Positions 1-64,000 of a DNA stretch of 64,000 nucleotides are shown piece after piece (positions within the stretch are counted from its first letter, which is position 1; each line of letters opens with the position of its first letter). Where the stretch lies: contig JBGAGQ010000017.1 in NCBI GenBank assembly GCA_044226625.1, forward strand, positions 1 to 64,000, given 5' to 3'. A program made the translations under genes and the position numbers. The stretch comes from Thermoanaerobaculia bacterium (GTDB lineage Bacteria; Acidobacteriota; Thermoanaerobaculia; Multivoradales; UBA5704). Under the pieces are notes generated by a model. The model was not told the origin of the DNA. It ran no database searches and worked only from the letters and a program-made list of their open reading frames with translations.

Positions 1-364
1 CGGCATGCACGACGGGTGGGAGACGAAGCGGCGCCGTGGCCCCGGGCACGATTGGGCGCTCGTCCGGCTCGGCCGGCGCGGCCTGCTCTCGCGAATCGAG
101 GTCGACACCTCCCATTTCAAGGGGAATGCGCCGGGCAGCTGCGTTCTCGAAGGATGCGACGCTCCCGACGCTTCGCCCGAGGCGCTCGTGGCCGACGAGT
201 ACGCCGGATGGCGGACGATCGCGCCGCGGACCGATCTGCGGCCGCACACCCGTCATCTCCTCGACGAGCTGGCGTCCGGCGGACCGTTTTCCCACGTACG
301 CCTGCGGATCGATCCCGACGGCGGCGTCGCCCGCCTGCGGCTCTATGGAAGGCTCGCCGAGTGA
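1..364 (+). CDS. alc: Allantoicase, C-terminal part (truncated by window start)
   Basis: DGWETKRRR..GHDWALVRLG, IEVDTSHFKGN and PDGGVARLRLYG are allantoicase repeat motifs; lies in a urate catabolism operon. Confidence 0.9.
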   Translation, partial: GMHDGWETKRRRGPGHDWALVRLGRRGLLSRIEVDTSHFKGNAPGSCVLEGCDAPDASPEALVADEYAGWRTIAPRTDLRPHTRHLLDELASGGPFSHVRLRIDPDGGVARLRLYGRLAE

Positions 365-858
365 AGCTCGACGCGCTGTCGTCCGCCGAGGCGGAGGCGG
401 CTTTCCTCGCCTGCTGTGGCTCGAAGGCCTGGGCGCGCGCGATGGCGGAGGGGCGCCCTTATTCGGACGACGAGGATCTGCTCGAAACATCGGATCGCGT
501 CTGGTGGAACCTCACTCCCGAAGACTGGGGTGAAGCGTTCGCGGCGCATCCGAAGATCGGCGAAAGGAAGAGCGAAGGAGACGAGCGCTTTCGCCGCTGG
601 TCGGAGCAGGAGCAAGCCGGCGTCGCCTCGACGGAGGCGGCTACGCTCGCCGATCTGGCCGAGGCGAATCGGATCTACGCGGAACGATTCGGCTACGTCT
701 TCATCGTCTGCGCGACGGGCAAGAGCGCCGAGGAGATGCTCGGCCTGTTGCGCGCGCGGCTCCACAACGAGCCGGAAGCGGAGCTGCGCGTGGCGGCGGG
801 AGAGCAGGCGAAGATCACGCGGCTCCGTCTGGCAAAGCTCGCCGGAGGTGAGGCCTGA
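361..858 (+). CDS. uraD: OHCU decarboxylase
   Basis: GTG start at 361 overlaps the alc stop; motifs CCGS..W, AFAAHPKIG, SEQEQAG, YAERFGYVFIVCA, EQAKITRLRL. Confidence 0.92.
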   Translation: MKLDALSSAEAEAAFLACCGSKAWARAMAEGRPYSDDEDLLETSDRVWWNLTPEDWGEAFAAHPKIGERKSEGDERFRRWSEQEQAGVASTEAATLADLAEANRIYAERFGYVFIVCATGKSAEEMLGLLRARLHNEPEAELRVAAGEQAKITRLRLAKLAGGEA

Positions 859-1196
859 TGGGCATCACGACCCACGTTCTCGACACGTCGCGCGGCCGGC
901 CGGCCGAAGGGGTTGAAGTCGATTTGGAGATCCGGGAGGCGTCGGGCTGGCGCGCCATCGGGCGCGGCACGACCGATGCGGACGGCCGAGCCCGCCACCT
1001 GCTTTTCGATGGCGAGGCGGTCGTCTCGGGGACGTACCGCATTACGTTTCAAACCGGACGCTATTTTCACGGACAGGGCGTCGAGGGGTTCTTTCCGGAG
1101 GTTGCGATCGTCTTCGACGTGCGCGATGCGAACCAGCACCACCACGTGCCCCTCCTGCTGAGTCCGTTCGGATACTCAACCTATCGGGGGAGCTGA
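858..1196 (+). CDS. uraH: 5-hydroxyisourate hydrolase (transthyretin-like)
   Basis: ITTHVLDT..GRPA at the N-terminus; HVPLLLSPFGYSTYRGS at the C-terminus. Confidence 0.95.
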   Translation: MGITTHVLDTSRGRPAEGVEVDLEIREASGWRAIGRGTTDADGRARHLLFDGEAVVSGTYRITFQTGRYFHGQGVEGFFPEVAIVFDVRDANQHHHVPLLLSPFGYSTYRGS

Positions 1197-1199
1197 GAG

Positions 1200-2045
1200 A
1201 TGGCCGTGCATCTGACGGAAAATCGCTATGGAAAATCCGAGGTCCGCCTGGTCACCGTCCGACGCGGTCCGGAACGGCACGAGCTCAAGGACGTAACGTT
1301 CGCGATCCGCTTGGAAGGGGACTTCGCCGCCGCCTACACGACGGGGGACAACGCCCACGTCGTCGCGACCGATACGATGAAGAACACGGTCTACGGCCTC
1401 GCGGCGGAGCGGCCGTTCGATGAAGTCGAAGAGCTCGCTCTGCGCCTTTCGGAGCACCTGCTGGGCGCCGATCCCCACGTCGCGAGCGCCCGGGTGGAAT
1501 GGTCCGAGCACCTTTGGGAGCGGATCGAGAGCGGGGGAGCGCCGCATCCTCACGCCTTCCGGCGCGCCGGGGGAGAGCGCAGGACGGGGAGCGTCTTCCG
1601 CGCCGGCGACGAGGTGAAGGTGGCCTCGGGCCTCGAAGATCTGGTCGTGATGAAGACCGCGAAATCGGCGTTCGCGGGCTTTCCGCGCGACCGATTCACG
1701 ACGCTCAAGGAGACCTCCGATCGGCTGCTCGCGACCGCGTTGTCGGCGAGCTGGAAGTACGCGAGCGCCGATCTTCCGTTCGGCGACCTCTGGCGCGAAG
1801 CCCGTCGCCTCCTGCTCGAAACCTTCGCCGAGCACGACAGTCTGTCGGTCCAGCAGACGCTCTACGCCATGGGCGAGGCGGTCCTCGAAAAGGTGGAGGC
1901 GATCGAGGAGATCCATCTCGCGATGCCGAACAAGCATCACATCCCGATCGATCTCACCCCGTTCGGCCTAGAGAACCGGAACGAAGTCTTCGTCGCGACG
2001 AGCGAGCCGTATGGTTTGATCGAGGGGACGCTCCGGCGCGGGTGA
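1200..2045 (+). CDS. pucL: Factor-independent urate oxidase (uricase)
   Basis: YGKSEVR, VATDTMKNTVY, SAFAGF.RD.FTTL.ET.DR, SLSVQQTLY, MPNKH motifs. Confidence 0.95.
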   Translation: MAVHLTENRYGKSEVRLVTVRRGPERHELKDVTFAIRLEGDFAAAYTTGDNAHVVATDTMKNTVYGLAAERPFDEVEELALRLSEHLLGADPHVASARVEWSEHLWERIESGGAPHPHAFRRAGGERRTGSVFRAGDEVKVASGLEDLVVMKTAKSAFAGFPRDRFTTLKETSDRLLATALSASWKYASADLPFGDLWREARRLLLETFAEHDSLSVQQTLYAMGEAVLEKVEAIEEIHLAMPNKHHIPIDLTPFGLENRNEVFVATSEPYGLIEGTLRRG

Positions 2046-2229
2046 GGCGGTCTGCGGGAAGGGCGGGGCTGACACCCGGCGGAAGGAGTCCGGGAAACGA
2101 CCTCTGAAGGTTTTCACACGATGCCGTCGATTCCGTGTCTTCCGAGGAGGGACTGTCTTCGCGATTCCTCGGCCGCCCGTTCTGGCGGCCGGGGATTCCA
2201 AGGGGACTTCACTCAAGGAGAACCGCGTC

Positions 2230-2943
2230 ATGGCTAGAATGATCCCCTCCGTAATCCGACGTCTCGCCGTTGCTCCGGCCGCTTTCGCGCTGCTCGTCCT
2301 GGGGCTCTGCCTCGCCTCTCCACCGCGGTTGAGCGCCGCGACCGACTGCGTCAACTCCCTCGACTACTTCATCGGCGGTGACAAGCTCAACTGGAAGGGA
2401 TCGAACGGGACCCACAAGCTGAGCCAGAACTTCTCGAGCAATTTGACCAACGGATGGATGTACTACATCAAGTTCGGCGATCCCTTCAATTATGAGCACT
2501 ACACTTGGGATGCGAACTACATCTACCTTCGGCAGGACGGGTATCCGACTCCGTATACGCTGAGCAGCGTCAAGTGGCTGAAGAACGGCACGATCTGCAA
2601 GGGCGATCTGCTCAACTCGTCGGCGAACCAGATCACCGACTACGATTCCAACTGCAACGTCACGATGGCGGCCCACTCCTATCCGGTCACCGTACAGTAT
2701 GTCGACCACTGGCCGGTCTATCCTCTCGGAGGGACGCGCGGAAACGTCGACGTCATCCTGGTCGACTATCACTACCCGGGCACCAACTTCGAGCGCTTCT
2801 TCTACAGCAAACAGTATGGTTGGGTTCGGTGGGAGCTTTGGAACGGCGTCACCCAACAGCTCCTTCAGGTGTCGACGTTCAATTCGAACGACATCGTGAA
2901 CCTGGCGGTCACCTCGAAGCCTCCGAAATGCGATAACTATTGA
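2230..2943 (+). CDS. Secreted hypothetical protein, rich in aromatic residues and Asn
   Basis: AAGGAG RBS; N-terminal signal-peptide-like segment; coding-like codon usage; C-terminal ERFFYSKQYGWVRWE. Confidence 0.75.
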   Translation: MARMIPSVIRRLAVAPAAFALLVLGLCLASPPRLSAATDCVNSLDYFIGGDKLNWKGSNGTHKLSQNFSSNLTNGWMYYIKFGDPFNYEHYTWDANYIYLRQDGYPTPYTLSSVKWLKNGTICKGDLLNSSANQITDYDSNCNVTMAAHSYPVTVQYVDHWPVYPLGGTRGNVDVILVDYHYPGTNFERFFYSKQYGWVRWELWNGVTQQLLQVSTFNSNDIVNLAVTSKPPKCDNY

Positions 2944-2993
2944 TCCCCTCGTTGTCTGGGCGATCAGACGGAACGTGTAACGTCTGAGCGACT

Positions 2994-3140
2994 ACCCCCA
3001 CCTCGGTCCTCCCCCGCAAGCGGGGGAGGAGGCCCACTCGGCCCCTCTGTGCCCTTCGGGTCCGCCCACCTCTTCCGACTCCAACCTCCTTTCGCCGCAG
3101 AGTCCCTCCCCCCGCTTGCGGGGGGAGGCCAGGAGGGGGG
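2994..3140. repeat. REP-like palindromic doublet
   Basis: TCCTCCCCCGC-AA-GCGGGGGAGGA (3007-3030) and an inverted copy CCTCCCCCCGC-TT-GCGGGGGGAGG (3105-3128), between convergent genes. Confidence 0.7.
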
Positions 3141-3171
3141 CTCTCTCTTGCCAGGAGGGGGCGACGATAAG

Positions 3172-4521
3172 CTACCCGCGCCGTCCCGCGAGGATCTTCA
3201 CGAACGACCGACTCCGCAGCTCGTCGAGCGTGAGGCCTGATCGTTCGAGGGTCTCGGCTTCCGAGATCGCGCCGCAGCTCATCGCTCGGAGGAAGTAGTT
3301 CAGGAGCCCCTGGCCGGTCGCCGCGTCGTCGAAGATGTCGCCCACCAGGGTCGCTTGCGCGGCCTTGCGCATGAAGTTCTGTAGACGCTCGGACGCCGCG
3401 TCGAGCCCCTCGAGGAAGAAGGCGTAGACGGTCGCGTAACGTGGGATGAACTGCGCCGGGTGGAGATCCCAACCCTGATAGAAGGCCTGAATGAGCGAAT
3501 GACGCGTGTGCGCCGAATGAAGCCGCCAGGCGCGATGGACGACCGCTCGATTCTCTTCCCGCTGCTCGGGCGACAGGGGAGGGCCGTCCGCCGCCGCGCG
3601 GTGAGGGGCCACCGGGAGGACGTTCGTCGCACCGTTCGAGAGCCAGATCCCCGTTCCGGCGAAGGCGACCTTCATGATGTGGAGCGCAAAGTCGCAGGCC
3701 GGGTGGTCCATCCGCTGCTCGGCCGCCGTGATGTCGCACGAGGCGGTGTAGTCGTAGGTGCCGAAATGGACCGCCGCGCAGCGCCCGCGCGCGGCGCGGG
3801 CGAGGCCGGGTAGCTGCGATCGGCCGTCCGGACCGAGGATCGCGGGCGTCGTCTCGATCATGATCTCGAGCCGCAGGGCGCCCGCGTCGAGGTTCAAGGC
3901 CGGTTCGAAGAGGTCGAACAGATCGGCGAGCGCCGCCACCTGCTCGGGAAGCGTTACCTTCGGGAGGGTGACCACGTAGTTCGCGGGGAGGCGCCCACCG
4001 GTCTCCGCGACGAGGGTCGAGAGGAACAGGTCCAGCGTGCGGATCGAACGGAGCTTCAGTTCCTCGGAGAACGGCTTGATCCGAATGCCGATGAACGGCG
4101 GCAGCGTTCCGGCCGCCAGACCCGCAGCCATCTCGCGCGCGGCCGACTGCGCGTGGCCATCTTCTTCTTCGTCCGGCCGATTGCCGTAGCCGTCCTCGAA
4201 GTCGACACGGAAGTCCTCGACCGGCTCGCGGCGAAGTTTTTCGGCCACTCGCTCGTAGATCGCCGGAGCGAGCTCCGGGGGGAGCGACAAGGCCTCGGCG
4301 AGATCTTTCGGTTCCGACGCGTATTCCGCGAGCGCGCGGAGCGCGACCGCACCCAGCCGCGCCGCGCCGTCCGCCTTGAACAGGTGCGCGCCACCGTAGA
4401 CCGTATGGACCGGCTGGCGGTGTCCCGAATCGCCCGGATGACTGCGCGACAGGGCGAGGTTCGCTTCGGTGAGTCGTTCGAGCGTGGCGCGAAGAGCGGC
4501 GGAAGGTAGCGTGGTCGTCAT
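3172..4521 (-). CDS. HpcH/HpaI aldolase-citrate lyase (CitE/malate synthase-like) fold protein, DUF6986-like
   Basis: RQPVHTVYGGAH, EDFRVDFEDGYG, TLPKV, EIMIET, HFGTYDY, YQGWDLHPAQ; start placed at MTTTLP. Confidence 0.75.
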   Translation of the reverse strand: MTTTLPSAALRATLERLTEANLALSRSHPGDSGHRQPVHTVYGGAHLFKADGAARLGAVALRALAEYASEPKDLAEALSLPPELAPAIYERVAEKLRREPVEDFRVDFEDGYGNRPDEEEDGHAQSAAREMAAGLAAGTLPPFIGIRIKPFSEELKLRSIRTLDLFLSTLVAETGGRLPANYVVTLPKVTLPEQVAALADLFDLFEPALNLDAGALRLEIMIETTPAILGPDGRSQLPGLARAARGRCAAVHFGTYDYTASCDITAAEQRMDHPACDFALHIMKVAFAGTGIWLSNGATNVLPVAPHRAAADGPPLSPEQREENRAVVHRAWRLHSAHTRHSLIQAFYQGWDLHPAQFIPRYATVYAFFLEGLDAASERLQNFMRKAAQATLVGDIFDDAATGQGLLNYFLRAMSCGAISEAETLERSGLTLDELRSRSFVKILAGRRG

Positions 4522-4540
4522 GGTTGCCTTGGGTTTGCCC

Positions 4541-5389
4541 TCACGCGCCCGCGAGCCGCAGCACCAGCCGGCGAACGACGCGCTCGAGCGCGAAGCGGCG
4601 GTACTCGGCGGTCGAACGGACGTCGTCGATCGGATCGACCGCCTCGGCCGCGGCGCGACCGGCGCGCTCGGCCGCTTCGGGGCCGGGGGGCATGCGGCGG
4701 ATCGCCTCTTCGGCGGCACGCAGGCGGACCGGAGTCGCGGCGACGCTCCCCGCGGCGAGGCGGATCTCGGCGATCTTTCCCTCTTCGACCCGGCCGGTCA
4801 TCGCGACGACGACCTTGCTGATCGCCTGGGCCTCGCGCGTGCCAACCTTGCGGAACGCCTGGACGGTCCCCGGCGCCGGGAGCGGCAAGCGGATCGCCGC
4901 GAGGATCTCGCCCGGCTCGATCGCCGTCTTTCGGTAGCCGGTGTGAAAGGTGGAGTAGGGGATCTCCCGCCGGCCGCCGGAGCCCGCGATCACCACCCGA
5001 GCGTCGAGCGCGAGCAGAACGGGGAGCGAATCGCCGGCCGGGCTCGCGTTCGCGAGATTGCCGCCGAGCGTCGCGCGGTTCTGGATCTGCCGGCCGCCGA
5101 TCTCGCTCGCGGTCTCGGCGAGGATGGGGAAGTTCGCGCGGATCTTCGCCGAGCTTCGGATCTCGGAAAACGTCGTCGTCGCGCCGATTTCCAGCGTTTC
5201 GCCGTCCAGGTCGCGGATGCCGGCTAGCTCGGGGATCGCGAGCAGGTCGAGCACCCGGGTCATCTCGTGGAGCGCCGTGAGCGGCCGGACCATCAGATCG
5301 GTGCATCCCGCCGCGAGGACGAGGCCCGGGTCGGCCGCGAGGGCGCCGAGCGCCTCGTCGAGCGTCGACGGGGCGGCCCCGGCGGTCAA
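4541..5389 (-). CDS. Xanthine dehydrogenase-family FAD-binding subunit
   Basis: AGCTDL, IGGRQIQNRATLGGNLANASPAGD, PIDDVRSTAEYR; TTG start overlaps the stop of the Fe-S subunit. Confidence 0.88.
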   Translation of the reverse strand: MTAGAAPSTLDEALGALAADPGLVLAAGCTDLMVRPLTALHEMTRVLDLLAIPELAGIRDLDGETLEIGATTTFSEIRSSAKIRANFPILAETASEIGGRQIQNRATLGGNLANASPAGDSLPVLLALDARVVIAGSGGRREIPYSTFHTGYRKTAIEPGEILAAIRLPLPAPGTVQAFRKVGTREAQAISKVVVAMTGRVEEGKIAEIRLAAGSVAATPVRLRAAEEAIRRMPPGPEAAERAGRAAAEAVDPIDDVRSTAEYRRFALERVVRRLVLRLAGA

Positions 5390-5868
5390 GGATTCGCCTC
5401 CGGCGATGTCTGCGGCACTGGCGGCTCCGGGCAGATCGCGCGCAAGATTCCCTCGTAGCCCGTACAGCGGCAGAGGTTCCCGGCCAGCGCGGCCTTCACC
5501 TCGTCGCGGGACGGCGAGGGGTTCTCTTGGAGCAACGCCCAAGCGGAGACGAAGATCCCCGGCGTGCAGGCGCCGCATTGAACCCCGCCCGCTTCGACCA
5601 GGCGATCGAGCAGCGATTTCGCCTCTCCGTTTTTCGAGATGGCCTCGATCGTCTCGACCTTGCGGCCGGCGCATTGGGCGAGCGGAACCAAGCAGGAGAG
5701 GACCGGGATTCCGTCGAGCAACACCGTGCAAGCGCCGCATTCCCCTTCGCCGCACCCCTCCTTCGTGCCGGAGAAGCCGAGCCGTTCGCGCAGCGCGTCG
5801 AGGAGGCGATCCATCGGACGCCCTTCGACGCTCACCGCACGGCCGTTCACCTCGAGCTGCGCGCTCAT
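5386..5868 (-). CDS. Xanthine dehydrogenase-family [2Fe-2S] subunit
   Basis: GTKEGCGEGECGACTV, QCGACTPG, GNLCRCTGY. Confidence 0.93.
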   Translation of the reverse strand: MSAQLEVNGRAVSVEGRPMDRLLDALRERLGFSGTKEGCGEGECGACTVLLDGIPVLSCLVPLAQCAGRKVETIEAISKNGEAKSLLDRLVEAGGVQCGACTPGIFVSAWALLQENPSPSRDEVKAALAGNLCRCTGYEGILRAICPEPPVPQTSPEANP

Positions 5869-8081
5869 CCGAGACCTCCCGCGGCACGCGCCCCGGCGAA
5901 CAGCCGCTCGGGTGTCGCCGGTACCTCCGAGCAGGAGATCCCGATTGCGTTCTCGATCGCCTGCAAGACCGCCGGGGCGCCGCCGTCCATCGGCAGCTCG
6001 CCCACGCCTTTAGCACCGAACGGTCCCCCTTCCCAGCCGCTTTCGAGCAGGTGGACATCGATCCGCGGCGCATCTTCGATCGTGGGGATGATGTAGGTCG
6101 CGAGCCGGTCGTTCAGATATCGGCCGTCCTTCATCTTCATCTCTTCGAGCAGCGCCCAGCCGACCGCCTGCAGGGTGCCGCCCTGAATCTGGCCGGCGCA
6201 GAGCGTGGGATGGATCGCGCGCCCGATCTCGCAGACCGCGGTAACGCGCACCGGCCGCACCGCGAGCGTGTCGGGATCGACCTCGACCTCGGCGACGTCG
6301 GCGCCCCAGGCGTAGGTCGGATAGGCGGCGCCTCGATACGTCGACTCGTCGAACGTCTGCCACTCCGGCGGCTCGTGGTGGACCGTCACCTCGACCGGCC
6401 CCGCGGCGCGCAGGCGCCGGGCCGTTTCGCGAAAACTCTCGCCCTCGTTCGCCGCGGCGCGCACGCGGTCGCGGATCTCGGAAACCGCGCGGACGATGAC
6501 TCCGCCGACGATCATCGTCGTCCGCGAGGCGACGGTCGGGCCGGAGTCCGGCACGTCTCCCGTGTCGGGCTCGCAAAACGACAGATCGTCGAGCGTGACG
6601 CCCGCTGCCGCGGCAGCCATCTGAGGAAAGACCACGGCGCAGCCCTGGCCCATGTCGGTCATCGCGGTCGCGATCTCGATCCTGCCGTCTTCGAGCAACC
6701 GCGCGGTGACCGGCGATTTCATCCGCCGCTCGCCGTTGCCGGTAAAGCCCGCGCCATGGAAGAAGAGCGCAAGGCCGACTCCGGGCAACGGCGTCTCGCC
6801 TCCGCTCGCGAGAGCCAGCTTCCGCTCGTCTTCCGCCTTGCGCCAGCGGGCGCGAAAACCGGTCCGTCGCTCCGCCTCTTCGAGGCACTGTCGGGCGGAG
6901 GTCGAGGCGTCGAGCACCTGCCCGGTCGGCAGCCGGTCGCCCGGCTCGACCACGTTCCGGTCGCGGATCTCGTACGGATCGAGGTCGAGCTCTCTGCCGA
7001 TCCGGTCGATCAGCCGCTCGATCGCGAGCTCCACTTGGGGGGCACCGAAGCCGCGGAACGCGCTGTTCGGGGCGGTATGGGTCCGGACCGCCTTGGCCCG
7101 CACGCGCACCGCGCCGCATCGGTAAGGACCGAACGAGTGGAGGAGCGCGCGGGAGAGGACGACGGGGGAGAGCGTCTTGTAGGCCCCGCCGTCCATCACG
7201 ATCTCGAGGTCGAGCGCGAGCAGCCGGCCGTCGGCATCGACCCCGGCGCGTTGCCGGACGATCGTCGGATGCCGCTTCGAGGTGCCGACGATGTCCTCGT
7301 GCCGGTCGTAGATCATCTTCACCGGCCGCCCGGCCGCGCGGGCCAGCAGCGCCGCGTGGATCGCGAGAGCGCTCGGGAAGTCCTCTTTTCCGCCGAAGCC
7401 GCCGCCGACGACCGAAGCGCGCACCCGAACCTTCTCGTCGGCGAAGCCGAAGGCGTGGGTCAGCGCCTTGTGAACGTAGTAGGGACATTGCATCGAGCCG
7501 AGGGTATGGAGGGTGTCGCCCTCCACCCAGGCGATCATCCCCTGGCATTCGATGTAGACGTGTTCCTGGTGGCCGGTGCGGACCTCTCCTTCGACGACAC
7601 GTGCCGACCGCGCGAACGCCGCGTCGAGCTCGGAGGTGGGGACCGACTCCATCGTGAGCTCGTAGAGCGGAGGAAGCGGCTCGGCCTCTTCCATCGACAG
7701 GACCGCCGGCAGAGGCTCGTACTCGACCTCGAACGCAGCCAGCGCTTGCAGTGCCGCGAGGCGCGTCGGAGCGGCGACGAGAGCGACCGGCTCGGCTACG
7801 TGGCTCACGATCGAGTCGGCGAGGATCGGCCAGCTGTCGTCCAAGAGCTGCACGCCGTTCGGTCCGGGAAGGTCGGCGGCGGTGACGACGACGGTGCCCT
7901 CCGGAGCGCGAGACGCGTCGAAGCCAAGCGAGAGAATCCGCGCATGCGCATGCGGGCTCCTGAGCGTCGCGCCGAACCACATCCCCGGCATCGAGACGTC
8001 GTCGACGTAACGCGCCGTGCCCGAGACCTTCGCCGCGCCGTCCGGGCGCGGCGGGCTGTCGCCGATGCCGCTTTTCGTCAT
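5865..8081 (-). CDS. Xanthine dehydrogenase-family molybdopterin-binding subunit (PucD-like)
   Basis: GGGFGGKE, AFRGFGAPQ, DMGQG, PTVASR, AKGVGE motifs; purine catabolism context. Confidence 0.92.
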   Translation of the reverse strand: MTKSGIGDSPPRPDGAAKVSGTARYVDDVSMPGMWFGATLRSPHAHARILSLGFDASRAPEGTVVVTAADLPGPNGVQLLDDSWPILADSIVSHVAEPVALVAAPTRLAALQALAAFEVEYEPLPAVLSMEEAEPLPPLYELTMESVPTSELDAAFARSARVVEGEVRTGHQEHVYIECQGMIAWVEGDTLHTLGSMQCPYYVHKALTHAFGFADEKVRVRASVVGGGFGGKEDFPSALAIHAALLARAAGRPVKMIYDRHEDIVGTSKRHPTIVRQRAGVDADGRLLALDLEIVMDGGAYKTLSPVVLSRALLHSFGPYRCGAVRVRAKAVRTHTAPNSAFRGFGAPQVELAIERLIDRIGRELDLDPYEIRDRNVVEPGDRLPTGQVLDASTSARQCLEEAERRTGFRARWRKAEDERKLALASGGETPLPGVGLALFFHGAGFTGNGERRMKSPVTARLLEDGRIEIATAMTDMGQGCAVVFPQMAAAAAGVTLDDLSFCEPDTGDVPDSGPTVASRTTMIVGGVIVRAVSEIRDRVRAAANEGESFRETARRLRAAGPVEVTVHHEPPEWQTFDESTYRGAAYPTYAWGADVAEVEVDPDTLAVRPVRVTAVCEIGRAIHPTLCAGQIQGGTLQAVGWALLEEMKMKDGRYLNDRLATYIIPTIEDAPRIDVHLLESGWEGGPFGAKGVGELPMDGGAPAVLQAIENAIGISCSEVPATPERLFAGARAAGGLG

Positions 8082-8117
8082 TTTGGGGCGGGGACCGGAG
8101 TGCCTGCGGGGAGGAGG

Positions 8118-8354
8118 TTATGCCGCCATGAGCCCGTTAAGGGTCTCTTCCACGGCCGGAGGCAAAACGACGGCCAGAAAGTTGCCGGAGGGATACAGGT
8201 AATCCTCGCCCGACTCGTCGATGACTCGAAGAAATCCGCTTGCCCTCGCCGATTCATCCTCCAGAACCGGGTACAGCTTCCGAATCTCCAAGTCATCGCA
8301 TCCTTCGTTCCGGATGCAAATCACGAAATGGGTGGGCTCGTCTGGCGCAGTCAT
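8118..8354 (-). CDS. Small acidic hypothetical protein (second gene of a two-gene cassette)
   Basis: FVICIRNEG..DLEIRKLYPVL..RVIDESGEDYLYP; coupled to the upstream small gene by a TGATG overlap. Confidence 0.75.
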   Translation of the reverse strand: MTAPDEPTHFVICIRNEGCDDLEIRKLYPVLEDESARASGFLRVIDESGEDYLYPSGNFLAVVLPPAVEETLNGLMAA

Positions 8355-8599
8355 CAGTCGAGGAATCGCTTGATCTTAAGCCGTCGTTTGCCGACCCCGT
8401 GAGCCTCGTACCAATGGATTTCGGCGCGACGAATTGTAGCATCTGGGAACCGCACGGTCGCCGTGCCTTTCATCTTGGTCCACCGGCCGGCGCCATACTG
8501 TTCGATGAGCTCGGTAAGCTGCCGGATCTGACCGCCGGTGGCGATCGTTTCGATCTGATCGATCGCACTCACGACCTCGAAGTACTGAGGTGCGCCCAC
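8354..8599 (-). CDS. Small hypothetical protein with a basic C-terminus (first gene of a two-gene cassette)
   Basis: IETIATG..IR..YGAGRWTKMKG.ATV..AEIHWYEAHGVG..KIKR. Confidence 0.75.
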   Translation of the reverse strand: MGAPQYFEVVSAIDQIETIATGGQIRQLTELIEQYGAGRWTKMKGTATVRFPDATIRRAEIHWYEAHGVGKRRLKIKRFLD

Positions 8600-8602
8600 G
8601 TC

Positions 8603-9607
8603 TCACCCCACCGCCGCCCGCCCCGCCGCGGCGGCGAGCGCCGCGTCCCGGAACCTCCGGACGATCGTTCCGGCCGGCTCGATCGAGTGGATGCCGGCCA
8701 CGCTTCGGCCGGCTTGGAGGTAGTCCTTCGAGGAGTAGCTCTTCACGCCCTTCTTGAGTTTGTTGAAGGCGCGGAGCGTGTAGATCAGGCGCATCCAATG
8801 CTTGGTCTTGTGGCCGCGGAGCATCCAGCGGGCGATGGGTCCGGCTTTGGTGCCCATCTTCTCGACGTAGGGGGTGCGGATGACCGCCACGGGGACGCCG
8901 GTGAGACGTTCGGTGAGGACGATGTCGTCCTCTTCGGCATCGAGGATCGCCTGCTTGTAGGCCTCCGGCGCGGTGCACTCGGTCGTGGCGATGAAGCGGG
9001 TGCCCATCTGGACCGCGCCGTAGCCCAACCGGAGAGCCTCGACGAAGCCGGCCTCGTTGCCGACGCCTCCGGCGCAGACGAGCGGGACGCCCAGATCGGC
9101 GAGCTCGGTGTAGAGCGCCTCGACGCTGCGCGGGCCGGCGTGACCTCCGGCGCGGCGGTTGACGCCGATCAGGCCGTCGACGCCCGAGTCGAGCCCTTTC
9201 AGCGCCCACTTGCGCTCGGTCGCGTCGTGGTAGACGACACCTCCGGCGGCATGGGCCTTGTCCACCACCCAGCGCGGGTTGCCGAGCGAGGTGAGGAAGA
9301 AACGGACTCCCTCTTCGATCGCCTGGTCGACGTAGCGCTCCATCCTCTCGCGGTAGGTCTTGGACGATTTTTCGACGATCACGTTCAGGCCGATCGGCTT
9401 CTTCGTCAGGCTCCGGATCAGGCGCAGGCCGGCGCGGAATTCGTGACCGTGGACGTAAGTCAGCGAGAGCGGCTGAACCACCCCCATCGCGCCGGCCTCG
9501 GAGGCGGCGGCGACCAGCTCCGGGTTGCTGCACGGATACATCGGGCCGCAGATCAGCGGGACTTCGATGCCGAGCTGCCGGGTGACGGCGGTGTCGAGGA
9601 GGCTCAT
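8603..9607 (-). CDS. Nitronate monooxygenase / FabK-like FMN oxidoreductase
   Basis: PLICGPM, AGGHAG, CAGGVG, VQMGTRFIAT. Confidence 0.88.
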   Translation of the reverse strand: MSLLDTAVTRQLGIEVPLICGPMYPCSNPELVAAASEAGAMGVVQPLSLTYVHGHEFRAGLRLIRSLTKKPIGLNVIVEKSSKTYRERMERYVDQAIEEGVRFFLTSLGNPRWVVDKAHAAGGVVYHDATERKWALKGLDSGVDGLIGVNRRAGGHAGPRSVEALYTELADLGVPLVCAGGVGNEAGFVEALRLGYGAVQMGTRFIATTECTAPEAYKQAILDAEEDDIVLTERLTGVPVAVIRTPYVEKMGTKAGPIARWMLRGHKTKHWMRLIYTLRAFNKLKKGVKSYSSKDYLQAGRSVAGIHSIEPAGTIVRRFRDAALAAAAGRAAVG

Positions 9608-9698
9608 CGTGGCGGGGAGGCTATACCGCCAGGGGGACGCCGGTCGAGGACCCGTGGGGTCACCGCCGGGAGCCTCGGCGGAGAGCTATAATTAAAGA

Positions 9699-11084
9699 AT
9701 GCAGCCTCGGTCGGGAATCGGAGTCTGGGCGAAAGATGGGAAGAAGTCAGAGAGAGTCTTTCTCCTGGCGATCGCTTGCCTCGTTCTCCCCCTGGTCGGC
9801 CTCGCCGGAAACGCCGACGCGGCTCCGACCGGCGAGGTGATCCTCCTGCGTGCCTCCTCGATCGTCCATCCGCTGCTCTCGGAATACCTGGCGGAGGGGA
9901 TCGCGAAGGCGGACGCGTTGGGATCGCGGGCCGTGGTGATCGCGCTCGACACCCCCGGCGGCCTGCTCGACTCGACGCGCGAGATCACCACCGCGATCCT
10001 GGCCGCGAAGACCCCGGTGATCGTCTGGGTCGGTCCGGAGGGCGCGCATGCCGCCTCCGCTGGTTTCTTCATCCTGCAATCGGCCGACGTGGCGGCGATG
10101 GCCCCGGGGACCAACACCGGGGCGGCTCATCCGGTCGGCGGCGCGGGCGAGGACATCCCCGGTGTGATGGGCAAGAAGGTGGAGGAGGACGCCGCGGCTC
10201 AAGTGCGCGCGCTCGCGGTGCGGCGGGGGAGGAACGTCGCGCTCGCCGAGGCCGCCGTGCGCGAAAGCCGATCGTTCACCGCCGACGAGGCGCTCCAGGC
10301 GAAACTGATCGACGTCATCGCGCCGAACGTCGCGACGCTCCTCGCCGCCGTCGACGGTCGCCCGATCGTCCGCGGCGCCCAGCGTTCGCCGTTACGCGTG
10401 GCGGGCGCCTCGGTCCGCGAGATCGAGATGCCGACGTTCCGCGCCGTGCTCGCGCATCTCGCCGATCCGAACCTCGCCCTGGCGCTGCTGGTGCTCGGCG
10501 GCCTGGGGCTCTACTTCGAGCTGATGCATCCCGGAGCGATCCTCCCCGGCGTCGTCGGCTCGATCTCCCTGGTGCTCGCGTTCGCGGCGCTCTCGGTGCT
10601 CCCGGTGCGGGGCGCGGGGGTAGCGCTCGTGCTGCTCGCCATCGTGTTCTTCATCGCCGAGGTGAAAGTGACCAGCTACGGCCTGTTGACGCTCGCCGGC
10701 ATCACCTCTCTCGTGCTCGGCTCCCTCTTCCTGTTCGACTCGCCCGAGCCCGCGCTCCACGCTTCGCTCAAGATGGTCTCGATGCTCGCGGGATTCGCCG
10801 CGGCTCTCGCCGGCTTTCTCACCTGGATGGCGGTGCGCCGCAACCGTCTGCCGGTGCGCACCGGCAAGGAAGGGTTGCTGCTCGAGCGGGGCACCGCGCG
10901 TACCGCCTTGGATCCGTCGGGCAAGATCTTCGTCCACGGCGAGATCTGGGCCGCCGAAGCCGATCCCGCGTCGGGGCCGATCGCGGCGGGCGACAAGGTC
11001 GAGGTCATCGGCGTCGAGAATTTGACTTTGCGCGTCCGCTCGGTCGGAGCGCGCACATCGACGGGCGCCACCGCCCATTCGTAG
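9699..11084 (+). CDS. nfeD: NfeD membrane-bound ClpP-class serine protease (long form)
   Basis: LDTPGG, AASAG, GTNTGAAHPV, transmembrane block, C-terminal OB fold (GKIFVHGEIW); start uncertain. Confidence 0.9.
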   Translation: MQPRSGIGVWAKDGKKSERVFLLAIACLVLPLVGLAGNADAAPTGEVILLRASSIVHPLLSEYLAEGIAKADALGSRAVVIALDTPGGLLDSTREITTAILAAKTPVIVWVGPEGAHAASAGFFILQSADVAAMAPGTNTGAAHPVGGAGEDIPGVMGKKVEEDAAAQVRALAVRRGRNVALAEAAVRESRSFTADEALQAKLIDVIAPNVATLLAAVDGRPIVRGAQRSPLRVAGASVREIEMPTFRAVLAHLADPNLALALLVLGGLGLYFELMHPGAILPGVVGSISLVLAFAALSVLPVRGAGVALVLLAIVFFIAEVKVTSYGLLTLAGITSLVLGSLFLFDSPEPALHASLKMVSMLAGFAAALAGFLTWMAVRRNRLPVRTGKEGLLLERGTARTALDPSGKIFVHGEIWAAEADPASGPIAAGDKVEVIGVENLTLRVRSVGARTSTGATAHS

Positions 11085-11111
11085 ACCACTTTCGGGAAGG
11101 AATTGGCCATC

Positions 11112-11885
11112 ATGGAAAATTGGGTCGGGTGCGGCGTCGTCGTCATCATCGCGCTGTTCCTCTTCTCCCGTTGGGTGAACATCCTCAACGAGTACGAGCG
11201 CGCGGTGACCTTCTTCCTCGGCCGCTTGAGCAAGGAGCCGAAGGGGCCCGGGCTCGTGCTGATCTTCTGGCCGTTCGAGAAGATGGTGAAGGTGTCGATG
11301 CGCACCGTGGTGCTCGACGTGCCGCCGCAGGACATCATCACCAAGGACAACGTGTCGGTGAAGGTCAACGCGGTCGTCTACTTCCGCGTGGTCGATCCGT
11401 CGCGGGCGATCGTCTCGGTCGAGAACTACCTCTACGCGACGAGCCAGCTCGCGCAGACCACCCTCCGGTCCGTCCTCGGCCAGGCCGAGCTCGACGAGCT
11501 CCTGTCGGAGCGGGACAAGCTCAACGCTCAGCTTCAGGAGATCATCGACCATCAGACCGATCCCTGGGGGATCAAGGTGACGATGGTCGAGGTCAAGCAC
11601 GTCGACCTCCCGCAGGAGATGCAGCGCGCGATGGCGCGTCAGGCCGAGGCCGAGCGGGAGAAGCGGGCGAAGTACATCCACGCCCAGGGCGAGCTCGACG
11701 CCTCCGTCGCGCTGGGCCAGGCGGCCGAGATCGTCTCGTCGAACCCGGTCACGCTGCAGCTCCGCTACCTCCAGACTCTCACCGAGATCGCGGCCGAGAA
11801 GAACTCGACCATCCTCTTCCCGCTGCCGATGGATTTGGTCCGGCCCTTCCTGGAGATCGCTTCGAAGAAGGATGCGGCCGGATGA
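11112..11885 (+). CDS. SPFH/stomatin-like (slipin) protein
   Basis: [50 protein letters not shown]; canonical nfeD partner. Confidence 0.93.
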
Positions 11886-11951
11886 CGGAGCCGTCCGGTA
11901 CACTGTGGGTCGCCGCGACGGTAGCGGCCGCCGGGATGTGAGGACCTCGTT

Positions 11952-12749
11952 TTGAGCACGAACGAAGAGCCGAGTTACTACGAGATCGCGCTCACCAACC
12001 GCCAGGTGGTGAGCGCGTTCGTGATCCTTTTGGGTTGTCTGTTGGTCGCCTTCCTGTCGGGGGTGTGGATCGGCAAGGGCCAGCTCGCCTCGGTCGAGGG
12101 AGCGCAGGTTCTCGCGACGCCACCGGAGAACGCGACGGTCGAGGCGGGCAAGCCGGAGGCCCTCGACTTCTTCGAGGACATCCAGACCGCCGGAAGCGAC
12201 AAGGGGCCGGAGCCGACCCCGCCGCCGAAGCCGGGTAGCGAGCCGCAGGTGGTCGAAAAGCCCGAGCCGTCGCCTGACACGATCTTCGAAGGGGAAGAGC
12301 CCGCGCCGGGCTCGCCGGGTGCCGCGGTGGCGGAGTCGAGCCCTGGATCGGACCGGTCGAACGGCGGAGACAAGCCGCTCGTCCGCTCCGAGCCGCCGCG
12401 CCCGGGCACCCGGGCGAGCGACGAACCGGCGAAGCCCGCGAACGACCGCGCGAACCGCCGCAACGAGGAGAAGGCCCCGACGAGCCGCCCGGCGGCGCCC
12501 GGAGGCGACCGCGAGCCGGCACCGGGCGCCATCGTGATCCAGGTCTTCGCTTCGCCCAGCCGGGACGAGGCGGTCAAGGTGCGCGACCGTCTGCGCAAGG
12601 GAGGAGAGAAGGCGTACCTCTCTCCGACGACCCAGGGGAAAACGCTCTATCGCGTCCGTGTCGGCCCGTTCAAGAAGCGCGATCGGGCGGTCGCCGTGGC
12701 GGCGAAGATCCAGAAGACGTACAAGCTCGAAACCTGGGTCACGCAGTAG
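11952..12749 (+). CDS. SPOR-domain membrane-anchored peptidoglycan-binding protein
   Basis: N-terminal TM helix, Pro-rich linker, C-terminal IQVFAS...YRVRVGPF. Confidence 0.85.
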   Translation: MSTNEEPSYYEIALTNRQVVSAFVILLGCLLVAFLSGVWIGKGQLASVEGAQVLATPPENATVEAGKPEALDFFEDIQTAGSDKGPEPTPPPKPGSEPQVVEKPEPSPDTIFEGEEPAPGSPGAAVAESSPGSDRSNGGDKPLVRSEPPRPGTRASDEPAKPANDRANRRNEEKAPTSRPAAPGGDREPAPGAIVIQVFASPSRDEAVKVRDRLRKGGEKAYLSPTTQGKTLYRVRVGPFKKRDRAVAVAAKIQKTYKLETWVTQ

Positions 12750-12758
12750 GCGCGTCGA

Positions 12759-14375
12759 TTGGGTCTACGCCTCGGGCGTCTCGCCCCGCTCGCACCGTAT
12801 CTGCTCGCGCTCGCCTCGGGACTCCTCTGGGGCGCTGCGTTCGGCCGCACCTCCTGGATCCTCGGCGGTTGGCTCGCGCTCTCGCCGCTCCTGGTCCTGC
12901 TCGGTCATCCCCGGGCGGGCCGGTTGGCGTACCTCCACGGCCTCGCCGCCTGGGGCCTCGGCCTCTCCTGGATTCCGGCGACGCTCACCCGCTTCGGCGG
13001 TCTCCCCGGCGTGGCGGCCGGCGGGTGCCTGCTCATCCTCGCGAGCTATCTCGCCCTGTTCGAGGTCGCGTTCGCTCGCCTCGGTCGAGCGTTCTGGCTT
13101 CGCGGGGGAGCGACCGCGCTCGTCGGGCTGCCGGCTCTGTGGGTTGGGCTCGAGTGGCTTCGCGCCCACCTGATCGGCGGCTTTCCGTGGAACCTCGCGG
13201 CCTATGCCTGGGTGGACGTCCCCGGCGCCCTACCGCTTTCGGCCTGGATCGGCGCCTACGGCGTCTCGTTCCTGGTCCTGTTCGCGAACGTCGGCGTGGC
13301 GCAGACCTGGATGGCGCCGGCCCGAGCCGACGGTGCCGAGGGCGGGCTTCGAGTCCGAGTCGCGCCGCTCGCGATCGCCCTCCTGGTTCCCCTCCTGCTG
13401 CTCGGCCTCGGCGGCCGGGCGACTCACCGCGCGGGGCTCGACCGCCAGATCGAGAGGATCGAGCGGGGCGATTTCGGCCGGCCGGTGCGGATCGTCCAGC
13501 CGAACCTGCCGATTCGCACCGACTGGGATCCTGAACAGGCGTACCGCGACTACCGTCGGGCGATCGAGCTCGCGAGCGATTCATGCGAGCCGGGAGCTCT
13601 CGTCGTCCTCCCGGAAAGCGCCCTCTGGCCGTTCTCCTACGATCACGATCCGGTCCTCCGCAACGATCTGGCGACCCTCGTCGCGCGCGGCTGCTCGCTC
13701 GTCTTCAACAGCCAGACCTCGGCGTCGGAGACGAAGATCTTCAACTCGGCCTACCTGCTCTCGCCGGTCCCGCCCGAGGTGACCCGCTACGACAAGCGCC
13801 ACCTGGTGCCGTTCGGCGAATACATCCCGTTCTCGGCGCTGCTCGGCTGGGTCGGCCGAATGGCGCGGGGGATCGGGGAGTACACCCCGGGCGCGGACGT
13901 CGTCCTGCTCCCGTGGAAGGGGGCCGGTGCGGCGCACCACGCTCTCGAAGCTCCGGACGACCGCGTCGGCATGGCGATCTGCTATGAGGTGGTCTATCCC
14001 GAGGACGTCGCGGATCTGTCGCGCGCCGGGGCCACGATCCTCGCTTCGGTGACCAACGACGCCTGGTACGGAGACACGTGGGCGCCGTATCAGCACCTTC
14101 GGGCGGCCCGGTTCCGGGCGGCCGAAAACCGCAAGCCGCTCCTGCGCGCCGGGCTCACCGGAGTCTCCGCCCTGATCGGCCCCGACGGCGCGGAGCAGGA
14201 GAGAGTCCCGCTCGGTACCACGGGCGTCATCCGCGCCCGGGTCACCGGCGAGGAGGGGGTGACCCCGTATGCTCGTGCGCCCTGGCTGCCGCCGCTCCTC
14301 GCCTCGCTCTTTGCCCTGTTTGCTATCATCCGTTGTCGTTGGTCGACGTCCCGTCGAGACCATCCGGCGCGTTAG
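12759..14375 (+). CDS. lnt: Apolipoprotein N-acyltransferase
   Basis: GGFPWN; catalytic E-K-C triad in VLPES, YDKRHLVPFGEY, ICYEVVY; TNDAWYG. Confidence 0.95.
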   Translation: MGLRLGRLAPLAPYLLALASGLLWGAAFGRTSWILGGWLALSPLLVLLGHPRAGRLAYLHGLAAWGLGLSWIPATLTRFGGLPGVAAGGCLLILASYLALFEVAFARLGRAFWLRGGATALVGLPALWVGLEWLRAHLIGGFPWNLAAYAWVDVPGALPLSAWIGAYGVSFLVLFANVGVAQTWMAPARADGAEGGLRVRVAPLAIALLVPLLLLGLGGRATHRAGLDRQIERIERGDFGRPVRIVQPNLPIRTDWDPEQAYRDYRRAIELASDSCEPGALVVLPESALWPFSYDHDPVLRNDLATLVARGCSLVFNSQTSASETKIFNSAYLLSPVPPEVTRYDKRHLVPFGEYIPFSALLGWVGRMARGIGEYTPGADVVLLPWKGAGAAHHALEAPDDRVGMAICYEVVYPEDVADLSRAGATILASVTNDAWYGDTWAPYQHLRAARFRAAENRKPLLRAGLTGVSALIGPDGAEQERVPLGTTGVIRARVTGEEGVTPYARAPWLPPLLASLFALFAIIRCRWSTSRRDHPAR

Positions 14376-14404
14376 ATCCCCCTCACGATTTCTAGGAGTT
14401 CCCC

Positions 14405-15521
14405 ATGATCGCCTCCGACGTTCAGCAACGGATCGACAAGCTCGCCTCGAAGCTCGGTAACCTTCGGGGGTATCTTTGAGGACGCTGGATTCGAAAAACG
14501 GATCGGCGAGATCGACAAACAGATGGAAGCGCCCGGTTTCTGGGACAACCCGGGCAAGAGCGCACCGCTGCTGCAAGAGCGTAGGGGCCTCGACCGCAAG
14601 CTCGCGACGCTGAAGAAGCTCCGCACCGACGCCTCCGATCTCGACACCTGGAGCGAGCTGCTCGCCGAGGGCGAAGCGGATCCCGAGGTCGAGACCTTTC
14701 TCGAAGGCCTTTCCGGTGACCTCGACAAGCTGGAGATCGAGCTCAAGCTCGCCGGCCCCGACGACGACAAGAGCGCGATCCTGGTGATCCATCCCGGAGC
14801 GGGCGGCACCGAATCGCAGGATTGGGCCGAGATGCTGCTGCGCATCTACCTTCGCTTCGGCGAGCGCCACGGCTACGACGTCGAGCTGATGGAGCGTCAG
14901 GACGGCGAAGAGGCGGGGATCAAGAGCGCCACCCTCGGCGTCCGGGGCGAGTACGCCTATGGATACCTGAAGAGCGAGAAGGGGGTCCATCGCCTGGTCC
15001 GGATCAGCCCGTTCGATTTCCAGGGGCGCCGCCATACTTCGTTCGCCTCGGTCGACGTCTATCCGGAGGTCGACGACGACATCAAGATCGAGATCAACGA
15101 CAACGACCTGCGGATCGATACCTACCGCGCTTCCGGCGCCGGTGGCCAGCACGTCAACAAGACCGATTCCGCCGTGCGCATCACCCACCTGCCGACCAAC
15201 ACCGTGGTCGCCTGCCAGAACGAGCGGAGCCAGATCAAGAACCGCGCGATGGCGATGAAGATCCTTCGCTCACGCCTCTACGACCTCGAGGTTCGGAAGC
15301 GCGAAGCCGAGCTCGCCGAGCGGGAAGGCAAGAAGCTCGACAACGCCTGGGGAAGCCAGATCCGCAGCTACGTCCTCGCGCCCTATCGGCTGGTCAAAGA
15401 CCACCGCACCGGCTGCGAGGTCGGGGACGCCGACAAGGTGCTCGACGGCGGCATCGATCCCTTCATCGAGGCCTATTTGAAGGGGCAGATGTCGGCGGGC
15501 GCCGCGGACGAGCTGGAGTAG
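14405..15521 (+). CDS. prfB: Peptide chain release factor 2 with programmed +1 frameshift
   Basis: ATG 14405, then GGGGG-TAT-CTT-TGA-G (CTT 14474-76, TGA 14477-79); the +1 frame continues into the long ORF with SPF and GGQ motifs. Confidence 0.96.
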
Positions 15522-15533
15522 GGGAGGCGCCGG

Positions 15534-16148
15534 CTAGTAGTTTCGCCGCATCGACCGGTAGTCCTTCAGAACGCGCTTCCGGTGAAGCCCTCGGTATTTG
15601 TTGATGCCGTAGCGCTGGGCGTTCGCCCGGGCGCCGCGGGAGGTGTTGCAGGTGCCGCACAGGACGCGGCCGTTCCGGATGAGGTTCCTGCCGCCTCGTC
15701 CGTGATGATGGATGTGATCGATGTGGAATCCGCCGTCGCCGACCCTTCGCCCTCGGTAGGTCGCGTACTGTCGGAGGCCGTGTTGAAAGCCGCAGGCGCC
15801 GTTCTCGCAGGTATAGAAGCCGCCGTTTCTCCTTCGATTCTTGGCCAGGATCTTATCTCGCTGCTCTTTGGTGAACTTGACCCGTTGAATCGGCGCGGGT
15901 CCGTTCTGGGTCGCCGAGCTGGCGCTTGTCCCGTCGTGCCGGGATTCCGGCTGTGAATTTTCAACGGGAATCGTGGCGAAGTCATGACCGAGCCGCGACG
16001 ACCGCCCCAGGAGGTCCCCGCCTCGGACCTGCGACTCTCCTTGCGTGGGAAGGGCCCGCCCGGCGGGTGCCGCCGAGTCGAAGAGAGATCCGCTCGGAAG
16101 CGCCGCCTTCGGCCGCGGCCGGGCGATCTGCGCTGCTTGGCTCACCAT
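15534..16148 (-). CDS. HNH nuclease with a disordered N-terminal leader (putative secreted effector)
   Basis: CENGAC..HIDHIHHHGRGGRN..NGRVLCGTCNTSRG; leader carries GHDFATIPV and APIQR. Confidence 0.75.
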   Translation of the reverse strand: MVSQAAQIARPRPKAALPSGSLFDSAAPAGRALPTQGESQVRGGDLLGRSSRLGHDFATIPVENSQPESRHDGTSASSATQNGPAPIQRVKFTKEQRDKILAKNRRRNGGFYTCENGACGFQHGLRQYATYRGRRVGDGGFHIDHIHHHGRGGRNLIRNGRVLCGTCNTSRGARANAQRYGINKYRGLHRKRVLKDYRSMRRNY

Positions 16149-16162
16149 GGGGCCGATCTTCT

Positions 16163-17284
16163 CTAAGGCGCGAAACGGATGCAATAGATCGGCGGCAGGT
16201 GCGCCGAGAGCGAAGTCCAGGTATCCCCCTGGTCCTCGGTGATCCAGAGCGATCCGGTCGTGCTGCCGAACGCGAGCCGGTCGCCGCTCGCGTCGATGTC
16301 GAGCGCATGACGGTAGATCAGGTCGTAGGCGTTCTCCTGCGGGAGCCCGTGGCTCAACACGTCGAAGCTCTTACCCCCGTCGCGGGTGCGGAGGGCGACG
16401 AGCTGGCCGTCGACCGGAATGCGCTTCTCGTCCTTGATCGCCGGCACGAACCACGCCGTATCGGGGTCGGTCGGGTGGACGGCGGCGGCGAAGCCGAAGC
16501 CCGACCGCGGGATGTCGTGGATCTCCTGCCACGAGGCGGCGCCGTCGGTGGAGCGGAAGATGCCGTTGTGGTGCTGCACCCAGAGGGCATCGGGGTTGTC
16601 GCGGCTCGCGACCAGGATGTGCGGGTCCTGGACGTTCTGGTCGTAGGCGCGCTCCGGCGGCATGTATTCGGCGCGCATTCCTTGGGCGCGGGGATTCCAG
16701 GTTGCGCCGCCGTCGAGGGTCTCCCAGACGCCGCCGCAGGAGATCGCGACCAGCACGCGCTGCTCGTTGCGCGGATCGACGAAGACCGAGTGGATGCCCG
16801 GCCAGTCGTAGCCGCCGCCGAACCACCCTTTTCGCTCCGGCTTGTCCCAGAGCGGGCGGTTGAGCTCCCAGGTTGCGCCGCCGTCCTCCGAACGGAACAA
16901 CCCTCCGGGTAACGTGCCGCACCAAAGCGATTCGCCCGACTCCGACGTGCTTCCGTCGGTCATCGCCCAGACCTTCCGCAGCTTCCAGGCGATCGAGGTG
17001 CCGTTGTCGTCGCGGTCGTCCACCTCCGCCGGCTTCTCCGGATAGACGGGGGACGCGCGATCTTCCCAGGTGGCGCCGCCGTCGTCCGACCGCTTTAGCT
17101 TGACGCCGAAATGTCCGAGGTCGAGCGCCGCGTAGATCCGCCCCGCGCGGTCGACGTGGACGATCGAGATCGGATCGCCGAGGAAAGCGGTCTGCGCGAT
17201 CTTCCATCCCGCCTCTCCGCGATGGAGGGTGAACAGACCCTTCCGCGTGGCGACGAACAGTCGGCTGCTGGGGGAGTGGCTCAT
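16163..17284 (-). CDS. BNR/Asp-box beta-propeller (sialidase-like) protein
   Basis: Repeated (S/T)xDGGxTW Asp-boxes; QHHNGIFRS. Confidence 0.88.
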   Translation of the reverse strand: MSHSPSSRLFVATRKGLFTLHRGEAGWKIAQTAFLGDPISIVHVDRAGRIYAALDLGHFGVKLKRSDDGGATWEDRASPVYPEKPAEVDDRDDNGTSIAWKLRKVWAMTDGSTSESGESLWCGTLPGGLFRSEDGGATWELNRPLWDKPERKGWFGGGYDWPGIHSVFVDPRNEQRVLVAISCGGVWETLDGGATWNPRAQGMRAEYMPPERAYDQNVQDPHILVASRDNPDALWVQHHNGIFRSTDGAASWQEIHDIPRSGFGFAAAVHPTDPDTAWFVPAIKDEKRIPVDGQLVALRTRDGGKSFDVLSHGLPQENAYDLIYRHALDIDASGDRLAFGSTTGSLWITEDQGDTWTSLSAHLPPIYCIRFAP

Positions 17285-17318
17285 CGGAACCTCCTGGGGT
17301 GGAGAGAAAGCGGCCGGC

Positions 17319-17588
17319 TCAGCCGCCGGAAAGGGCCTGCATGACGTAGATCTGGCTGCCGGGGCTCACCGCGTCCGACAACCCCTCCCGGTCGCGTACC
17401 GCCTCGCCGTCGACGAAGACGATCATGTGCTTGCGCAACGCGTGCTGATCGTCGAGGACGTAGCCGCGCACCGCGGGATTGACGGCGAACGCCCGGTCCA
17501 GCGCCTCGCGCACGGTGGTTCCGTCGACTTCTTGCGGCGGGCAGGACAGGTGTCGTTCGAGCGCCGAAGTGAAGATGACTTGAGGCAT
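17319..17588 (-). CDS. ThiS/MoaD-family ubiquitin-like protein
   Basis: 89 aa beta-grasp pattern with C-terminal ALSGG. Confidence 0.88.
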   Translation of the reverse strand: MPQVIFTSALERHLSCPPQEVDGTTVREALDRAFAVNPAVRGYVLDDQHALRKHMIVFVDGEAVRDREGLSDAVSPGSQIYVMQALSGG

Positions 17589-17764
17589 CCTGGGAATGAT
17601 ATCCGAGCCTCGCGCGGGTAATCGGTCCTGTTCGATCTCTTTCTTATTGTAGAGGTGGTGATACCGTTGGCCTATGGGCTACTCAAAGGCATTGAGCCTG
17701 AATCGACGAGAGCCTCGGGTACATCGCCTCGAATCGTAGGTTCTTCGGCCGAAAGGAAGCAGAA

Positions 17765-19495
17765 ATGCTCAACAACGGCGACACCCAGAGAGAGTTCAAG
17801 GTCGGCAACGCGAAAATTCGTGGCCTGGGTAGTTTTCACAAGACTCTTCCCCACAACAAGTGGGGAGAGGTCAAGGAAGATGCGTTCAAGAAACTGGTCG
17901 CCGCCGCGGAAGGCGACGGCAGCGGCTTTGCCCTGGTGCCGAAAGGAACGCCCGACGCAGCCGCCCTCACCAATCCTCAAGGCGGCCTCGCGAGCGACCG
18001 GCTTACGCAGTATCCCGGCTCGTACTCGATGCCTCCCGCCCCCAAGGTTCTGTCCACGACCACCGCGGCGGAGATGACCGAGATGTATTGGATGGCGCTC
18101 TTGCGCGACGTGCCCTTCGACCGATTCGAGACGGATCCGGACGTGGCCCGGGCAGCCCCAGAGCTTGACGGCGTGTTCCGGCAAGCCGTCGACGACGAGA
18201 GGGACGTAGGGCATCTGATGACCGGCGTTGACGTTCCGGGGCCAAAAGGCACCCTCGCGCGGATCACGCCGAGGAATCTATTTCGGCTCGGGTTGCCCGG
18301 CGAGGAGATCGGTCCGCTGGTGAGTCAGTTCTTCGTTCGCGACATCCATTACGGGACCCAGCGCATCGACCAGCAGCAGCTACCGTACAAGAAGCACCGC
18401 GATTACCTGACGACCTTCCCGGATTGGATCAACGCCCAGTCGAGCGGAAGGGACGGAAATGGCCAGGCGTATCCGAAGTCGAACGAGGACAGCGGGGACA
18501 ACTTCGAGACCAACCGCCGGTATATTTCCACCCCGCGAGATCTCGCCCGATTCGTGAACAAGGACGCCCTCCACCAGGCGTATTTCAATGCCGCCCTGCT
18601 CCTCCTCTCCGGCGGAGCGCGGTGGACTCCCGGAAACCCTTACGGCGACGGCCAACCTTTAGAGAATCGGGAAGCTGGCTTCGGCGTTCTCGGCGGACCC
18701 CACATTCTGGCGTTGGTTTCCGAAGTCGCTACCCGTGCCTTGAAGGTCGTGTGGAACCAAAAGTGGCAGGTTCATCTCCGCCTTCGACCTGAAGCGTACG
18801 GCGGCCTCGTCCACGTTCAGAACGTCGGTAACGGTGACCCTGACGGCAAACGTCCCTACGGGCTTCCGGGTTGGGTCGCCCGGACCAAGGCCGCCAGGGC
18901 GGTTCGCCGACTGCACGAGAGCCTGTTACTTCCTATGGCGTTCACCCCGGGGAGCCCGACTCATCCGTCCTATGGCGCCGGGCACGCGACGGTCGCCGGC
19001 ATCTGCGTCACGGTCTTGAAAGCCTATTTCAAGACCTTCACCACCAATGCGCAAGGCGTGGACGTCCCCGTCTTCTTCAACACGCTGACGGAGCGGGAGA
19101 ACCCCTACGGTGCCGGGGCGACCATCCGCTCCTACGTTACCGGTGTAACCTCAGGACCCGGCGGCGACGTGGGAACGCGCACTCCTTTGCCCAAGCAAGT
19201 CGCCGACAAGCTCACGATCGAAGGGGAGCTCAACAAGCTTGCCACGAACGTGGCGATGGGCCGGAGCATCGGCGGTGTTCACTGGCGGACGGACAACGCC
19301 CGCAGTCTGATGCTCGGCGAGGCGCTCGCCGCGCGGGTTCTCGCCGACATTACGACCGATGCGAACGAGAAGCCTCGGTTCGCCTTCCGCAGCTTCAGCC
19401 GAAAGGCGAACGGCGAACCGAAGAGGGTCGAGATCCGACAGGGCAGGGTCTATGTGGACGGCGTGCTCGTCGACACGAATAGCAGCGCCTTCTAA
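17765..19495 (+). CDS. Vanadium-dependent haloperoxidase
   Basis: Vanadate-binding motifs QKWQVHLRLRPEAYGG, PTHPSYGAGHATVAG and GRSIGGVHWRTD; FHKTLPHN and EMYWMALLRDVPF. Confidence 0.92.
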   Translation: MLNNGDTQREFKVGNAKIRGLGSFHKTLPHNKWGEVKEDAFKKLVAAAEGDGSGFALVPKGTPDAAALTNPQGGLASDRLTQYPGSYSMPPAPKVLSTTTAAEMTEMYWMALLRDVPFDRFETDPDVARAAPELDGVFRQAVDDERDVGHLMTGVDVPGPKGTLARITPRNLFRLGLPGEEIGPLVSQFFVRDIHYGTQRIDQQQLPYKKHRDYLTTFPDWINAQSSGRDGNGQAYPKSNEDSGDNFETNRRYISTPRDLARFVNKDALHQAYFNAALLLLSGGARWTPGNPYGDGQPLENREAGFGVLGGPHILALVSEVATRALKVVWNQKWQVHLRLRPEAYGGLVHVQNVGNGDPDGKRPYGLPGWVARTKAARAVRRLHESLLLPMAFTPGSPTHPSYGAGHATVAGICVTVLKAYFKTFTTNAQGVDVPVFFNTLTERENPYGAGATIRSYVTGVTSGPGGDVGTRTPLPKQVADKLTIEGELNKLATNVAMGRSIGGVHWRTDNARSLMLGEALAARVLADITTDANEKPRFAFRSFSRKANGEPKRVEIRQGRVYVDGVLVDTNSSAF

Positions 19496-19613
19496 AGGAA
19501 CCTAGGATTCTGGGTTCCGCCGGTCGGACGACCCGGTGTCTCGAATCACAATCTAGAGGAAGAGGAAAGGTTTTCGGGGCGACGGACGGGAGGAGGGATA
19601 TAGTCCCCACCCC

Positions 19614-20678
19614 GTGACGGAACGGATCAATCTCGACGACTACGAGCGGGCGGCGCGCGAGGCGTTGCCGGCGATGGTCTACGACTACTACGCTGGTGGC
19701 GCGGGCGACGAGATCTCGGTTCGCGACAACGTCGCGTCGTGGGGGAGGATTCGGCTGCGCCCGCGCGTCCTGGTCGACGTTTCGCGCTGCGACCTGTCGA
19801 CCGAGGTGCTCGGCGCGAAGATCGAGATGCCGGTGCTCACCGCCCCTTGCGCGATGAACTCTCTCGCGCATCCGGACGGTGAGCTGGCGGTCGCCCGGGC
19901 CGCTGCGAGGGCGGGGGTGGTCCAGGTGGTGAGCACGCTTTCGTCCTATCGGCTGGAAGAGATCGCCGCCGCATCCTCAGGCCCGCGCTGGTTTCAGCTC
20001 TACTGCTATCGCGACTGGGGGCTCACGCGGGAGCTGGTCGAGCGTGCCGAGGCGGCGGGATTCCGGGCGCTCTGTCTCACGGTCGACGGCTCGATCCCCG
20101 GCGTCCGCGAGCGCGACGCGCGGAATCGCTTCCGGGTGCCGTCGGAGCTGCGGGCCGGCAACTTCGCGCACCGTATGCCGGACGCGCCGGACGGCTCGTC
20201 TCTGCTCAAGTACGTCGCCGACCAGTTCGATCCCGCCCTCACCTGGGATTCGGTCGACCGGCTCCGTTCCCTCTCGAAGCTCCCGGTGTTGGTGAAGGGG
20301 GTGCTCACCGGCGAGGACGCCCGCCTCGCCGTCGAGCGCGGCGTCGCGGCCATCGTCGTCTCGAACCACGGCGGGCGCCAAATCGATACGGCGATCGCTC
20401 CGGCGGATGCCCTGGCGGAAGTCGTGGCGGCCGTGGACGGCGCGGTCGAGGTCTTCGTCGACGGGGGTATCCGGCGCGGTACCGACGTTCTCAAGGCGCT
20501 CGCCCTCGGTGCCCGCGCGGTGCTGATCGGCCGGCCCTACCTCTGGGCGCTCGCGGTCGAGGGAGAGGCAGGCGTGGAGCGGATTCTAGGTCTCCTGCGC
20601 GAAGAGATCCGGCTCGCGATGGCGCTCTCCGGATGCCCGAGCGTCGCCTCGATCACGCCCGACCGGGTGCTCCGATGA
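19614..20678 (+). CDS. FMN-dependent alpha-hydroxy acid oxidase (glycolate/lactate oxidase family)
   Basis: YDYYAGGA, WFQLY, LTVD, VSNHGGRQID, DGGIRRGTD, IGRP. Confidence 0.93.
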   Translation: MTERINLDDYERAAREALPAMVYDYYAGGAGDEISVRDNVASWGRIRLRPRVLVDVSRCDLSTEVLGAKIEMPVLTAPCAMNSLAHPDGELAVARAAARAGVVQVVSTLSSYRLEEIAAASSGPRWFQLYCYRDWGLTRELVERAEAAGFRALCLTVDGSIPGVRERDARNRFRVPSELRAGNFAHRMPDAPDGSSLLKYVADQFDPALTWDSVDRLRSLSKLPVLVKGVLTGEDARLAVERGVAAIVVSNHGGRQIDTAIAPADALAEVVAAVDGAVEVFVDGGIRRGTDVLKALALGARAVLIGRPYLWALAVEGEAGVERILGLLREEIRLAMALSGCPSVASITPDRVLR

Positions 20679-21112
20679 CGACCCTCTCGATCCGCAAAGA
20701 GGCCGAGATCTCGGCGGAGGATCGCGAACGGATCATCGACGGCCTCCGCGCCCACAATCGCAAGAACGCCCCGGTCCCCACCTGGCGTTTGCTCCATCTG
20801 CTTCTCCGCGCCGAGGACGGCACGATCCACGGCGGCCTGCTCGCCGAATCGGGCTGGGAGTGGATGCAGGTCCAATTCCTCTGGGTCGACGACGCCCTCC
20901 GCGGCCAGGGCTGGGGCCAGGCGCTCCTCGCCCAAGCCGAGGAAGAAGCCCGCGCCCACGGCTGCCGCGCGATCTGGCTCGATACCCACGACTTCCAGGC
21001 GCCCGCATTTTACGAGCGGCTGGGATATCGGCTGTTCGGGGTGCTGGACGACTATCCGGCGGGGTTCAAGCGGTATTTCTACTCGAAGAGCTTGGCGGGA
21101 CCACCCGCCTGA
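20675..21112 (+). CDS. GNAT N-acetyltransferase
   Basis: LWVDDALRGQGWG, LDTHDFQAPAFYERLGY; ATGA overlap with the oxidase. Confidence 0.88.
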   Translation: MTTLSIRKEAEISAEDRERIIDGLRAHNRKNAPVPTWRLLHLLLRAEDGTIHGGLLAESGWEWMQVQFLWVDDALRGQGWGQALLAQAEEEARAHGCRAIWLDTHDFQAPAFYERLGYRLFGVLDDYPAGFKRYFYSKSLAGPPA

Positions 21113-21220
21113 GGAGGGCGGATCTGCCAGTTCAACCTCGGCCGGTGGCGGGTTGGTCATGCCTCTCCGCGTACGTCTGGCCTTCTAGACAACGCGTCCG
21201 CCGGGGAATATCTTTTTCTC

Positions 21221-21472
21221 ATGAGAACAGAGGTCCATCTCGAAGGCGAACTTCTGACCGAGGCTGAGCGTTTCGCGCTGGCCCGAGGCGCGACCCTCCA
21301 GGCATTGGTCGAAGAAGCGGTTCGCCGTCTTCTTCGCGACAAGGAGTCGCGCCGTCCGGAGTCCATGCCGGAGCTCCCCACCTGGGGAACAGGTTGGTTG
21401 CGGCCTGGTGTAAATCTCGACCGCAACGTCGACCTCCTCGACCTGATGGACCCGGATGATGCTCCTTTTTGA
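21221..21472 (+). CDS. vapB: VapB-like antitoxin
   Basis: MRTxV.L..ELL.EA..A..G.TL..LVEEAVRR (RHH-like); LRPGVNLD; overlaps a PIN-domain gene. Confidence 0.8.
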   Translation: MRTEVHLEGELLTEAERFALARGATLQALVEEAVRRLLRDKESRRPESMPELPTWGTGWLRPGVNLDRNVDLLDLMDPDDAPF

Positions 21473-21887
21473 CGTCAATATCCTGGTCTACGCCCACCGA
21501 AAAGACGGCCCGCATTTCTCGCGTTTTCAGCCTTGATTGAAGGACGAGTTGGATGGGGCTCAAGCCTTCGGAATGGCTGACGTCGTGCTCAGTGGTTTCG
21601 TCCGGGTTGTGACCAACCCCAGAGTCTTCAGCGAACCGACTCCAATCGAGATCGCGTTGGCCTTCGGAGAGGCGATTCGATCACGTCCGAATTGTGTCCC
21701 CGTCGTGGCAGGGCCGAGCCATTGGAGGATTTTTTCGGATCTCTGTCGCGCGGTGGATGCGCGAGGAAATCTGGTCTCCGACGCCCATTTGGCGGCGCTC
21801 GCGATCGAATCGAATTGCGAGTTGATCTCCATGGACGCCGATTTCGGAAAGTTCTCCGGGCTTCGTTGGCGCCAACCTTTCGGCTGA
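21456..21887 (+). pseudogene. vapC: VapC PIN-domain toxin interrupted by an in-frame TGA at 21534-21536
   Basis: MMLLFDVNILVYAHR..QP*LKDEL..GFVRVVTNPR..GNLVSDAHLAALAIE..D.DF.KFSGLRW; the stop sits where homologues usually have Trp. Confidence 0.8.
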
Positions 21888-21909
21888 GGCCCGGCTCAGC
21901 GAGCCCACC

Positions 21910-23190
21910 TCAGCGGTGGTCTAGAGCGGACCGGCGCGCCAGCCGTTCCGCGACCTGCTCGGCCACGCGGTCTTCGGCGGAGTACCTTTCGAGGACCCTC
22001 GCGAATTTTCGGCATTCTTCGCTCAGCTTCTCGTCGACGAGCGCCGTTTGGATCTGCTCGGCGAGACGATCGAGGTTTCGGACCCTTCGGGCCAGACCGG
22101 CCCGTTCGAGGCGAGCGGCGTAGTCGAACTGGTCGTAGTCGACCGGATGGGCGAGGGCGGGCTTTCCGGCGCGTAGGGTGTGGAAGAGGACCCCCGTTCC
22201 CGCGTGGTGGACGATCAATCGGTAGCGGGGGAGATCTCGCACGTAGGAGACATAGCCGAGCCGGACGAAGTTGCCGTCGGCTTCGAATCGGTCGCTCTCC
22301 ACCCGGCCGTCCGTGAAGTGGAAGTCGATCTCCGGAAGGGCTCGGGCCGCGCGGCGGACGGCGTCCGCCACCGCGTCTTTCTTCCACGGGAGGTGCGTGC
22401 CGAGGCTGACGAGAATGGCGGGGCGCCCGTCGCGGATCGGCGGCTCGGGGACCGTCGTCGGCGGGGTGTAAGAGATCGGGCCGATCAGCTCGACGTGGGC
22501 GGGCCAGGTGCGGGGGAATTCGAGCTCGGGGACGGTGAGCGCGAAGATCCGCTCCGGCGAGTAGGCCGCCTCGGTGCCGTCGTCGCGATAGAGACTCGGA
22601 AAGCCGAGCGATCGAATGGCGTCGCGATAGAGCCAGGAGACGCCGCGTTTGAACGCGCGAATCGTCGCCCGGCCGGCGGCGTCTCGCAGACGTCCGAGAC
22701 CTGCCCCGAGGAGGCCGCGACCCGGAGCGAGGCCGCCGACGTAGGCGGGAGGCCCGTCGGGCGTTTCGATCACGGCGGGGGAGACGTGCTGGGTCCACCA
22801 CGGAATGCCGAGCTCGCGGGCGAGCGAACCGGCGACCGGGGCGGTGAAATCGGCGATCAACAGGTCGGGTGGCCCCTCCGCGGTCCAGACTGCGCGGATC
22901 TCCTCGCGGAAGGCGAGCAGCAACCGAAGGTTTTCGCGCAGTTGGGCGTGCAGGCGCACCGGGTTGCTTCCCACCGCGTGCGGCGGCTCGACGATCGCGC
23001 GGATCTCGGCGTCCCGGCCGGGGAGGACCGCGCGTCCCGAGAGCCCCGCCGCCTCGATCTCCTTCTGCGCCCCCTCGGTGCTGATCACGCGAACGTCCCA
23101 ATCCCGCGCGAGCCGCCGGCCGAGGCCGAGCAGCGGATGGAGGTGCCCGGCGAACGGCGGGGCGACGAGGTCGATCTTCGCGCGGCTCAT
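21910..23190 (-). CDS. GT1/MGT-family glycosyltransferase
   Basis: PPFAGHLHP, VSLGT, VHHAGTG, DYDQF. Confidence 0.85.
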   Translation of the reverse strand: MSRAKIDLVAPPFAGHLHPLLGLGRRLARDWDVRVISTEGAQKEIEAAGLSGRAVLPGRDAEIRAIVEPPHAVGSNPVRLHAQLRENLRLLLAFREEIRAVWTAEGPPDLLIADFTAPVAGSLARELGIPWWTQHVSPAVIETPDGPPAYVGGLAPGRGLLGAGLGRLRDAAGRATIRAFKRGVSWLYRDAIRSLGFPSLYRDDGTEAAYSPERIFALTVPELEFPRTWPAHVELIGPISYTPPTTVPEPPIRDGRPAILVSLGTHLPWKKDAVADAVRRAARALPEIDFHFTDGRVESDRFEADGNFVRLGYVSYVRDLPRYRLIVHHAGTGVLFHTLRAGKPALAHPVDYDQFDYAARLERAGLARRVRNLDRLAEQIQTALVDEKLSEECRKFARVLERYSAEDRVAEQVAERLARRSALDHR

Positions 23191-23777
23191 GGGATCGAGA
23201 AGGTTCCGCGGATCTCCGCGAGGTAGGAGACGCAAAGGGCGAACACCGCCGGATCGTCGAGATAGCCGAGATGGTTCGAGGCGACGCGGACGATGGGCTC
23301 CGTCAGCCCGGCGCGCCCGGTTCGAAAGAAGAGGCGCGAGATCAGGTCCCGCCCCTGAACGAAGCAGGCGTCGCAGGCCGGAAGCCGTCGGGCGACCGGG
23401 CCGTAGGCGAAGACGTGGATCCGGGCGAGGTCGGCGTGGGGAAGGTCGAGATTGTGGAGCAGCTCCAGGCCGGAGCTACCGGCGAGGAAGAGAGTCCGGT
23501 CGGCGCGGCGAAGGCGGGCGAGCACGGAAGGGCGAAAGGCGGCGGAAAAGGCAGGGCGCCGAGAGCGGAGGTAGAGCGACAGATTGTGGAAGCTCGCGAG
23601 CGGCAGCGGTGTCCTGCGGAAGGTCTGTGGAATGTCTGGGTAGGGGAAATTGGTCCGGACCTTCCACTCGGCCGGAGCGGGAAGCGCTTCGAGAAACTCC
23701 GTCTGCTCGGGGCTCAAGGCGGCGTTGCCCGGGTTGCTCTGGCCGGTGAGGAAAGCGATCTGAAGCGGAAGCGTCAT
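23187..23777 (-). CDS. Hypothetical protein, possible alpha/beta-hydrolase fold
   Basis: IAFLTGQS, LAGSSGLELL, NHLGYL; overlaps the downstream GT1 gene. Confidence 0.65.
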   Translation of the reverse strand: MTLPLQIAFLTGQSNPGNAALSPEQTEFLEALPAPAEWKVRTNFPYPDIPQTFRRTPLPLASFHNLSLYLRSRRPAFSAAFRPSVLARLRRADRTLFLAGSSGLELLHNLDLPHADLARIHVFAYGPVARRLPACDACFVQGRDLISRLFFRTGRAGLTEPIVRVASNHLGYLDDPAVFALCVSYLAEIRGTFSIP

Positions 23778-23785
23778 CCGTGGTT

Positions 23786-24961
23786 TCAATCGACCGGGGT
23801 GAAGTGACGGTCGTCGTGCACCCGATAGCGTCGCGTCCGCCAGACGATCCGCCGCGAGAAGACAGCGTGCAGCAGATGGAACGGCTGGAGCAGCTCGCTC
23901 GCGATCGAGGCGAACGGCGCTTCGAGGACTCGGCCGTAGATCGCGCGCTGGAGTGCGGCGAGGCCGAGGCCGCGGAGGGCGAACGTGCCCACCAGGATTT
24001 GGAGACCGGCGAGGCTCGGGACGATCGCCGAGAGGACGACCAGCGCGAGCAAGAGAAGCGGCGGCAGGGCATGCAGCCCGCCGATCAGGGCGCGAATCCG
24101 CAACGGCTGCTTCTTGAGCAGCAACAGGGCGAACAGAAACCACCGGTGCATCAGCTGTCGATAGTGCCTGCCGTCGCGGACCGTCGTCTCGACCCAATGA
24201 GGCCTCGCGCTCTGGAAGATCGTTCCGCCGCTCGCGAGCACACCCTCCGCGACGGCGAGGTCGTCCGTAAGTGCCCTCAACATCCCGCCGAACCCTCCTC
24301 CCTCGGTGAGCTTTTCCCTCCGCAACGCATACGCCATGCCGTTGATCGTGAGCGGATCTTGGACGGGGAGAAGCGGCAGGTACGTCATCGCAGCGTTGTT
24401 GTCGACGAACTGGGCGAGCCACCGCGAAGGCCACCGTCCGTCGTCCAAGTACCCTGGCAGGCTCGTCGCGATCGAATGCCGTTCGAGCGCCGCGATCAGC
24501 GCCGCGAGCGTCCGACCCGGCATGCGCGTGTCGTCGTCGAGCACCAGGAAGACCGGCTCGGCGGTTGCCGCCCCTAACGCCACCCGAGCCGCTTCGAGCT
24601 TCCAGAGCTTCGGGTTCACGCCATCCGGCGGTTGGGGATGGATGGAGATCTCGATCTTCACTTTCGAATGCCGCGCCGCCAGATCGCGGCAGATCCGCTG
24701 CGCTTCGAGGTCGTCCTCGTCGACGAGCCAGAGGAAGCGCGCGGCCGGCAACTCGTGGAGGTTGTCGCCGAGCACCGCGCCGAGTCGGGGATCGCCCGAG
24801 AGGATCGGTTGCGCGATCGCGACCCCCGCGCCGTCGGACGGCGGGAGAACCTCCTCCTTCCGGGCGACGCGCACCGCGAAGAGCGCTTTCGTTCCCGAGA
24901 TCGCGAGATAGAGCGCAGCGACCGCAGCGAGCGCGGCCACGCCGGGGACAGGAGAGATCAT
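23786..24961 (-). CDS. Ceramide-glucosyltransferase-like (GT21/GT2) membrane glycosyltransferase
   Basis: QPILSGD, NPK, DDDT, TDDLAV, LMHRW; TM segments at both ends. Confidence 0.8.
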   Translation of the reverse strand: MISPVPGVAALAAVAALYLAISGTKALFAVRVARKEEVLPPSDGAGVAIAQPILSGDPRLGAVLGDNLHELPAARFLWLVDEDDLEAQRICRDLAARHSKVKIEISIHPQPPDGVNPKLWKLEAARVALGAATAEPVFLVLDDDTRMPGRTLAALIAALERHSIATSLPGYLDDGRWPSRWLAQFVDNNAAMTYLPLLPVQDPLTINGMAYALRREKLTEGGGFGGMLRALTDDLAVAEGVLASGGTIFQSARPHWVETTVRDGRHYRQLMHRWFLFALLLLKKQPLRIRALIGGLHALPPLLLLALVVLSAIVPSLAGLQILVGTFALRGLGLAALQRAIYGRVLEAPFASIASELLQPFHLLHAVFSRRIVWRTRRYRVHDDRHFTPVD

Positions 24962-25944
24962 GCGTTCCGGTCCCGAGCGAGCTGCCAGCGGACGAACGCC
25001 TCGATCCCTTCGGCGAGCGACACCGACGGTGGGCCGAAATCGGCGAGCATCTTCGTCACGTCGAACGTCTTCGACCAGGCGAAGACCCCGACGCCGAAGC
25101 GGGTGATCGGCGGCTCGCCCGAAAGCCGGAAGAAGCGCCAGACGAGCTCCAGCACGGTCGCCGCGACGAAAGCCCTGCGGACCGAGACCGTCCGTTTCGG
25201 CGCGGGCAGGCCGAGCCGCTCGAACAGATCGAGCAGCAGCGGCTGGATCGCGACCGGTTCGGCGTTCGTCAGGTTGTAGACGCCGGAGAGATCGGAACGC
25301 AGGCACGCGGACAAGAGATAGTCCGCGAGCGTGTCGACGTAGATCAAGTCGCCGATCGCGGGCGGCGCATCGCCGGTGTCGAAGCGGGGGAGCTTCCCCT
25401 TTTTCGCCGCGGCGAGGATGCGCGGGAAGAGGACCGTGTCGCCGGGTCCAAACACCGCGCGCGGTCGGGCGATCAGCCACGAGCCCGGATAGGCCTGGAC
25501 CAGGCGCTCCCCTTCGGCTTTCGTCTCGGCGTAGCGGTTTACGAACGCCGGCCCCACGGGGGACGCCTCGGAGAGGCCGAGCTGCGGGCCGTCGCGGTAG
25601 AGCACGGAGCTCGACGAGACGTAGATCAGCCGCGGTCGGCCGTTCGCGAGCGCGTACTCGATCACCCGGCGCGTCGCCTCGACGTTGTCGCGGCGGTACT
25701 CCTCGATCGTCCCCCAGGGAGTCGCCCGCGCCGCGGCGTGGAGGATCACGTCGGGGACGAACTCTGGATCGGACAACCGATCGAACGGTCGCGAGAGGTC
25801 GATCGAGCTGTAGGTCGGGTCGGGCAGCGCCCGCCGTCCGATCCCATGAATCGCCAGGTCCGGCCGATCCCGAAACCGCGCGACGAACCGACCGCCGACG
25901 AAGCCGGAGGCTCCCGTGACGAGGATGCGCGTGACGTGCTTCAC
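24958..25944 (-). CDS. NAD-dependent epimerase/dehydratase (3-beta-HSD-like)
   Basis: TGASGFVG, YAETK, RPRAVFGPGD. Confidence 0.88.
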   Translation of the reverse strand: MKHVTRILVTGASGFVGGRFVARFRDRPDLAIHGIGRRALPDPTYSSIDLSRPFDRLSDPEFVPDVILHAAARATPWGTIEEYRRDNVEATRRVIEYALANGRPRLIYVSSSSVLYRDGPQLGLSEASPVGPAFVNRYAETKAEGERLVQAYPGSWLIARPRAVFGPGDTVLFPRILAAAKKGKLPRFDTGDAPPAIGDLIYVDTLADYLLSACLRSDLSGVYNLTNAEPVAIQPLLLDLFERLGLPAPKRTVSVRRAFVAATVLELVWRFFRLSGEPPITRFGVGVFAWSKTFDVTKMLADFGPPSVSLAEGIEAFVRWQLARDRNA

Positions 25945-27275
25945 GCCGCCGCCTCGGCCCGGTTGAGGCAGCGGATGCGCCGCCGCTTTTCACCGAGGGG
26001 AAGATCGGTCCAAGGATCGGCGAGGACGACCGGCGCTCGAATTCCGAGCCGCTTCGCCAAGGCTCCGATCTCCCGCTCGATCTCGATCATGACCGCCGGG
26101 CTCGTCGTCGCCAGCCGCCATCGGTTCCCCTCCTGCGTCACCCGGTACTCACCGAGCCCGTCGACGCGAGACATCGCGTTGCGCACCAGATCGGGAAACA
26201 CGGCGACCGGCCCGCCCCCCTCGATCGCTATGCCCCAAAGCACGTCGTCCGCCCGGCCTTCGATGGCTTCCAGACTCAACGTCGGCCGGCCACACGAACA
26301 TTCACCGTCGGCGAGCCGAAGCACGTCGTCCAGCCGATACCGCACCACCAGCTGCGTCGTGCGCGAAACGTCGGTCACGATCGGCACGAACCGCCGCCGC
26401 TCCGCGTCGAGCCATTCCATCTCGAAAACCATCTGCTCCTCGTTCAGATGCACGCGCCCCGCGGGGCAGCTCGCGCCCAAGAATCCCTCGGTCGCCTGGT
26501 ACACCTGCTGCACCGGCACGCCCCAGGCTTCCACAATCGCTCGAGCGTCCTCCGGCTCCAGAACCTCCGCGACCGAGACGACCTGTCGCGGCGCAATGTG
26601 GAGAGCCCTTTCCGACAACCCTCCTCCCTCGGTGAGCTTTTTCAACACCGAGGCCGGCGCGACCAAGACATCCGGCGGGTGTGCGTTCAACCTCCGCAGG
26701 TGCTCTTCCCAAGGTGCCCACAAATCGAAGAACTGAAAATCGATCCGCGTGCTCCCGAGGGTGGTGTAGAGGTTGCTGTTCGCGCGGAGAAAAAAAGCGA
26801 TCACCAAGGGAGGCCGGTTTCGGCCGATCACCTGACGCAACCCGTCCCGCGTCAGCAGACGGGCGAGCAGAAGCCCCGCCCAGCGAGCGCGTTCGGCCGC
26901 CGAGACGAGGAAGACGCCGCGCTGTCCGGAGGTGCCGCTGGAAAGGCCGACCGTCAGCTCCTCTCCGTCGACCGTAAGCGTCGGCCGGAAGTCGCGGCTC
27001 CGCTCCGCCTCGAGCGCTACGTCGAGAGCGCGATCGAGCGGCACGCCGAAGGTGTTGAAACCGGCGAAGTCGGCGAGCATCGTCCGCTTGTCGACGATCG
27101 GCAGCTGGTCGAACGGCTTGTCGACGAAGGGTTGGTAGAAGCGCGCCTGGGGAAGGGTTCTGGCCAGGAACTTCGCGAGCCGCCTTTGCTGCATTTCGAG
27201 GAGCGCGGCGCGGTCTTTCGGGTGCGGCCCCCAGCGCTCCCCAGCGAAGGCGGCGATCGAACGAAGGGAGGTCAT
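25941..27275 (-). CDS. F390 synthetase/PaaK-like adenylate-forming enzyme
   Basis: VGLSSGTSG.RG.F, FFLRANSNLY, VYQATEG, RYRLDD, IEGRADD. Confidence 0.87.
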   Translation of the reverse strand: MTSLRSIAAFAGERWGPHPKDRAALLEMQQRRLAKFLARTLPQARFYQPFVDKPFDQLPIVDKRTMLADFAGFNTFGVPLDRALDVALEAERSRDFRPTLTVDGEELTVGLSSGTSGQRGVFLVSAAERARWAGLLLARLLTRDGLRQVIGRNRPPLVIAFFLRANSNLYTTLGSTRIDFQFFDLWAPWEEHLRRLNAHPPDVLVAPASVLKKLTEGGGLSERALHIAPRQVVSVAEVLEPEDARAIVEAWGVPVQQVYQATEGFLGASCPAGRVHLNEEQMVFEMEWLDAERRRFVPIVTDVSRTTQLVVRYRLDDVLRLADGECSCGRPTLSLEAIEGRADDVLWGIAIEGGGPVAVFPDLVRNAMSRVDGLGEYRVTQEGNRWRLATTSPAVMIEIEREIGALAKRLGIRAPVVLADPWTDLPLGEKRRRIRCLNRAEAAA

Positions 27276-28135
27276 CCTCGGCGCAACGCGTCGAACGTTT
27301 CGGTGCAGTGGGAGGGGACGATCGTGAGCTCAGGGTGACCCGTCGCGACCTTTTTCAGTCCTCCGAGCGTCGCCTTGTAGTCGCCCCAATCGGCGAACAA
27401 CGGGCGGGCGAGGAAGGTGGGTAGGCGCTGCTCCCGCCAGGCGCGGGCCGACCAGCAAGAGTCGGCGGCGAGGAGGACCGGGGCGTCCTCTTCGGTCCGC
27501 AGCAATACGCCCAGCTGCGCCGGACTGTGGCCGGGGAGCGGGATGCCGATCAGGCTTCGATCGCCGATCAGGTCGTAACCTCTCGAAAACGGCGCGAAGG
27601 AGGGGCCGAGATCGACCGGCGCCAGCGAGTCGGCCAGATCGAGGCGCGACTCGAAGTCGTCCGGCAGGAGATCCGGCAGGACGCCGCGCCGGAGCGCCGC
27701 GAAGCCGCGGACGGCGTTCGGGCCTAGATGCGCCGCGACGTCCCGCTCGAGCGCGGTGAAGCAGGAACGCGGCAGGTCGCGCAGACCCGCCACGTGGTCG
27801 GCGTGTAGATGGGAGATGAGAACCCGGGAGATCTCCGGCAGGGCGACGCCGAGGGCGCGAAGCTGGGTTTCGAGGCGCTCCTCCTCGGGGAGACGGACGG
27901 GGGTGAGCCAGCGGTAGATGCGCCCGGGGAATCGCTCGGTTGCCTGCTCGAAGCGGTCCGCGTACCCCGTGTCGTAGAGGATCGGCCCGGCGGTGGGGTG
28001 GAGGATCAGCGCCACGAGCGCGGGGAAATCGATCGGGCCGAATCTACCGCCGCGGATCGTCACCCATTCGGGATGGCGGCAGCGGCCGACCCGGAGGAGC
28101 CGGAGCCCCACGCGCGGCTGCGGTCCGAGGCTCAA
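27272..28135 (-). CDS. MBL-fold metallo-hydrolase
   Basis: LYDTGY, SHLHADHVAG, LPGHS, AADS, PSH. Confidence 0.88.
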   Translation of the reverse strand: MSLGPQPRVGLRLLRVGRCRHPEWVTIRGGRFGPIDFPALVALILHPTAGPILYDTGYADRFEQATERFPGRIYRWLTPVRLPEEERLETQLRALGVALPEISRVLISHLHADHVAGLRDLPRSCFTALERDVAAHLGPNAVRGFAALRRGVLPDLLPDDFESRLDLADSLAPVDLGPSFAPFSRGYDLIGDRSLIGIPLPGHSPAQLGVLLRTEEDAPVLLAADSCWSARAWREQRLPTFLARPLFADWGDYKATLGGLKKVATGHPELTIVPSHCTETFDALRRG

Positions 28136-29163
28136 TAGCGAATTACCATGCCGCCGATCTGGATCCCCGCGCCGGTGCCGATGAGAAGCGCTGGGTCGCC
28201 ACGGCGCAGCCGGCCGGAACGGACCGCCTCGTGGAGCGCGCTAGGCAACGACGCGCCTACCTGGTTGCCCTGACCGGCGAAGAGGTCGATCACCTGCTCC
28301 TTGCGAAGGTCGAAGCGGCGTCGCAGGTAGTCGAGGGCGTGACGGCTCGCCTGGTGCGGCACGACGACCGGGATGTCCGAGAGCGCGAGGCCGGATGCGT
28401 CGAGCAACGCTTCGAGAAACGAGGGGAGGCGCTCGGCGGCGAGGCGAAAGACCGCCTTGCCGTCCATTCGGAAGAGTGTGAGCGGGAGGTAGGGCCCGGC
28501 GATCCGCCCCGGGTGGTGACGCGAACCGCCCCCCGGGATCTCGCAGGTATGCGCACCGTCGGAGATCGTCGCGAAGGAGCTCGCGAGCAGGGCGGACGAG
28601 TCGCCGGGATCCGCCGGACCGACGACCGCTGCCGCCGCGCCATCTCCGAAGATTCCGCTCGCTTCGAGTTTGGTCCAATCGAGTCCGCAGGAGGCGACGT
28701 CGGAGGAGACGATCAGGATCCGCCGATAACGGCCGGCCTCGATCAAGCAGGCCGCCGTATCGAGGGCGACCAGGAAGGAGAGGCAGCTCGCACCGATGTC
28801 GAAGGAGGGGATCGCGAAGTCGGAAAGGCCGAGCGCGCGATGGAGGAGCGCCCCATTGCACGGCATCGCCTGGTCCGGGGTGCCGGAAGCGGCGATCAGG
28901 CAGTCGAGGTCGGAAAGCTCGAGGCCGGCGGCGGCGAGCGCGCCGCGCGCGGCCTCAGCGCCGAGCGCCGCCGCGCTTCGCGTCTCGACGTACCGGCGCT
29001 CGACGCCGGTCTTCTTGCGCACCGTGCCCCGCGGAAGGCCGAGCGTGAGGTCGAGCTGCTCGCTCGGAACCTCGTCCGCCGGCAGCGCCGCTCCGGTTCC
29101 GAGCAGGCGCACGGCCCGCGGACGGAGCGGGGAACCGGGACGGGCGGACGGGCGGTTGATCAT
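28132..29163 (-). CDS. 3-oxoacyl-ACP synthase III (FabH-like) family protein
   Basis: Cys-His-Asn triad in GASCLSF, PHQAS, GNQVGAS; FGDGAAA. Confidence 0.9.
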   Translation of the reverse strand: MINRPSARPGSPLRPRAVRLLGTGAALPADEVPSEQLDLTLGLPRGTVRKKTGVERRYVETRSAAALGAEAARGALAAAGLELSDLDCLIAASGTPDQAMPCNGALLHRALGLSDFAIPSFDIGASCLSFLVALDTAACLIEAGRYRRILIVSSDVASCGLDWTKLEASGIFGDGAAAAVVGPADPGDSSALLASSFATISDGAHTCEIPGGGSRHHPGRIAGPYLPLTLFRMDGKAVFRLAAERLPSFLEALLDASGLALSDIPVVVPHQASRHALDYLRRRFDLRKEQVIDLFAGQGNQVGASLPSALHEAVRSGRLRRGDPALLIGTGAGIQIGGMVIRY

Positions 29164-29264
29164 CGTCGGAAAAGAGGCTTCAAAGTAGCACGCCTCGCTC
29201 CATCGACTACAGGTCGCGGGGTTCTGTACCCTGGCGTCGACGCCATCCGCTACCATCCCCCTCC

Positions 29265-31097
29265 ATGAGCTTCTCGTCCGACTCCGAGCGTCTCGAGGCG
29301 CTGGCCGGCCGGGTCCGCGAGCTGCCGGACCGGGCGGGGATCTACGTCTGGAAAGACGCCGCGGGCAAGGTCCTCTACGTCGGCAAGGCGAAGTCGCTCA
29401 AGAAGCGGGTGGGCTCGTACCTCTCCCGCGACCTCGAGCCGCGGCTGGCGCAGATGGTCTACGAGGCGGTCGACATCGAGCACGTGATCACCGACTCTGA
29501 AGCCGAGGCGCTGCTGCTCGAAAACAACTTCATCAAAGAGAAGAAGCCGCGCTACAACGTCCTGCTGCGGGACGACAAGACCTATCCGTACCTGAAGCTC
29601 ACGATGCGCGATGAGTTTCCGCGCATCGCCTTCACGCGGCGGATCGCGAACGACGGCGCCGAGTATTTCGGGCCGTATCTCCCCGGCGGCCTCGCGCGGA
29701 AGGCGATCAAGCTGGTCCAGAAGCTGTTCCAGGTCCGCGTCTGCCGCATCGAGATCGACGGCGGGCTCGAGCGCCCGTGCCTCTACCACGGCATGCACCG
29801 ATGCCTCGGGCCGTGCGTCGCGCGCCTGACCACGAGGGAGACCTACGCCGAGGCGGTCGCCCAGGCGCGGCTGTTCCTCGCCGGCAAGAACGACGTCCTG
29901 CTCAAGCGGTTGAAGCGCGAGATGCTCGACGCTTCCGACGCCTTCGAGTTCGAGCGCGCGGCGGCGCTTCGCGACACGATCGCCGAGATCGAGTCGATCG
30001 GCCAACGGCGCAAGCTCTCCTCGGTCGACGGCGAAGACCTGGACGTCTACGGCGTCCACGTCTCGGGGGGCAACGCCGCCGTGGCGATCCTGGTGATGCG
30101 CGGCGGCCAGGTGCTCGACCGCCGCGAGCTGTTCTGGGAAAAGGTCGGCCAGATCGCGCCCGACGCCTTGCTGTCCGAGCTGCTGCCGCAGATCTACGAC
30201 CGGACGACCTTCGTTCCCAAGGAGATCCACCTGCCGGTCCCGATCGAGGGGGAGGACGCGTTGCTCGACTGGCTGTCGGAGCGGAAGGGGGAGCGGGTCT
30301 ACCTGCGGCTTCCGAGCCGCGGTCCGAAGGCGGAACGGCTGGCCCTCGCGGGGCATAACGCCCAACAGGCGCACCGCCGCCGCTTCCGCACCGGGGCGGT
30401 GGCGCCGGGCGCGATGGCGCTCGAGCGGCATCTGGAGCTCGCCGATCCGCCGCGGCGGATCGAGGGGTTCGACATCTCGCATTTCCAGGGGGGCGAGACG
30501 GTCGCTTCGATGGTGGTATGGGAAGAGGGGAAGATGCGGAAGGGGGACTATCGGAGCTTCAACATCCGGAGCGTTTCGGGCCCGGACGACTTCGCCTCGA
30601 TGCGCGAGGCGGTCGAGCGGCGCTACCGGCGGGTCCTCGACGAGGTGGGCGCGATGCCCGACCTGATCCTGATCGACGGCGGACGCGGCCAGCTGAACGC
30701 GGCGATCGAGGCGCTCGCGATCCTCGGAGTCGAGGACACGCCGATCCTCGGGCTTGCGAAGAGGGAGGAGGAGGTCTACCTGCCGGAGCTTCCCGGTCCG
30801 CTCTGTCTGCCGAAGGACGACCCCGGGCTCCAGCTGCTCCAGCAGATCCGCGACGAGGCCCATCGGTTCGCGGTCTCCCGCCATCGCGCCCGCCGTTCCG
30901 CCAACCGGCTCCGGAGCCGGCTCGACGACCTCCCCGGGATTGGACCGCGGCGGAGGAAGCTCCTGCTCACCCGCTTTGGGAGCGTCGAAGGGGTCCGGCG
31001 CGCGCCCCTGTCCGAGCTCGAGGCGGCCGTGGGGCCCATGCTCGCTCGGCGGCTGGTCGAGGCCCTGCGGGCACAGGAAGCGGCCCCGGAAGCCTGA
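29265..31097 (+). CDS. uvrC: Excinuclease ABC subunit C
   Basis: GIY..YVGKAKSL, PRYNVLLRDDKTYPY, IEGFDISH, LIDGGRGQL, RDEAHRFA, C-terminal HhH. Confidence 0.97.
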   Translation: MSFSSDSERLEALAGRVRELPDRAGIYVWKDAAGKVLYVGKAKSLKKRVGSYLSRDLEPRLAQMVYEAVDIEHVITDSEAEALLLENNFIKEKKPRYNVLLRDDKTYPYLKLTMRDEFPRIAFTRRIANDGAEYFGPYLPGGLARKAIKLVQKLFQVRVCRIEIDGGLERPCLYHGMHRCLGPCVARLTTRETYAEAVAQARLFLAGKNDVLLKRLKREMLDASDAFEFERAAALRDTIAEIESIGQRRKLSSVDGEDLDVYGVHVSGGNAAVAILVMRGGQVLDRRELFWEKVGQIAPDALLSELLPQIYDRTTFVPKEIHLPVPIEGEDALLDWLSERKGERVYLRLPSRGPKAERLALAGHNAQQAHRRRFRTGAVAPGAMALERHLELADPPRRIEGFDISHFQGGETVASMVVWEEGKMRKGDYRSFNIRSVSGPDDFASMREAVERRYRRVLDEVGAMPDLILIDGGRGQLNAAIEALAILGVEDTPILGLAKREEEVYLPELPGPLCLPKDDPGLQLLQQIRDEAHRFAVSRHRARRSANRLRSRLDDLPGIGPRRRKLLLTRFGSVEGVRRAPLSELEAAVGPMLARRLVEALRAQEAAPEA

Positions 31098-31123
31098 TCT
31101 GCCAGATCCGGGCCGAGTCGGGC

Positions 31124-32542
31124 TCAGGCTTCGCGCAGCTCGAAGTAGGGCTCGAGCGCGATCTCGGGAGCGAGCGCCGCTCCGAGCCAGGGCGCGCCGT
31201 CGGCGACCGCGATCGGGTCGAGACCGAGGCCCGAGACCCGCGCGAAGACGTCGAGCAGGTTCGAGTCCCAGAGCAGGTTCGGCACCGCCGGCCCGATCCG
31301 TCCCCCCTCGATCCGGCGGGCGCCGTGAGCGACGGCGCGAAACGAGAGCGAGCTCGGATCGTGGACCACGAGCGGCGAGAGCGACGCGATCCACAGCCCT
31401 CCGTCGGCCGCGGCGAGGAGTTCGCCCAGCGGCTTCGCCGCCTCCGGCTCTCCGGCTCGGAGGGTGGGATGGAGGACACCCGACCGTTCGAGATCGATCG
31501 CCAGCGGAAGGTCGGCGAGCGTTGCGGGCACTTGGAGTCGATCGGCGAGCTCGCGGGATACCGCCGCGGCCCGAAAGATCCCCGCGGAGATCATCTCGAC
31601 CGGCAGGGCGGGGTTGCCGCGCAGATCGAACGGCAGGGCGAGCCCCCGGGGATCGGTCGCGTCGTCGATCAAGCTGAGCCGCCGGTTGGCCACTTGCTCG
31701 CCGAGATGACCGAAGAGCGGCCAAGCCTTCGCGTCACCTCGGGCGACCGCGTCGGCGATCGCCTGGGAGTCGAGCGCCGCGCGCGCGAAGGCGAGCGCGA
31801 TCTGGGCCGCGGCCCGCGGCGCGAGCACGATCGGAGCGGGCTTTCCGGGTGGTGGCGAGAGCGCCGGATCGGCGCTCCGCGACCGGGCGAGCTCGAGCAG
31901 GGGACCGGGGCCGAGATCGGACAGCCGGCGGGCGACGCGCTCGGCGCTACCGGTCGCCGGGCCGCGGCCGATCCGTAGGGCCAGGGAGACGCCGGTCAAC
32001 GCGGCGACGCGTGGGGCGCTCCCGGTCGCTGCGAAGCCGATCCTCCCTTCGCTCCAGCGAAGGTGAGCGGACTCGTCGGCGTCGAGGCCCTCCGACAGGA
32101 GCGCCTTGGCCTCGTCCGAGGACAGGCTGGCGATCTCGCCGTCCCAGAAGTCGTTCGGCTCGTCCGAGCCTGGCGCCGACCCCCGCCTCTTGGCGGAGGG
32201 ATCGGTCACCTCGACCGGAGCGGGAGACAGGCGTCCGTCGGCGAGCGCCCGTCGAATCGCGGCGCCGAGCTCCGCGCGGTCGAGGGATGCCGCACGGTGA
32301 TGACCGACCCGACCGCGCTCGACCGTCCGGACCACGAGGTTCAGCTCGTGTGTGGAGCGAGGCTCCAGCGCGGGGGCCGTTCTCCCTTTGGCGGGTTTGC
32401 CTCCGTCGACCCGGTCGGATCGCTCCTGGCGGTGGATCGCCTCCGCCCACGAGATCTCCGTGCGGTCGGCGGGGGAGTCCGCGATCGCCTGCGTCAAGAT
32501 CTCGCGCGCGGTGGAGAGGGTCGGAAGGTTTAAGTTCGGCAC
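31124..32542 (-). CDS. TldD/PmbA-family protein (divergent)
   Basis: GEQVA..LSLIDDATDP.GL..PFD.RG and RIEGGRIGPAV..L motifs of the PmbA/TldD C-terminal domain. Confidence 0.7.
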   Translation of the reverse strand: MPNLNLPTLSTAREILTQAIADSPADRTEISWAEAIHRQERSDRVDGGKPAKGRTAPALEPRSTHELNLVVRTVERGRVGHHRAASLDRAELGAAIRRALADGRLSPAPVEVTDPSAKRRGSAPGSDEPNDFWDGEIASLSSDEAKALLSEGLDADESAHLRWSEGRIGFAATGSAPRVAALTGVSLALRIGRGPATGSAERVARRLSDLGPGPLLELARSRSADPALSPPPGKPAPIVLAPRAAAQIALAFARAALDSQAIADAVARGDAKAWPLFGHLGEQVANRRLSLIDDATDPRGLALPFDLRGNPALPVEMISAGIFRAAAVSRELADRLQVPATLADLPLAIDLERSGVLHPTLRAGEPEAAKPLGELLAAADGGLWIASLSPLVVHDPSSLSFRAVAHGARRIEGGRIGPAVPNLLWDSNLLDVFARVSGLGLDPIAVADGAPWLGAALAPEIALEPYFELREA

Positions 32543-32616
32543 GGCGCGGGAGCATATCGTGAGCCGGTCGGTCGCGCCCCGAGTGGCCTAGCCTTTGCAC
32601 CCTGGGCGCTGGCAGA

Positions 32617-34440
32617 ATGGCGAGCCTTGTGAAACGACCGAAAACTCTCTTCTCCAGCGCATCGCTCGCCGCGAGCTTGTCCCTGTTCTGCGCCGCCTCG
32701 GCCCTGTCGGCCGCCGCGCCGCCGCGATCCCGTACACCGGGGACGCCCATGCCCCACCTACCCTCGGCCCCGGCCGCCGCGGCTCCTCGAGAGGACGCCG
32801 CCGACCTCGTTTTCGAGCATGGCGTCTTCTACCCGGTCGACGTCCCGGGGCCCGTGCGTGGGAGCCTTGCGGTGCGCGAGGGAAAGATCGTCTACCTCGG
32901 CCCCGAGGAGACCGCCAAGCCGTTCCTCGGTCCGAAGACCCGGAGGATCGACCTCCGCGAACGGGCCGTCACCCCGGGTCTGATCGACGCGCACTCCCAC
33001 CTCCTGGGTCTCGGTCGCGATCTGTCCCAGGTGGATCTGCGCGGCGCGACCTCGTTCGAAGAGGTCGTGCGGCGCGTCCGCGCCGCGGCGGCGAAGGTGC
33101 CCGCCGGATCCTGGGTCCGTGGCCGGGGATGGGACCAGAACCTTTGGCCCGGCCAGGCGTTTCCCGAGCATGGGGCGCTTTCGGCGGCCGTTCCCGACCA
33201 TCCGGTCTGGCTCTCCCGGGTCGACGGCCACGCCGCGTTGCTCAACGAGCGGGCGCTCGAGCGGGTAGGGCTCGACGATACGGCCAAAGATCCGTCGGGA
33301 GGCCGCTATCTCCGTGACGCCGCCGGACATCTTTCCGGCGTCCTGGTCGACAACGCGATGGACGTGCCGCCGAGCGATGTCGCGCATCCCGGGCGAAATC
33401 CGTTCGACGCCAGCCCGGCCGAGCTCCAAGACGCGTTGGCCGCCGCTGGACGAGTCTGCGTGTCGCTCGGCCTCACGACGGTGACCGACATGGGAGTGGA
33501 CGGCGAGGCGATCGCCGCCTACCGCGCCCTGCGCGAGAAGAAAGCGCTCGCGCCGCGCGCGGCGCTCTTCCTGACCGACGATCCCAACCTCCTGCAGAAG
33601 TGGTTCGAGCACGGTCCGCTGCTCGATCCGGAGGCGCGGCTCACGGTACGCGGCGTCAAGCTGTACGCCGACGGCGCGCTCGGCAGCCGCGGCGCGGCGC
33701 TGATCGAGCCGTACGCGGACGATCCGGGCAACGTGGGCTTGCTCACCGCCGGCCAAGATCACATGGCCGATATCGTCCGCCGCGCGGTGGGCGCGGGATT
33801 CCAAGTCGGAATCCATGCGATCGGCGACCGCGGCAATCTGGTGGCGCTGGACGCGCTCGAGCAGGGCCTCACCCGCCACGCCTCGAACCGCTCGCTGGCG
33901 CCCGGCGATCCTCGCTGCCGGATCGAGCACGCGCAGGTGATGCGGTTGTCCGACATCCAGCGGATGGCGCGTCTCGGCATCATCGCCTCGATGCAGCCGA
34001 CGCACGCGACCTCCGACATGCCGTGGGCGCCGGCGCGGCTCGGCGAGCGCCGGCTCGCGGGGGCGTACGCCTGGAGGAAAGTGCTCGCCGCGAACGGCCG
34101 GCTCGCTTTGGGCAGCGATTTTCCGGTCGAGTCTCCCGACCCGCGCCTGGGGCTCTACGCCGCGGTCACCCGGCAGGATCTCCAGGGAAACCCGGCCGGA
34201 GGCTGGCTTCCGGACGAGAAGCTCACCCGCACCGAGGCGCTGCGCGGCTTTACGCTCGACGCCGCCCGGTCGATCTTCCTCGACGACCAGGTGGGCTCGC
34301 TCACGGTCGGCAAACGGGCCGACCTCGTGGTGTGGGGACGAGATCCCATGGAGGTCCCCGAGCGCGAGATCCCCGCGGCCGAGATCGATTTCACCTACGT
34401 CGACGGCGCGGCGGTCTACGCCCGCCCGGGAGCGAAGTGA
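32617..34440 (+). CDS. Amidohydrolase-3 (YtcJ-like) metal-dependent hydrolase, probably exported
   Basis: PGLIDAHSH, KLYADGALGSRGA, IHAIGDRG, RIEHAQ, GSDFPVE. Confidence 0.9.
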   Translation: MASLVKRPKTLFSSASLAASLSLFCAASALSAAAPPRSRTPGTPMPHLPSAPAAAAPREDAADLVFEHGVFYPVDVPGPVRGSLAVREGKIVYLGPEETAKPFLGPKTRRIDLRERAVTPGLIDAHSHLLGLGRDLSQVDLRGATSFEEVVRRVRAAAAKVPAGSWVRGRGWDQNLWPGQAFPEHGALSAAVPDHPVWLSRVDGHAALLNERALERVGLDDTAKDPSGGRYLRDAAGHLSGVLVDNAMDVPPSDVAHPGRNPFDASPAELQDALAAAGRVCVSLGLTTVTDMGVDGEAIAAYRALREKKALAPRAALFLTDDPNLLQKWFEHGPLLDPEARLTVRGVKLYADGALGSRGAALIEPYADDPGNVGLLTAGQDHMADIVRRAVGAGFQVGIHAIGDRGNLVALDALEQGLTRHASNRSLAPGDPRCRIEHAQVMRLSDIQRMARLGIIASMQPTHATSDMPWAPARLGERRLAGAYAWRKVLAANGRLALGSDFPVESPDPRLGLYAAVTRQDLQGNPAGGWLPDEKLTRTEALRGFTLDAARSIFLDDQVGSLTVGKRADLVVWGRDPMEVPEREIPAAEIDFTYVDGAAVYARPGAK

Positions 34441-35171
34441 AGCCTTCGAAGCATCTAAGACTGGTTTTCGGGCTGGCGCTCGCGGCGGCGGCGGGCGGAG
34501 CGCGCGGTGACGAGCCGTCGCTCCTGCGCCACCAGATGGTCGAGCAGCAGATCCGCCAGCGCGGGATCACGGACAAGCCCGTGCTCTCGGCGATGGACCA
34601 CGTGCCGCGCCATCTGTTCGTCCCGGGTGCGGTGCCCTCCGACGCCTACGCCGACAAGCCGCTGCCGTTCGGGCCGAAGGGCAAATGGGGGACGATCTAC
34701 CAGCCGTACGTGGTGGCGTTGATGACCGATCTGCTCGAGCTCACGCCGAAAGACAAGGTGCTGGAGATCGGCACCGGCTCGGGGTATCACGCGGCGATCC
34801 TGTCGCGCCTCGCTCGTGAGGTCTATTCGGTCGAGATCTCGCAGGCCGTGGCCGACCAAGCGGCCCATCGCCTGGTGTTGTTGGGTTTCAACAACGTGGC
34901 GGTGCGAGTGGGAGACGGTTATCAGGGTTGGCCGGAGAAAGGTCCGTTCGACGCGATCCTGCTCTCGGCGGCACCACCGGACGAGATTCCGAAACCGCTG
35001 CTCGCCCAGCTGAAAAATGGAGGCCGTTTGGTAGCGCCCGTCGGGGACTTCTTCCAGGACCTCCAACTGATCACCAAGCGCCAGGACGGCACGATCGAGA
35101 AGCGAACGGTGAGCCCGGTGAGTCTGGCGCCGATGACTGGCAAGGTTCGCGACGGGCAGAACCGGAAATAG
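34437..35171 (+). CDS. pcm: Protein-L-isoaspartate O-methyltransferase-like protein with a signal peptide
   Basis: VPRHLFV, AYADKPLP, VLEIGTGSGYHAA, GDGYQGWPEKGPFD; GTG start overlaps the upstream stop. Confidence 0.85.
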   Translation: MKPSKHLRLVFGLALAAAAGGARGDEPSLLRHQMVEQQIRQRGITDKPVLSAMDHVPRHLFVPGAVPSDAYADKPLPFGPKGKWGTIYQPYVVALMTDLLELTPKDKVLEIGTGSGYHAAILSRLAREVYSVEISQAVADQAAHRLVLLGFNNVAVRVGDGYQGWPEKGPFDAILLSAAPPDEIPKPLLAQLKNGGRLVAPVGDFFQDLQLITKRQDGTIEKRTVSPVSLAPMTGKVRDGQNRK

Positions 35172-35284
35172 CCCTCGCTTCGAACATTGAGTCCGCGTGA
35201 GCGCGCGGGGCGAAGACTTCGACGCCTTTCGGTGCGCAGAGGGTGTCGCGTACCCGGCGGAATTCCCTCGTATACTCCCACGCC

Positions 35285-36310
35285 ATGTCCATTACCTTTG
35301 GAATCTTCTTCGGTTTCGTGACCTGGTTCATCGTCCGCTACCTGCTCGCCGGCCTGTACACGGTCGACCAGAACGAGCGGGCGGTCAAAACCGTGCTCGG
35401 GCGCGCCCAGCGGTTGCCCGGACAGTCGACGTTGCAGGACCCGATCGCGCAGGCCCTGCGGCCCGACGAACGCGATCGCTACAACTACCCGCAGGTGCGC
35501 GTGATCCCGCCGGGCGGCCCCTATTTCCGCTGGCCCTGGGAGCGCGTGCACAAGATCTCGGTCGCGACCAACACGCTCAACATGGCGTTCGATCCCGAAA
35601 CGCCGAGCGCGAACTCCGGCGGCAAGCTGCTCGAGGCGGTCACGAAGGACCAGCTCAACACGGGGCTCACCGGGCAGATCCGGTATCGGGTCTCCGAGCG
35701 GAATCTCTACGCCTATCTGTTCGGGGTGAAGAACCCGATCGCCCACGTGATGGGATATTTCGTCTCGATCCTGCGGGAGCGCATCTCGAATTTCGAGGCG
35801 CCGCATCCGTCGGGGCCGGTCGATCTGGAGAATCCGGTGAGCCCGCCGGTCCAGCTCGAGAGCCAACCTCCCGAGGCGACCGTCGTTTCCGGCATCTCGA
35901 TCAACGACCTGCGCAAGAACCTTCGCGATCTGAACGATCACATGGACCGGGAGTGCCGCTCGTCCGCCGCTCGCTACGGCATCACCCTCGACGCCTCCTT
36001 GATCACCGAGATCGATCCGCCAGCGGAGGTCGAATCCGCGCTGGCCGCGATCAACACCGCGCACAACCACGTCTCCTCGGACATCAGCCTGGCGCACGCG
36101 GCGGCGGACCAGAAGATCGTCCAGTCCAAGCGCGCGGTCGAGATCGAAACGCTCAAGGCGGAGGGTGAGGTCGAGCCGCTGGTGCGGCTCGCCGAGCAGC
36201 TCTCCGATTTGAAGAGGCAGGGACCGCATGCCCTCTCGGCGTACCTGAGGAACGTGCGGCTCGGCCTGTTCGGCAAGGCGCAGGACGCCTTCGTGGAGGT
36301 GAAGCGATGA
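35285..36310 (+). CDS. SPFH/band-7 domain protein
   Basis: N-terminal TM, YTVDQNERAV...GR, AVTKDQ, C-terminal coiled-coil-like region. Confidence 0.8.
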   Translation: MSITFGIFFGFVTWFIVRYLLAGLYTVDQNERAVKTVLGRAQRLPGQSTLQDPIAQALRPDERDRYNYPQVRVIPPGGPYFRWPWERVHKISVATNTLNMAFDPETPSANSGGKLLEAVTKDQLNTGLTGQIRYRVSERNLYAYLFGVKNPIAHVMGYFVSILRERISNFEAPHPSGPVDLENPVSPPVQLESQPPEATVVSGISINDLRKNLRDLNDHMDRECRSSAARYGITLDASLITEIDPPAEVESALAAINTAHNHVSSDISLAHAAADQKIVQSKRAVEIETLKAEGEVEPLVRLAEQLSDLKRQGPHALSAYLRNVRLGLFGKAQDAFVEVKR

Positions 36311-37200
36311 GCTTCCTGATCGCTGCGTTCGTCACGTTCCTCGTGATGATGTTCCTGGTGCCGTTTCTCCTCTGGGTGGTGCGCGTCCTCGGCCTTTACG
36401 CGATCGTCTACGAGCGGACCTGCCGCGTCTACGTGTTGTTCGGCAAGGTGATCGGTGTCCTCGACGAGCCGGGCCTCCACATCCTGCTGTTCAAGCTCGG
36501 ACCGGCGGCGTTCCTGGTCAACTGGCTGGGCAAGTGCCACGTGCTCGACATGCGCCTCGATCAGGAATACTTGCGAAGCCAGCCGGTCAACTCCGAGGAA
36601 GGCGCGCCGATGGGGATCGGCGTCTGGTACGAGATGTACATCTCGGATCCGGTCGCCTTCCTGTTCAAGAACACCGATCCCCGCGGCTCGCTGCGCGCCA
36701 ACGTCAGCAACGCGACGGTCCGTTGCCTGTCGAACATGAAACTCGCCGACATGCTGGAGACGCGCCATCAGATGAGCGCCACGGTGCGCGCCGAGGTGTC
36801 GGAGAAGTCGCACGAGTGGGGGTACAAGCTCGGCTCGGTCTACGTCCGCAAGGTCCACTTCCGCGACGGCGGCATGATCCGGCAGATCGAAGAAAAGGTG
36901 GTCAACCGTCTGCGCCAGGTCACCTCGGCGATCAAGCAGGACGGCGCTAATCAAGTGAGCATCATCACCAGCACCGCCGAGCGCCAGGCGGCGATCGAGT
37001 TCGCCAAGGCGAGCGCGATGCGACCGCAGATCGTCGGCGCCGCCTTGAACCAGATCTCGAAGGATCCGGAGATCGAGGCCGCCCTCTTCGAGATCCTCGA
37101 AAATCAGCGCTTGGTCGAGGGGAACGCGCGCGTCACCCTGATGCCCGAGGGAGGCGAGCTGCTCACGAACCTGCTCGCGGGCGGAGCGAAGCGCCTCTGA
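36307..37200 (+). CDS. SPFH/band-7 domain protein (second of the pair)
   Basis: N-terminal TM, LFGKVIGVLDEPGLH, EWGYKLGSVYVRKV; ATGA coupling. Confidence 0.8.
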   Translation: MSFLIAAFVTFLVMMFLVPFLLWVVRVLGLYAIVYERTCRVYVLFGKVIGVLDEPGLHILLFKLGPAAFLVNWLGKCHVLDMRLDQEYLRSQPVNSEEGAPMGIGVWYEMYISDPVAFLFKNTDPRGSLRANVSNATVRCLSNMKLADMLETRHQMSATVRAEVSEKSHEWGYKLGSVYVRKVHFRDGGMIRQIEEKVVNRLRQVTSAIKQDGANQVSIITSTAERQAAIEFAKASAMRPQIVGAALNQISKDPEIEAALFEILENQRLVEGNARVTLMPEGGELLTNLLAGGAKRL

Positions 37201-37212
37201 TCCGAGCCGAGA

Positions 37213-37246
37213 GAGGGGCGCCGGTCTCGAACGGTCGGCGCCCCTC
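37213..37246 (+). terminator. GC-rich hairpin after the SPFH pair
   Basis: GAGGGGCGCCGG...TCGGCGCCCCTC, with no clear U-tract. Confidence 0.45.
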
Positions 37247-37281
37247 GAAGCCTTCCCGCCTCCGAGGCTCCTTTCCTTTCG

Positions 37282-38352
37282 ATGAACGCCGCCAAGACCG
37301 TCACGCCGTCGCAGTTGATGGACTTCCTGCTCAACGTGGCGGTCGTCCGTCCGGTCTTCATTTGGGGGCCGCCGGGGATTGGCAAATCGAGCCTGGTCGC
37401 TCGGTTCGCCGAGCAGCTGGGCCTGCACTGCGTTTCCCTCCTCGGCAGCCAGCTCGCGCCGGAGGACCTGATCGGCGTGCCGCAGGTGACCGACGGCGTG
37501 AGCCGCTTCTGCCCCCCGGCCGAAATCGCGCGGAACGAGCCGTACTGCCTCTTCCTCGACGAGCTAAACGCCTGCTCGCACGAGGTTCAGAAGGCGTTCT
37601 ACAGCTTGATCCACGAGCGCCGGATCGGCGAGTACCGCCTGCCCGAAGGGTCGATCGTGATCGGCGCCGGGAACCGGGCCCAGGACAGCGCGATCGTCAA
37701 ACCGATGTCATCGGCGCTGCTGAATCGGATGGTTCACGTCCACCTGACCGTTTCGCACCGCGACTGGATGGCCTGGGCGCACACGAGCGACGTCCACCCG
37801 TTGGTGATCGAATACCTCGAGCTTCGTCCCGATCAGCTCTGGAGCGCGCCGCCTAAACACGAGGAGCCGTTTTCGACCCCGCGTTCTTGGCACATGTTGA
37901 GCGACGCGCTTCATCAGTTCGGGGCGGGCATCCGCGACGAGGAGATCGAAGCGCTCGCTTACGGTTGTCTTTCACCGCAGCACGCGACGCAGCTCAAGGC
38001 GTTCGCCAAGCAGAAGCGAAGCCGTTTCGCGCTCCATGCCATCTTGAAAGGCGATTCCGGGTGGCCGCACGATCCGGCGGACCGCGATGTCCTCTACTTC
38101 CTCTCGCAGTCGTTTCGGACGCATCTGCAGCGCGAGCTGCCGCAAGATCCGCAGGGACTTCAGCCGCAGCACAAACAGCTTGCCCATCGCGGCAAGGCAC
38201 TGCTCAAGGAGCTGGCCGCGATCAGCCTGGAGATGGCGCAGTTGGTCGTGGCGGAGGAGGGTGGCGACGCCGCGGCGGGGAACCTGCCGAGCTGGTTCCT
38301 GGTCGAGGTCGTTCGCGACCTGCCGCGCTTGGTCGAGAAACGTGCCCCGTAA
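37282..38352 (+). CDS. MoxR-like AAA+ ATPase
   Basis: Walker A GPPGIGKS, Walker B LFLDELN, GAGNR, TPRSW. Confidence 0.9.
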   Translation: MNAAKTVTPSQLMDFLLNVAVVRPVFIWGPPGIGKSSLVARFAEQLGLHCVSLLGSQLAPEDLIGVPQVTDGVSRFCPPAEIARNEPYCLFLDELNACSHEVQKAFYSLIHERRIGEYRLPEGSIVIGAGNRAQDSAIVKPMSSALLNRMVHVHLTVSHRDWMAWAHTSDVHPLVIEYLELRPDQLWSAPPKHEEPFSTPRSWHMLSDALHQFGAGIRDEEIEALAYGCLSPQHATQLKAFAKQKRSRFALHAILKGDSGWPHDPADRDVLYFLSQSFRTHLQRELPQDPQGLQPQHKQLAHRGKALLKELAAISLEMAQLVVAEEGGDAAAGNLPSWFLVEVVRDLPRLVEKRAP

Positions 38353-40162
38353 ACCGGAAAAGCGGCGCGAGGACCCGGCCGATCAGGCGTATCGGGAGGG
38401 GACCGACGCGATCCGCAATCATCCGCTGTTCCTGCCGCTCACCTTTCGCACGGACTTCTACCGCAACGTCCACCAAAACCTCTGCCCGCCGGGTGGTTGG
38501 GCGGTCGCCAACGTGCGGGGCCTCGTCTACTGCCACCCCAAGCGGCGGGCGAGCCCGGAGGAGTGGACCTGGGTGATCGGACACTGCCTGCTCCACTATG
38601 GATTCGGGCATTTTCAGACTCGAGCCCGTCCCGACCTTTGGAACGTTGCCTGCGACTTCTTCATCGACCGCTTTCTCGCCGATTTGAAGCTGGGCCGGCG
38701 CCCCGCGGAGATCCCCGAGCTGAAGCTTCCACCCGGGGCGCCCGCGACCTCGGAAAACGCGCTGTACGACTGGCTGTTCGAAAACGGCGTTCCCGTGGAG
38801 CTTCGCGGCGGCGGGACCGCCGGACCGGGAGCGTTGGACCTTTCGTTCGAGGTGGACCGATGGCGGGGCAAGCTCACGCCATACGGCAAAGAGTGGAGGG
38901 ACGCGCTGGGCGCGGGGCTGCGCAACGCCGTCGCAGCGGCGGTCGACGTCGCGGGAGGTAAAGCGGCGAGCCTCACCGGGGCTACGGGGCCGACCACTCC
39001 TGCCCAACGCGGAAGGTCTTGGTTCATGACCCGCTATCCGCTGCTGGGAGCGCTCGCGGCCTCGTTCCGGCTGATCGAAGACGGCGAGGTCTGCCGCCGC
39101 CTGGACGTCCACGTGGCGGCGGTCGACGCCGAGGCGCGCGAGCTCTACGTCAACCCGCAGATCGGCATGGACGACGGCGAGGCTCGCTTCGTGATGGCTC
39201 ACGAGCTGCTGCACGTTGGCCTCCGCCATCAGGCTCGCTGCCAGGGGCGCGATCCGTTCCTCTGGAACGTCGCGTGCGACTACGTCATCAATGCCTGGTT
39301 GGTGGAGATGGACGTGGGACGGCCGCCGGCTTTCGGAGTGCTGCTCGATCCGGAGCTGAAGGGGCTTTCGGCGGAAGCGATCTACGACCGGATCGTCGGC
39401 GACCTCCGCCGGTTTCGGAAGATTTCGACCTTGCGCGGTGTGGGCGTCGGCGACATCCTTCCGGGCAGAAACCCGCGCTGGTGGCAGGTAGGGGAGGGGG
39501 TGGCGCTCGATGAGCTCTACCGCAACTGCCTGACCCAGGGGCTGCTCTGGCACCGCGACCAATGTCGCGGTCTCCTCCCCGCCGGCCTGATCGAAGAGAT
39601 CGAGGCGCTCGCGCAGCCGGTGATTCCGTGGGACGTGCAGCTTGCGCAGTGGTTCGATCACCGGTTCCCGCCCAAGGAGAAACGGCGCACCTATGCCCGT
39701 CCGAGCCGGCGCCAGATGGCGACTCCCGATCTGCCGCGACCTCGCTTGGCGCCCCTCGACGACGGCTCGATCCGCACCTTCGCGGTGGTCCTCGATACCT
39801 CCGGAAGCATGGATCGGAAGCTCCTGGCCAAGGCGCTCGGCGTGATCGCGAGCTATGCCGCCTCGCACGAGGTCGACGCCGTGCGGCTCGTGTTCTGCGA
39901 CGCCGCCGCGTACGACGAGGGCTACGTCCGTGCGGAGGACATCGCGGGCCGGGTGCGGGTCAAGGGCCGCGGCGGCACCGTCCTCATGCCCGGTATCGAG
40001 CTCCTCGAGAAGGCCCCGGATTTTCCGCGAAGCGGGCCGATCCTGTTGATCACCGACGGTTTCTGCGACGACCTCACGATTCGCCGTGACCACGCCTATC
40101 TCGTGCCGGCGGGGAACTCTCTGCCCTTCTCTCCACGAGGTCCGGTGTTCGGGATTTCGTGA
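38342..40162 (+). CDS. DUF2201-type putative metallopeptidase plus VWA domain protein
   Basis: HCLLH..GH and HELLH..RH, each followed by WNVACD; VWA motifs DTSGSM, GRGGT, ITDG; GTG start overlaps the ATPase. Confidence 0.85.
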   Translation: MPRKPEKRREDPADQAYREGTDAIRNHPLFLPLTFRTDFYRNVHQNLCPPGGWAVANVRGLVYCHPKRRASPEEWTWVIGHCLLHYGFGHFQTRARPDLWNVACDFFIDRFLADLKLGRRPAEIPELKLPPGAPATSENALYDWLFENGVPVELRGGGTAGPGALDLSFEVDRWRGKLTPYGKEWRDALGAGLRNAVAAAVDVAGGKAASLTGATGPTTPAQRGRSWFMTRYPLLGALAASFRLIEDGEVCRRLDVHVAAVDAEARELYVNPQIGMDDGEARFVMAHELLHVGLRHQARCQGRDPFLWNVACDYVINAWLVEMDVGRPPAFGVLLDPELKGLSAEAIYDRIVGDLRRFRKISTLRGVGVGDILPGRNPRWWQVGEGVALDELYRNCLTQGLLWHRDQCRGLLPAGLIEEIEALAQPVIPWDVQLAQWFDHRFPPKEKRRTYARPSRRQMATPDLPRPRLAPLDDGSIRTFAVVLDTSGSMDRKLLAKALGVIASYAASHEVDAVRLVFCDAAAYDEGYVRAEDIAGRVRVKGRGGTVLMPGIELLEKAPDFPRSGPILLITDGFCDDLTIRRDHAYLVPAGNSLPFSPRGPVFGIS

Positions 40163-40170
40163 GGAAAGGC

Positions 40171-40205
40171 GAGCCGCCTCCCGCGCTCGACGGGAGGCGA
40201 CTCGA
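40171..40205. terminator. Hairpin between convergent genes
   Basis: GAGCCGCCTCCCG-cgctcga-CGGGAGGCGACTC. Confidence 0.5.
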
Positions 40206-40222
40206 GGAATCGATCGCCTCGG

Positions 40223-40534
40223 TCAGACCGTGATCGGAACCGCCACGGTCCAGTTCGCCCCGACCGCCGTGCTCGCCGGCGCGGTGTAGGTTTTGGGTAC
40301 GCCGCCCGTGGTGAGGGTCACTTTGAACGCCTGCGGGCCGCCCCAGTTGATCCCCACCATGATGAGGGTGTAAGCACCCGGCGCCAGGATGGCCTGCGGA
40401 CGGACCGTGTAGCTCACGGGGTCGTTGTAGCCCGATTTGATGTGGCAAATCTCCGAGCTTCCGGCGGGAGTGGAGGCCAGGATGTAGAGCTCGTTGTCCG
40501 TGGCGCTGACTTCGATCTTCGTGGTCTGGGACAT
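40223..40534 (-). CDS. Small beta-rich hypothetical protein
   Basis: 103 aa; GGAG RBS; coding-like codon usage; GINWGGP. Confidence 0.7.
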   Translation of the reverse strand: MSQTTKIEVSATDNELYILASTPAGSSEICHIKSGYNDPVSYTVRPQAILAPGAYTLIMVGINWGGPQAFKVTLTTGGVPKTYTAPASTAVGANWTVAVPITV

Positions 40535-40697
40535 GACGCGATCTCCGGTGCCCGTCCGTCGAGAATCATTTCTCGCCGGCTGACGGGGAAGATCCGGTCA
40601 GGCGTCCGATGGGTTAGTGCATTCCAAAGTCGAAAAGCCGCGCCGTCGTCGATCCTTCGGCTCCGGTCCGTGTCAAGATCGCTCCCGGAGGAGCACC

Positions 40698-41360
40698 ATG
40701 AAACCATCCACCAAGAAGGCGATTCGCTGGACGGCGATCGGTCTGGGCCTGGTCGTCGTCGCGGGCGTCACCTGGGCCTTGGTCACGATCGGACCGAGCA
40801 ACGTCTGGGGAATGCTGCGCTACGACACGCGGAAAGAGGGGAAGCTTCAGGTCGGGGACTCGGCGCCCGATGTGGCGCTCCTCGCGCTCGACGGGAAGAC
40901 GCGCGTCCACCTGCGCGAACGGGTGGGTGAACGGCCGCTCATCGTCATCTTCGGCAGCTACACCTGACCGCCTTTCCGGCGCTCGGTCGAGCGCCTCATC
41001 GATCTCCACCGCCGCTACGGCGACAAGGCCACGTTCGTCGCGGTCTACATCCGCGAAGCGCATCCGACCGACGAGTGGCAGATGGAAAGCAACGAAAAGG
41101 AAGACGTCTGCTATCCGCAGCCAAAGAGCACCGCGGCGCGGGTGGCGATTGCGAACGATTTCGTCCGCCGCTTCCACTTTCCAATCCCGCTTTTGGTCGA
41201 CCCGATCGAGAATCCGGCAGACAAGGTCTACGCCGGTTGGCCCGAGCGCTTCTATGTGATCGACGAGCAAGGGACGATCGTCTACAAGGGAAAGACCGGC
41301 CCGTTCGGATTCCACCCCGAAGAAGTCGACGCCTGGCTCGCGAAGCGGTTCGCGAGCTGA
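40698..41360 (+). CDS. Iodothyronine-deiodinase-like selenoprotein (Sec at TGA 40965-40967)
   Basis: GGAGGAG RBS; read-through gives FGSYT-U-PPF, then YIREAHPTDEW, YAGWPERFYVI, GPFGF; SECIS-like hairpin directly downstream. Confidence 0.88.
40978..40995 (+). promoter_or_regulatory. Putative bacterial SECIS element
   Basis: GGCGCTC-GGTC-GAGCGCC: perfect 7-bp stem with a G-first loop, 10 nt after the UGA. Confidence 0.7.
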
Positions 41361-41488
41361 AAACGTGGGAACTCCCGAGCCTTCGCCGAAGGACAGACGG
41401 ACTGCGTCGGGCCTCGTTCCGGCTCGCCGATCTAGAATGAGCCAGGATCATCGCGGTTCGTTCCCCTTCGACCGAGGAGCCCTTCTTC

Positions 41489-42373
41489 ATGAGCGTCGAC
41501 AGCTTCCGCTTTGCCTCGCCGTTGATCAAGCGGTACTACCAGATGAGCCGGGTGACGAGGGAGCTGCCGATTCCTTTCACACGGCCGAGAAAGCCCATCT
41601 CTGAAAGTCGGATCTCGCTCGTCACGACGGGGGGCCTCTACCGCCGTGGCCATGACGAGCCGTTCGATCAAGACCGCGAGCGGCGCGAGCCGGCGTGGGG
41701 CGATCCGAGCTACCGCGCGATCCCGACCGACGTCGACTTGGCGGAGCTCGCGGTGGGCCATCTCCACATCAACCCGGACGACCCCTCCGCCGATCCGAAC
41801 ATCCTCCTTCCGATCGACCGGATCAAGGAGCTCGTTGCGGACGGCAAAGTCGGCAGCCTCGGCGCCCGCGCCTACTCATTCATGGGATACCAGGGCTTTC
41901 CCGCCGATCCTTCCGGTTGGAAGAAGATCTATGGACCGGAGGTGCTCGCGGCGCTCCAGGCCGATCGCGTGGACGCCCTCCTGCTCACCTCGGCCTGACT
42001 GGAGTGCGCGGCCAACGTGCCCGTGTTGGCACGTCTGTTCGAAGGCGGGGGGATCGCCACGGTCGTCGTGACCAACATGCCCTTCTGGGCCGAACGGGTC
42101 GGAACCCCGCGAACGCTCGCCGTCGAGTTTCCTTTCGGTCACCCGCTCGGCGGCACGCACGATCGAGAGATGCAGCGGCGGGTGATCCTGGCGGCGCTCG
42201 AGCTCATCGAGCGAGCGAGCGCGCCGGGGGAGATCGAAGAGTTTCCGGAGAAGTGGGGCGGCTCGGTCGCCGAAGGGCGACGGATCTCCGAGCCGCGAAT
42301 CCCCGCGCCGATCACCGCCCAGATGGGGCGCCACATCGGCGCGTTCCTGCGCGGCATGCGGCGTTCGGCCTGA
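41489..42373 (+). CDS. PrdB/GrdB-like (reductase selenoprotein B family) selenoprotein (Sec at TGA 41996-41998)
   Basis: LVTTGG, GDPSYRAIP, DPNILLP, YSFMG, LLTSA-U-LEC (UxxC), VGTPR, FPFGHPLG; ORFs 41489-41998 and 42017-42373 are in the same frame. Confidence 0.87.
42011..42030 (+). promoter_or_regulatory. Putative bacterial SECIS element
   Basis: GCCAAC-GTGCCCGT-GTTGGC stem-loop, 12 nt after the UGA. Confidence 0.55.
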
Positions 42374-42467
42374 AGCGCGGCTTCGACTTCTCGCGGACGT
42401 TCGAGGCATCGATTGCGTATATCTCGGTACATTCGGGTTTTCCTGAGACTCCTTCCGGGGTGAGACG

Positions 42468-45176
42468 ATGAAAGTCACCTTCGCGTATGCCGCCTTCGTG
42501 CGCCGATTCCTCTTTGCCTTCTCGTTCCTCTTCTTCTGCGGCGCCACGCTTCTCGTTCCTTTCGCCCGCGCCGTTTCCGGCGCGGCCAGCTCATCCCTTT
42601 CCGTGGAGCCGGTGGCGGACCTCGGCCCCCGGCCGGCGATTTCCCTGCGGACTTTGCCGCGGGGCGCGGTGCGAGTCGGGGACCGGATCTTCTTCTTCGC
42701 CTCGGACGAGGTATCACGTTCGGAGCTCTGGACCACCGACGGAACGCAGACGGGCACGCGGCGAGTCCTGGACGTCTCCGCCCTGGGAGTCGATTCCTCG
42801 ATCGTCAGCGGGTCCGGACTGGTGGCGGCGCAAGGAAGGGCCTACTTTCAAACCCTCGATCCGCTCGCGGGCTTGCGGATCTGGAGGAGCGACGGCTCGC
42901 GAGAGGGGACGGTGCCGTTCTTCTCGTTGGATCTCTTCGATGACTTGGAACAGGCGCAGCCGCCGGAAGTCGTGACAGCGGCGTTGGGTCGTGATCTCCT
43001 ATTCCTGAGGACGGGCGAGGAAGGGTTGTGGGACCTGTGGCGCACCGACGGCTCGCCGTCCGGGACTCGCCGTCTGGTGTCGCTGCCGGCTCCGTCGGCC
43101 TCGAGCTCCGGTGGGAGCCAGTTCTTTGAGGCGAAAGGGCGCGCGTATTTCGCGTTGCAAGATCAGTTCTCGACGGTGACGGATCTGTGGACGACCGCCG
43201 GAACGGCGGCCGGCACGGTTCGGCTCGCTTCCGTCCCTTCGCTACCGTCGGCACCGCGCCAGCCGGTCGCCGTGGGGGGGCGTCTCTTCTTCATCGGTTT
43301 CGAAGCGGATCACGGATTCGAGCTTTGGACCTCCGACGGCTCGCCCGCGGGTACGCGGATCGTCCGCGATCTGACGCCGGGACGGCGCAGAACGTTCTTC
43401 GAGCAGTTCTTTCCAGGACGGCGCGCCCTCTATTTCACCCTGTCAACGCCGAGCGGAAGGGAGCTTTGGCGGAGCGACGGCAGCGAAGCCGGCACTTCCC
43501 GCCTGTCGACGGTCGACGGCACATTCGCCACACCCGCCGCGGAGGTCGAGGGCTCGCTGCTGTTCTTTCAGGCCGGCACGCTCTGGCGCGCGCGCGGGAC
43601 GGGCTCACCCCAACGTCTCGCACCGCGCCTCGATCCGTGCGGCCCGTCGGTCCTGGCCGCGGGCCGGTTCGAATTCTTCGCCGACGACGGCGCACGCGGC
43701 TGCCGTCTCTGGCGGAGCGACGGCACCGCCGGGGGTACCGTCCCGGCGGTCGCTTCACCAACCGATGCGTCGGAGGGGACGCTGGTCGCGCTCGAAGATC
43801 GTTTGGTCCTCTTCTCTCCCAACCTGTCGGAAATCCAGGTGATCGCCGGGGACCGCGTCATCCCGCTCCGGCGTCCGCGGGCCGAGCTTCGGTCGGGCGC
43901 CCCGACGTTCCTGGTCCCTTGGCAGGGCGGCATCGCCTTCGCGGCGAACGGCACGTCCCGTCGCGCGATCTACCGCTCCAACGGCACGGCGACGGGAACC
44001 CTTCCGATCGCCTCCGGGGACCTCTGGTCGCCGCTCTTCCTCGGTCTGCCTAGCGACCTCATTCCGCTGGGTGAAAACCTCGCGTACCTGTCGCTCGATG
44101 GAGTCGGGTCTTCCGGTTCTTCACTTTCGGATACGAACCCAAAGCAGCTCGACGGCTATCCGGTCGGCGCCGCTCATGACGGGCGCGTGCTCTTTTCCTT
44201 CGCCGGCCGCGCCTATTGGCTCACGCTCTCGGCCGACGGCCGCGACGTCGAGTTGCGAAGCACCGATGGCACGGAGGCGGGAACGGCGACCGTGAGCCGC
44301 CTCTTCGACGCGCCCGTCTCGCCGTTCGGTGGCGTGACCTACGTGCCCGATTTCTTCGTCGTCCGAGCTGAGCGCTACCTCGCCTTCTTTTTCCCGGTCA
44401 ACCCCAACGAGGTGTGGACGACCGACGGTACGGCGGCCGGTACGCGGAAAGCGGTTCGCCTCGACGGGCTCCACGACGGCTTTCTGCACGCCGGGGTGGC
44501 GTTCGGCGACGGGATGCTGTTCTCGACTTGGGCGACCCAATCGCAACCTCGGATCTGGCTCACCGACGACTCGGCCCAAGGCGCTCATCCGATCGACAAC
44601 TTGGCTATCCATTCCCTCGATCAGCGCCTGACTGCCGTGGGCCGCCTCGCGTTCTTCACCGCGAGGGATGGGGGAGGGGTGGAGCTTTGGGCGACCGATG
44701 GAACACCTTCGGGAGCTCATCGGGTTCGCGACATCGCGTCCGGGCGGCGCGGCTCGTATCCGCGCGACCTGACCGCCGTGGGCGATCGGCTGTTCTTCAC
44801 CGCCGACGACGGAGCTTCCGGCCGCGAGCTCTGGTCGAGCGACGGCACGGCCGCGGGGACCGTCCGAGTCGCCGATCTGGTTCCCGGCCCCGGGGGCTCC
44901 TTCCCGCAAAAGCTGGCGGCCGTTTTGACCGAAGGTCCCGCCCCCGTGCTCGCCTTCGCGGCGAACGACGGCGTTCACGGCCTGGAGCCCTGGCTCCTCG
45001 AAGCCGACGGAACGAGCGTCCGAATGTTGGCGGACGTGGCCCCCGGCTTCACCTCTTCGAGCCCGGCGGAATTCCTTTCCGTAGGCGCTCACCTCTATTT
45101 TGCCGCCACGACGCGTGCCACGGGACGGGAGCTTTGGAAGGCGACGCTCCAAGACCCTGAAAACACAACGCCTTAG
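42468..45176 (+). CDS. ELWxxDGT-repeat secreted beta-propeller protein
   Basis: Many ELW(T/R/S)(S/T)DG(T/S)..GT repeats; N-terminal signal-like segment. Confidence 0.9.
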   Translation: MKVTFAYAAFVRRFLFAFSFLFFCGATLLVPFARAVSGAASSSLSVEPVADLGPRPAISLRTLPRGAVRVGDRIFFFASDEVSRSELWTTDGTQTGTRRVLDVSALGVDSSIVSGSGLVAAQGRAYFQTLDPLAGLRIWRSDGSREGTVPFFSLDLFDDLEQAQPPEVVTAALGRDLLFLRTGEEGLWDLWRTDGSPSGTRRLVSLPAPSASSSGGSQFFEAKGRAYFALQDQFSTVTDLWTTAGTAAGTVRLASVPSLPSAPRQPVAVGGRLFFIGFEADHGFELWTSDGSPAGTRIVRDLTPGRRRTFFEQFFPGRRALYFTLSTPSGRELWRSDGSEAGTSRLSTVDGTFATPAAEVEGSLLFFQAGTLWRARGTGSPQRLAPRLDPCGPSVLAAGRFEFFADDGARGCRLWRSDGTAGGTVPAVASPTDASEGTLVALEDRLVLFSPNLSEIQVIAGDRVIPLRRPRAELRSGAPTFLVPWQGGIAFAANGTSRRAIYRSNGTATGTLPIASGDLWSPLFLGLPSDLIPLGENLAYLSLDGVGSSGSSLSDTNPKQLDGYPVGAAHDGRVLFSFAGRAYWLTLSADGRDVELRSTDGTEAGTATVSRLFDAPVSPFGGVTYVPDFFVVRAERYLAFFFPVNPNEVWTTDGTAAGTRKAVRLDGLHDGFLHAGVAFGDGMLFSTWATQSQPRIWLTDDSAQGAHPIDNLAIHSLDQRLTAVGRLAFFTARDGGGVELWATDGTPSGAHRVRDIASGRRGSYPRDLTAVGDRLFFTADDGASGRELWSSDGTAAGTVRVADLVPGPGGSFPQKLAAVLTEGPAPVLAFAANDGVHGLEPWLLEADGTSVRMLADVAPGFTSSSPAEFLSVGAHLYFAATTRATGRELWKATLQDPENTTP

Positions 45177-45357
45177 AAATGGGGACGGGGGCCTGACCGC
45201 GTTTTCAAGGCGCCATGGCATGAAGGCTGCACTTTATCGAGGGCGGAACCGGCCCCCGAGAGGGTCGGACATGAATCCAAACGAAGGCCGCGGTTCCCAT
45301 TGCTTGCGATTCGGAGATTTCGTTGCGAGCTGCGGTCGAGAGAAAAGGAGACATGGC

Positions 45358-45765
45358 ATGCGAACCCTGAAATCGACACTTTACGTACTTGGTACGGCGG
45401 CGTTGCTTACGCTTCCGTTGCAGGCCAACGCGGCGGCGGCCCCTCCGATGAAGACTCCTCCCGCGACCACGGCACCTGCGGCGCCGGCGGAGAACGTCCA
45501 AACCTGGACCGGCTGGATCACCGACAACTGCGACGGCGTGCATGGCGCGTCGGCCGACAACACCAAGGCGAAGGTTCAGGGTTGCAAGGAACGCGGCGGT
45601 CGCGTGGTGTTCTACAACCTCTCGGACAAGCGTTTCTACGATCTCGACAATCTCGACCTCGCGCTGGACAACGTCGGTCACCTGGTGACCGTGAAGGGAG
45701 TCCGGGACTACAACCTGATCAAGGTCGACTCGATCGTTCCGGACGGCGCGCAGAATCCAAGCTAA
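45358..45765 (+). CDS. Small secreted protein (OB-fold-like, two Cys)
   Basis: AAGGAG RBS; signal peptide ending ANA; Pro/Ala linker; TWTGWITDNC...VTVKG. Confidence 0.75.
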   Translation: MRTLKSTLYVLGTAALLTLPLQANAAAAPPMKTPPATTAPAAPAENVQTWTGWITDNCDGVHGASADNTKAKVQGCKERGGRVVFYNLSDKRFYDLDNLDLALDNVGHLVTVKGVRDYNLIKVDSIVPDGAQNPS

Positions 45766-45805
45766 CGAGCTTCCCGGCCGGTTAACCGGCTCTCCTCCCC
45801 GCTCC

Positions 45806-45840
45806 GCGCGGTGCCTCCCCTCCGGCACCGCGCTTTTTTT
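45806..45840 (+). terminator. Rho-independent terminator
   Basis: GCGCGGTGCC-tcccctcc-GGCACCGCGC followed by T7. Confidence 0.85.
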
Positions 45841-45978
45841 AGGCCCCTTTCCAGCGCAAGCGCTTCTTCGCGTTCGTGCTATCCTCCCCGCACTACTTTC
45901 GGTAGAGCTTTTCGGATCCCTCGTCCTTCTCGACGCCCGCTCGGGCGCCAAGGTTGGAGATTTCCTGGGAGGTCTGCG

Positions 45979-48900
45979 ATGGCGTTCAAGCGGTGGCTCT
46001 GGTCCGTCTTCTTTCCGCTGTTCGTCGCCTTGACGCTTCCCGCGTTCGGGCCGGTCACCGAGGTCGGCGCGCAGCCCGCGATTCCCTCGGGCGACATCTG
46101 CTCGGCGGACCTCCCGCTTCCCAGCGCTTTTCCCGCGAACAAGTCGGAGTACGAGATCATCCTCGGCCGCTTTTTCCGGGCGAAGTGTTACGAGAAGCTC
46201 GGTTGGCCGCACGATAAGCAGTTGCGGCCCACAGGGCCGACGGTGGCGGCGCTCGCCGCCGGAACGACCGATCCTCACATGCCGCCCGCCTGGCAGACGA
46301 CCACGCTCGGCACCCACACCACCGTGGTCATCTACTACTCGCCGGACGTCTTTCGCTGGATGTGCGAGACCGAGGCGCGGCACGATCCGAAATTCGTCGC
46401 CCAGTGCAAGGTGCGCTGCCCGACCTGCAGGCTCGAATCGGAAGGTACGGTTGCGCCGATCGCGCCGATCGCCGACGGCTCGATGATCATCAAGCTGATG
46501 TACGGCGCGACATCGGCCGAGGATCTCGAGAACCCGCAGGTGCCGACCGGCGAGGCGAACATGTTCGCCCACATGGTCAAAGACGCGAAGGCCTCGAAGG
46601 ACGGTTGGTTCTGGGGCAACTGGGATCCGCAGGCGACCGAGTTCTCGCAGCTCGACTGGCCGCCGCCGGTGAACCTGCCGTATCCGTGGATGGGCTTCGG
46701 CTACTACTGCATGAACTGCCACGCCTCGGCCAAAGCCGAGTCGACGTTCTCGGATCTCAACAACGTGCTCGGCGACCCGGACACGTTCACCAAGTTCTAT
46801 TTCCAGGACCAGCCGCCGATTCCTACGGTCGGGGCCAAAGAGCCGCCACCGATCGAGATGAAGTCGGCGCACGAGCGGTTCGAGGCGCTCCAGAACCTTC
46901 AGGCGCTCGGCACCGGCCCGCTGTGGAACGAGGTTCCCTGGCCGAACTCGGCGGTCAACCGGGTGAGCCAGCCCTCTTCGACCTATCGGCAGAGCTTCCT
47001 TTCGACCTACGGCGCGAAGCGGATCGTGCCTCCCGATTCGAAGACGATCCTGCCGCTCTACATGCCGCCTGAAGTTTACGACCACCGATTCCCCGGGCCC
47101 GTGGCGCCGCCGCCGTTCATGACCTCCGATCAGTGCGTCGGCTGCCACGCGGCGGGCTCGACCGGTATCCACTTCGACATGACGGTCCAGAAGCCCGATC
47201 AGCCGGCGTTCACCAACCTGGTGAACATCGCCGAATACGGCGAGTGGCGCAGCTCGCCGATGGGGCTCGGTGGGCGCGATCCGATCTTCTTTTCCCAGCT
47301 CGAAACGGAGCAGGCGGCGCACCCCGCGCTCGCGAAGCTCGCGCCCGACCTCTGCCTCCATTGCCACGGCGTCATGGGGCAGCGGCAGTTCTGCCTCGAC
47401 CAGTTCCCCGACCGCGAGAAAGGGAACGCCGTCTGCAACAACACGGACCTCCTGGGGTTGAACCAGGACTCGCAGCCGATCGTGCCGCGGCGCCTGTTCA
47501 CGCGCGAGCAGGTGAACGCCATCCCGTTCCGGGCGAAGACCGAACAGGACTTGCAGAACGCCAAATACGGCGGTCTCGCGCGCGACGGGATTTCGTGCAC
47601 CACCTGCCACCACATCGAGATCGATCCGAAGACTCCCATCGGCCACACCTTCACCGGCGATTTCCGGACCGGTCCGGACGACGTCCTCCACGGGCCGTTC
47701 GACAAGCCGCAGCAGGTGCCGATGGATCACACGCTCGGCAGCAAGCCGATCGAGTACCCGCTGATCCGCTCGTCGAAAGTCTGCGGTAGCTGCCACAGCG
47801 TCGTGCTCCCCGTGTTCGACGGCGACAAGCCGTGGGTGCGCCCCGGCGGCAAAAAGCCGGAGATCATCATCGAGCAGGCGACCTATCCGGAGTGGGTCTT
47901 CAGCGACTTCCGCGACGACGGGCCGACGCCGCGCTCCTGCCAGAGCTGCCACATGGCGTCCTCCTACCCGGGGCTGCCGTCGCCACTTACGAGCAAGATC
48001 GCCTCGATCCAAGAGGCGAGCAACATGCCGCAGACGGAGAACCGTCTTCCGCAGTCCGACATCGACCTCCAGCCGCGCTCGCCCTACGGCCGGCACACGC
48101 TGGTCGGTCTGAACGTCTTCTTCAACCAGTTCGCCCAGCAGTTCCCCGACATCCTCGGCATTCGGATTCAAGATCCGATGCTCGGTGGCACCGGCATCGC
48201 GCCGCTCACCACCACCTACAACTCGATGATTCAGCAGGCGGACACGGGGACCGCGACGGCGGAGGTGACGGGCGTGCGGCAGACGGCGGATGCGCTCGTG
48301 GCGGACGTCAAAGTCACGAACCTCGCCGGGCACAAATTCCCCTCCGGCGTCGGCTTCCGTCGCGCGTTCCTGACCTTCGAGGTGCTCGATTCGGCGGGCA
48401 ACGACCTTTGGATCTCCGGCCGCAGCACGGACGACGGCGTGATCGTCGGGCCGGACGGCTCGCCGATCGCGGGCGAGTTCATGTGGGGCAACGAGTGCAC
48501 ACCAGTCCCGGGCAAGGACCAGAAAACCCAGCCGCATTACGAGACGATCACCCGGCAGGATCAGGTCCAGATCTATCAGGAGCTGGTACGCGACCCGCGC
48601 GGCCGGCTCACCACGAGCTTCCTTTCGCTCGCGAACGAAGTGAAGGACAACCGCCTCCTACCGCGGGGCTGGACGCCGAGCGTCCAGCTGGCGGAGATGG
48701 ACGGCCTCGGCAGCCCCAAGCTCTCCGCCGCGGCTCTCGTCCACCGCGTGCTCCCTGACCTGCCCGACGGCAAAGGCGGGACGGTCGACGACCCCTGGTA
48801 CAAGCCGGTCTCTGAAGGGGGCAAAGGCGGGGGAGGGGACGAGCTGGTCTACGCCGTGCCGCTCAAGGATCTCAAAGGAACCGCGGTCTCCGTGCGCGTC

Positions 48901-49134
48901 ACCCTCTACTACCAGTCGATTCCGCCGTTCTACCTCCAGGACCGCTTCTGCTCGACCCCGAACCGGCCGGACACCTCACGCCTCTTCTTCCTCGCCGGGC
49001 ACACGGACCTCTCCGGAACCCGGGCCGAAGGGTGGAAGCTCTCGGTGGTCTCGTCGGGGAGGGTGGCGGTGGAAACGAAGGCGGCGTCCGTCGAGCCTCC
49101 GCGAGAAGCGAGGCGTGGGGGTGGGAGTCGGTAG
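45979..49134 (+). CDS. Large secreted multiheme cytochrome c with an N-terminal cytochrome-P460-like domain
   Basis: Six CxxCH motifs (CMNCH, CVGCH, CLHCH, CTTCH, CGSCH, CQSCH); DGSMIIK..MVKD..DGWFW; GHKFPSG, DNRLLP; GGAGG RBS. Confidence 0.85.
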   Translation: MAFKRWLWSVFFPLFVALTLPAFGPVTEVGAQPAIPSGDICSADLPLPSAFPANKSEYEIILGRFFRAKCYEKLGWPHDKQLRPTGPTVAALAAGTTDPHMPPAWQTTTLGTHTTVVIYYSPDVFRWMCETEARHDPKFVAQCKVRCPTCRLESEGTVAPIAPIADGSMIIKLMYGATSAEDLENPQVPTGEANMFAHMVKDAKASKDGWFWGNWDPQATEFSQLDWPPPVNLPYPWMGFGYYCMNCHASAKAESTFSDLNNVLGDPDTFTKFYFQDQPPIPTVGAKEPPPIEMKSAHERFEALQNLQALGTGPLWNEVPWPNSAVNRVSQPSSTYRQSFLSTYGAKRIVPPDSKTILPLYMPPEVYDHRFPGPVAPPPFMTSDQCVGCHAAGSTGIHFDMTVQKPDQPAFTNLVNIAEYGEWRSSPMGLGGRDPIFFSQLETEQAAHPALAKLAPDLCLHCHGVMGQRQFCLDQFPDREKGNAVCNNTDLLGLNQDSQPIVPRRLFTREQVNAIPFRAKTEQDLQNAKYGGLARDGISCTTCHHIEIDPKTPIGHTFTGDFRTGPDDVLHGPFDKPQQVPMDHTLGSKPIEYPLIRSSKVCGSCHSVVLPVFDGDKPWVRPGGKKPEIIIEQATYPEWVFSDFRDDGPTPRSCQSCHMASSYPGLPSPLTSKIASIQEASNMPQTENRLPQSDIDLQPRSPYGRHTLVGLNVFFNQFAQQFPDILGIRIQDPMLGGTGIAPLTTTYNSMIQQADTGTATAEVTGVRQTADALVADVKVTNLAGHKFPSGVGFRRAFLTFEVLDSAGNDLWISGRSTDDGVIVGPDGSPIAGEFMWGNECTPVPGKDQKTQPHYETITRQDQVQIYQELVRDPRGRLTTSFLSLANEVKDNRLLPRGWTPSVQLAEMDGLGSPKLSAAALVHRVLPDLPDGKGGTVDDPWYKPVSEGGKGGGGDELVYAVPLKDLKGTAVSVRVTLYYQSIPPFYLQDRFCSTPNRPDTSRLFFLAGHTDLSGTRAEGWKLSVVSSGRVAVETKAASVEPPREARRGGGSR

Positions 49135-49248
49135 GACCCGGAGTGGATCGTAGGGGCGGAGCTGCCTCCGCCCCTCCTCCCGACGTAATCGATCGTTGGT
49201 TCGTCGGCGGCAGAGAGGCGCTGTCGGCGAGAGCTTCACGCGCAGCAT

Positions 49249-49495
49249 CGGCCCAACGGGCCGAAAGAATCCAGCCCAGGGCTGAGGCCGAAGGCCAATG
49301 CCCTGGGTGGAAAGGCATCAGGTGCGGCGGCCTGAAAGGCCGCTAGATCGATGGCGGCGAAAGGCCCACCCGCGGAGCGCGCAATTGCGCCCCGTCTAGC
49401 GGCCTTTCAGGCCGCGGGAATTTGTGGTCTTTCGGTCCCAGGGCATCGGCCTTCGGCCTCAGCCCTGGGCTAGATTCTGCCGGCCCGTTGGGCCG
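49249..49495. repeat. Long imperfect inverted repeat (REP/REPIN- or MITE-like) built from small palindromes
   Basis: Left arm CGGCCCAACGGGCCG..AGCCCAGGGCTGAGGCCGAAGGCC.ATGCCCTGGG..GCGGCCTGAAAGGCCGCTAGA (49249-49347) is mirrored at 49395-49495. Confidence 0.8.
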
Positions 49496-49690
49496 GTTCA
49501 CTGCGGCCGACCCACGGCGTCGAGCCCGGCGTGATCCGTATCACGATGTCGTCGCCTTGGGCGATCTGCGGCCCGGAGGGCCCGTCCTGGCACCCCGCCG
49601 ACGACCTGGTGCTGGCCGTGCTGTACAAGTTCCTCAAGGATTGCAGGGCTCTTGGCGGTGCACTCCGTTCGGACGGTGGGCGCGACGGCC

Positions 49691-50455
49691 TCAGCCGGAG
49701 AACAGCACGCTCAGGCAGGTGACGCTCCCCTCCGCCTTCTGAAGCTCCGAGACGTCGACGGTGACGATCTCCGCGCCACGCTCGGCGAGGAGGTGGCGTG
49801 TGTGAGGGAAGCCCGCGGGGAGGAGTACGCGGTCGGCGAGTGTGAGGGTGTTTGCGCCCCACGGTTCGTCGTCGGGGAGCGCGACGACTTCTCCATGGAG
49901 AGTGGACGTGTCCACCCAAGCGGGATTCGCAAGGAAGAACCCGGCCGCGTAGGTGACTCCCGTCTTGAGGTGGAGGCAGTCGGTGAGCGGGACCGATACC
50001 ACCGCATAACCGTACGGGCGAAGCGCCACGGCGAGCGCCTCGTGCGCCTCCGGATTGGTGCGGGCGGAGCGTCCGACATAGAGGGTTTTGCCGACCCGGA
50101 GGACGTCGCCCCCTTCGAGCCGTGCTTCCGGCGGCAGGTGGAGGAGCGGCCGGTAGCGGCCGACGGATTCAGCGACGCTTTCGACCTCGCCTTCGCGGCT
50201 CGGAGCGCCCGGGTGGCCGACGATCGCGAGCTCGTCCAGGACGACGATCGGATCTTCGACGAAGACCGCGTCGGGCTGGTCGGGGAGATCCGGGAGCCAT
50301 TCGATCTCGTACCCCGCCGCCTCGAGCGCGGCGACGTACGCCCGATGTTGCGCGGCGGCCTTCGGCAGGTCGATCGACTCACGGTTGCGAAACGAAAGCT
50401 CGCAGTCGGCGAGCGACCGGCTGACGGGACGGACGATCGCGTGAAGGCTCGTCAT
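49691..50455 (-). CDS. Dimethylarginine dimethylaminohydrolase (amidinotransferase family)
   Basis: PDAVFVED, SREGE, LEGGDV, LHLKTG, SELQKAEGSVTCLS. Confidence 0.9.
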   Translation of the reverse strand: MTSLHAIVRPVSRSLADCELSFRNRESIDLPKAAAQHRAYVAALEAAGYEIEWLPDLPDQPDAVFVEDPIVVLDELAIVGHPGAPSREGEVESVAESVGRYRPLLHLPPEARLEGGDVLRVGKTLYVGRSARTNPEAHEALAVALRPYGYAVVSVPLTDCLHLKTGVTYAAGFFLANPAWVDTSTLHGEVVALPDDEPWGANTLTLADRVLLPAGFPHTRHLLAERGAEIVTVDVSELQKAEGSVTCLSVLFSG

Positions 50456-50461
50456 CTCGAC

Positions 50462-51109
50462 TCAGCGTTTCTTCCGGCCGCGTGCGGACCCGGGCCGAGA
50501 GGACGGAGCCGGGACGGGCTCTAACCGTTCCCCGCGAAGATCGGCGAGATAGAAACCCGCCCAGAGGAGGAACGGCAGGCCGAGCTTGAAAGGGAGGTCC
50601 AATAGGTGCTTCAAGAGGCCGTAGAAATTCTGGGCGAACGCACCATAGTGGGCGGCGCTCCAGGCGCCGAGTCCCGTCGCGTATTCGGCCTTGACGATCA
50701 AGAAGACGAGCAAAATGTCGAACAGCACGGTGATGCCGATCGCCCAGGCGAGGTTCTCGAGCTTCCGCCGCCACGGGACGCCGGGGATCGCGAGGAACAG
50801 CGTACCGACGAGGATCAGGTGGAAGTGGACGTCGGTGACCTGGAAGCCGTGGACGAGGCTTTTCGACGGCGGAAAGTCGCGCCGCTGGACGAACGCCGAG
50901 TCGCGGTCGCGCGGCAGGAGGTTCGTGGCGTCCGGGCTCTCGGTGAGGTGGAGGAGCGACTGAGCGCCTCCCAAGAGCAGCCGGTTGTAGAGCGGTGTGG
51001 CGAGGAACCAGACGACCGCGACCGGCACGATCAGCAGCAGGAGATTCCGCACGAATCCCGGCAGTTGGGGCCGGGCGGCGGCTTCGAGATCGCCGATGGG
51101 CTCGGTCAT
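50462..51109 (-). CDS. Exosortase H-associated membrane protein
   Basis: Multi-TM protein (LFLAIPG.PWRRK, LPFLLW) immediately downstream of xrtH. Confidence 0.65.
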   Translation of the reverse strand: MTEPIGDLEAAARPQLPGFVRNLLLLIVPVAVVWFLATPLYNRLLLGGAQSLLHLTESPDATNLLPRDRDSAFVQRRDFPPSKSLVHGFQVTDVHFHLILVGTLFLAIPGVPWRRKLENLAWAIGITVLFDILLVFLIVKAEYATGLGAWSAAHYGAFAQNFYGLLKHLLDLPFKLGLPFLLWAGFYLADLRGERLEPVPAPSSRPGSARGRKKR

Positions 51110-51153
51110 ACGGTCAACGCTCGCGTCGTTCCGTTGAAACGGCGACCGGTCCG

Positions 51154-51711
51154 TTAGGCCGCGCTCTCGCCCGAGGCCGCCGGGTGGGGAAGGCGGTTCG
51201 CCCAGTAGATCCAGAGCAGGACGCTCGCGAGGATGACCACCGTCTGCCAGATCACCGTATGCGACGCGTTGAAGATCTTGGGGAAGTAGACGCCGGTGAG
51301 GTAGAGGGCGACCACGCGCACCAGGTTGATCGCCTGGATCGCGACGATACCGAGGATTAGACCTTTGAGCTTCGATTTCCAAGGCGCGGGAAAGGCGAGG
51401 ACGGCGGCGAGGAAGATCAGCATCGCCTCCACCCCGTTGCAGCCGTTCTTGATGTTCACCGAGAAGCGTTTGCCGTGGATCAGCGTCCCCTCCTGCGTCA
51501 CTCCCTGGCCGATCGCCTTGAGCACCCCGGCGCTCGCCGAAGCGACTCCGCCGGTGAAGGGCTCGATCGCGTGGTCGTTTACCCAGTTTAGCGAGATCAG
51601 GGCGAAGCTCGCTCCGAGGATCACCGCGAACAGGACGAGAAAACGGATCTCGCGTCGGTTTTTCTGGAAGAAGCCCTGGGTCGAGCTCGAGTCCGTGGGG
51701 GAGGTGGTCAT
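51154..51711 (-). CDS. xrtH: Exosortase H
   Basis: Cys-Arg-His triad in GCNGVEA, NLVRV, SHTVIWQ; AVLAFPAPW. Confidence 0.87.
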   Translation of the reverse strand: MTTSPTDSSSTQGFFQKNRREIRFLVLFAVILGASFALISLNWVNDHAIEPFTGGVASASAGVLKAIGQGVTQEGTLIHGKRFSVNIKNGCNGVEAMLIFLAAVLAFPAPWKSKLKGLILGIVAIQAINLVRVVALYLTGVYFPKIFNASHTVIWQTVVILASVLLWIYWANRLPHPAASGESAA

Positions 51712-51855
51712 GCGACGTGATTCTCCAGAAAAAGGCCATTCCTCGGCCGGTTCACCCTCCGCGTTCCCTCTGCCCGCGGTTCAGCCGCGGTGGGGCCGCG
51801 AGGGGACAGCCGCTTGAATTCGAACCCGGTGGATTCTATCGCTAGAGGCCTCGGT

Positions 51856-51885
51856 TTGACCTTCCGCCCTGGGCCGCCATATCCT
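51856..51885 (+). promoter_or_regulatory. Putative sigma70 promoter of pyrRBC
   Basis: TTGACC-N18-TATCCT, ending 18 nt upstream of the pyrR ATG. Confidence 0.45.
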
Positions 51886-51903
51886 CCGCCGGGTTCCAAC
51901 GAC

Positions 51904-52464
51904 ATGCAGAAAGCTCTCACCCCGAAAGCGACGATCCTCGAAGCCCCTGAAATGGCGCGGATCGTCCGTCGGATGGCGGGGGAGATCGCGGAGAAGAACC
52001 GCGGCGTCAAGGACCTCCTTCTGATCGGCATCCGCACGCGCGGCGTGCCGCTCGCCGAGTCGCTCGCCCAGGAGATCGGCCGGATGGAGGGGCACGCGGT
52101 TCCGACCGGCGTGCTCGACATCACCCTCTACCGGGACGACCTGTCGACGATCGGGCAGCACCCCCTGGTCAAAGAGACCCACCTGCCGCCGATCGACGGC
52201 GCGGTCGTGGTCCTTTGCGACGACGTGCTCTATACCGGGCGGACCGTGCGCGCCGCCCTCGATCATCTGGTCGACTACGGCCGGCCGCGCGCCGTGCAGC
52301 TTGCCGTGCTGGTCGACCGGGGGCACCGGGAGCTGCCGATCCAGGCGGATTTCGTCGGCCGCGTCGTGCCGACCTCGGCCGACGAGGTGGTCGAGGTCGC
52401 TTTCCCGTCGACTGACGGCGGTGCCGAGCAGGTCCGCATCCTCGAACGGACCTCCGCTTCCTGA
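51904..52464 (+). CDS. pyrR: PyrR / uracil phosphoribosyltransferase
   Basis: [38 protein letters not shown]. Confidence 0.95.
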
Positions 52465-53426
52465 TGTCGACCGAAACGCCCCCTTCGCCGGTTCGCTGGA
52501 CCCGGAAGGACCTGCTCGGGATCGCCGAGCTGTCGCCGGAGGAGATCCAGCTGATCCTGGATACGGCGCTCTCGCTCCAGGCGATCGAGAAGCGGCCGAT
52601 CAAGAAGGTCCCGACGCTCCGCGGAAAGACGGTGATCAACCTCTTCTTCGAGGCGTCGACCCGAACCCGGTCGAGCTTCGAGATCGCGGAGAAGCGCCTC
52701 TCGGCCGATACGCTCAACTTCTCGGCCTCCGGTTCCGCGCTCGAGAAGGGCGAGAGCCTGATCGACACGGCGCTCAACCTCGAAGCGATGGCGCCGGATA
52801 TGATCGTGATCCGGCACAAACATCCGGGAGCTCCCCACCTGCTCGCCCGGCGCCTCAAATCGGGGGTGGTGAATGCCGGCGACGGCGCGCACGAGCACCC
52901 GACCCAGGCGCTGCTCGACGCGTTCACGATCCTCCAGAAGAAGGGGCGGATCGCGGGGCTCAAGGTGGCGATCGTCGGTGACATCGGCCATAGCCGCGTG
53001 GTGCGCTCGAACGTCCACCTGCTCACCAAGCTCGGCGCGCGCGTGGTGGTCGCCGGCCCGCGGACGCTGATGCCGGTCGAGATGGAGAAGATGGGAGTCG
53101 AGGTCTGCTACTCGCTCGACGAGGCGTTGCGCGACGCCGACGTGGTGATGATGTTGCGCATCCAGATCGAGAGGGGAGGCGGTACGGCTTTCCCGTCGGT
53201 CCGCGAATATTTCCAGATGTTCGGCCTGTCCAAGGCGCGCCTGTCGCTCGCCAAGGACGACGCGATCATCATGCACCCCGGGCCGATGAACCGCGGGGTG
53301 GAGATTTCGAGCGAGGTGGCGGACGGTCCCTGGTCGGTGATCCTCGAACAGGTGGCCAACGGGGTCGCGGTCCGAATGGCGGTGCTCTACCTGCTGTCCG
53401 GCGCGCATGAGGAGATCGGTCGATGA
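52464..53426 (+). CDS. pyrB: Aspartate carbamoyltransferase catalytic subunit
   Basis: [31 protein letters not shown]. Confidence 0.97.
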
Positions 53427-54706
53427 GCAGGGCGTTGATCCAGGGAGGTCGTCTGGTCGATCCGAGCCAGGGGCTCGACGGGCGGCTCGACCTGTTGATC
53501 GAGGACGGCGTGGTGGCACGGATCGACGAGCGGATCGAACCGCTGGAAGGCGTCGAGCCGTTCGACGCCACCGGCCTGGTTGTCTCGCCCGGTCTGATCG
53601 ACATCCACGTCCACCTGCGCGAGCCGGGCTTCGAATACAAAGAGACCGTTCAAACGGGGACCCGCGCGGCGGCGGCCGGCGGGTTCACTTCCGTCGCCTG
53701 CATGGCGAATACCGATCCGGTGCACGACAATCGCTCGGTCACCGGCCACATCCTCTCGGAAGCCGAGCGCTGGGGTTACGCGCGGGTCTATCCGATCGGC
53801 GCAATCAGCAAGGGGCTGCTGGGCGTCGAGCTCGCCGAGATCGGCGAGATGGTAAACGCCGGCGCGGTCGCGGTGTCGGACGACGGCAAGCCCGTGATGA
53901 ACGCCGAGCTGATGCGCCGGGCGTTGCTCTACGCCCAGCATTTCGGCATCCCGGTGATCCAGCACGCCGAGGACCTGCATCTTTCGGGCAAAGGCGTGAT
54001 GCACGAAGGGGAGTGGTCGACCCGGCTCGGCCTCGAAGGAATTCCGGGATCGGCCGAGGACGTGATGGTCGCGCGCGACCTGATCCTCCTCGAAGATTCG
54101 GGCGGCCGCTACCACGTGGCGCACCTCTCCACCGCGCGAAGCCTGGAGCTCGTGCGGCGCGCGAAGGCCAAGGGCATTCCGGTCACCTGCGAGGTGACAC
54201 CCCACCATCTCGTGCTCACCGACGAAGAGGTGGCGAAGACCTCGTTCTCCACCCAGACCAAGATGAAGCCGCCGCTCCGCTCCGAGCGCGATCGCGTGGC
54301 CATGATCGAGGGGCTGGTCGACGGTACGATCGACGCGATCGCCTCGGATCACGCGCCGCATCACGCCGACGAGAAAGAAGTCGAGTACAACTGCGCCCCG
54401 TTCGGCATCCTGGGCCTTGAGACGACCCTGCCGCTCTGCCTCACCCGTCTGGTCCACGCCGGGGTGATCTCGCTCTCCCGCTTCGTCGAGCTGCTCACCA
54501 TCGGCCCGGCTAAAGCGCTGAACCTCCCCGTCGGCTCGCTCGCGCCAGGGAAACCCGCCGACGTGACGATCTTCGACCCCGACCGTGAAGTCGTGATCGA
54601 GCCCGAATCCTTCCGCAGCAAGAGCCGCAACACCCCTTTCGGAGGCTGGAAGCTCAAGGGAGCGCCGGTCGCAACGTTTCTCTCGGGGCGGCGGGTCGTC
54701 CTGTAA
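53423..54706 (+). CDS. pyrC: Dihydroorotase
   Basis: [24 protein letters not shown]. Confidence 0.96.
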
Positions 54707-54909
54707 CCGATAGATTTTTCGTAGAGCAGCATCTCCGCGCGGCGGCATCGCCGGGCGCCCTCTGTCCCGCTGTTCACTCTGAAGGCTGCCGGGATTGAGG
54801 TTCAAGAACGGGGACCTGCCCGAGCTGGCGCGTGCGGGAGAAGCCCTGTTGGACGAGTAGTCCGGTAAAGCACCAGACATTCCAGGCCTCTCGACTTCTA
54901 AGGTCGATG

Positions 54910-56487
54910 TCAGACCTGTCGCGGTAACCGCACCTCGATCGTCGCCCCACCCATCCGTCCAGAGAGGGCGCGGACGTTACCTCCGTAGCCTTCGACGATC
55001 GCGCGGACGATGGCGAGGCCGAGGCCGGAGTGGGCGCTTGCGGCGCGGCCTTCGGGGCGGGAGGAGAAGAAGCGTTCGAAGACGCGTTCGCGGTCGGCCT
55101 CCGGGATTCCTGGGCCCTGGTCGGAGATTTCGACGCCGACTTGGGTGTCGGAGGAGCGAAGTCGGATCGCGATCGTTCCCTGCGGCGGCGAGAAGCTCGC
55201 GGCGTTGTCGAGGAGGTTTTCGAACGCCTGGGCAAGGCGATCGGGGCTCGCGCGGGTCCAGTGCTTCTCGTCGGGGATGTCCAGCTCGAACCGTAGCGTC
55301 GGATAGCGCAGCTTGAATCCTTCGACCAGGCCGGCGAGGAGATCGCTCAACACCAGTCGCTCGGTCGGCTCGGCCTCGAGGCGGGCGTCGATCGCGGTGA
55401 TCTCGGCGACGCTTCCGAGCAATCGTTCGAGGCGGGAGATCTCGGCGAGGGCCAGGTGAGAGAGCCGGACCCGCTCGGCGGGCTCGCTTTCGCCGTCGAG
55501 CAGCTCGATCGCGTTGCGGATCGCCGCGAGCGGGTTCTTGAACTCGTGCGCCACGTCGGCTGCGAACGATTCGATGAAGCCAAGGTGCCCTTGGAGACGC
55601 GCGGTGAGCGCTTCGAGCGCGCGAGCGAGCTCGCCGATCTCGTCCCGCCGTTTCGATCCTCGGAACCGGCCGCGCAGTCGGCCGCGGCGGTCGACCAAGT
55701 CGGCGGCCTGGGACGAAAGCTGTGCCACCGGCCGGCTGATCGTCGTCGCGAGCAGGAAGGAGAGGAGGATCGCCGCACCGATCGAGACGAGAAGGATTTC
55801 GAAGATCCGGAGGCGCACCGCGTAGAGAGAGCGCAGTACGCGCACGGTCGATTGGGTGACGACGACGGCGCCGATCACTTTCCCGCCTCCCCGAATCGGA
55901 ATCGCGCTGTGCAGGGTGAGCGACCGTTGGCCGGGCGAACGCTCGACCCCTCCGCCGTAGCGGCCGGAGAGCGCGGCGGAGAGCGCCGTGGCGAGGCCGC
56001 TCTTCCGGGTCTCGGCACGCGGCGATCGCGTCGAGGGCGCCGCGTTCCGGGCCGCGAAGAGCGGCTCGGTGAAGCGGAAGATCGCCGCCCCCAGGCGGTA
56101 GACGAGGCTGCGCCGCTCGGGAGAGTCGCGCGCTGCCTCTCCTCCCGGATCGCTCGCATAGCGATCGGCGGGCGGCGGCTTCGCAGGAGCGCCCCGGCTC
56201 GAATCCGCGAGCAAGCCGCGGGCGTCGTAGACGCGCAGGCGGCTTTCGGTCCGCGCTTCGAGCCGGCCGAGCAACGCCCCGGCGTCGGTCGGTGTCAGCT
56301 CGGCCCTCCCGCCGAGCGCGGCCGAGACGAGACGCCCCTGCTGCACCATGGCCTTCTCCTGCTGGGTGAGCAGTTCCCGTTCGTAGAGGTCGAGGTAGAA
56401 CAGGCCCGAAACGGGGAGGAACACGAGCAGAAGGTTGAACAGGAGCAGCCGCGTCGAGAGGCGCGACACCAGGCGCGGTCGCATCAT
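54910..56487 (-). CDS. ChvG-like sensor histidine kinase (HAMP-HisKA-HATPase)
   Basis: RLLLFNLL..LFYL N-terminus; DEIGELA; DVAHEFKNPL; NLLDNA; DQGPGI; GLGLAIV. Confidence 0.9.
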   Translation of the reverse strand: MMRPRLVSRLSTRLLLFNLLLVFLPVSGLFYLDLYERELLTQQEKAMVQQGRLVSAALGGRAELTPTDAGALLGRLEARTESRLRVYDARGLLADSSRGAPAKPPPADRYASDPGGEAARDSPERRSLVYRLGAAIFRFTEPLFAARNAAPSTRSPRAETRKSGLATALSAALSGRYGGGVERSPGQRSLTLHSAIPIRGGGKVIGAVVVTQSTVRVLRSLYAVRLRIFEILLVSIGAAILLSFLLATTISRPVAQLSSQAADLVDRRGRLRGRFRGSKRRDEIGELARALEALTARLQGHLGFIESFAADVAHEFKNPLAAIRNAIELLDGESEPAERVRLSHLALAEISRLERLLGSVAEITAIDARLEAEPTERLVLSDLLAGLVEGFKLRYPTLRFELDIPDEKHWTRASPDRLAQAFENLLDNAASFSPPQGTIAIRLRSSDTQVGVEISDQGPGIPEADRERVFERFFSSRPEGRAASAHSGLGLAIVRAIVEGYGGNVRALSGRMGGATIEVRLPRQV

Positions 56488-56577
56488 GCCCGGCCTCGGA
56501 AGCTCACGCGGTTGACGGCAGACGATCGGTTGGTGCGGCTCGCCTGATGACTCATCGGAGGTCGCGCAACCGGCGGG

Positions 56578-57291
56578 TCAATCAGGCTCCCGAAGCCGAT
56601 AGCCGAGGCCGTAGACGGTCTCGATCGCCTCGGCTCCCGCAGGGTCGGCTTCCGCGAGCTTCTTGCGCAGCCGCTTGACGTGGCTGTCGATCGTCCGCTC
56701 GGAGACGTAGGCGTCGTAAGGATAGCCCTCCTGCATCAGCTGGGCGCGCGTCTTGACGTGCCCCGGCCGCCGGGCAAGGGCGGCAAGCAGGGTGAACTCG
56801 GTGACCGTGAGGTCGAGTGCCGTCTCGCCCGAGCGCGCTCGGTAGCGTTTGGGATCCAGCGTGAGCGCGCCGACGTGGATCAGCTGCTCGGGCTCTTCGG
56901 GCTCCGCGGCGTGGGCCGCGCGGCGCAGCAGGACCTTCACCCTCGCGACCATCTCGCGGAGCGAAAACGGCTTGCAGAGGTAGTCGTCCGCCCCCAGCTC
57001 CAGGCCGAGCACCCGGTCGAACTCCTCGTCTCGCGAGGTGACGAAGAGAATCGGCAGACGTTCCGAATGCGCACGCAGCCGGCGGCAGAGCTCGCGCCCG
57101 TCGAGGCCCGGCAGGAGGATGTCGAGGATCGCCAGGTCCGGAAGCCCTCGCTCGAAAGAGGTCCAGGCGGCCAGACCGTCGGCGTACGGTTCGACCCGAT
57201 AGCCTTCGCGGGCGAGCGCCGTGCGCATCGTCTCGCGCACGCCTTCCTCGTCCTCGACCAGAGCGATCCGGGCTCCGCTAGGGGGTGTCAT
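56578..57291 (-). CDS. ChvI-like OmpR-family response regulator
   Basis: LVEDE, LAILDI, KPFS, LTVTEF..RPGHVK, RTIDSHVKRLRKK, IETVYGLGY. Confidence 0.9.
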   Translation of the reverse strand: MTPPSGARIALVEDEEGVRETMRTALAREGYRVEPYADGLAAWTSFERGLPDLAILDILLPGLDGRELCRRLRAHSERLPILFVTSRDEEFDRVLGLELGADDYLCKPFSLREMVARVKVLLRRAAHAAEPEEPEQLIHVGALTLDPKRYRARSGETALDLTVTEFTLLAALARRPGHVKTRAQLMQEGYPYDAYVSERTIDSHVKRLRKKLAEADPAGAEAIETVYGLGYRLREPD

Positions 57292-57331
57292 GTCGCGAAA
57301 CTCTAGCCCAGCCTCGCCGCGATGGCCCTCG

Positions 57332-57353
57332 CGCCACGATTTCGCCATGATCT
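57332..57353. promoter_or_regulatory. Tandem direct repeat, candidate OmpR-family binding site
   Basis: CGCCACGATTT / CGCCATGATCT with 11-bp periodicity in the divergent regulator-creD intergenic region. Confidence 0.5.
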
Positions 57354-57464
57354 TCCTCGGCGATGCCATCCATCGGCCGCACCACGTCCTTCGCGCTTCG
57401 CTCGAATGGCCGCGAACCGGGCGCCGGCCTTTGGTGCCGCGCGTCAGATCGGAGGGACTCTGAG

Positions 57465-58886
57465 ATGTTCGAAACGGAACGGCCGCGCTCTTGGCGCGAC
57501 TCGAAATTGATCAAGGTGATGGGCGTCGGGATTCTGGTGCTGCTGCTCCTGATTCCGCTCGCCATGGTGCACGGCCTGGTGAGCGAACGGCAGCAGCGCC
57601 AGCTGTCGGTCGAGCAGGAGCTCGCTTCCGTCTGGGGTGGCGCCCAGAAAATCGGCGGACCGGTGCTCACGGTTCCCTACAGCTCGCTCTGCGACGTGCA
57701 GTCGACGGCGCCGAACGGGCAGATGACTCACGTGCTCGAGAACTGCGAGAAGCAGGCGCATTTCCTTCCGGAGACGTTGTCGATCGAGGGGCGGGTCGTG
57801 CCGGAAGTCCGTTCGCGCGGAATCTTCGACGTGGTCGTCTACCGGACCGAGCTCAAGATCTCGGGAACGTTCGCGCCTCCGAACTTCGACGAGCTCGCGC
57901 GCGACGCCACGGCGGGGGCGGGGGGGCCGGTCGGGGAGCCCCACAGGGAGCGCGCGTCCCTCGGAATGGGGATCCCCGATCTCCGTGGCATCCGGGGCCG
58001 GGTCGACCTCGACTGGCACGGAAGGAAGGTTGCGTTCTCGCCCGGCGCGGCGGATCCGAATCTCTGGGCCACGGGGCTCCGGGCGCCGCTCGCCGTCGTC
58101 GCGGGCGACCTCACCAAGGCCCCCGACGGTGGCCGCATTCCGTTTGCCTTCACGATCAATCTGGCCGGCTCCAGCCGGCTCGATGTGCTGCCGTTCGGTC
58201 GGCAGACCCACGTCCGGCTCGCCTCGTCCTGGGGGAGCCCGGGGTTCACCGGCGCGTTCCTCCCTGAGACGCGGCAGGTCGGGAAAGACGGCTTCAACGC
58301 CACCTGGAACGTCTCGTACTACGGCCGGAGCTATCCGCAACTCTGGTCTTCGGAACAGACCCCCGAGCTCTCCTCGGCGATCAACGGCTCGGCGTTCGGT
58401 GTCGACTTCGTCCAGCCGGTCGACGTCTATCAGCAGACCGAGCGGTCGGTGAAATACGGCGCGCTCTTCCTGGTGCTCACCTTCGTCACCTTCTTCCTCT
58501 TCGAGTTGTTCCAACCGATCCGGGTCCACCCGGTGCAGTACCTGATGGTCGGCTCGGCGCTCTGCCTGTTCTACGTGTTGTTGCTGTCGGTCGCCGAGCA
58601 GCTTTCGTTTGCGATCGCGTACCTGATCGCTGGAGGGGCGACGGTGGCGCTGCTGGGCGCCTACGCCGGAGCGGTGCTCAAGAGCGCAGCCCGCGCGACG
58701 GTTTTCGCGGGGGTCCTCGCGATGCTCTATGCCTACCTCTATGTCCTCCTCCAGGCGGAGGACTACGCGCTTCTGCTCGGCTCGGTCGGCCTGTTCCTGA
58801 TCCTCGCTCTGGTGATGTTGATCACGCGCAAGGTCGATTGGTACGGCGGGACGCCGTCGGCGGCCGGAGCGACGAGAGCGGTTTAG
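57465..58886 (+). CDS. creD: Inner membrane protein CreD
   Basis: LLLIPL..V..LVSER, RSRGIF, WGSPGF.G.FLP, YQQTERSVKYG, HPVQYLMVG, EDYALLLGS, TRKVDWY. Confidence 0.95.
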   Translation: MFETERPRSWRDSKLIKVMGVGILVLLLLIPLAMVHGLVSERQQRQLSVEQELASVWGGAQKIGGPVLTVPYSSLCDVQSTAPNGQMTHVLENCEKQAHFLPETLSIEGRVVPEVRSRGIFDVVVYRTELKISGTFAPPNFDELARDATAGAGGPVGEPHRERASLGMGIPDLRGIRGRVDLDWHGRKVAFSPGAADPNLWATGLRAPLAVVAGDLTKAPDGGRIPFAFTINLAGSSRLDVLPFGRQTHVRLASSWGSPGFTGAFLPETRQVGKDGFNATWNVSYYGRSYPQLWSSEQTPELSSAINGSAFGVDFVQPVDVYQQTERSVKYGALFLVLTFVTFFLFELFQPIRVHPVQYLMVGSALCLFYVLLLSVAEQLSFAIAYLIAGGATVALLGAYAGAVLKSAARATVFAGVLAMLYAYLYVLLQAEDYALLLGSVGLFLILALVMLITRKVDWYGGTPSAAGATRAV

Positions 58887-58997
58887 AAAGAGCCGCCCAG
58901 GATTCACTGGGGCCGCGAAATCGGGTGGAGCCGCGTATGATGCGGTCCACCCGGATTTCGTGGACGGACTTTCGCCGGGAAGAGAGGATTCGGGCGG

Positions 58998-59756
58998 ATG
59001 TTCGGTCTCGACGAATGGCTGGTCGCGCAGAACGCCACCGGGGCGATGGCGCTCGTGGTGGCCTTGTTGCTCGGCCTTCGGCACGCGACCGATCCCGACC
59101 ATCTGACGGCGATCTCGACTCTCGTCCTTTCGGACCGGCGCGACGGCACTCGCCGGGCGACCAGGCTCGGCTTAGCCTGGGGGCTGGGGCATGCGACGAC
59201 GCTCTTCGTCTTCGGTCTGCCGGTCATCCTGTTTCGAAGCTACCTGCCGAAAGCCGTCCAGGCGGCGGCGGAGGCCACCATCGGTCTGGTGATCGCGGCC
59301 CTCGCGATCCGCCTTCTGTTGCGCTGGCGCCGCGGCGCCTTCCACATCCATCCCCACGAGCACGAGGGACGGCTCCATGCCCATCCCCACGCGCACGAGC
59401 TGCGGGCCGATTCGGAGCACGACTCGGTGAGGGCCCATGGGCATCGCCATGCCGAATCGCTGGGCCGCTCGCCGCTCACCGCATTCGGGATCGGTCTGCT
59501 ACACGGGATCGGCGGTTCGGCTGCGGTGGGAGTCTTGCTGGTCGGAGCGGTGGCAGGTCGGGGACGAGGCGTGCTCGCGCTCTTACTGTTCGCGGCCGCG
59601 ACGGCGGTTTCGATGGCGCTGGTCTCGTCGGCGTTCGGCTACGCTCTCGCGCGCGGTCCGCTCTCGCGTCTGCTCGTGCGCTGGGTCCCGCTGTTCGGGG
59701 TGTCGGGGGTGCTTTTCGGTCTCTGGTACGCCTACGCCGCGTTGCTCGGGATTTAG
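58998..59756 (+). CDS. NiCoT/UreH-like nickel-cobalt transporter
   Basis: LGLRHATDPDHL, WGLGH, His-rich loop, GLLHGIGGSA. Confidence 0.82.
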   Translation: MFGLDEWLVAQNATGAMALVVALLLGLRHATDPDHLTAISTLVLSDRRDGTRRATRLGLAWGLGHATTLFVFGLPVILFRSYLPKAVQAAAEATIGLVIAALAIRLLLRWRRGAFHIHPHEHEGRLHAHPHAHELRADSEHDSVRAHGHRHAESLGRSPLTAFGIGLLHGIGGSAAVGVLLVGAVAGRGRGVLALLLFAAATAVSMALVSSAFGYALARGPLSRLLVRWVPLFGVSGVLFGLWYAYAALLGI

Positions 59757-59821
59757 CTCCAAGGAGAGCTTCCGGGATTGCCCTCGGATCGTCGGAGAGT
59801 CGATTCACGCGAGCGCCAACG

Positions 59822-59855
59822 AAAAACGGCGCCTCGTGACCTTCGAGGCGCCGTC
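59822..59855 (-). terminator. Rho-independent terminator (minus strand)
   Basis: AAAAACGGCGCCTCG-tgacctt-CGAGGCGCCGT. Confidence 0.65.
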
Positions 59856-59919
59856 TCGTCCTGACTCAAGTCTTCAATATTCCTCAACCCGTGCCGAGAC
59901 CGGCGCGGGATGGTGTCGT

Positions 59920-60288
59920 TTACTCCTCTTCTCCCGAGTCGGCCTGGCACTGGACCAGCTCTTTGCTGGTGATCGTCCAGGTGCCCTTGCCGCCGCAGAT
60001 GTCGACCGCTTCGACGACGCACTCGTCGCCCTCTTCGTCGACGAGCTTGACGTCATAGGTATCGCACGGAATGTTGGAAAGCTTGAAAGACTCGTTCGTG
60101 CCGATCACGTCATCGCGCAGCTGGTCCGGGCCCCACTCCTCCTGCTCGGCGGGGGAGAGGAAGAACTGATGGATCTCCCACTCGCTCTTGTTGACGACCG
60201 TCACAGTGGCGTTAGCGGCGGAGGCGGCAGTCGGAAGAGCCGCAGCGATGGCGCAGAGCCCTCCCACGAGCAACACGATCTTCTTCAA
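59920..60288 (-). CDS. Small secreted acidic protein
   Basis: AAGGAG RBS, TTG start, signal peptide; VVNKS...LSP....WGPD.L...CDTYDVK. Confidence 0.8.
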   Translation of the reverse strand: MKKIVLLVGGLCAIAAALPTAASAANATVTVVNKSEWEIHQFFLSPAEQEEWGPDQLRDDVIGTNESFKLSNIPCDTYDVKLVDEEGDECVVEAVDICGGKGTWTITSKELVQCQADSGEEE

Positions 60289-60348
60289 GAGATTCTCCTT
60301 TCGGTGTAGGCCTAGAGGATACCACGCGCCGAGCTAGAATTCGCCGCG

Positions 60349-63096
60349 ATGTGGCCTTCCGCACGCTCCTCCGCCCTCTGTTTTTGCCTCGTCGCCACGG
60401 CTTTTTCACCCGCTTCTTCGCCGGCCCAAATCGCACCCTCGTCCCATTTTTCCGTGCCGATCGACGTGGTGGATGGGAAGGGGAAGAGCGTCGAGGAGAT
60501 CTCCGCCTCCGACCTGGAGGTCGTCGTCGGCAACGGACTGCCGGCGTCCGCCGTAGATCTCGGCCGGATGACCCCGGACCGGCCATGGCGGATCGTCCTG
60601 TACTTCGATCGCGTGACGAGCGGTACCCGCTCTTTGCGCGCGGCGGCGGACGTGCTCTCGGAGCAGCTGCCGGCTCTCGTGGCTTCCGGCGAGGTGGAGG
60701 TCGTCGTCGCGGAGCCCGCTCCGCGGGAGCTGGTTCCGCCGACGCGCTCGGCGGCAGCGCTCGAAGAGGCGCTTGCCCAGCTCTTCGTCACCGTGGAGGG
60801 GCGCGACGACTTGCGCGAAGGGAGGGCTCGCTTCGCGGCCCGCGCGGCGGAAGCGGGGTCCGTTCGTCGTGGTGGTGAAGCGGAGGAGGCGCTGGCCGCC
60901 GAGCAGCGGACGGCGCTTCGGCAGCAGGATCGATTCCTGACCTTTCTGGCCCAGCCGGCTTCCGAAGCGGAGAATTCCACCGCCCCTCCGGGACCGCGCG
61001 CGGTCGTGCTCGTGAGCGACGGCTATGACCTCGATCCGGCTCCCGCCTACGGGCTCTCGCAAGCAGGGATTCCGCCTCTCGATCGCGCGGCGCGGGCGAC
61101 CGCCGATGCCGCCGCGGATCTGGGTTGGACCGTCTTCGCGCTACGTCTTGGCGATGAAAAACTGCCGGACACCCGGCGGTGGGGGCTCGCGCCAATGCAA
61201 GGGGGCCTCGGCGGGCGCGTGACCTTGCCGGTGCCGGGCCCACCGGTCCCCCTCGAGCGAGCGCTTCCGTCGCTCGCCGATCCGGAGGCTCCGCTGCGTC
61301 TCCTCACGGAGGCGAGCGGCGGCGCGATGGCCGCGTCGCGCGGCGCCGTGTCGTCCCTCATCGCCTCGTTGAGCCGCCGCTGGCTCCTCACCTGGGACGG
61401 CCCGGAGATCGCGCCAGGAACGGGAGTGCCGCTCGAAATCCGAGTGAAGAAGGCGGGGCGGTTCGCGCTCGCCCCGCGACGCCTCGGTACGGGAGTCCCG
61501 GCCGAGGTGGCGGCGGCGCGGGGACGGTCGCTGCTTGCGGGCGACGACCTGGACCTCGATTTCGATCTCAAAGCTGAACGTGTGTCGGAGGCGGAGTCGT
61601 CGCCCGCCGCTCCGGCGCCGACACCCAATGCGGAGCCGTCTGCACGGATCGAGGCGCGCATGGAGAAGCTGGCGGACGATCCGGCGCTTCGCTTCACCCG
61701 CCTCGCCGATCTCTTATCGCCGCCGCAGGCGCTCGAGCCGCCGTCTTCATCGTCGGGAGATCCCGCTGCCGTGTCCTCGGAGGTACGGGTCGCGCGCTGG
61801 CCCCTCGCCCCCAGCGATCCCGGCCGTGGAGTCCTGATCGTCGACGATCCACGGACGGGGAGATTGGGCGCGGCGCTGATCGAGAGGCCGGAAGCCGAGG
61901 AGCCTGCCGTTCTGGCCGAGGCCGAGGCCTCTTCGTCCCGCGCGACGGCTCCGGTCCGCCGGCCGAAGAACGGCCTCACCGTGCGCATTCTTCGTCCGTT
62001 GCCCGGAAGGGCCGCGGGACCGGTCGAGGTCGAGGCCGACGTGCGCTGGGCGTCCGAAGCGCGGCTCGAACGGGTGGAGTTCTTCTGGGATGACGAGCTT
62101 CAGGCGACCGCGTACGAGGCGCCGTTCCGTCGATCCGTGCCGGTGCCGCGCGACGGCACGGTGGGATTTTTGCGCGTCGCGGCCCGTTTGGCCGACGGAA
62201 CGATCGCCGACGACGCCGTCCTGATGAACGCCGGCGCGGCGGGGGAGCGGGTCGACGTCCGGCTGGTCGAAGTACCGGTAATCGTCACCGATCGCGACGG
62301 CCGGCCCGTTCGGGGCCTCGCGCGCGAGGATTTTCGGCTCAAGAGAAACGGCACGCCGCAGGAGATCGCGGGATTCGCCGACGCGGGGGACCTGCCTCTC
62401 ACCCTTGCGCTCGCGGTCGATTCCTCGGCGAGCATGTTTCTCAAGCTTCCGCGCGTCGAGCGCGCGGCGCGTTCGCTTCTCCTCTCGGCGCTCGCGCCTC
62501 GCGATCGGGCTCTGCTGATCGATTTCGACTCCTCGCCGCGGCTGGTCTCGCATCCCACGCGAGACCTGGCTTCCGTCGCGGAAGCGCTCTCGTCGCTCTC
62601 GGCCGACGGCGGCACGGCGCTTTGGAGCGCCGTGAGCTTCGGGCTTTCGGAGCTTTCGGGAGTGGCCGGAAGGAAAGCTTTGGTGGTCTATTCCGATGGT
62701 GTGGGCGAGGAGGACCCGACCTCCTACGGCGAGTGCCTTCGCGCCGCGCGGTCGGCCCGCGTGCCGGTCTATCTGGTCCTTTCCGCCTCGCTTTCGGCGC
62801 GGAAGGCGGGATCGCTTCTGCGCGAGCCGCTCGGCGAGAAGCTCGAGCGGCTGGCCCGGGCGACGGGGGGCGACGCGATCTTCCTCGACGCAAGCTTGGG
62901 AGCGGATCCCGGGCCGACCGACGACCTCTCGTCGGTCTACCGGCGCATCCTCGCGGAGCTTCGAAGCCAATACGTCCTCACGTTCTATCCGCCGGAAGGG
63001 AGCAGCGACAGCTGGCAAGACTTGGCGGTCGAGGTGAAAAAGCCGGGCCTTTCGGCTCGCGCGCTCGAGGGGTACGTGCCCCGACACTCACGCTGA
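60349..63096 (+). CDS. Acidobacterial-type VWA domain protein (degenerate VWA, Ig-like domain, VWA)
   Basis: VRLVEVPVIVTDRDGRPVRGLAREDF; MIDAS motifs DSSASM, GGTAL, YSDG; ELRSQYVLTFYP. Confidence 0.85.
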   Translation: MWPSARSSALCFCLVATAFSPASSPAQIAPSSHFSVPIDVVDGKGKSVEEISASDLEVVVGNGLPASAVDLGRMTPDRPWRIVLYFDRVTSGTRSLRAAADVLSEQLPALVASGEVEVVVAEPAPRELVPPTRSAAALEEALAQLFVTVEGRDDLREGRARFAARAAEAGSVRRGGEAEEALAAEQRTALRQQDRFLTFLAQPASEAENSTAPPGPRAVVLVSDGYDLDPAPAYGLSQAGIPPLDRAARATADAAADLGWTVFALRLGDEKLPDTRRWGLAPMQGGLGGRVTLPVPGPPVPLERALPSLADPEAPLRLLTEASGGAMAASRGAVSSLIASLSRRWLLTWDGPEIAPGTGVPLEIRVKKAGRFALAPRRLGTGVPAEVAAARGRSLLAGDDLDLDFDLKAERVSEAESSPAAPAPTPNAEPSARIEARMEKLADDPALRFTRLADLLSPPQALEPPSSSSGDPAAVSSEVRVARWPLAPSDPGRGVLIVDDPRTGRLGAALIERPEAEEPAVLAEAEASSSRATAPVRRPKNGLTVRILRPLPGRAAGPVEVEADVRWASEARLERVEFFWDDELQATAYEAPFRRSVPVPRDGTVGFLRVAARLADGTIADDAVLMNAGAAGERVDVRLVEVPVIVTDRDGRPVRGLAREDFRLKRNGTPQEIAGFADAGDLPLTLALAVDSSASMFLKLPRVERAARSLLLSALAPRDRALLIDFDSSPRLVSHPTRDLASVAEALSSLSADGGTALWSAVSFGLSELSGVAGRKALVVYSDGVGEEDPTSYGECLRAARSARVPVYLVLSASLSARKAGSLLREPLGEKLERLARATGGDAIFLDASLGADPGPTDDLSSVYRRILAELRSQYVLTFYPPEGSSDSWQDLAVEVKKPGLSARALEGYVPRHSR

Positions 63097-63171
63097 AGCC
63101 GAACGCCGCCGCGTGAAACAGGTCCCCGAGGACCGGCGTAGTGGAGAGCGACGCCCTTGGGGGAAACTCTC

Positions 63172-64000
63172 ATGCGCTCGCTTCTCGACGACCTCAAATA
63201 CGCACTTCGCTTGCTTCGGAAAAGCCCCGGTTTCGCTTCGGCCTCGATCCTCACGCTAGCGCTCGCCATCGGCGCCAACACGGCGATTTTTTCGGTGGCC
63301 TACGGCATTTTGCTCGCGCCGCCGCCGTTTCCCGATCCTGAACGCCTCGCCGAGGTGCTCCGCAAATTCTCGCAAGGGACGGTGCCGTCGGTTTCCTCGA
63401 CCCGTTTCTTCTATTGGCGCGAAAACAGCAAGGCGTTCTCCGACCTCGCCGTTTACGACGACATCGGCTCGGGCTTCAACTTGACCGGCGACGGCAAGCC
63501 GGAGCGGATCGTCGGCTCTCGTGTCTCGCGCGATTTCTTCCGCGTCTTGAGGGTCAATCCCACCCTCGGCCGCTCCTTCGCCGCGGAGGAAGACGCTCCT
63601 GGTGGGCCGCGGGCCGTGGTCCTCTCCGACGCCCTGTGGCACCGCCGTTTCGGAGGCGATCCCAAGGCGGTCGGGCGGGTGATTCAGTTGAACGGCGATC
63701 CATACTCGGTCGTGGGGGTGATGCCCGCCTCGTTCCGCTACCCTCCGACCGCCGAGCTTTGGACGGCTCTTCAGGCGAACCCCGCGACGACCGAGGTGGC
63801 CAACTATCTGCGTTTGATGGGCCGGCTCGCCCCAGGAAAGAGCTTGGAGGAAGCGCAGGCGGAAGCGCCGCTTCTCGCCAAGTCGCTCGGCAAGCGCTAT
63901 CCCAACCTCCCCTTCTCGCCCGACGAGAGCGCGACGGTGCAGAGCCTGCAAGACCGATTGGGGCGCGGGGTGCGACCTGCGCTCGTAATCCTGCTCGGTG
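63172..64000 (+). CDS. ADOP/MacB-like ABC permease (truncated by window end; absent from the ORF track)
   Basis: MRSLLDDLKYALRLLRKSPGF...LTLALAIGANTAIFSV, PDPERL, GRSF. Confidence 0.9.
   Translation, partial: MRSLLDDLKYALRLLRKSPGFASASILTLALAIGANTAIFSVAYGILLAPPPFPDPERLAEVLRKFSQGTVPSVSSTRFFYWRENSKAFSDLAVYDDIGSGFNLTGDGKPERIVGSRVSRDFFRVLRVNPTLGRSFAAEEDAPGGPRAVVLSDALWHRRFGGDPKAVGRVIQLNGDPYSVVGVMPASFRYPPTAELWTALQANPATTEVANYLRLMGRLAPGKSLEEAQAEAPLLAKSLGKRYPNLPFSPDESATVQSLQDRLGRGVRPALVILLG

Follow-up and report, generated by a model that had tools for sequence, protein, structure and literature searches.

On the plus strand of the 64-kb stretch of DNA analyzed here (the window; G+C content, 67%), two adjoining genes each contain an in-frame TGA codon that we read as selenocysteine (Sec, U). 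We refer to the upstream gene, which is deiodinase-like, as gene A and to the downstream gene, of the PrdB/GrdB family, as gene B. The features of the locus are as follows.

40698..41360 (stop included), plus strand: gene A, from ATG 40698 to stop TGA 41358-41360, 220 amino acids (aa); predicted deiodinase-like selenoprotein with a thioredoxin/peroxiredoxin fold
40734..40790, plus strand: hydrophobic stretch near the N terminus of the gene A protein (residues 13-31), interpreted as a membrane or signal anchor
40965..40967, plus strand: predicted Sec codon of gene A, an in-frame TGA (U90, motif FGSYTUPPF)
40978..40995, plus strand: hairpin GGCGCUC-GGUC-GAGCGCC, 10 nt past the gene A UGA, a candidate SECIS
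41361..41488, plus strand: spacer between gene A and gene B, 128 bp
41489..42373 (stop included), plus strand: gene B, from ATG 41489 to stop TGA 42371-42373, 294 aa; predicted stand-alone selenoprotein of the PrdB/GrdB family
41996..41998, plus strand: predicted Sec codon of gene B, an in-frame TGA (U170, motif U-L-E-C within ...LLTSAULEC...)
42015..42034, plus strand: hairpin ACGUGCC-CGUGUU-GGCACGU, 16 nt past the gene B UGA, the predicted SECIS

A sequence-only reading of this DNA had fused four open reading frame (ORF) fragments into two full-length plus-strand proteins of 220 and 294 aa lying 128 bp apart, and these coordinates and lengths proved exact. The ATG of gene A is preceded by GGAGGAG at positions 40687-40693 and that of gene B by GAGGAG at positions 41474-41479. 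The codon-position G+C of all four ORF pieces follows the pattern of genuine genes in the window, and besides the internal TGA there is no disruption in either reading frame. Three other pairs of same-frame ORFs in the window were considered as split genes (852-1196 with 1197-2045, 36169-37200 with 37201-38352, and 56578-57510 with 54910-56577); the Pfam families of the two members differ in each pair, which marks them as separate genes.

Both protein families have been catalogued among prokaryotic selenoproteins, in line with the statement of the sequence-only reading that both have Sec forms. In the accessible text of their 2005 paper on the Sargasso Sea selenoproteome, Zhang, Fomenko, and Gladyshev include a "Deiodinase-like protein" (Pfam00837) and a "Proline reductase PrdB" with a UxxC motif (PMC1088965), and the accessible text on the GOS selenoproteome of 2008 counts 235 PrdB and 22 deiodinase-like selenoproteins (PMC2398784).

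The evidence for translation through the UGA is most extensive for gene B. A search of its protein against a set of 5.8 billion proteins gave 386 matches, and the following details come from the best 120 of these. No fewer than 116 are ≤182 aa long and end in ...[T/S/A/P]A right before the Sec codon, with 111 of the best 120 measuring exactly 169 aa. The four longer matches read C-P-D-C (P0016) or W-P-D-C (P0105) at the site or, in two cases, are gapped there. We also scanned genome contigs with gene B, which yielded 49 related loci, 46 of them with a match that covers residue 170. These 49 loci are mostly from Anaerolineae or other Chloroflexota, and those from elsewhere include one from Holophagales (L001, 78% identity), one from Thermoanaerobaculia (L002, 77%), one from Actinomycetes, and one from Zixiibacteriota. 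All 46 covering loci, at 36 to 78% identity, have TGA at the Sec codon and share the motif U-P-[E/D]-C; the window gene has Leu directly after Sec, where Pro stands in 46/46 relatives. With U170 opening a UxxC motif and its TGA retained throughout, the claim that the gene B UGA occupies the catalytic position of its family holds. This TGA is the sole in-frame stop in 28 of the 29 gene B loci checked, the exception (L020) carrying an additional TAG. Mean pairwise identity is 58.6% over residues 171-270, versus 57.2% over residues 1-169 (29 DNA-derived alignment rows; the 30th row, P0016, comes without DNA).

Bacterial SECIS hairpins lie shortly downstream of the UGA and carry G/U in the apical loop. 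In gene B and its relatives, a conserved hairpin, ACGUGCC-CGUGYU-GGCACG(U), starts 16 nt past the UGA. Across an alignment of 30 of the 47 sequences (those of the window and the 46 loci), pairing holds in 91.9% of cells and 3 pairs have changed on both sides; one pair occurs as U:A in 18 sequences, as U:G in 8, and as C:G in 4. In 500 shuffles, the covariation score was reached once, and slid registers came nowhere near it. Third-position entropy averages 1.55 bits over the 55 conserved A/G/P/T/V codon columns, which are four-fold degenerate; only V177, P178, and V179 drop to 0.00 bits, and A181 has 0.89 bits, all of them within the hairpin. By its covariation and frozen synonymous sites, this hairpin is the predicted SECIS element of gene B, and gene B itself is well supported as a selenoprotein gene that would be translated through its UGA. 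Another hairpin, 12 nt past the UGA (stem GCCAACGU / GUGUUGGC), was discarded as a SECIS candidate: it occurs in the window only, and its 5' arm falls in variable columns and is broken in most relatives. The hairpin spacing of 10 to 12 nt proposed earlier for both genes was correct for gene A, at 10 nt, but not for gene B.

Gene B belongs to the GrdB/PrdB superfamily, given its match to Pfam GRDB (PF07355; 3.3e-9, 36.9 bits; cut-off, 22) together with U170-L-E-C173; the match stops at residue 168, model position 346 of 347, just short of Sec. Against the TIGR04483 PrdB model it scored 118.7 bits (2.6e-34), far under the equivalog cut-off of 300, and it therefore falls outside PrdB proper, although many of its close homologues are labelled "D-proline reductase (dithiol) PrdB" by JGI. 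With PrdB (TIGR04483) and GrdB (PF07355) it shares a homologous domain and a Sec-containing UxxC motif (accessible parts of PMC1088965 and PMC9312934). It differs from PrdB in its length, 294 aa against a 238-position model, and in having no conserved PrdA-type neighbor in 50 loci; its family also differs from PrdB/GrdB in range, being found mainly in Anaerolineae and in some Acidobacteriota. A literature search for the term "PrdB-like" found no paper. The AlphaFold2 model of the gene B protein (pLDDT, 93.4; pTM, 0.92) has a strand at residues 163-167 followed by a helix at 171-186, with U170 and C173 at the helix start, which is also where other redox-active UxxC motifs lie. A PDB sequence search with gene B gave no match at E ≤ 0.01, and Foldseek of the model against the PDB gave none at E ≤ 0.001 (best E, 0.02; TM ≤0.32 among the matches listed); the fold comparison with the PDB thus offers no functional lead.

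Gene A is a member of Pfam T4_deiodinase (PF00837) by score (5.7e-36, 124.4 bits; cut-off, 27) and by its SxTUPPF active site, and it has weaker Pfam matches to Redoxin and AhpC-TSA. It lies outside NCBIfam NF038285, "deiodinase family protein," with 204.9 bits (2.2e-60) against a cut-off of 250, in a match that spans model positions 177-338 of 347 only. Mouse Dio2 (9h48, 2.3e-22) and Dio3 (4tr3, 8e-22) match the protein over their catalytic domains, and its residues 91-220 can be aligned to Dio2, Dio3, and many homologues. In the alignment, U90 coincides with the Cys that stands in for Sec in the 9h48 and 4tr3 constructs; the available text of PMC11592359 states that Sec130 was swapped for Cys.

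A protein search with gene A gave 848 matches. Among the best 120 of the 848, 111 are pieces of 121-161 aa that lack the active-site motif and correspond to about half of the query, after U90. Since most database relatives of gene A, like those of gene B, are fragments, the assertion that gene callers split both genes is supported. The nine full-length proteins among the best 120 read FG[SG][FY]T-C-PPF in four cases and FG[SG][FY]T-W-PPF in five, the W presumably being TGA translated with a Trp-reading code. These residues, together with the position of U90 on the Dio2/Dio3 Sec-to-Cys site, place the gene A UGA at the catalytic position, as had been claimed. The alignment of relatives at both sites, proposed as a check on the fused proteins, thus turned out in their favor: TGA in 46/46 and a Cys form (P0016) for gene B, and C in four and W in five homologues for gene A.

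The only other Cys of gene A, Cys138, lies in a loop that matches a deiodinase-specific insertion and is kept by most homologues. Residues 13-31 have a mean Kyte-Doolittle hydropathy of 2.28 over 19 residues, with a net charge of +4 before the segment and +2 after it, and the nine full-length homologues have comparable N-terminal hydrophobic segments. By the positive-inside rule, these charges weakly suggest that the catalytic domain is extracytoplasmic.

The candidate SECIS of gene A has a 7-bp stem and a GGUC loop, and folding the 66-nt stretch from the UGA onward gives a z score of -2.1, calculated from a single sequence. By itself this hairpin lends little weight, because one as good follows about 4.8% of the 1,117 TGA triplets in the window. 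Each gene thus has a hairpin of the kind expected of a SelB/SECIS-dependent gene, a covarying one in gene B and one seen in a single sequence in gene A. The UGA-then-C context pointed out by the sequence-only reading is indeed present at both Sec codons, but it does not discriminate, as 6 of 25 ordinary TGA stops are likewise followed by C. It is the protein evidence that supports gene A as a selenoprotein gene with Sec predicted at the active-site position of its family.

Gene A resembles the prokaryotic deiodinase-like family in having an in-frame UGA, a bacterial-type hairpin downstream of it, and both Sec and Cys forms, and a redox role has been proposed for that family (accessible parts of PMC1088965, PMC2398784, and PMC13188914). 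The sections available of two reviews, from 2022 and 2026, list the family among those of unknown function (PMC9312934, PMC13188914). The same reviews table its motif as UxxC, whereas gene A and its close homologues have U/C-P-P-F and no Cys at +3.

In common with animal Dio2 and Dio3, gene A has an N-terminal membrane anchor, an FGSxTUPPF active site, and a YIxEAHPxDxW block. Five residues of the Dio2 relay, Ser127, Thr129, Tyr157, Glu160, and His162, are kept as Ser87, Thr89, Tyr117, Glu120, and His122 (residue roles from the available text of PMC11592359). In our residue mapping, however, the second relay His is absent, Dio2-His182 corresponding to Pro142, and Thr200 takes the place of the Dio3-Arg275/Dio2-Lys241 clamp (roles from the same source). 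The mapping also places Ile163 at the distal Cys205 of Dio2. In animal deiodinases, the basic clamp is the proposed binder of the thyronine carboxylate (PMC11592359, available text). Gene A, as judged from its sequence, would thus lack the full proton relay and basic clamp of a thyronine-specific deiodinase. Bacteria are not expected to contain thyroid hormones (PMC1088965, in the text available), and the substrate of gene A is probably not a thyronine.

Whether the two genes belong together is a separate matter. The sequence-only reading had suggested that they form an undescribed Se-dependent redox module, and the comparison across genomes, made from the gene B side, does not support this. 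In a tblastn search of gene A against the 49 gene B loci (E ≤ 1e-5, flanks of up to 10 kb per side), 0/49 had a deiodinase-like gene, so that the pair does not recur when neighborhood conservation is checked from the gene B side. The Thermoanaerobaculia locus L002 is syntenic with the window, by which the genome analyzed here looks to be that of a Thermoanaerobaculia-like acidobacterium. L002 shares two SPFH genes (window 35267-37206 versus L002 6185-8106, 88-92% identity) and also keeps gene B (77%), a large cytochrome protein (window 45961-49125 versus L002 12179-15337), and a DDAH-like gene. It lacks window positions 37201-41488, which hold a MoxR ATPase, a DUF2201/VWA protein, a small minus-strand ORF, and gene A, and has a 518-aa minus-strand protein in their place; a 902-aa repeat protein (window 42468-45176) is missing from it as well. 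The Holophagales locus L001 has 1,803 bp upstream of gene B, without gene A but with a 261-aa ORF that we read as a glycosyltransferase. Upstream of gene B, conservation between the window and L001 and L002 is limited to the ribosome-binding site.

No other gene accompanies gene B consistently. When all ORFs within 5 kb of it were clustered across 50 loci, the only widely common neighbors were its own pieces and antisense shadows. The next family, an ABC-type ATPase, occurs in 8/50 loci, and gene B is therefore without a conserved partner. Nor is a PrdA-type partner conserved within 5 kb of it across these loci, and there is no such Pfam match among its neighbors in the window. Adjacency across genomes, by which a conserved two-gene module would be recognized, is accordingly absent as seen from gene B. 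It is probable that the pairing is a feature of a variable island in this lineage, with no conserved module, and that two independent selenoprotein genes stand side by side by chance.

Known selenoprotein operons provide a point of reference. In its section on operons, the 2026 review lists grdA-grdB, prdB-prdC, frhA-frhD-hdrA, SAO, and Tso (PMC13188914) but no deiodinase-like/PrdB pair, in agreement with the earlier statement that no characterized system pairs the two. As in such operons, the two selenoprotein genes described here adjoin on one strand; the known operons, however, recur across genomes, while the gene A/gene B pair is found in 0/49 gene B loci.

An alternative to chance is a lineage-specific couple, in which A and B would be co-transcribed and the UxxC protein B would re-reduce the oxidized Sec of protein A. 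Apart from their shared strand and 128-bp distance, both are redox-type selenoproteins, and co-located selenoprotein genes are often in one pathway according to the accessible text of the 2026 review, which also notes that some adjacent selenoprotein genes are otherwise unrelated (PMC13188914). The spacer has no terminator-like site in a promoter/terminator scan, and the genes may be co-transcribed in this organism; the scan also found no sigma-70-like site within 40100-42700. Against such a couple, the adjacency is missing from 49/49 related loci, the syntenic L002 among them. The anchor charges of protein A, moreover, weakly suggest an extracytoplasmic domain, and protein B has no N-terminal hydrophobic segment like that of protein A. 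We consider the couple unlikely, and we would put even less trust in the specific proposal of a co-transcribed pair in which the PrdB-like protein B is the dedicated reductant of the membrane-anchored, deiodinase-like protein A.

The reading of two independent selenoprotein genes presupposes that the internal UGAs are decoded as Sec, and none of the machinery concerned was found in the window itself. Among 45 ORFs of these 64 kb examined with Pfam, none matched SelA, SelB, or SelD; a tRNA scan of the window found no tRNA in it and hence no tRNA-Sec, and the same kind of scan found no tRNA-Sec in the 49 gene B loci. An Rfam scan of the whole window gave no match, neither a curated SECIS nor any other RNA family. 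Were the in-frame TGAs true stops, the four fragments would be decayed or truncated genes, which would fit with the absence of Sec machinery from the 64 kb and with TGA being the commonest genuine stop of the window (25 of 37 Pfam-supported ORFs). Decay, however, is difficult to reconcile with the identical TGA codon in 46/46 gene B relatives at 36-78% identity, with conservation downstream of it that equals that upstream, or with the frozen synonymous sites of the hairpin. Furthermore, Cys-form homologues exist for both proteins, and the frames are not disrupted any further. We regard true termination as highly improbable and infer Sec decoding of both genes.

Since 25/37 Pfam-supported ORFs stop at TGA, this codon is not reassigned; genes A and B also end in TGA. 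That UGA encodes a standard amino acid (such as Trp or Gly) instead of Sec, genome-wide or at both sites, as the W deposited there in five full-length gene A homologues and one gene B homologue might suggest, can be set aside with near certainty, in view of these stops, of the redox-active position of the site, occupied by Cys in other homologues, of the conserved hairpin, a requirement of SelB-type recoding, and of the W forms themselves, which are probably best explained by TGA-as-W translation of contigs.

For two independent selenoproteins, we propose the following mechanism. In each gene, the in-frame UGA would be recoded to Sec by SelB and Sec-tRNA(Sec) acting on the hairpin just downstream. 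Protein A would be membrane anchored, with a deiodinase/peroxiredoxin fold, and its Sec90 selenolate would attack an oxidized or otherwise electrophilic substrate; Sec90 would then be re-reduced by a thiol, either Cys138 or an external one. This would amount to a peroxiredoxin-like or deiodinase-like half-reaction, for which a non-thyronine substrate is expected. Protein B would be soluble, and its Sec170 and Cys173 would cycle via a selenenylsulfide in a reductive reaction; the protein would act on its own, with no need of PrdA, the partner in D-proline reductase.

Each of the two genes adds a new member to a known selenoprotein family. Both have been mis-split in annotation, and each should be called as a single selenoprotein gene rather than the two appearing as four fragments. 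Public protein sets very commonly show the same splitting error, which affects 116/120 of the best gene B matches and 111/120 of the best gene A matches. The gene A/gene B pair defines no new system. If a PrdB-like reductant of a deiodinase-like enzyme were nevertheless true, it would be the first functional assignment for both orphan families. The stand-alone PrdB-like family is worth biochemistry in its own right: it has Sec almost always, its predicted SECIS is frozen across phyla, and it comes with no PrdA partner and no solved structural relative.

The backbone that the window shares in synteny with L002, a second Thermoanaerobaculia locus, is interrupted by two variable islands, at both of whose positions L002 carries unrelated genes. 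The deiodinase-like selenoprotein gene (gene A) belongs to the first of these, and a protein immediately downstream of the region of the PrdB/GrdB-family selenoprotein gene (gene B) is kept in L002, at 66-84% identity. The features concerned are as follows, in window coordinates.

37201-41488, first island: MoxR AAA ATPase, DUF2201/VWA metallopeptidase-like protein, small minus-strand ORF, and gene A
40223-40534, minus strand: the small ORF, 103 aa, with a gene-like codon G+C pattern
42468-45176, second island: 902-aa repeat protein without a Pfam match
45766-49134: the conserved downstream protein, 1122 aa, which carries a cytochrome P460 domain and weakly matches cytochrome c

The 103-aa ORF, which had no Pfam match, is divergent from gene A and sits between it and the MoxR/DUF2201 pair. 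At the start of the window, positions 2-8117 hold a purine-breakdown gene cluster encoding allantoicase, HIU hydrolase (transthyretin family), uricase, a DUF6986 protein, and the 2Fe-2S and molybdopterin-binding subunits of a xanthine-dehydrogenase-type enzyme.

Directly 3′ of the Sec codon of gene B, the window has CTG (Leu; 41999-42001), whereas each of the 46 related loci spanning the Sec site has CCN (Pro) there, a difference of one base; the Leu codon could be a true substitution or an assembly error. The gene B homologue of a Zixiibacteriota locus (L020, 172-1050) has an in-frame TAG at codon 106 in addition to the Sec TGA, which could mark a pseudogene or reflect a sequencing error.

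Over residues 28-168 of gene B (window 41489-41992), the Pfam GRDB model, of 347 positions, stops one position short of the Sec site. This suggests that the model was built from sequences cut at UGA, and that its scores for proteins of this kind therefore reflect their N-terminal portion only.

Follow-up and report, generated by a model that had tools for sequence, protein, structure and literature searches.

The deiodinase-like gene lies on the plus strand of a 64,000-nt stretch of DNA from a Thermoanaerobaculia bacterium (assembly GCA_044226625.1, contig JBGAGQ010000017.1, positions 1-64,000, forward strand), here called the window, and the coordinates of its features are collected in Table 1. 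With the internal TGA read as selenocysteine (Sec, U) the product has 220 residues and an estimated mass of about 24.5 kDa, and contains every motif picked out in an earlier sequence-only reading of this DNA, namely KKAIRWTAIGLGLVVVAGVTWALV, FGSYT-U-PPF, YIREAHPTDEW, YAGWPERFYVI, and GPFGF. The ATG at 40698 is favored over an upstream in-frame GTG at 40617 because of the GGAGG sequence that precedes it, and the closest homologues likewise start with MKPS or MKPA in the alignment. A scan of positions 40400-41600 returned no promoters and no terminators.

Table 1. Position and basis of the features assigned to the deiodinase-like locus.
Feature	Position	Strand	Basis or comment
Predicted deiodinase-like selenoprotein gene	40698..41360	+	220 codons followed by a stop, with codon 90 read as Sec; ATG 40698-40700 and stop TGA 41358-41360 read directly in the window; translation
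Shine-Dalgarno-like GGAGG	40687..40691	+	6 nt 5' of the ATG; read directly
N-terminal hydrophobic anchor, residues 13-31, AIGLGLVVVAGVTWALVTI	40734..40790	+	hydropathy, homologues, model
Deiodinase catalytic domain of thioredoxin fold with the Dio-type insertion, residues 45-217	40830..41348	+	Pfam, AlphaFold, Foldseek
Predicted UGA Sec codon, U90 in T-U-P-P-F	40965..40967	+	in-frame TGA read directly; TGA kept in related loci; Cys in homologues
Putative SECIS hairpin, 7-bp stem, GGUC loop	40978..40995	+	stem begins 10 nt 3' of the UGA
Codon of Cys138, candidate resolving Cys in the Dio-type insertion	41109..41111	+	conservation

A layout is strongly supported in which a short basic tail leads into a single transmembrane helix, followed by a conserved juxtamembrane helix and then by the Dio-like catalytic domain. 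The tail carries 4 Lys/Arg within 12 residues, the anchor that follows has a mean Kyte-Doolittle hydropathy of 2.28 over its 19 residues, the structural model places a helix at residues 3-31, and the same layout of basic tail and anchor is found in the homologues with a complete N terminus. The charges flanking the anchor point to an N-in/C-out orientation, which would probably place the domain in the periplasm as in ResA, TlpA, and CcmG; this call is weak because the C-terminal flank is basic too, with 2-4 Lys/Arg, and most homologue N termini were set from tblastn boundaries.

The catalytic domain matches the Pfam T4_deiodinase family (PF00837, gathering cut-off 27 bits) with 124.5 bits and an E value of 5.7e-36, covering profile positions 68-236 of 237 in a single stretch, residues 45-217, that spans the TGA. 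The profiles of Redoxin, at 37.1 bits, and AhpC-TSA, at 30.5 bits, also pass their Pfam cut-offs, and the deiodinase profile exceeds the nearer of them by 87 bits; a better score as a generic AhpC/TSA redoxin, which the sequence-only reading had named as a refutation, is thus not what the profiles give. Among PDB sequences the matches are Dio2 (E = 2.3e-22) and Dio3 (E = 8e-22) with 30-32% identity. The AlphaFold model of the selenoprotein (pLDDT 91.8) also agrees with that reading, as its best Foldseek matches are mouse Dio2 (E = 1.7e-15) and Dio3 (E = 2.8e-15), with the next chain at 5.9e-09 and a lead of six orders of magnitude over the DsbE, ResA, and Prx chains. Superposition gives target-normalized TM scores of 0.85 to Dio2 (9h48, 181 columns) and 0.80 to Dio3 (4tr3, 177 columns), the Dio-type insertion (loop-D) lying within the aligned columns, and query-normalized scores of 0.69-0.71 for Dio compared with 0.47-0.54 for generic redoxins. 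Profile, fold, and the hairpin described below support an N-terminally anchored bacterial Sec member of the iodothyronine deiodinase family, and we assign a probability of about 0.85 to the locus being a genuine deiodinase-branch (PF00837) selenoprotein of thioredoxin fold. The clade does not stand out among bacterial clades by its closeness to animal Dio; scores to Dio3 are 91.8 bits for homologue P0133, 73.1 bits for P0138, and 80.9 bits for the present protein.

The reading of the internal TGA was compared over the best 80 related loci from one genome scan of a species-genome collection, all of them Sec forms and mostly from Acidobacteriota/Thermoanaerobaculia MAGs (74 of 80 by record titles). 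The aligned codon is TGA in all 80. In the wider family, Cys occupies the Sec position in 115 of the 133 representatives that cover it, and the Cys homologues P0006-P0009 align their Cys to position 90. Seen from the database alone, the TGA might be a real stop that separates two short ORFs or marks a pseudogene, or might encode Trp under another genetic code: gene callers split the locus, so that 111 of 120 homologues among the database matches listed are fragments of 121-161 amino acids (48-56% query coverage), seven aligned fragment homologues begin just 3' of the TGA, and five full-length entries have a Trp at the site. The Trp residues are expected from TGA translated under code 4, whereas the alternative residue of the family is Cys and the gene's own terminator is TGA. 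A single deiodinase domain spans the codon, the 38 codons from the TGA to the next ATG rank among the best conserved, and a broken gene would be expected to vary at a position where these loci do not; both the stop and the Trp reading are very improbable. A PrdB-like selenoprotein gene adjoins the deiodinase-like gene, and the organism would therefore decode Sec; the decoding machinery itself is deduced indirectly, because selA, selB, selC, and selD were not found within the 64-kb window and a tRNA scan of the window returned nothing, and hence no tRNA-Sec. Taken across the aligned loci, prediction of UGA-90 as a selenocysteine codon is strongly supported.

The hairpin 3' of the UGA had been described in the sequence-only reading and is present, with a perfect 7-bp stem of GGCGCTC (40978-40984) and GAGCGCC (40989-40995) closed by the loop GGTC (40985-40988). 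Its folding energy is -14.3 kcal/mol and an alternative minimum-energy fold at -14.7 is 0.4 kcal/mol better; folding of the single sequence is not beyond chance (z = -1.72, with 13 of 200 shuffles folding equally well), and for this reason the assignment relies on comparison across loci. There 86.6% of the hairpin cells are paired, compared with 31-68% in slid controls, double changes occur at three pairs (16 cells), and the covariation score is reached by 0 of 500 shuffles. A U-A pair is replaced by G-C in five distinct sequences at the cost of replacing Ser and Glu by Ala, and the third positions of two Arg codons covary synonymously (GC 48, CG 8, AU 2, GU 2). Among 58 four-fold sites, variability is lowest at the three third positions of codons 95-97, with entropies of 0.10-0.19 bit compared with 0.51-1.72 bit for the other 55. 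Of the 78 distinct sequences, only 25 form the outermost pair, 14-31. Conservation of the hairpin is partly a protein-level effect because it overlaps conserved codons (RRSVER); in three of four Cys forms, compared as protein sequences only, this stretch is replaced by RRNTSD, RRNTTT, and RRNSGD, and on that basis the hairpin would be missing there. Rfam gave nothing at gathering score across the whole window, and around the hairpin only chance-level matches on the opposite strand (E = 1.8-9.3).

The geometry, with a 10-nt spacer, a G+C stem of 6-7 bp, and the GGUC loop at +21 to +24 from the UGA, all inside the coding sequence, can be compared with Escherichia coli fdhF, where a G+C stem within the coding region is likewise capped by a GGUC loop. 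In fdhF the loop is at +22 to +25, so the loop here is one base nearer the UGA, and the present helix, perfect over 6-7 bp, lacks both the bulged U and the long lower stem of fdhF. The bulged U is important for E. coli SelB. On this comparison the element is a credible candidate for a bacterial SECIS resembling the SelB-binding element of fdhF.

Active site residues were mapped through the Dio2 and Dio3 alignments onto those named in PMC11592359, where the Dio2 proton relay comprises Ser127, Thr129, Tyr157, Glu160, His162, and His182, the substrate carboxylate is clamped by Dio3 Arg275 or Dio2 Lys241, and a distal Cys (Dio2 Cys205, Dio3 Cys239) forms a selenenylsulfide. Ser87, Thr89, Sec90, Tyr117, Glu120, His122, and Glu183 are retained, and with them five of the six relay residues (Ser87, Thr89, Tyr117, Glu120, His122). 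The sixth, the second relay His (Dio2 His182, Dio3 His219), is replaced by Pro142, which is invariant in alignment A2 and a Pro in 121 of the 147 family representatives covering the position. The distal Cys corresponds to Ile163 and the clamp residue to Thr200, for which the A2 consensus is Pro. FGSYT-U-PPF aligns to FGSCTCPPF in Dio3 and FGSATCPPF in Dio2. The sequence-only reading had quoted FGSCT, YIEEAH, and ERL motifs as general to animal deiodinases; the Dio3 PDB chain carries them (FGSCTCPPF, YIEEAHPSDGW, FERLYVI), but the Cys of SCT is not universal even among animals, since Dio2 has Ala at this place. Its statement that the catalytic set is kept except for that Cys is incomplete and, as worded, unsupported, since the second His, the distal Cys, and the clamp are lost as well.

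Cys138, within the Dio-type insertion, is conserved at 90% or more in alignment A2. Among the family representatives, 16 of 22 presumed Sec forms have it, compared with 3 of 107 Cys forms, counts that are phylogenetically non-independent. Its association with Sec may reflect plain shared ancestry, or Cys138 may be a clade-specific candidate for the resolving residue, substituting for the distal Cys.

Prokaryotic deiodinase-like selenoproteins were described in 2005 by Zhang, Fomenko, and Gladyshev (PMC1088965) and again in the 2008 GOS survey (PMC2398784), and are covered in later reviews (PMC9312934, PMC13188914); the gene is an expected addition to this family, whose earlier publication the sequence-only reading did not mention. 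It shares with the 2005 description the PF00837 match, the in-frame UGA aligned with the Cys of homologues, and, downstream, a bacterial SECIS whose small apical loop contains G. The examples presented in these accounts are marine metagenome reads, whereas the relatives found here are mainly Acidobacteriota/Thermoanaerobaculia MAGs. Both reviews tabulate the redox word of the family as UxxC, and the GOS table gives none; the site here is U-P-P-F, with no Cys at +3 in any of the best 80 loci. Our literature search found no link between the deiodinase-like family and Acidobacteria and no biochemical characterization of a bacterial member.

The vertebrate enzymes Dio1-3 (Dio3 4TR3, Dio2 9H48) have in common with the present protein the N-terminal anchor, the Dio-type insertion, and the motifs FGS-x-T-U-PPF, YI-x-EAHP-x-D-x-W, and E-R after a β-strand. 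They differ in the relay His, distal Cys, and clamp positions mapped above, in having a 3'-UTR SECIS in place of a coding-region bacterial hairpin, and, to judge by the flank charges, probably in membrane orientation. NF038285, the "deiodinase family protein" of bacteria, is Cys-type with an N-terminal region of about 175 residues. The catalytic half of the present protein aligns to positions 177-338 of 347 in this model with 205 bits, below the 250-bit cut-off and lacking the N-terminal region, and membership was rejected. True members (P0138, P0128, P0125) score 270-428 bits and have FGNFTCGPFR, MPSRLY, and an Arg at the clamp position, in contrast to Thr200 here.

Across the 80 loci none of the nine surrounding window genes recurs beside homologues, except for an ELWxxDGT-repeat protein in one locus (L003). 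When the flanking ORFs were clustered de novo, the groups obtained were either spurious high-GC ORFs or synteny limited to clades. The syntenic genes were those of a regulator of OmpR type (23 loci), a large membrane protein (17 loci), and an aminotransferase-like protein (17 loci), all three named from sequence reading. No DsbD/CcdA-type reductant partner was seen among the neighbors, and no conserved neighbor in the 80 loci indicates a reductant or substrate.

The favored function is a Sec-based redox cycle at the outer face of the membrane. The Sec90 selenolate, placed at the start of helix α1 and supported by the conserved Ser87/Thr89/Tyr117/Glu120/His122/Glu183 network, would attack an electrophilic substrate atom, which may be oxygen or sulfur of peroxide or sulfenate type, or else a halogen. 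This would leave a Se-OH, Se-S, or Se-X intermediate that could be resolved either by Cys138, with formation of a selenenylsulfide, or by direct reaction with an external thiol, and a thiol-disulfide system would then re-reduce the enzyme. General peroxide/thiol redox chemistry approaches an even chance, reductive dehalogenation of haloaromatics is possible but unsupported and on balance unlikely, and the remaining probability falls to some other chemistry.

How far the deiodinase likeness informs function can be judged against the proposal that the protein is just another peroxiredoxin or thiol-disulfide oxidoreductase of AhpC/TSA or ResA/TlpA type, for which that likeness would be functionally meaningless. 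We hold this to be a little under even odds. ResA is the second NCBIfam match, a weak one, the Redoxin and AhpC-TSA profiles pass their cut-offs, and DsbE, ResA, Bcp, and Tpx come next after Dio by fold. An N-terminal anchor followed by a thioredoxin domain is the ResA/TlpA architecture and is the one found here. Comparison with the peroxiredoxin active-site word P-x3-T/S-x2-C is mixed, Ser87-x-x-Sec90 agreeing with the T/S-x2-C portion and position -7 being Val83 and not Pro. On the other side, ResA, TlpA, CcmG, and DsbE score far lower than Dio, the deiodinase profile leads the Redoxin profile by 87 bits, and the Dio structural alignments are fuller and closer, with the insertion among the aligned columns; generic redoxin chains reach an E value of 6e-09 or weaker, and the present site is T-U-P-P-F with no CxxC.

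The halogen branch of the scheme corresponds to a true bacterial deiodinase, that is a selenium-dependent reductive dehalogenase of natural iodo-, bromo-, or chloro-aromatics; it would follow the half-reaction of Dio, the selenolate abstracting X+ to give a Se-X intermediate. Family membership and fold, retention of the Dio-type insertion and the Ser/Thr/Tyr/Glu/His network, the animal active-site word U-P-P-F, and the strict retention of Sec rather than Cys in the best 80 loci of the clade are consistent with it. It is nevertheless improbable, as the thyronine-binding and relay residues (Dio3 Arg275/Dio2 Lys241, Dio2 His182) are absent, most of the wider bacterial family (115 of 133) has Cys, the gene context holds no halogen-related genes, and the discoverers of the family put forward a generic redox role (PMC1088965). 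With neither the carboxylate clamp nor the second relay His in place, recognition of thyroid-hormone-type substrates is predicted to be unlikely. A more specific and more speculative form, which we consider distinctly unlikely, is that the U-P-P-F clade comprises corrinoid-independent, selenium-dependent reductive dehalogenases of natural haloaromatics at the cell surface; if so, animal thyroid-hormone deiodination would have been recruited from this prokaryotic chemistry, and Cys138 would be a new resolving residue.

The residue map divides the animal Dio site into ancient parts, to which Sec, the insertion, and the Ser/Thr/Tyr/Glu/His network belong, and thyroid-specific additions (clamp, second His, and distal Cys), and it supplies concrete variants for testing. 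The correct reading adds one selenoprotein to an acidobacterial genome, and ordinary gene callers would mis-annotate such genes, as the half-length fragments among the matches listed illustrate. The family comprises 4189 representative clusters at E ≤ 0.001, and in the species-genome collection relatives account for at least 569 matching stretches. The anchored U-P-P-F clade that strictly keeps Sec is widespread among soil and sediment Acidobacteriota.

The deiodinase-like gene is read from the ATG at 40698 because GGAGG lies 6 nt upstream of this codon and an MKPS/MKPA N terminus is common to the closest homologues and the product; a GTG at 40617, upstream in the same frame and taken from the ORF list, was set aside. 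Translation with the internal TGA as selenocysteine gives a product containing KKAIRWTAIGLGLVVVAGVTWALV, FGSYT-U-PPF, YIREAHPTDEW, YAGWPERFYVI and GPFGF, which are all of the motifs quoted in the sequence-only reading, and the stem-loop quoted there is likewise present in full. The features of the region are collected in the table.

Features of the region around the deiodinase-like selenoprotein gene and of prfB
Feature	Coordinates	Strand	Details
prfB (release factor 2)	14405..15521	+	programmed +1 frameshift site GGGGG-TAT-CTT-TGA-G
Two SPFH/Band-7 genes	35243..37200		precede MoxR/VWA pair
MoxR-type AAA+ ATPase gene, then overlapping DUF2201 metallopeptidase-like/VWA gene	37282..40162	+	second product 691 aa
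Divergently oriented ORF	40223..40534	-	103 aa; strong codon bias, GC3 0.88
Deiodinase-like selenoprotein gene	40698..41360	+	one frame, 220 codons, single internal TGA
In-frame TGA (Sec90)	40965-40967	+	sole interruption of frame
Hairpin	40978-40995	+	stem GGCGCTC (40978-40984)/GAGCGCC (40989-40995), loop GGTC (40985-40988)
Stop TGA of deiodinase-like gene	41358-41360	+	closes 220-codon frame
PrdB/GrdB-family selenoprotein gene	41489..42373	+	294 aa; Sec170 in TSA-U-LEC, TGA 41996-41998
ELWxxDGT-repeat protein	42468..45176	+	902 aa; TIGR04534 372 bits, 10 stretches

Four lines of evidence identify the internal TGA as a selenocysteine codon. Most of the 120 best-matching database entries listed (111) are 121-161 amino acids long and cover 48-56% of the query (about half) at 66-83% identity, and the seven short homologues that were aligned start shortly after the TGA, as fits gene callers halting at a Sec codon. 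The nine full-length entries in the same list have Cys (four, P0006-P0009) or Trp (five) at the site, the latter being what a code-4 reading of TGA would give. In a search through one genome per species at least 569 stretches encoded a relative, and in the best 80 of these loci TGA occupies the aligned codon in every case (79 by the first pattern and L046, with LGSFT-U, by eye and a relaxed pattern). The titles of 74 of the 80 name Acidobacteriota, Thermoanaerobaculia or Holophagales MAGs, with Planctomycetota, Polyangiaceae (two), Pseudomonadota (two) and "bacterium" making up the remaining six. In the wider family the residue is Cys in 115, Trp in 6, Ser in 6 and another amino acid in 6 of the 133 representatives covering the site (of the 150 best). 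Selenoprotein families are classically identified by Sec/Cys pairing, and the sequence comparison places a conserved UGA beside Cys homologues for this gene. The gene that follows, a member of the PrdB/GrdB family, likewise contains an in-frame UGA, which argues that the organism decodes Sec; insertion at the UGA would proceed through SelB.

Taken as a single sequence the hairpin downstream of the TGA is unremarkable, with a folding energy of -14.3 kcal/mol compared with -14.7 for an alternative fold and 13 of 200 shuffles folding as well, so the case for it is made by comparison across sequences. Of the cells for the seven proposed pairs in an ungapped 81-sequence alignment (78 of the sequences distinct), 86.6% are paired, compared with 31-68% when the partners are slid by 1-3 columns. 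Changes on both sides occur in three pairs (16 cells), and the covariation score was reached by none of 500 shuffles. Five distinct sequences (e.g. L056, L061, L066, L077 and L078) have G-C in place of U-A at pair 19-26, with Ala replacing both Ser96 and Glu98 as the price, and pair 15-30, which links two Arg codons through their third positions, is GC in 48, CG in 8, AU in 2, GU in 2 and unpaired in 18. The outermost pair 14-31 is formed in only 25 of the 78 distinct sequences, and the conserved helix is therefore one of 6 bp. Codons 95, 96 and 97, which span the loop and the upper part of the stem, have third-position entropies of 0.19, 0.10 and 0.10 bit, the three lowest of 58 four-fold-degenerate codons (next lowest 0.51), and the two spacer Pro codons vary freely (1.46 and 1.35 bit). 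At the protein level RRSVER is lost in three of the four Cys forms, which have RRNTSD, RRNTTT and RRNSGD instead, a pattern that fits an RNA rather than a protein constraint.

The stem of Escherichia coli K-12 fdhF also carries a GGUC apical loop, at +22..25 from the U of UGA compared with +21..24 here, but has a bulged U that the present hairpin lacks. This bulged U is important for SelB. Rfam scans of the hairpin gave no match. At the level of aligned sequences a covarying hairpin in an fdhF-like position is shown, and the element picked out in the sequence-only reading is backed by covariation and low synonymous entropy, though not by its fold in one sequence.

The protein belongs to the deiodinase family as judged from its sequence and predicted fold. 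Pfam T4_deiodinase matches residues 45-217 with 124.5 bits (E 5.7e-36) in one unbroken stretch spanning the TGA, compared with 37.1 bits for Redoxin, 30.5 for AhpC-TSA and 23.8 for Thioredoxin_8, so that the outcome that would have spoken against the original annotation, a generic AhpC/TSA redoxin profile scoring higher, was not obtained. Of the solved structures, only mouse Dio2 (9h48, 2.3e-22) and Dio3 (4tr3, 8e-22) match the sequence strongly, the third best being at 3.7e-05. The AlphaFold2 model, calculated from an alignment of 47 relatives, is confident (mean pLDDT 91.8, pTM 0.83), and in the comparison with Dio3 that had been proposed, Foldseek against the PDB places Dio2 first (E 1.7e-15, target-normalised TM 0.85, 181 columns) and Dio3 second (E 2.8e-15, TM 0.80), with DsbE, ResA, Bcp and similar chains appearing only from 5.9e-09 downward. 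The bacterial NCBIfam model NF038285, "deiodinase family protein," matches the product with its own C-terminal half alone, at 205 bits, compared with a 250-bit cut-off and 270-428 bits for true members, and by this profile the product is a relative of the family and not a member. The annotation given in the sequence-only reading is essentially right.

Residues were mapped by sequence alignment to Dio2 and Dio3, with positions counted along the alignments and the numbering checked against the Dio2 structure paper (PMC11592359), which names the Dio2 relay Ser127, Thr129, Tyr157, Glu160 and His162 and also Sec170 and His202. Ser87 (Dio2 Ser127, Dio3 Ser167), Thr89 (Thr129, Thr169), Sec90 (Sec130, Sec170), Tyr117 (Tyr157, Tyr197), Glu120 (Glu160, Glu200), His122 (His162, His202) and Glu183 (Glu225, Glu259) are all kept; each is either invariant across the 47-row alignment or reaches at least 90% conservation there. 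The second relay His (Dio2 His182/Dio3 His219) is replaced by Pro142, invariant in the clade and Pro in 121 of 147 covering representatives, the distal selenenylsulfide-forming Cys (Dio2 Cys205/Dio3 Cys239) by Ile163, and the basic clamp proposed for the hormone carboxylate (Dio3 Arg275/Dio2 Lys241) by Thr200 (clade consensus Pro). The core nearest the chemistry is therefore retained together with the Dio-type insertion, and the residues of thyronine recognition and of the known re-reduction path are not. The earlier claim of a catalytic set complete except for the SCT cysteine holds for the core and misses these three further losses; Tyr88 at the SCT position is no departure from the family, because Dio2 has Ala there.

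The wider bacterial family (P0125-P0274) splits into distinct active-site types, and many of its representatives are C-terminal domains of 400-900-aa proteins. A large Cys type reads FGNFTCGPFR ... YVREAHPTDGW ... MPSRLY, with Arg at the Dio3 Arg275 clamp position (62 of 143 representatives) and no Glu259 equivalent. FGSCTCPPF as in animal Dio1/Dio3 is found in a few representatives, e.g. P0171, P0178 and P0210.

The N-terminal basic and hydrophobic anchor described earlier is borne out by a 19-residue segment of mean hydropathy 2.28, preceded by a 12-residue tail containing four K/R, a plan recurring in the relatives with a covered N terminus and in the four Cys forms. The model has a helix at 3-31 and then a conserved helix at 33-42 bearing G-P-x-N-V-x-G-M-L-R-Y-D. 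In nearly every row whose N terminus is usable, the N-flank has a net charge as high as or higher than the C-flank; these termini are tblastn boundaries, and the C-flank also carries 2-4 K/R. The charges suggest that the protein is probably N-in/C-out, which would place the deiodinase-like domain extracytoplasmically, in the periplasm as in ResA/TlpA-type proteins.

Within the Dio-type insertion, Cys138 (in V-C-Y-P-Q-P) has a conservation of at least 90% across the clade. Among family representatives, which share ancestry and are not independent counts, 16 of 22 presumed Sec forms have this residue (12 of the 16 post-TGA fragments, 4 of the 6 "W" forms), compared with only 3 of 107 Cys forms; Cys at query position 155 is found instead in 82 of 115 Cys forms. 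Cys138 is a candidate resolving residue.

A general reduction of peroxide or thiol type is the favored reading of the chemistry, with a probability of about 0.45. The lean follows from the predominantly Cys-based family, the absent thyronine-specific residues and the redox role also suggested by the discoverers of the family (PMC1088965). Reductive dehalogenation of haloaromatics is the more exciting but less likely reading; homology to the deiodinases is the one point in its favor. The enzyme would run a redox cycle based on a selenolate, with Cys138 or an external thiol as the resolving group.

The novelty implied by the sequence-only reading was overstated, since bacterial deiodinase homologues are in print. 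Two surveys describe four Sec and six Cys sequences with bacterial SECIS elements from the Sargasso Sea in 2005 (PMC1088965) and 22 Sec and 21 Cys deiodinase-like sequences from GOS (PMC2398784). The family also appears in reviews of 2022 and 2026 (PMC9312934 and PMC13188914), where its redox motif is given as UxxC, unlike the present clade, which has no UxxC. The literature searched yielded no paper on the biochemical function of the bacterial family and none linking it to Acidobacteria. The kind has been known since 2005, and the clade may be a separate acidobacterial subclade marked by U-P-P-F and a membrane anchor.

The window has a G+C content of 67.4% and looks like ordinary chromosome, with genes for uricase, xanthine dehydrogenase subunits, RF2, UvrC, pyrimidine biosynthesis and a two-component system; it contains no sel genes or tRNAs. 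None of the window neighbors is conserved beside the deiodinase-like gene in the best 80 loci, and de novo clustering of the flanking ORFs in these loci gave clade-limited synteny only, so the context offers no clue to substrate or reductant. The MoxR/VWA pair just upstream is an ordinary pairing, unlinked to the deiodinase-like gene in other loci. The 103-aa ORF has no Pfam or NCBIfam match and no relative in the 80 loci. The PrdB/GrdB-family gene starts 128 nt downstream of the deiodinase-like gene, an adjacency found in none of the best 80 loci. Its product scores 37 bits with Pfam GRDB and 118.7 bits with TIGR04483 PrdB, below the 300-bit cut-off, and 111 of 120 database homologues listed have a length of exactly 169 aa and stop at the TGA; the fold downstream of that TGA is no better than shuffles (z +0.52). 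Pfam gave no match to the 902-aa ELWxxDGT-repeat protein, of which a 49%-identical relative adjoins the deiodinase-like gene in L003 only among the 80 loci. RF2 is the factor competing with Sec insertion at UGA. The frameshift site of prfB is of the classical type, its CTT lying at 14474-14476 and its in-frame TGA at 14477-14479, and the long ORF starting at 14523 has matches to PCRF (from profile position 12) and to RF-1.
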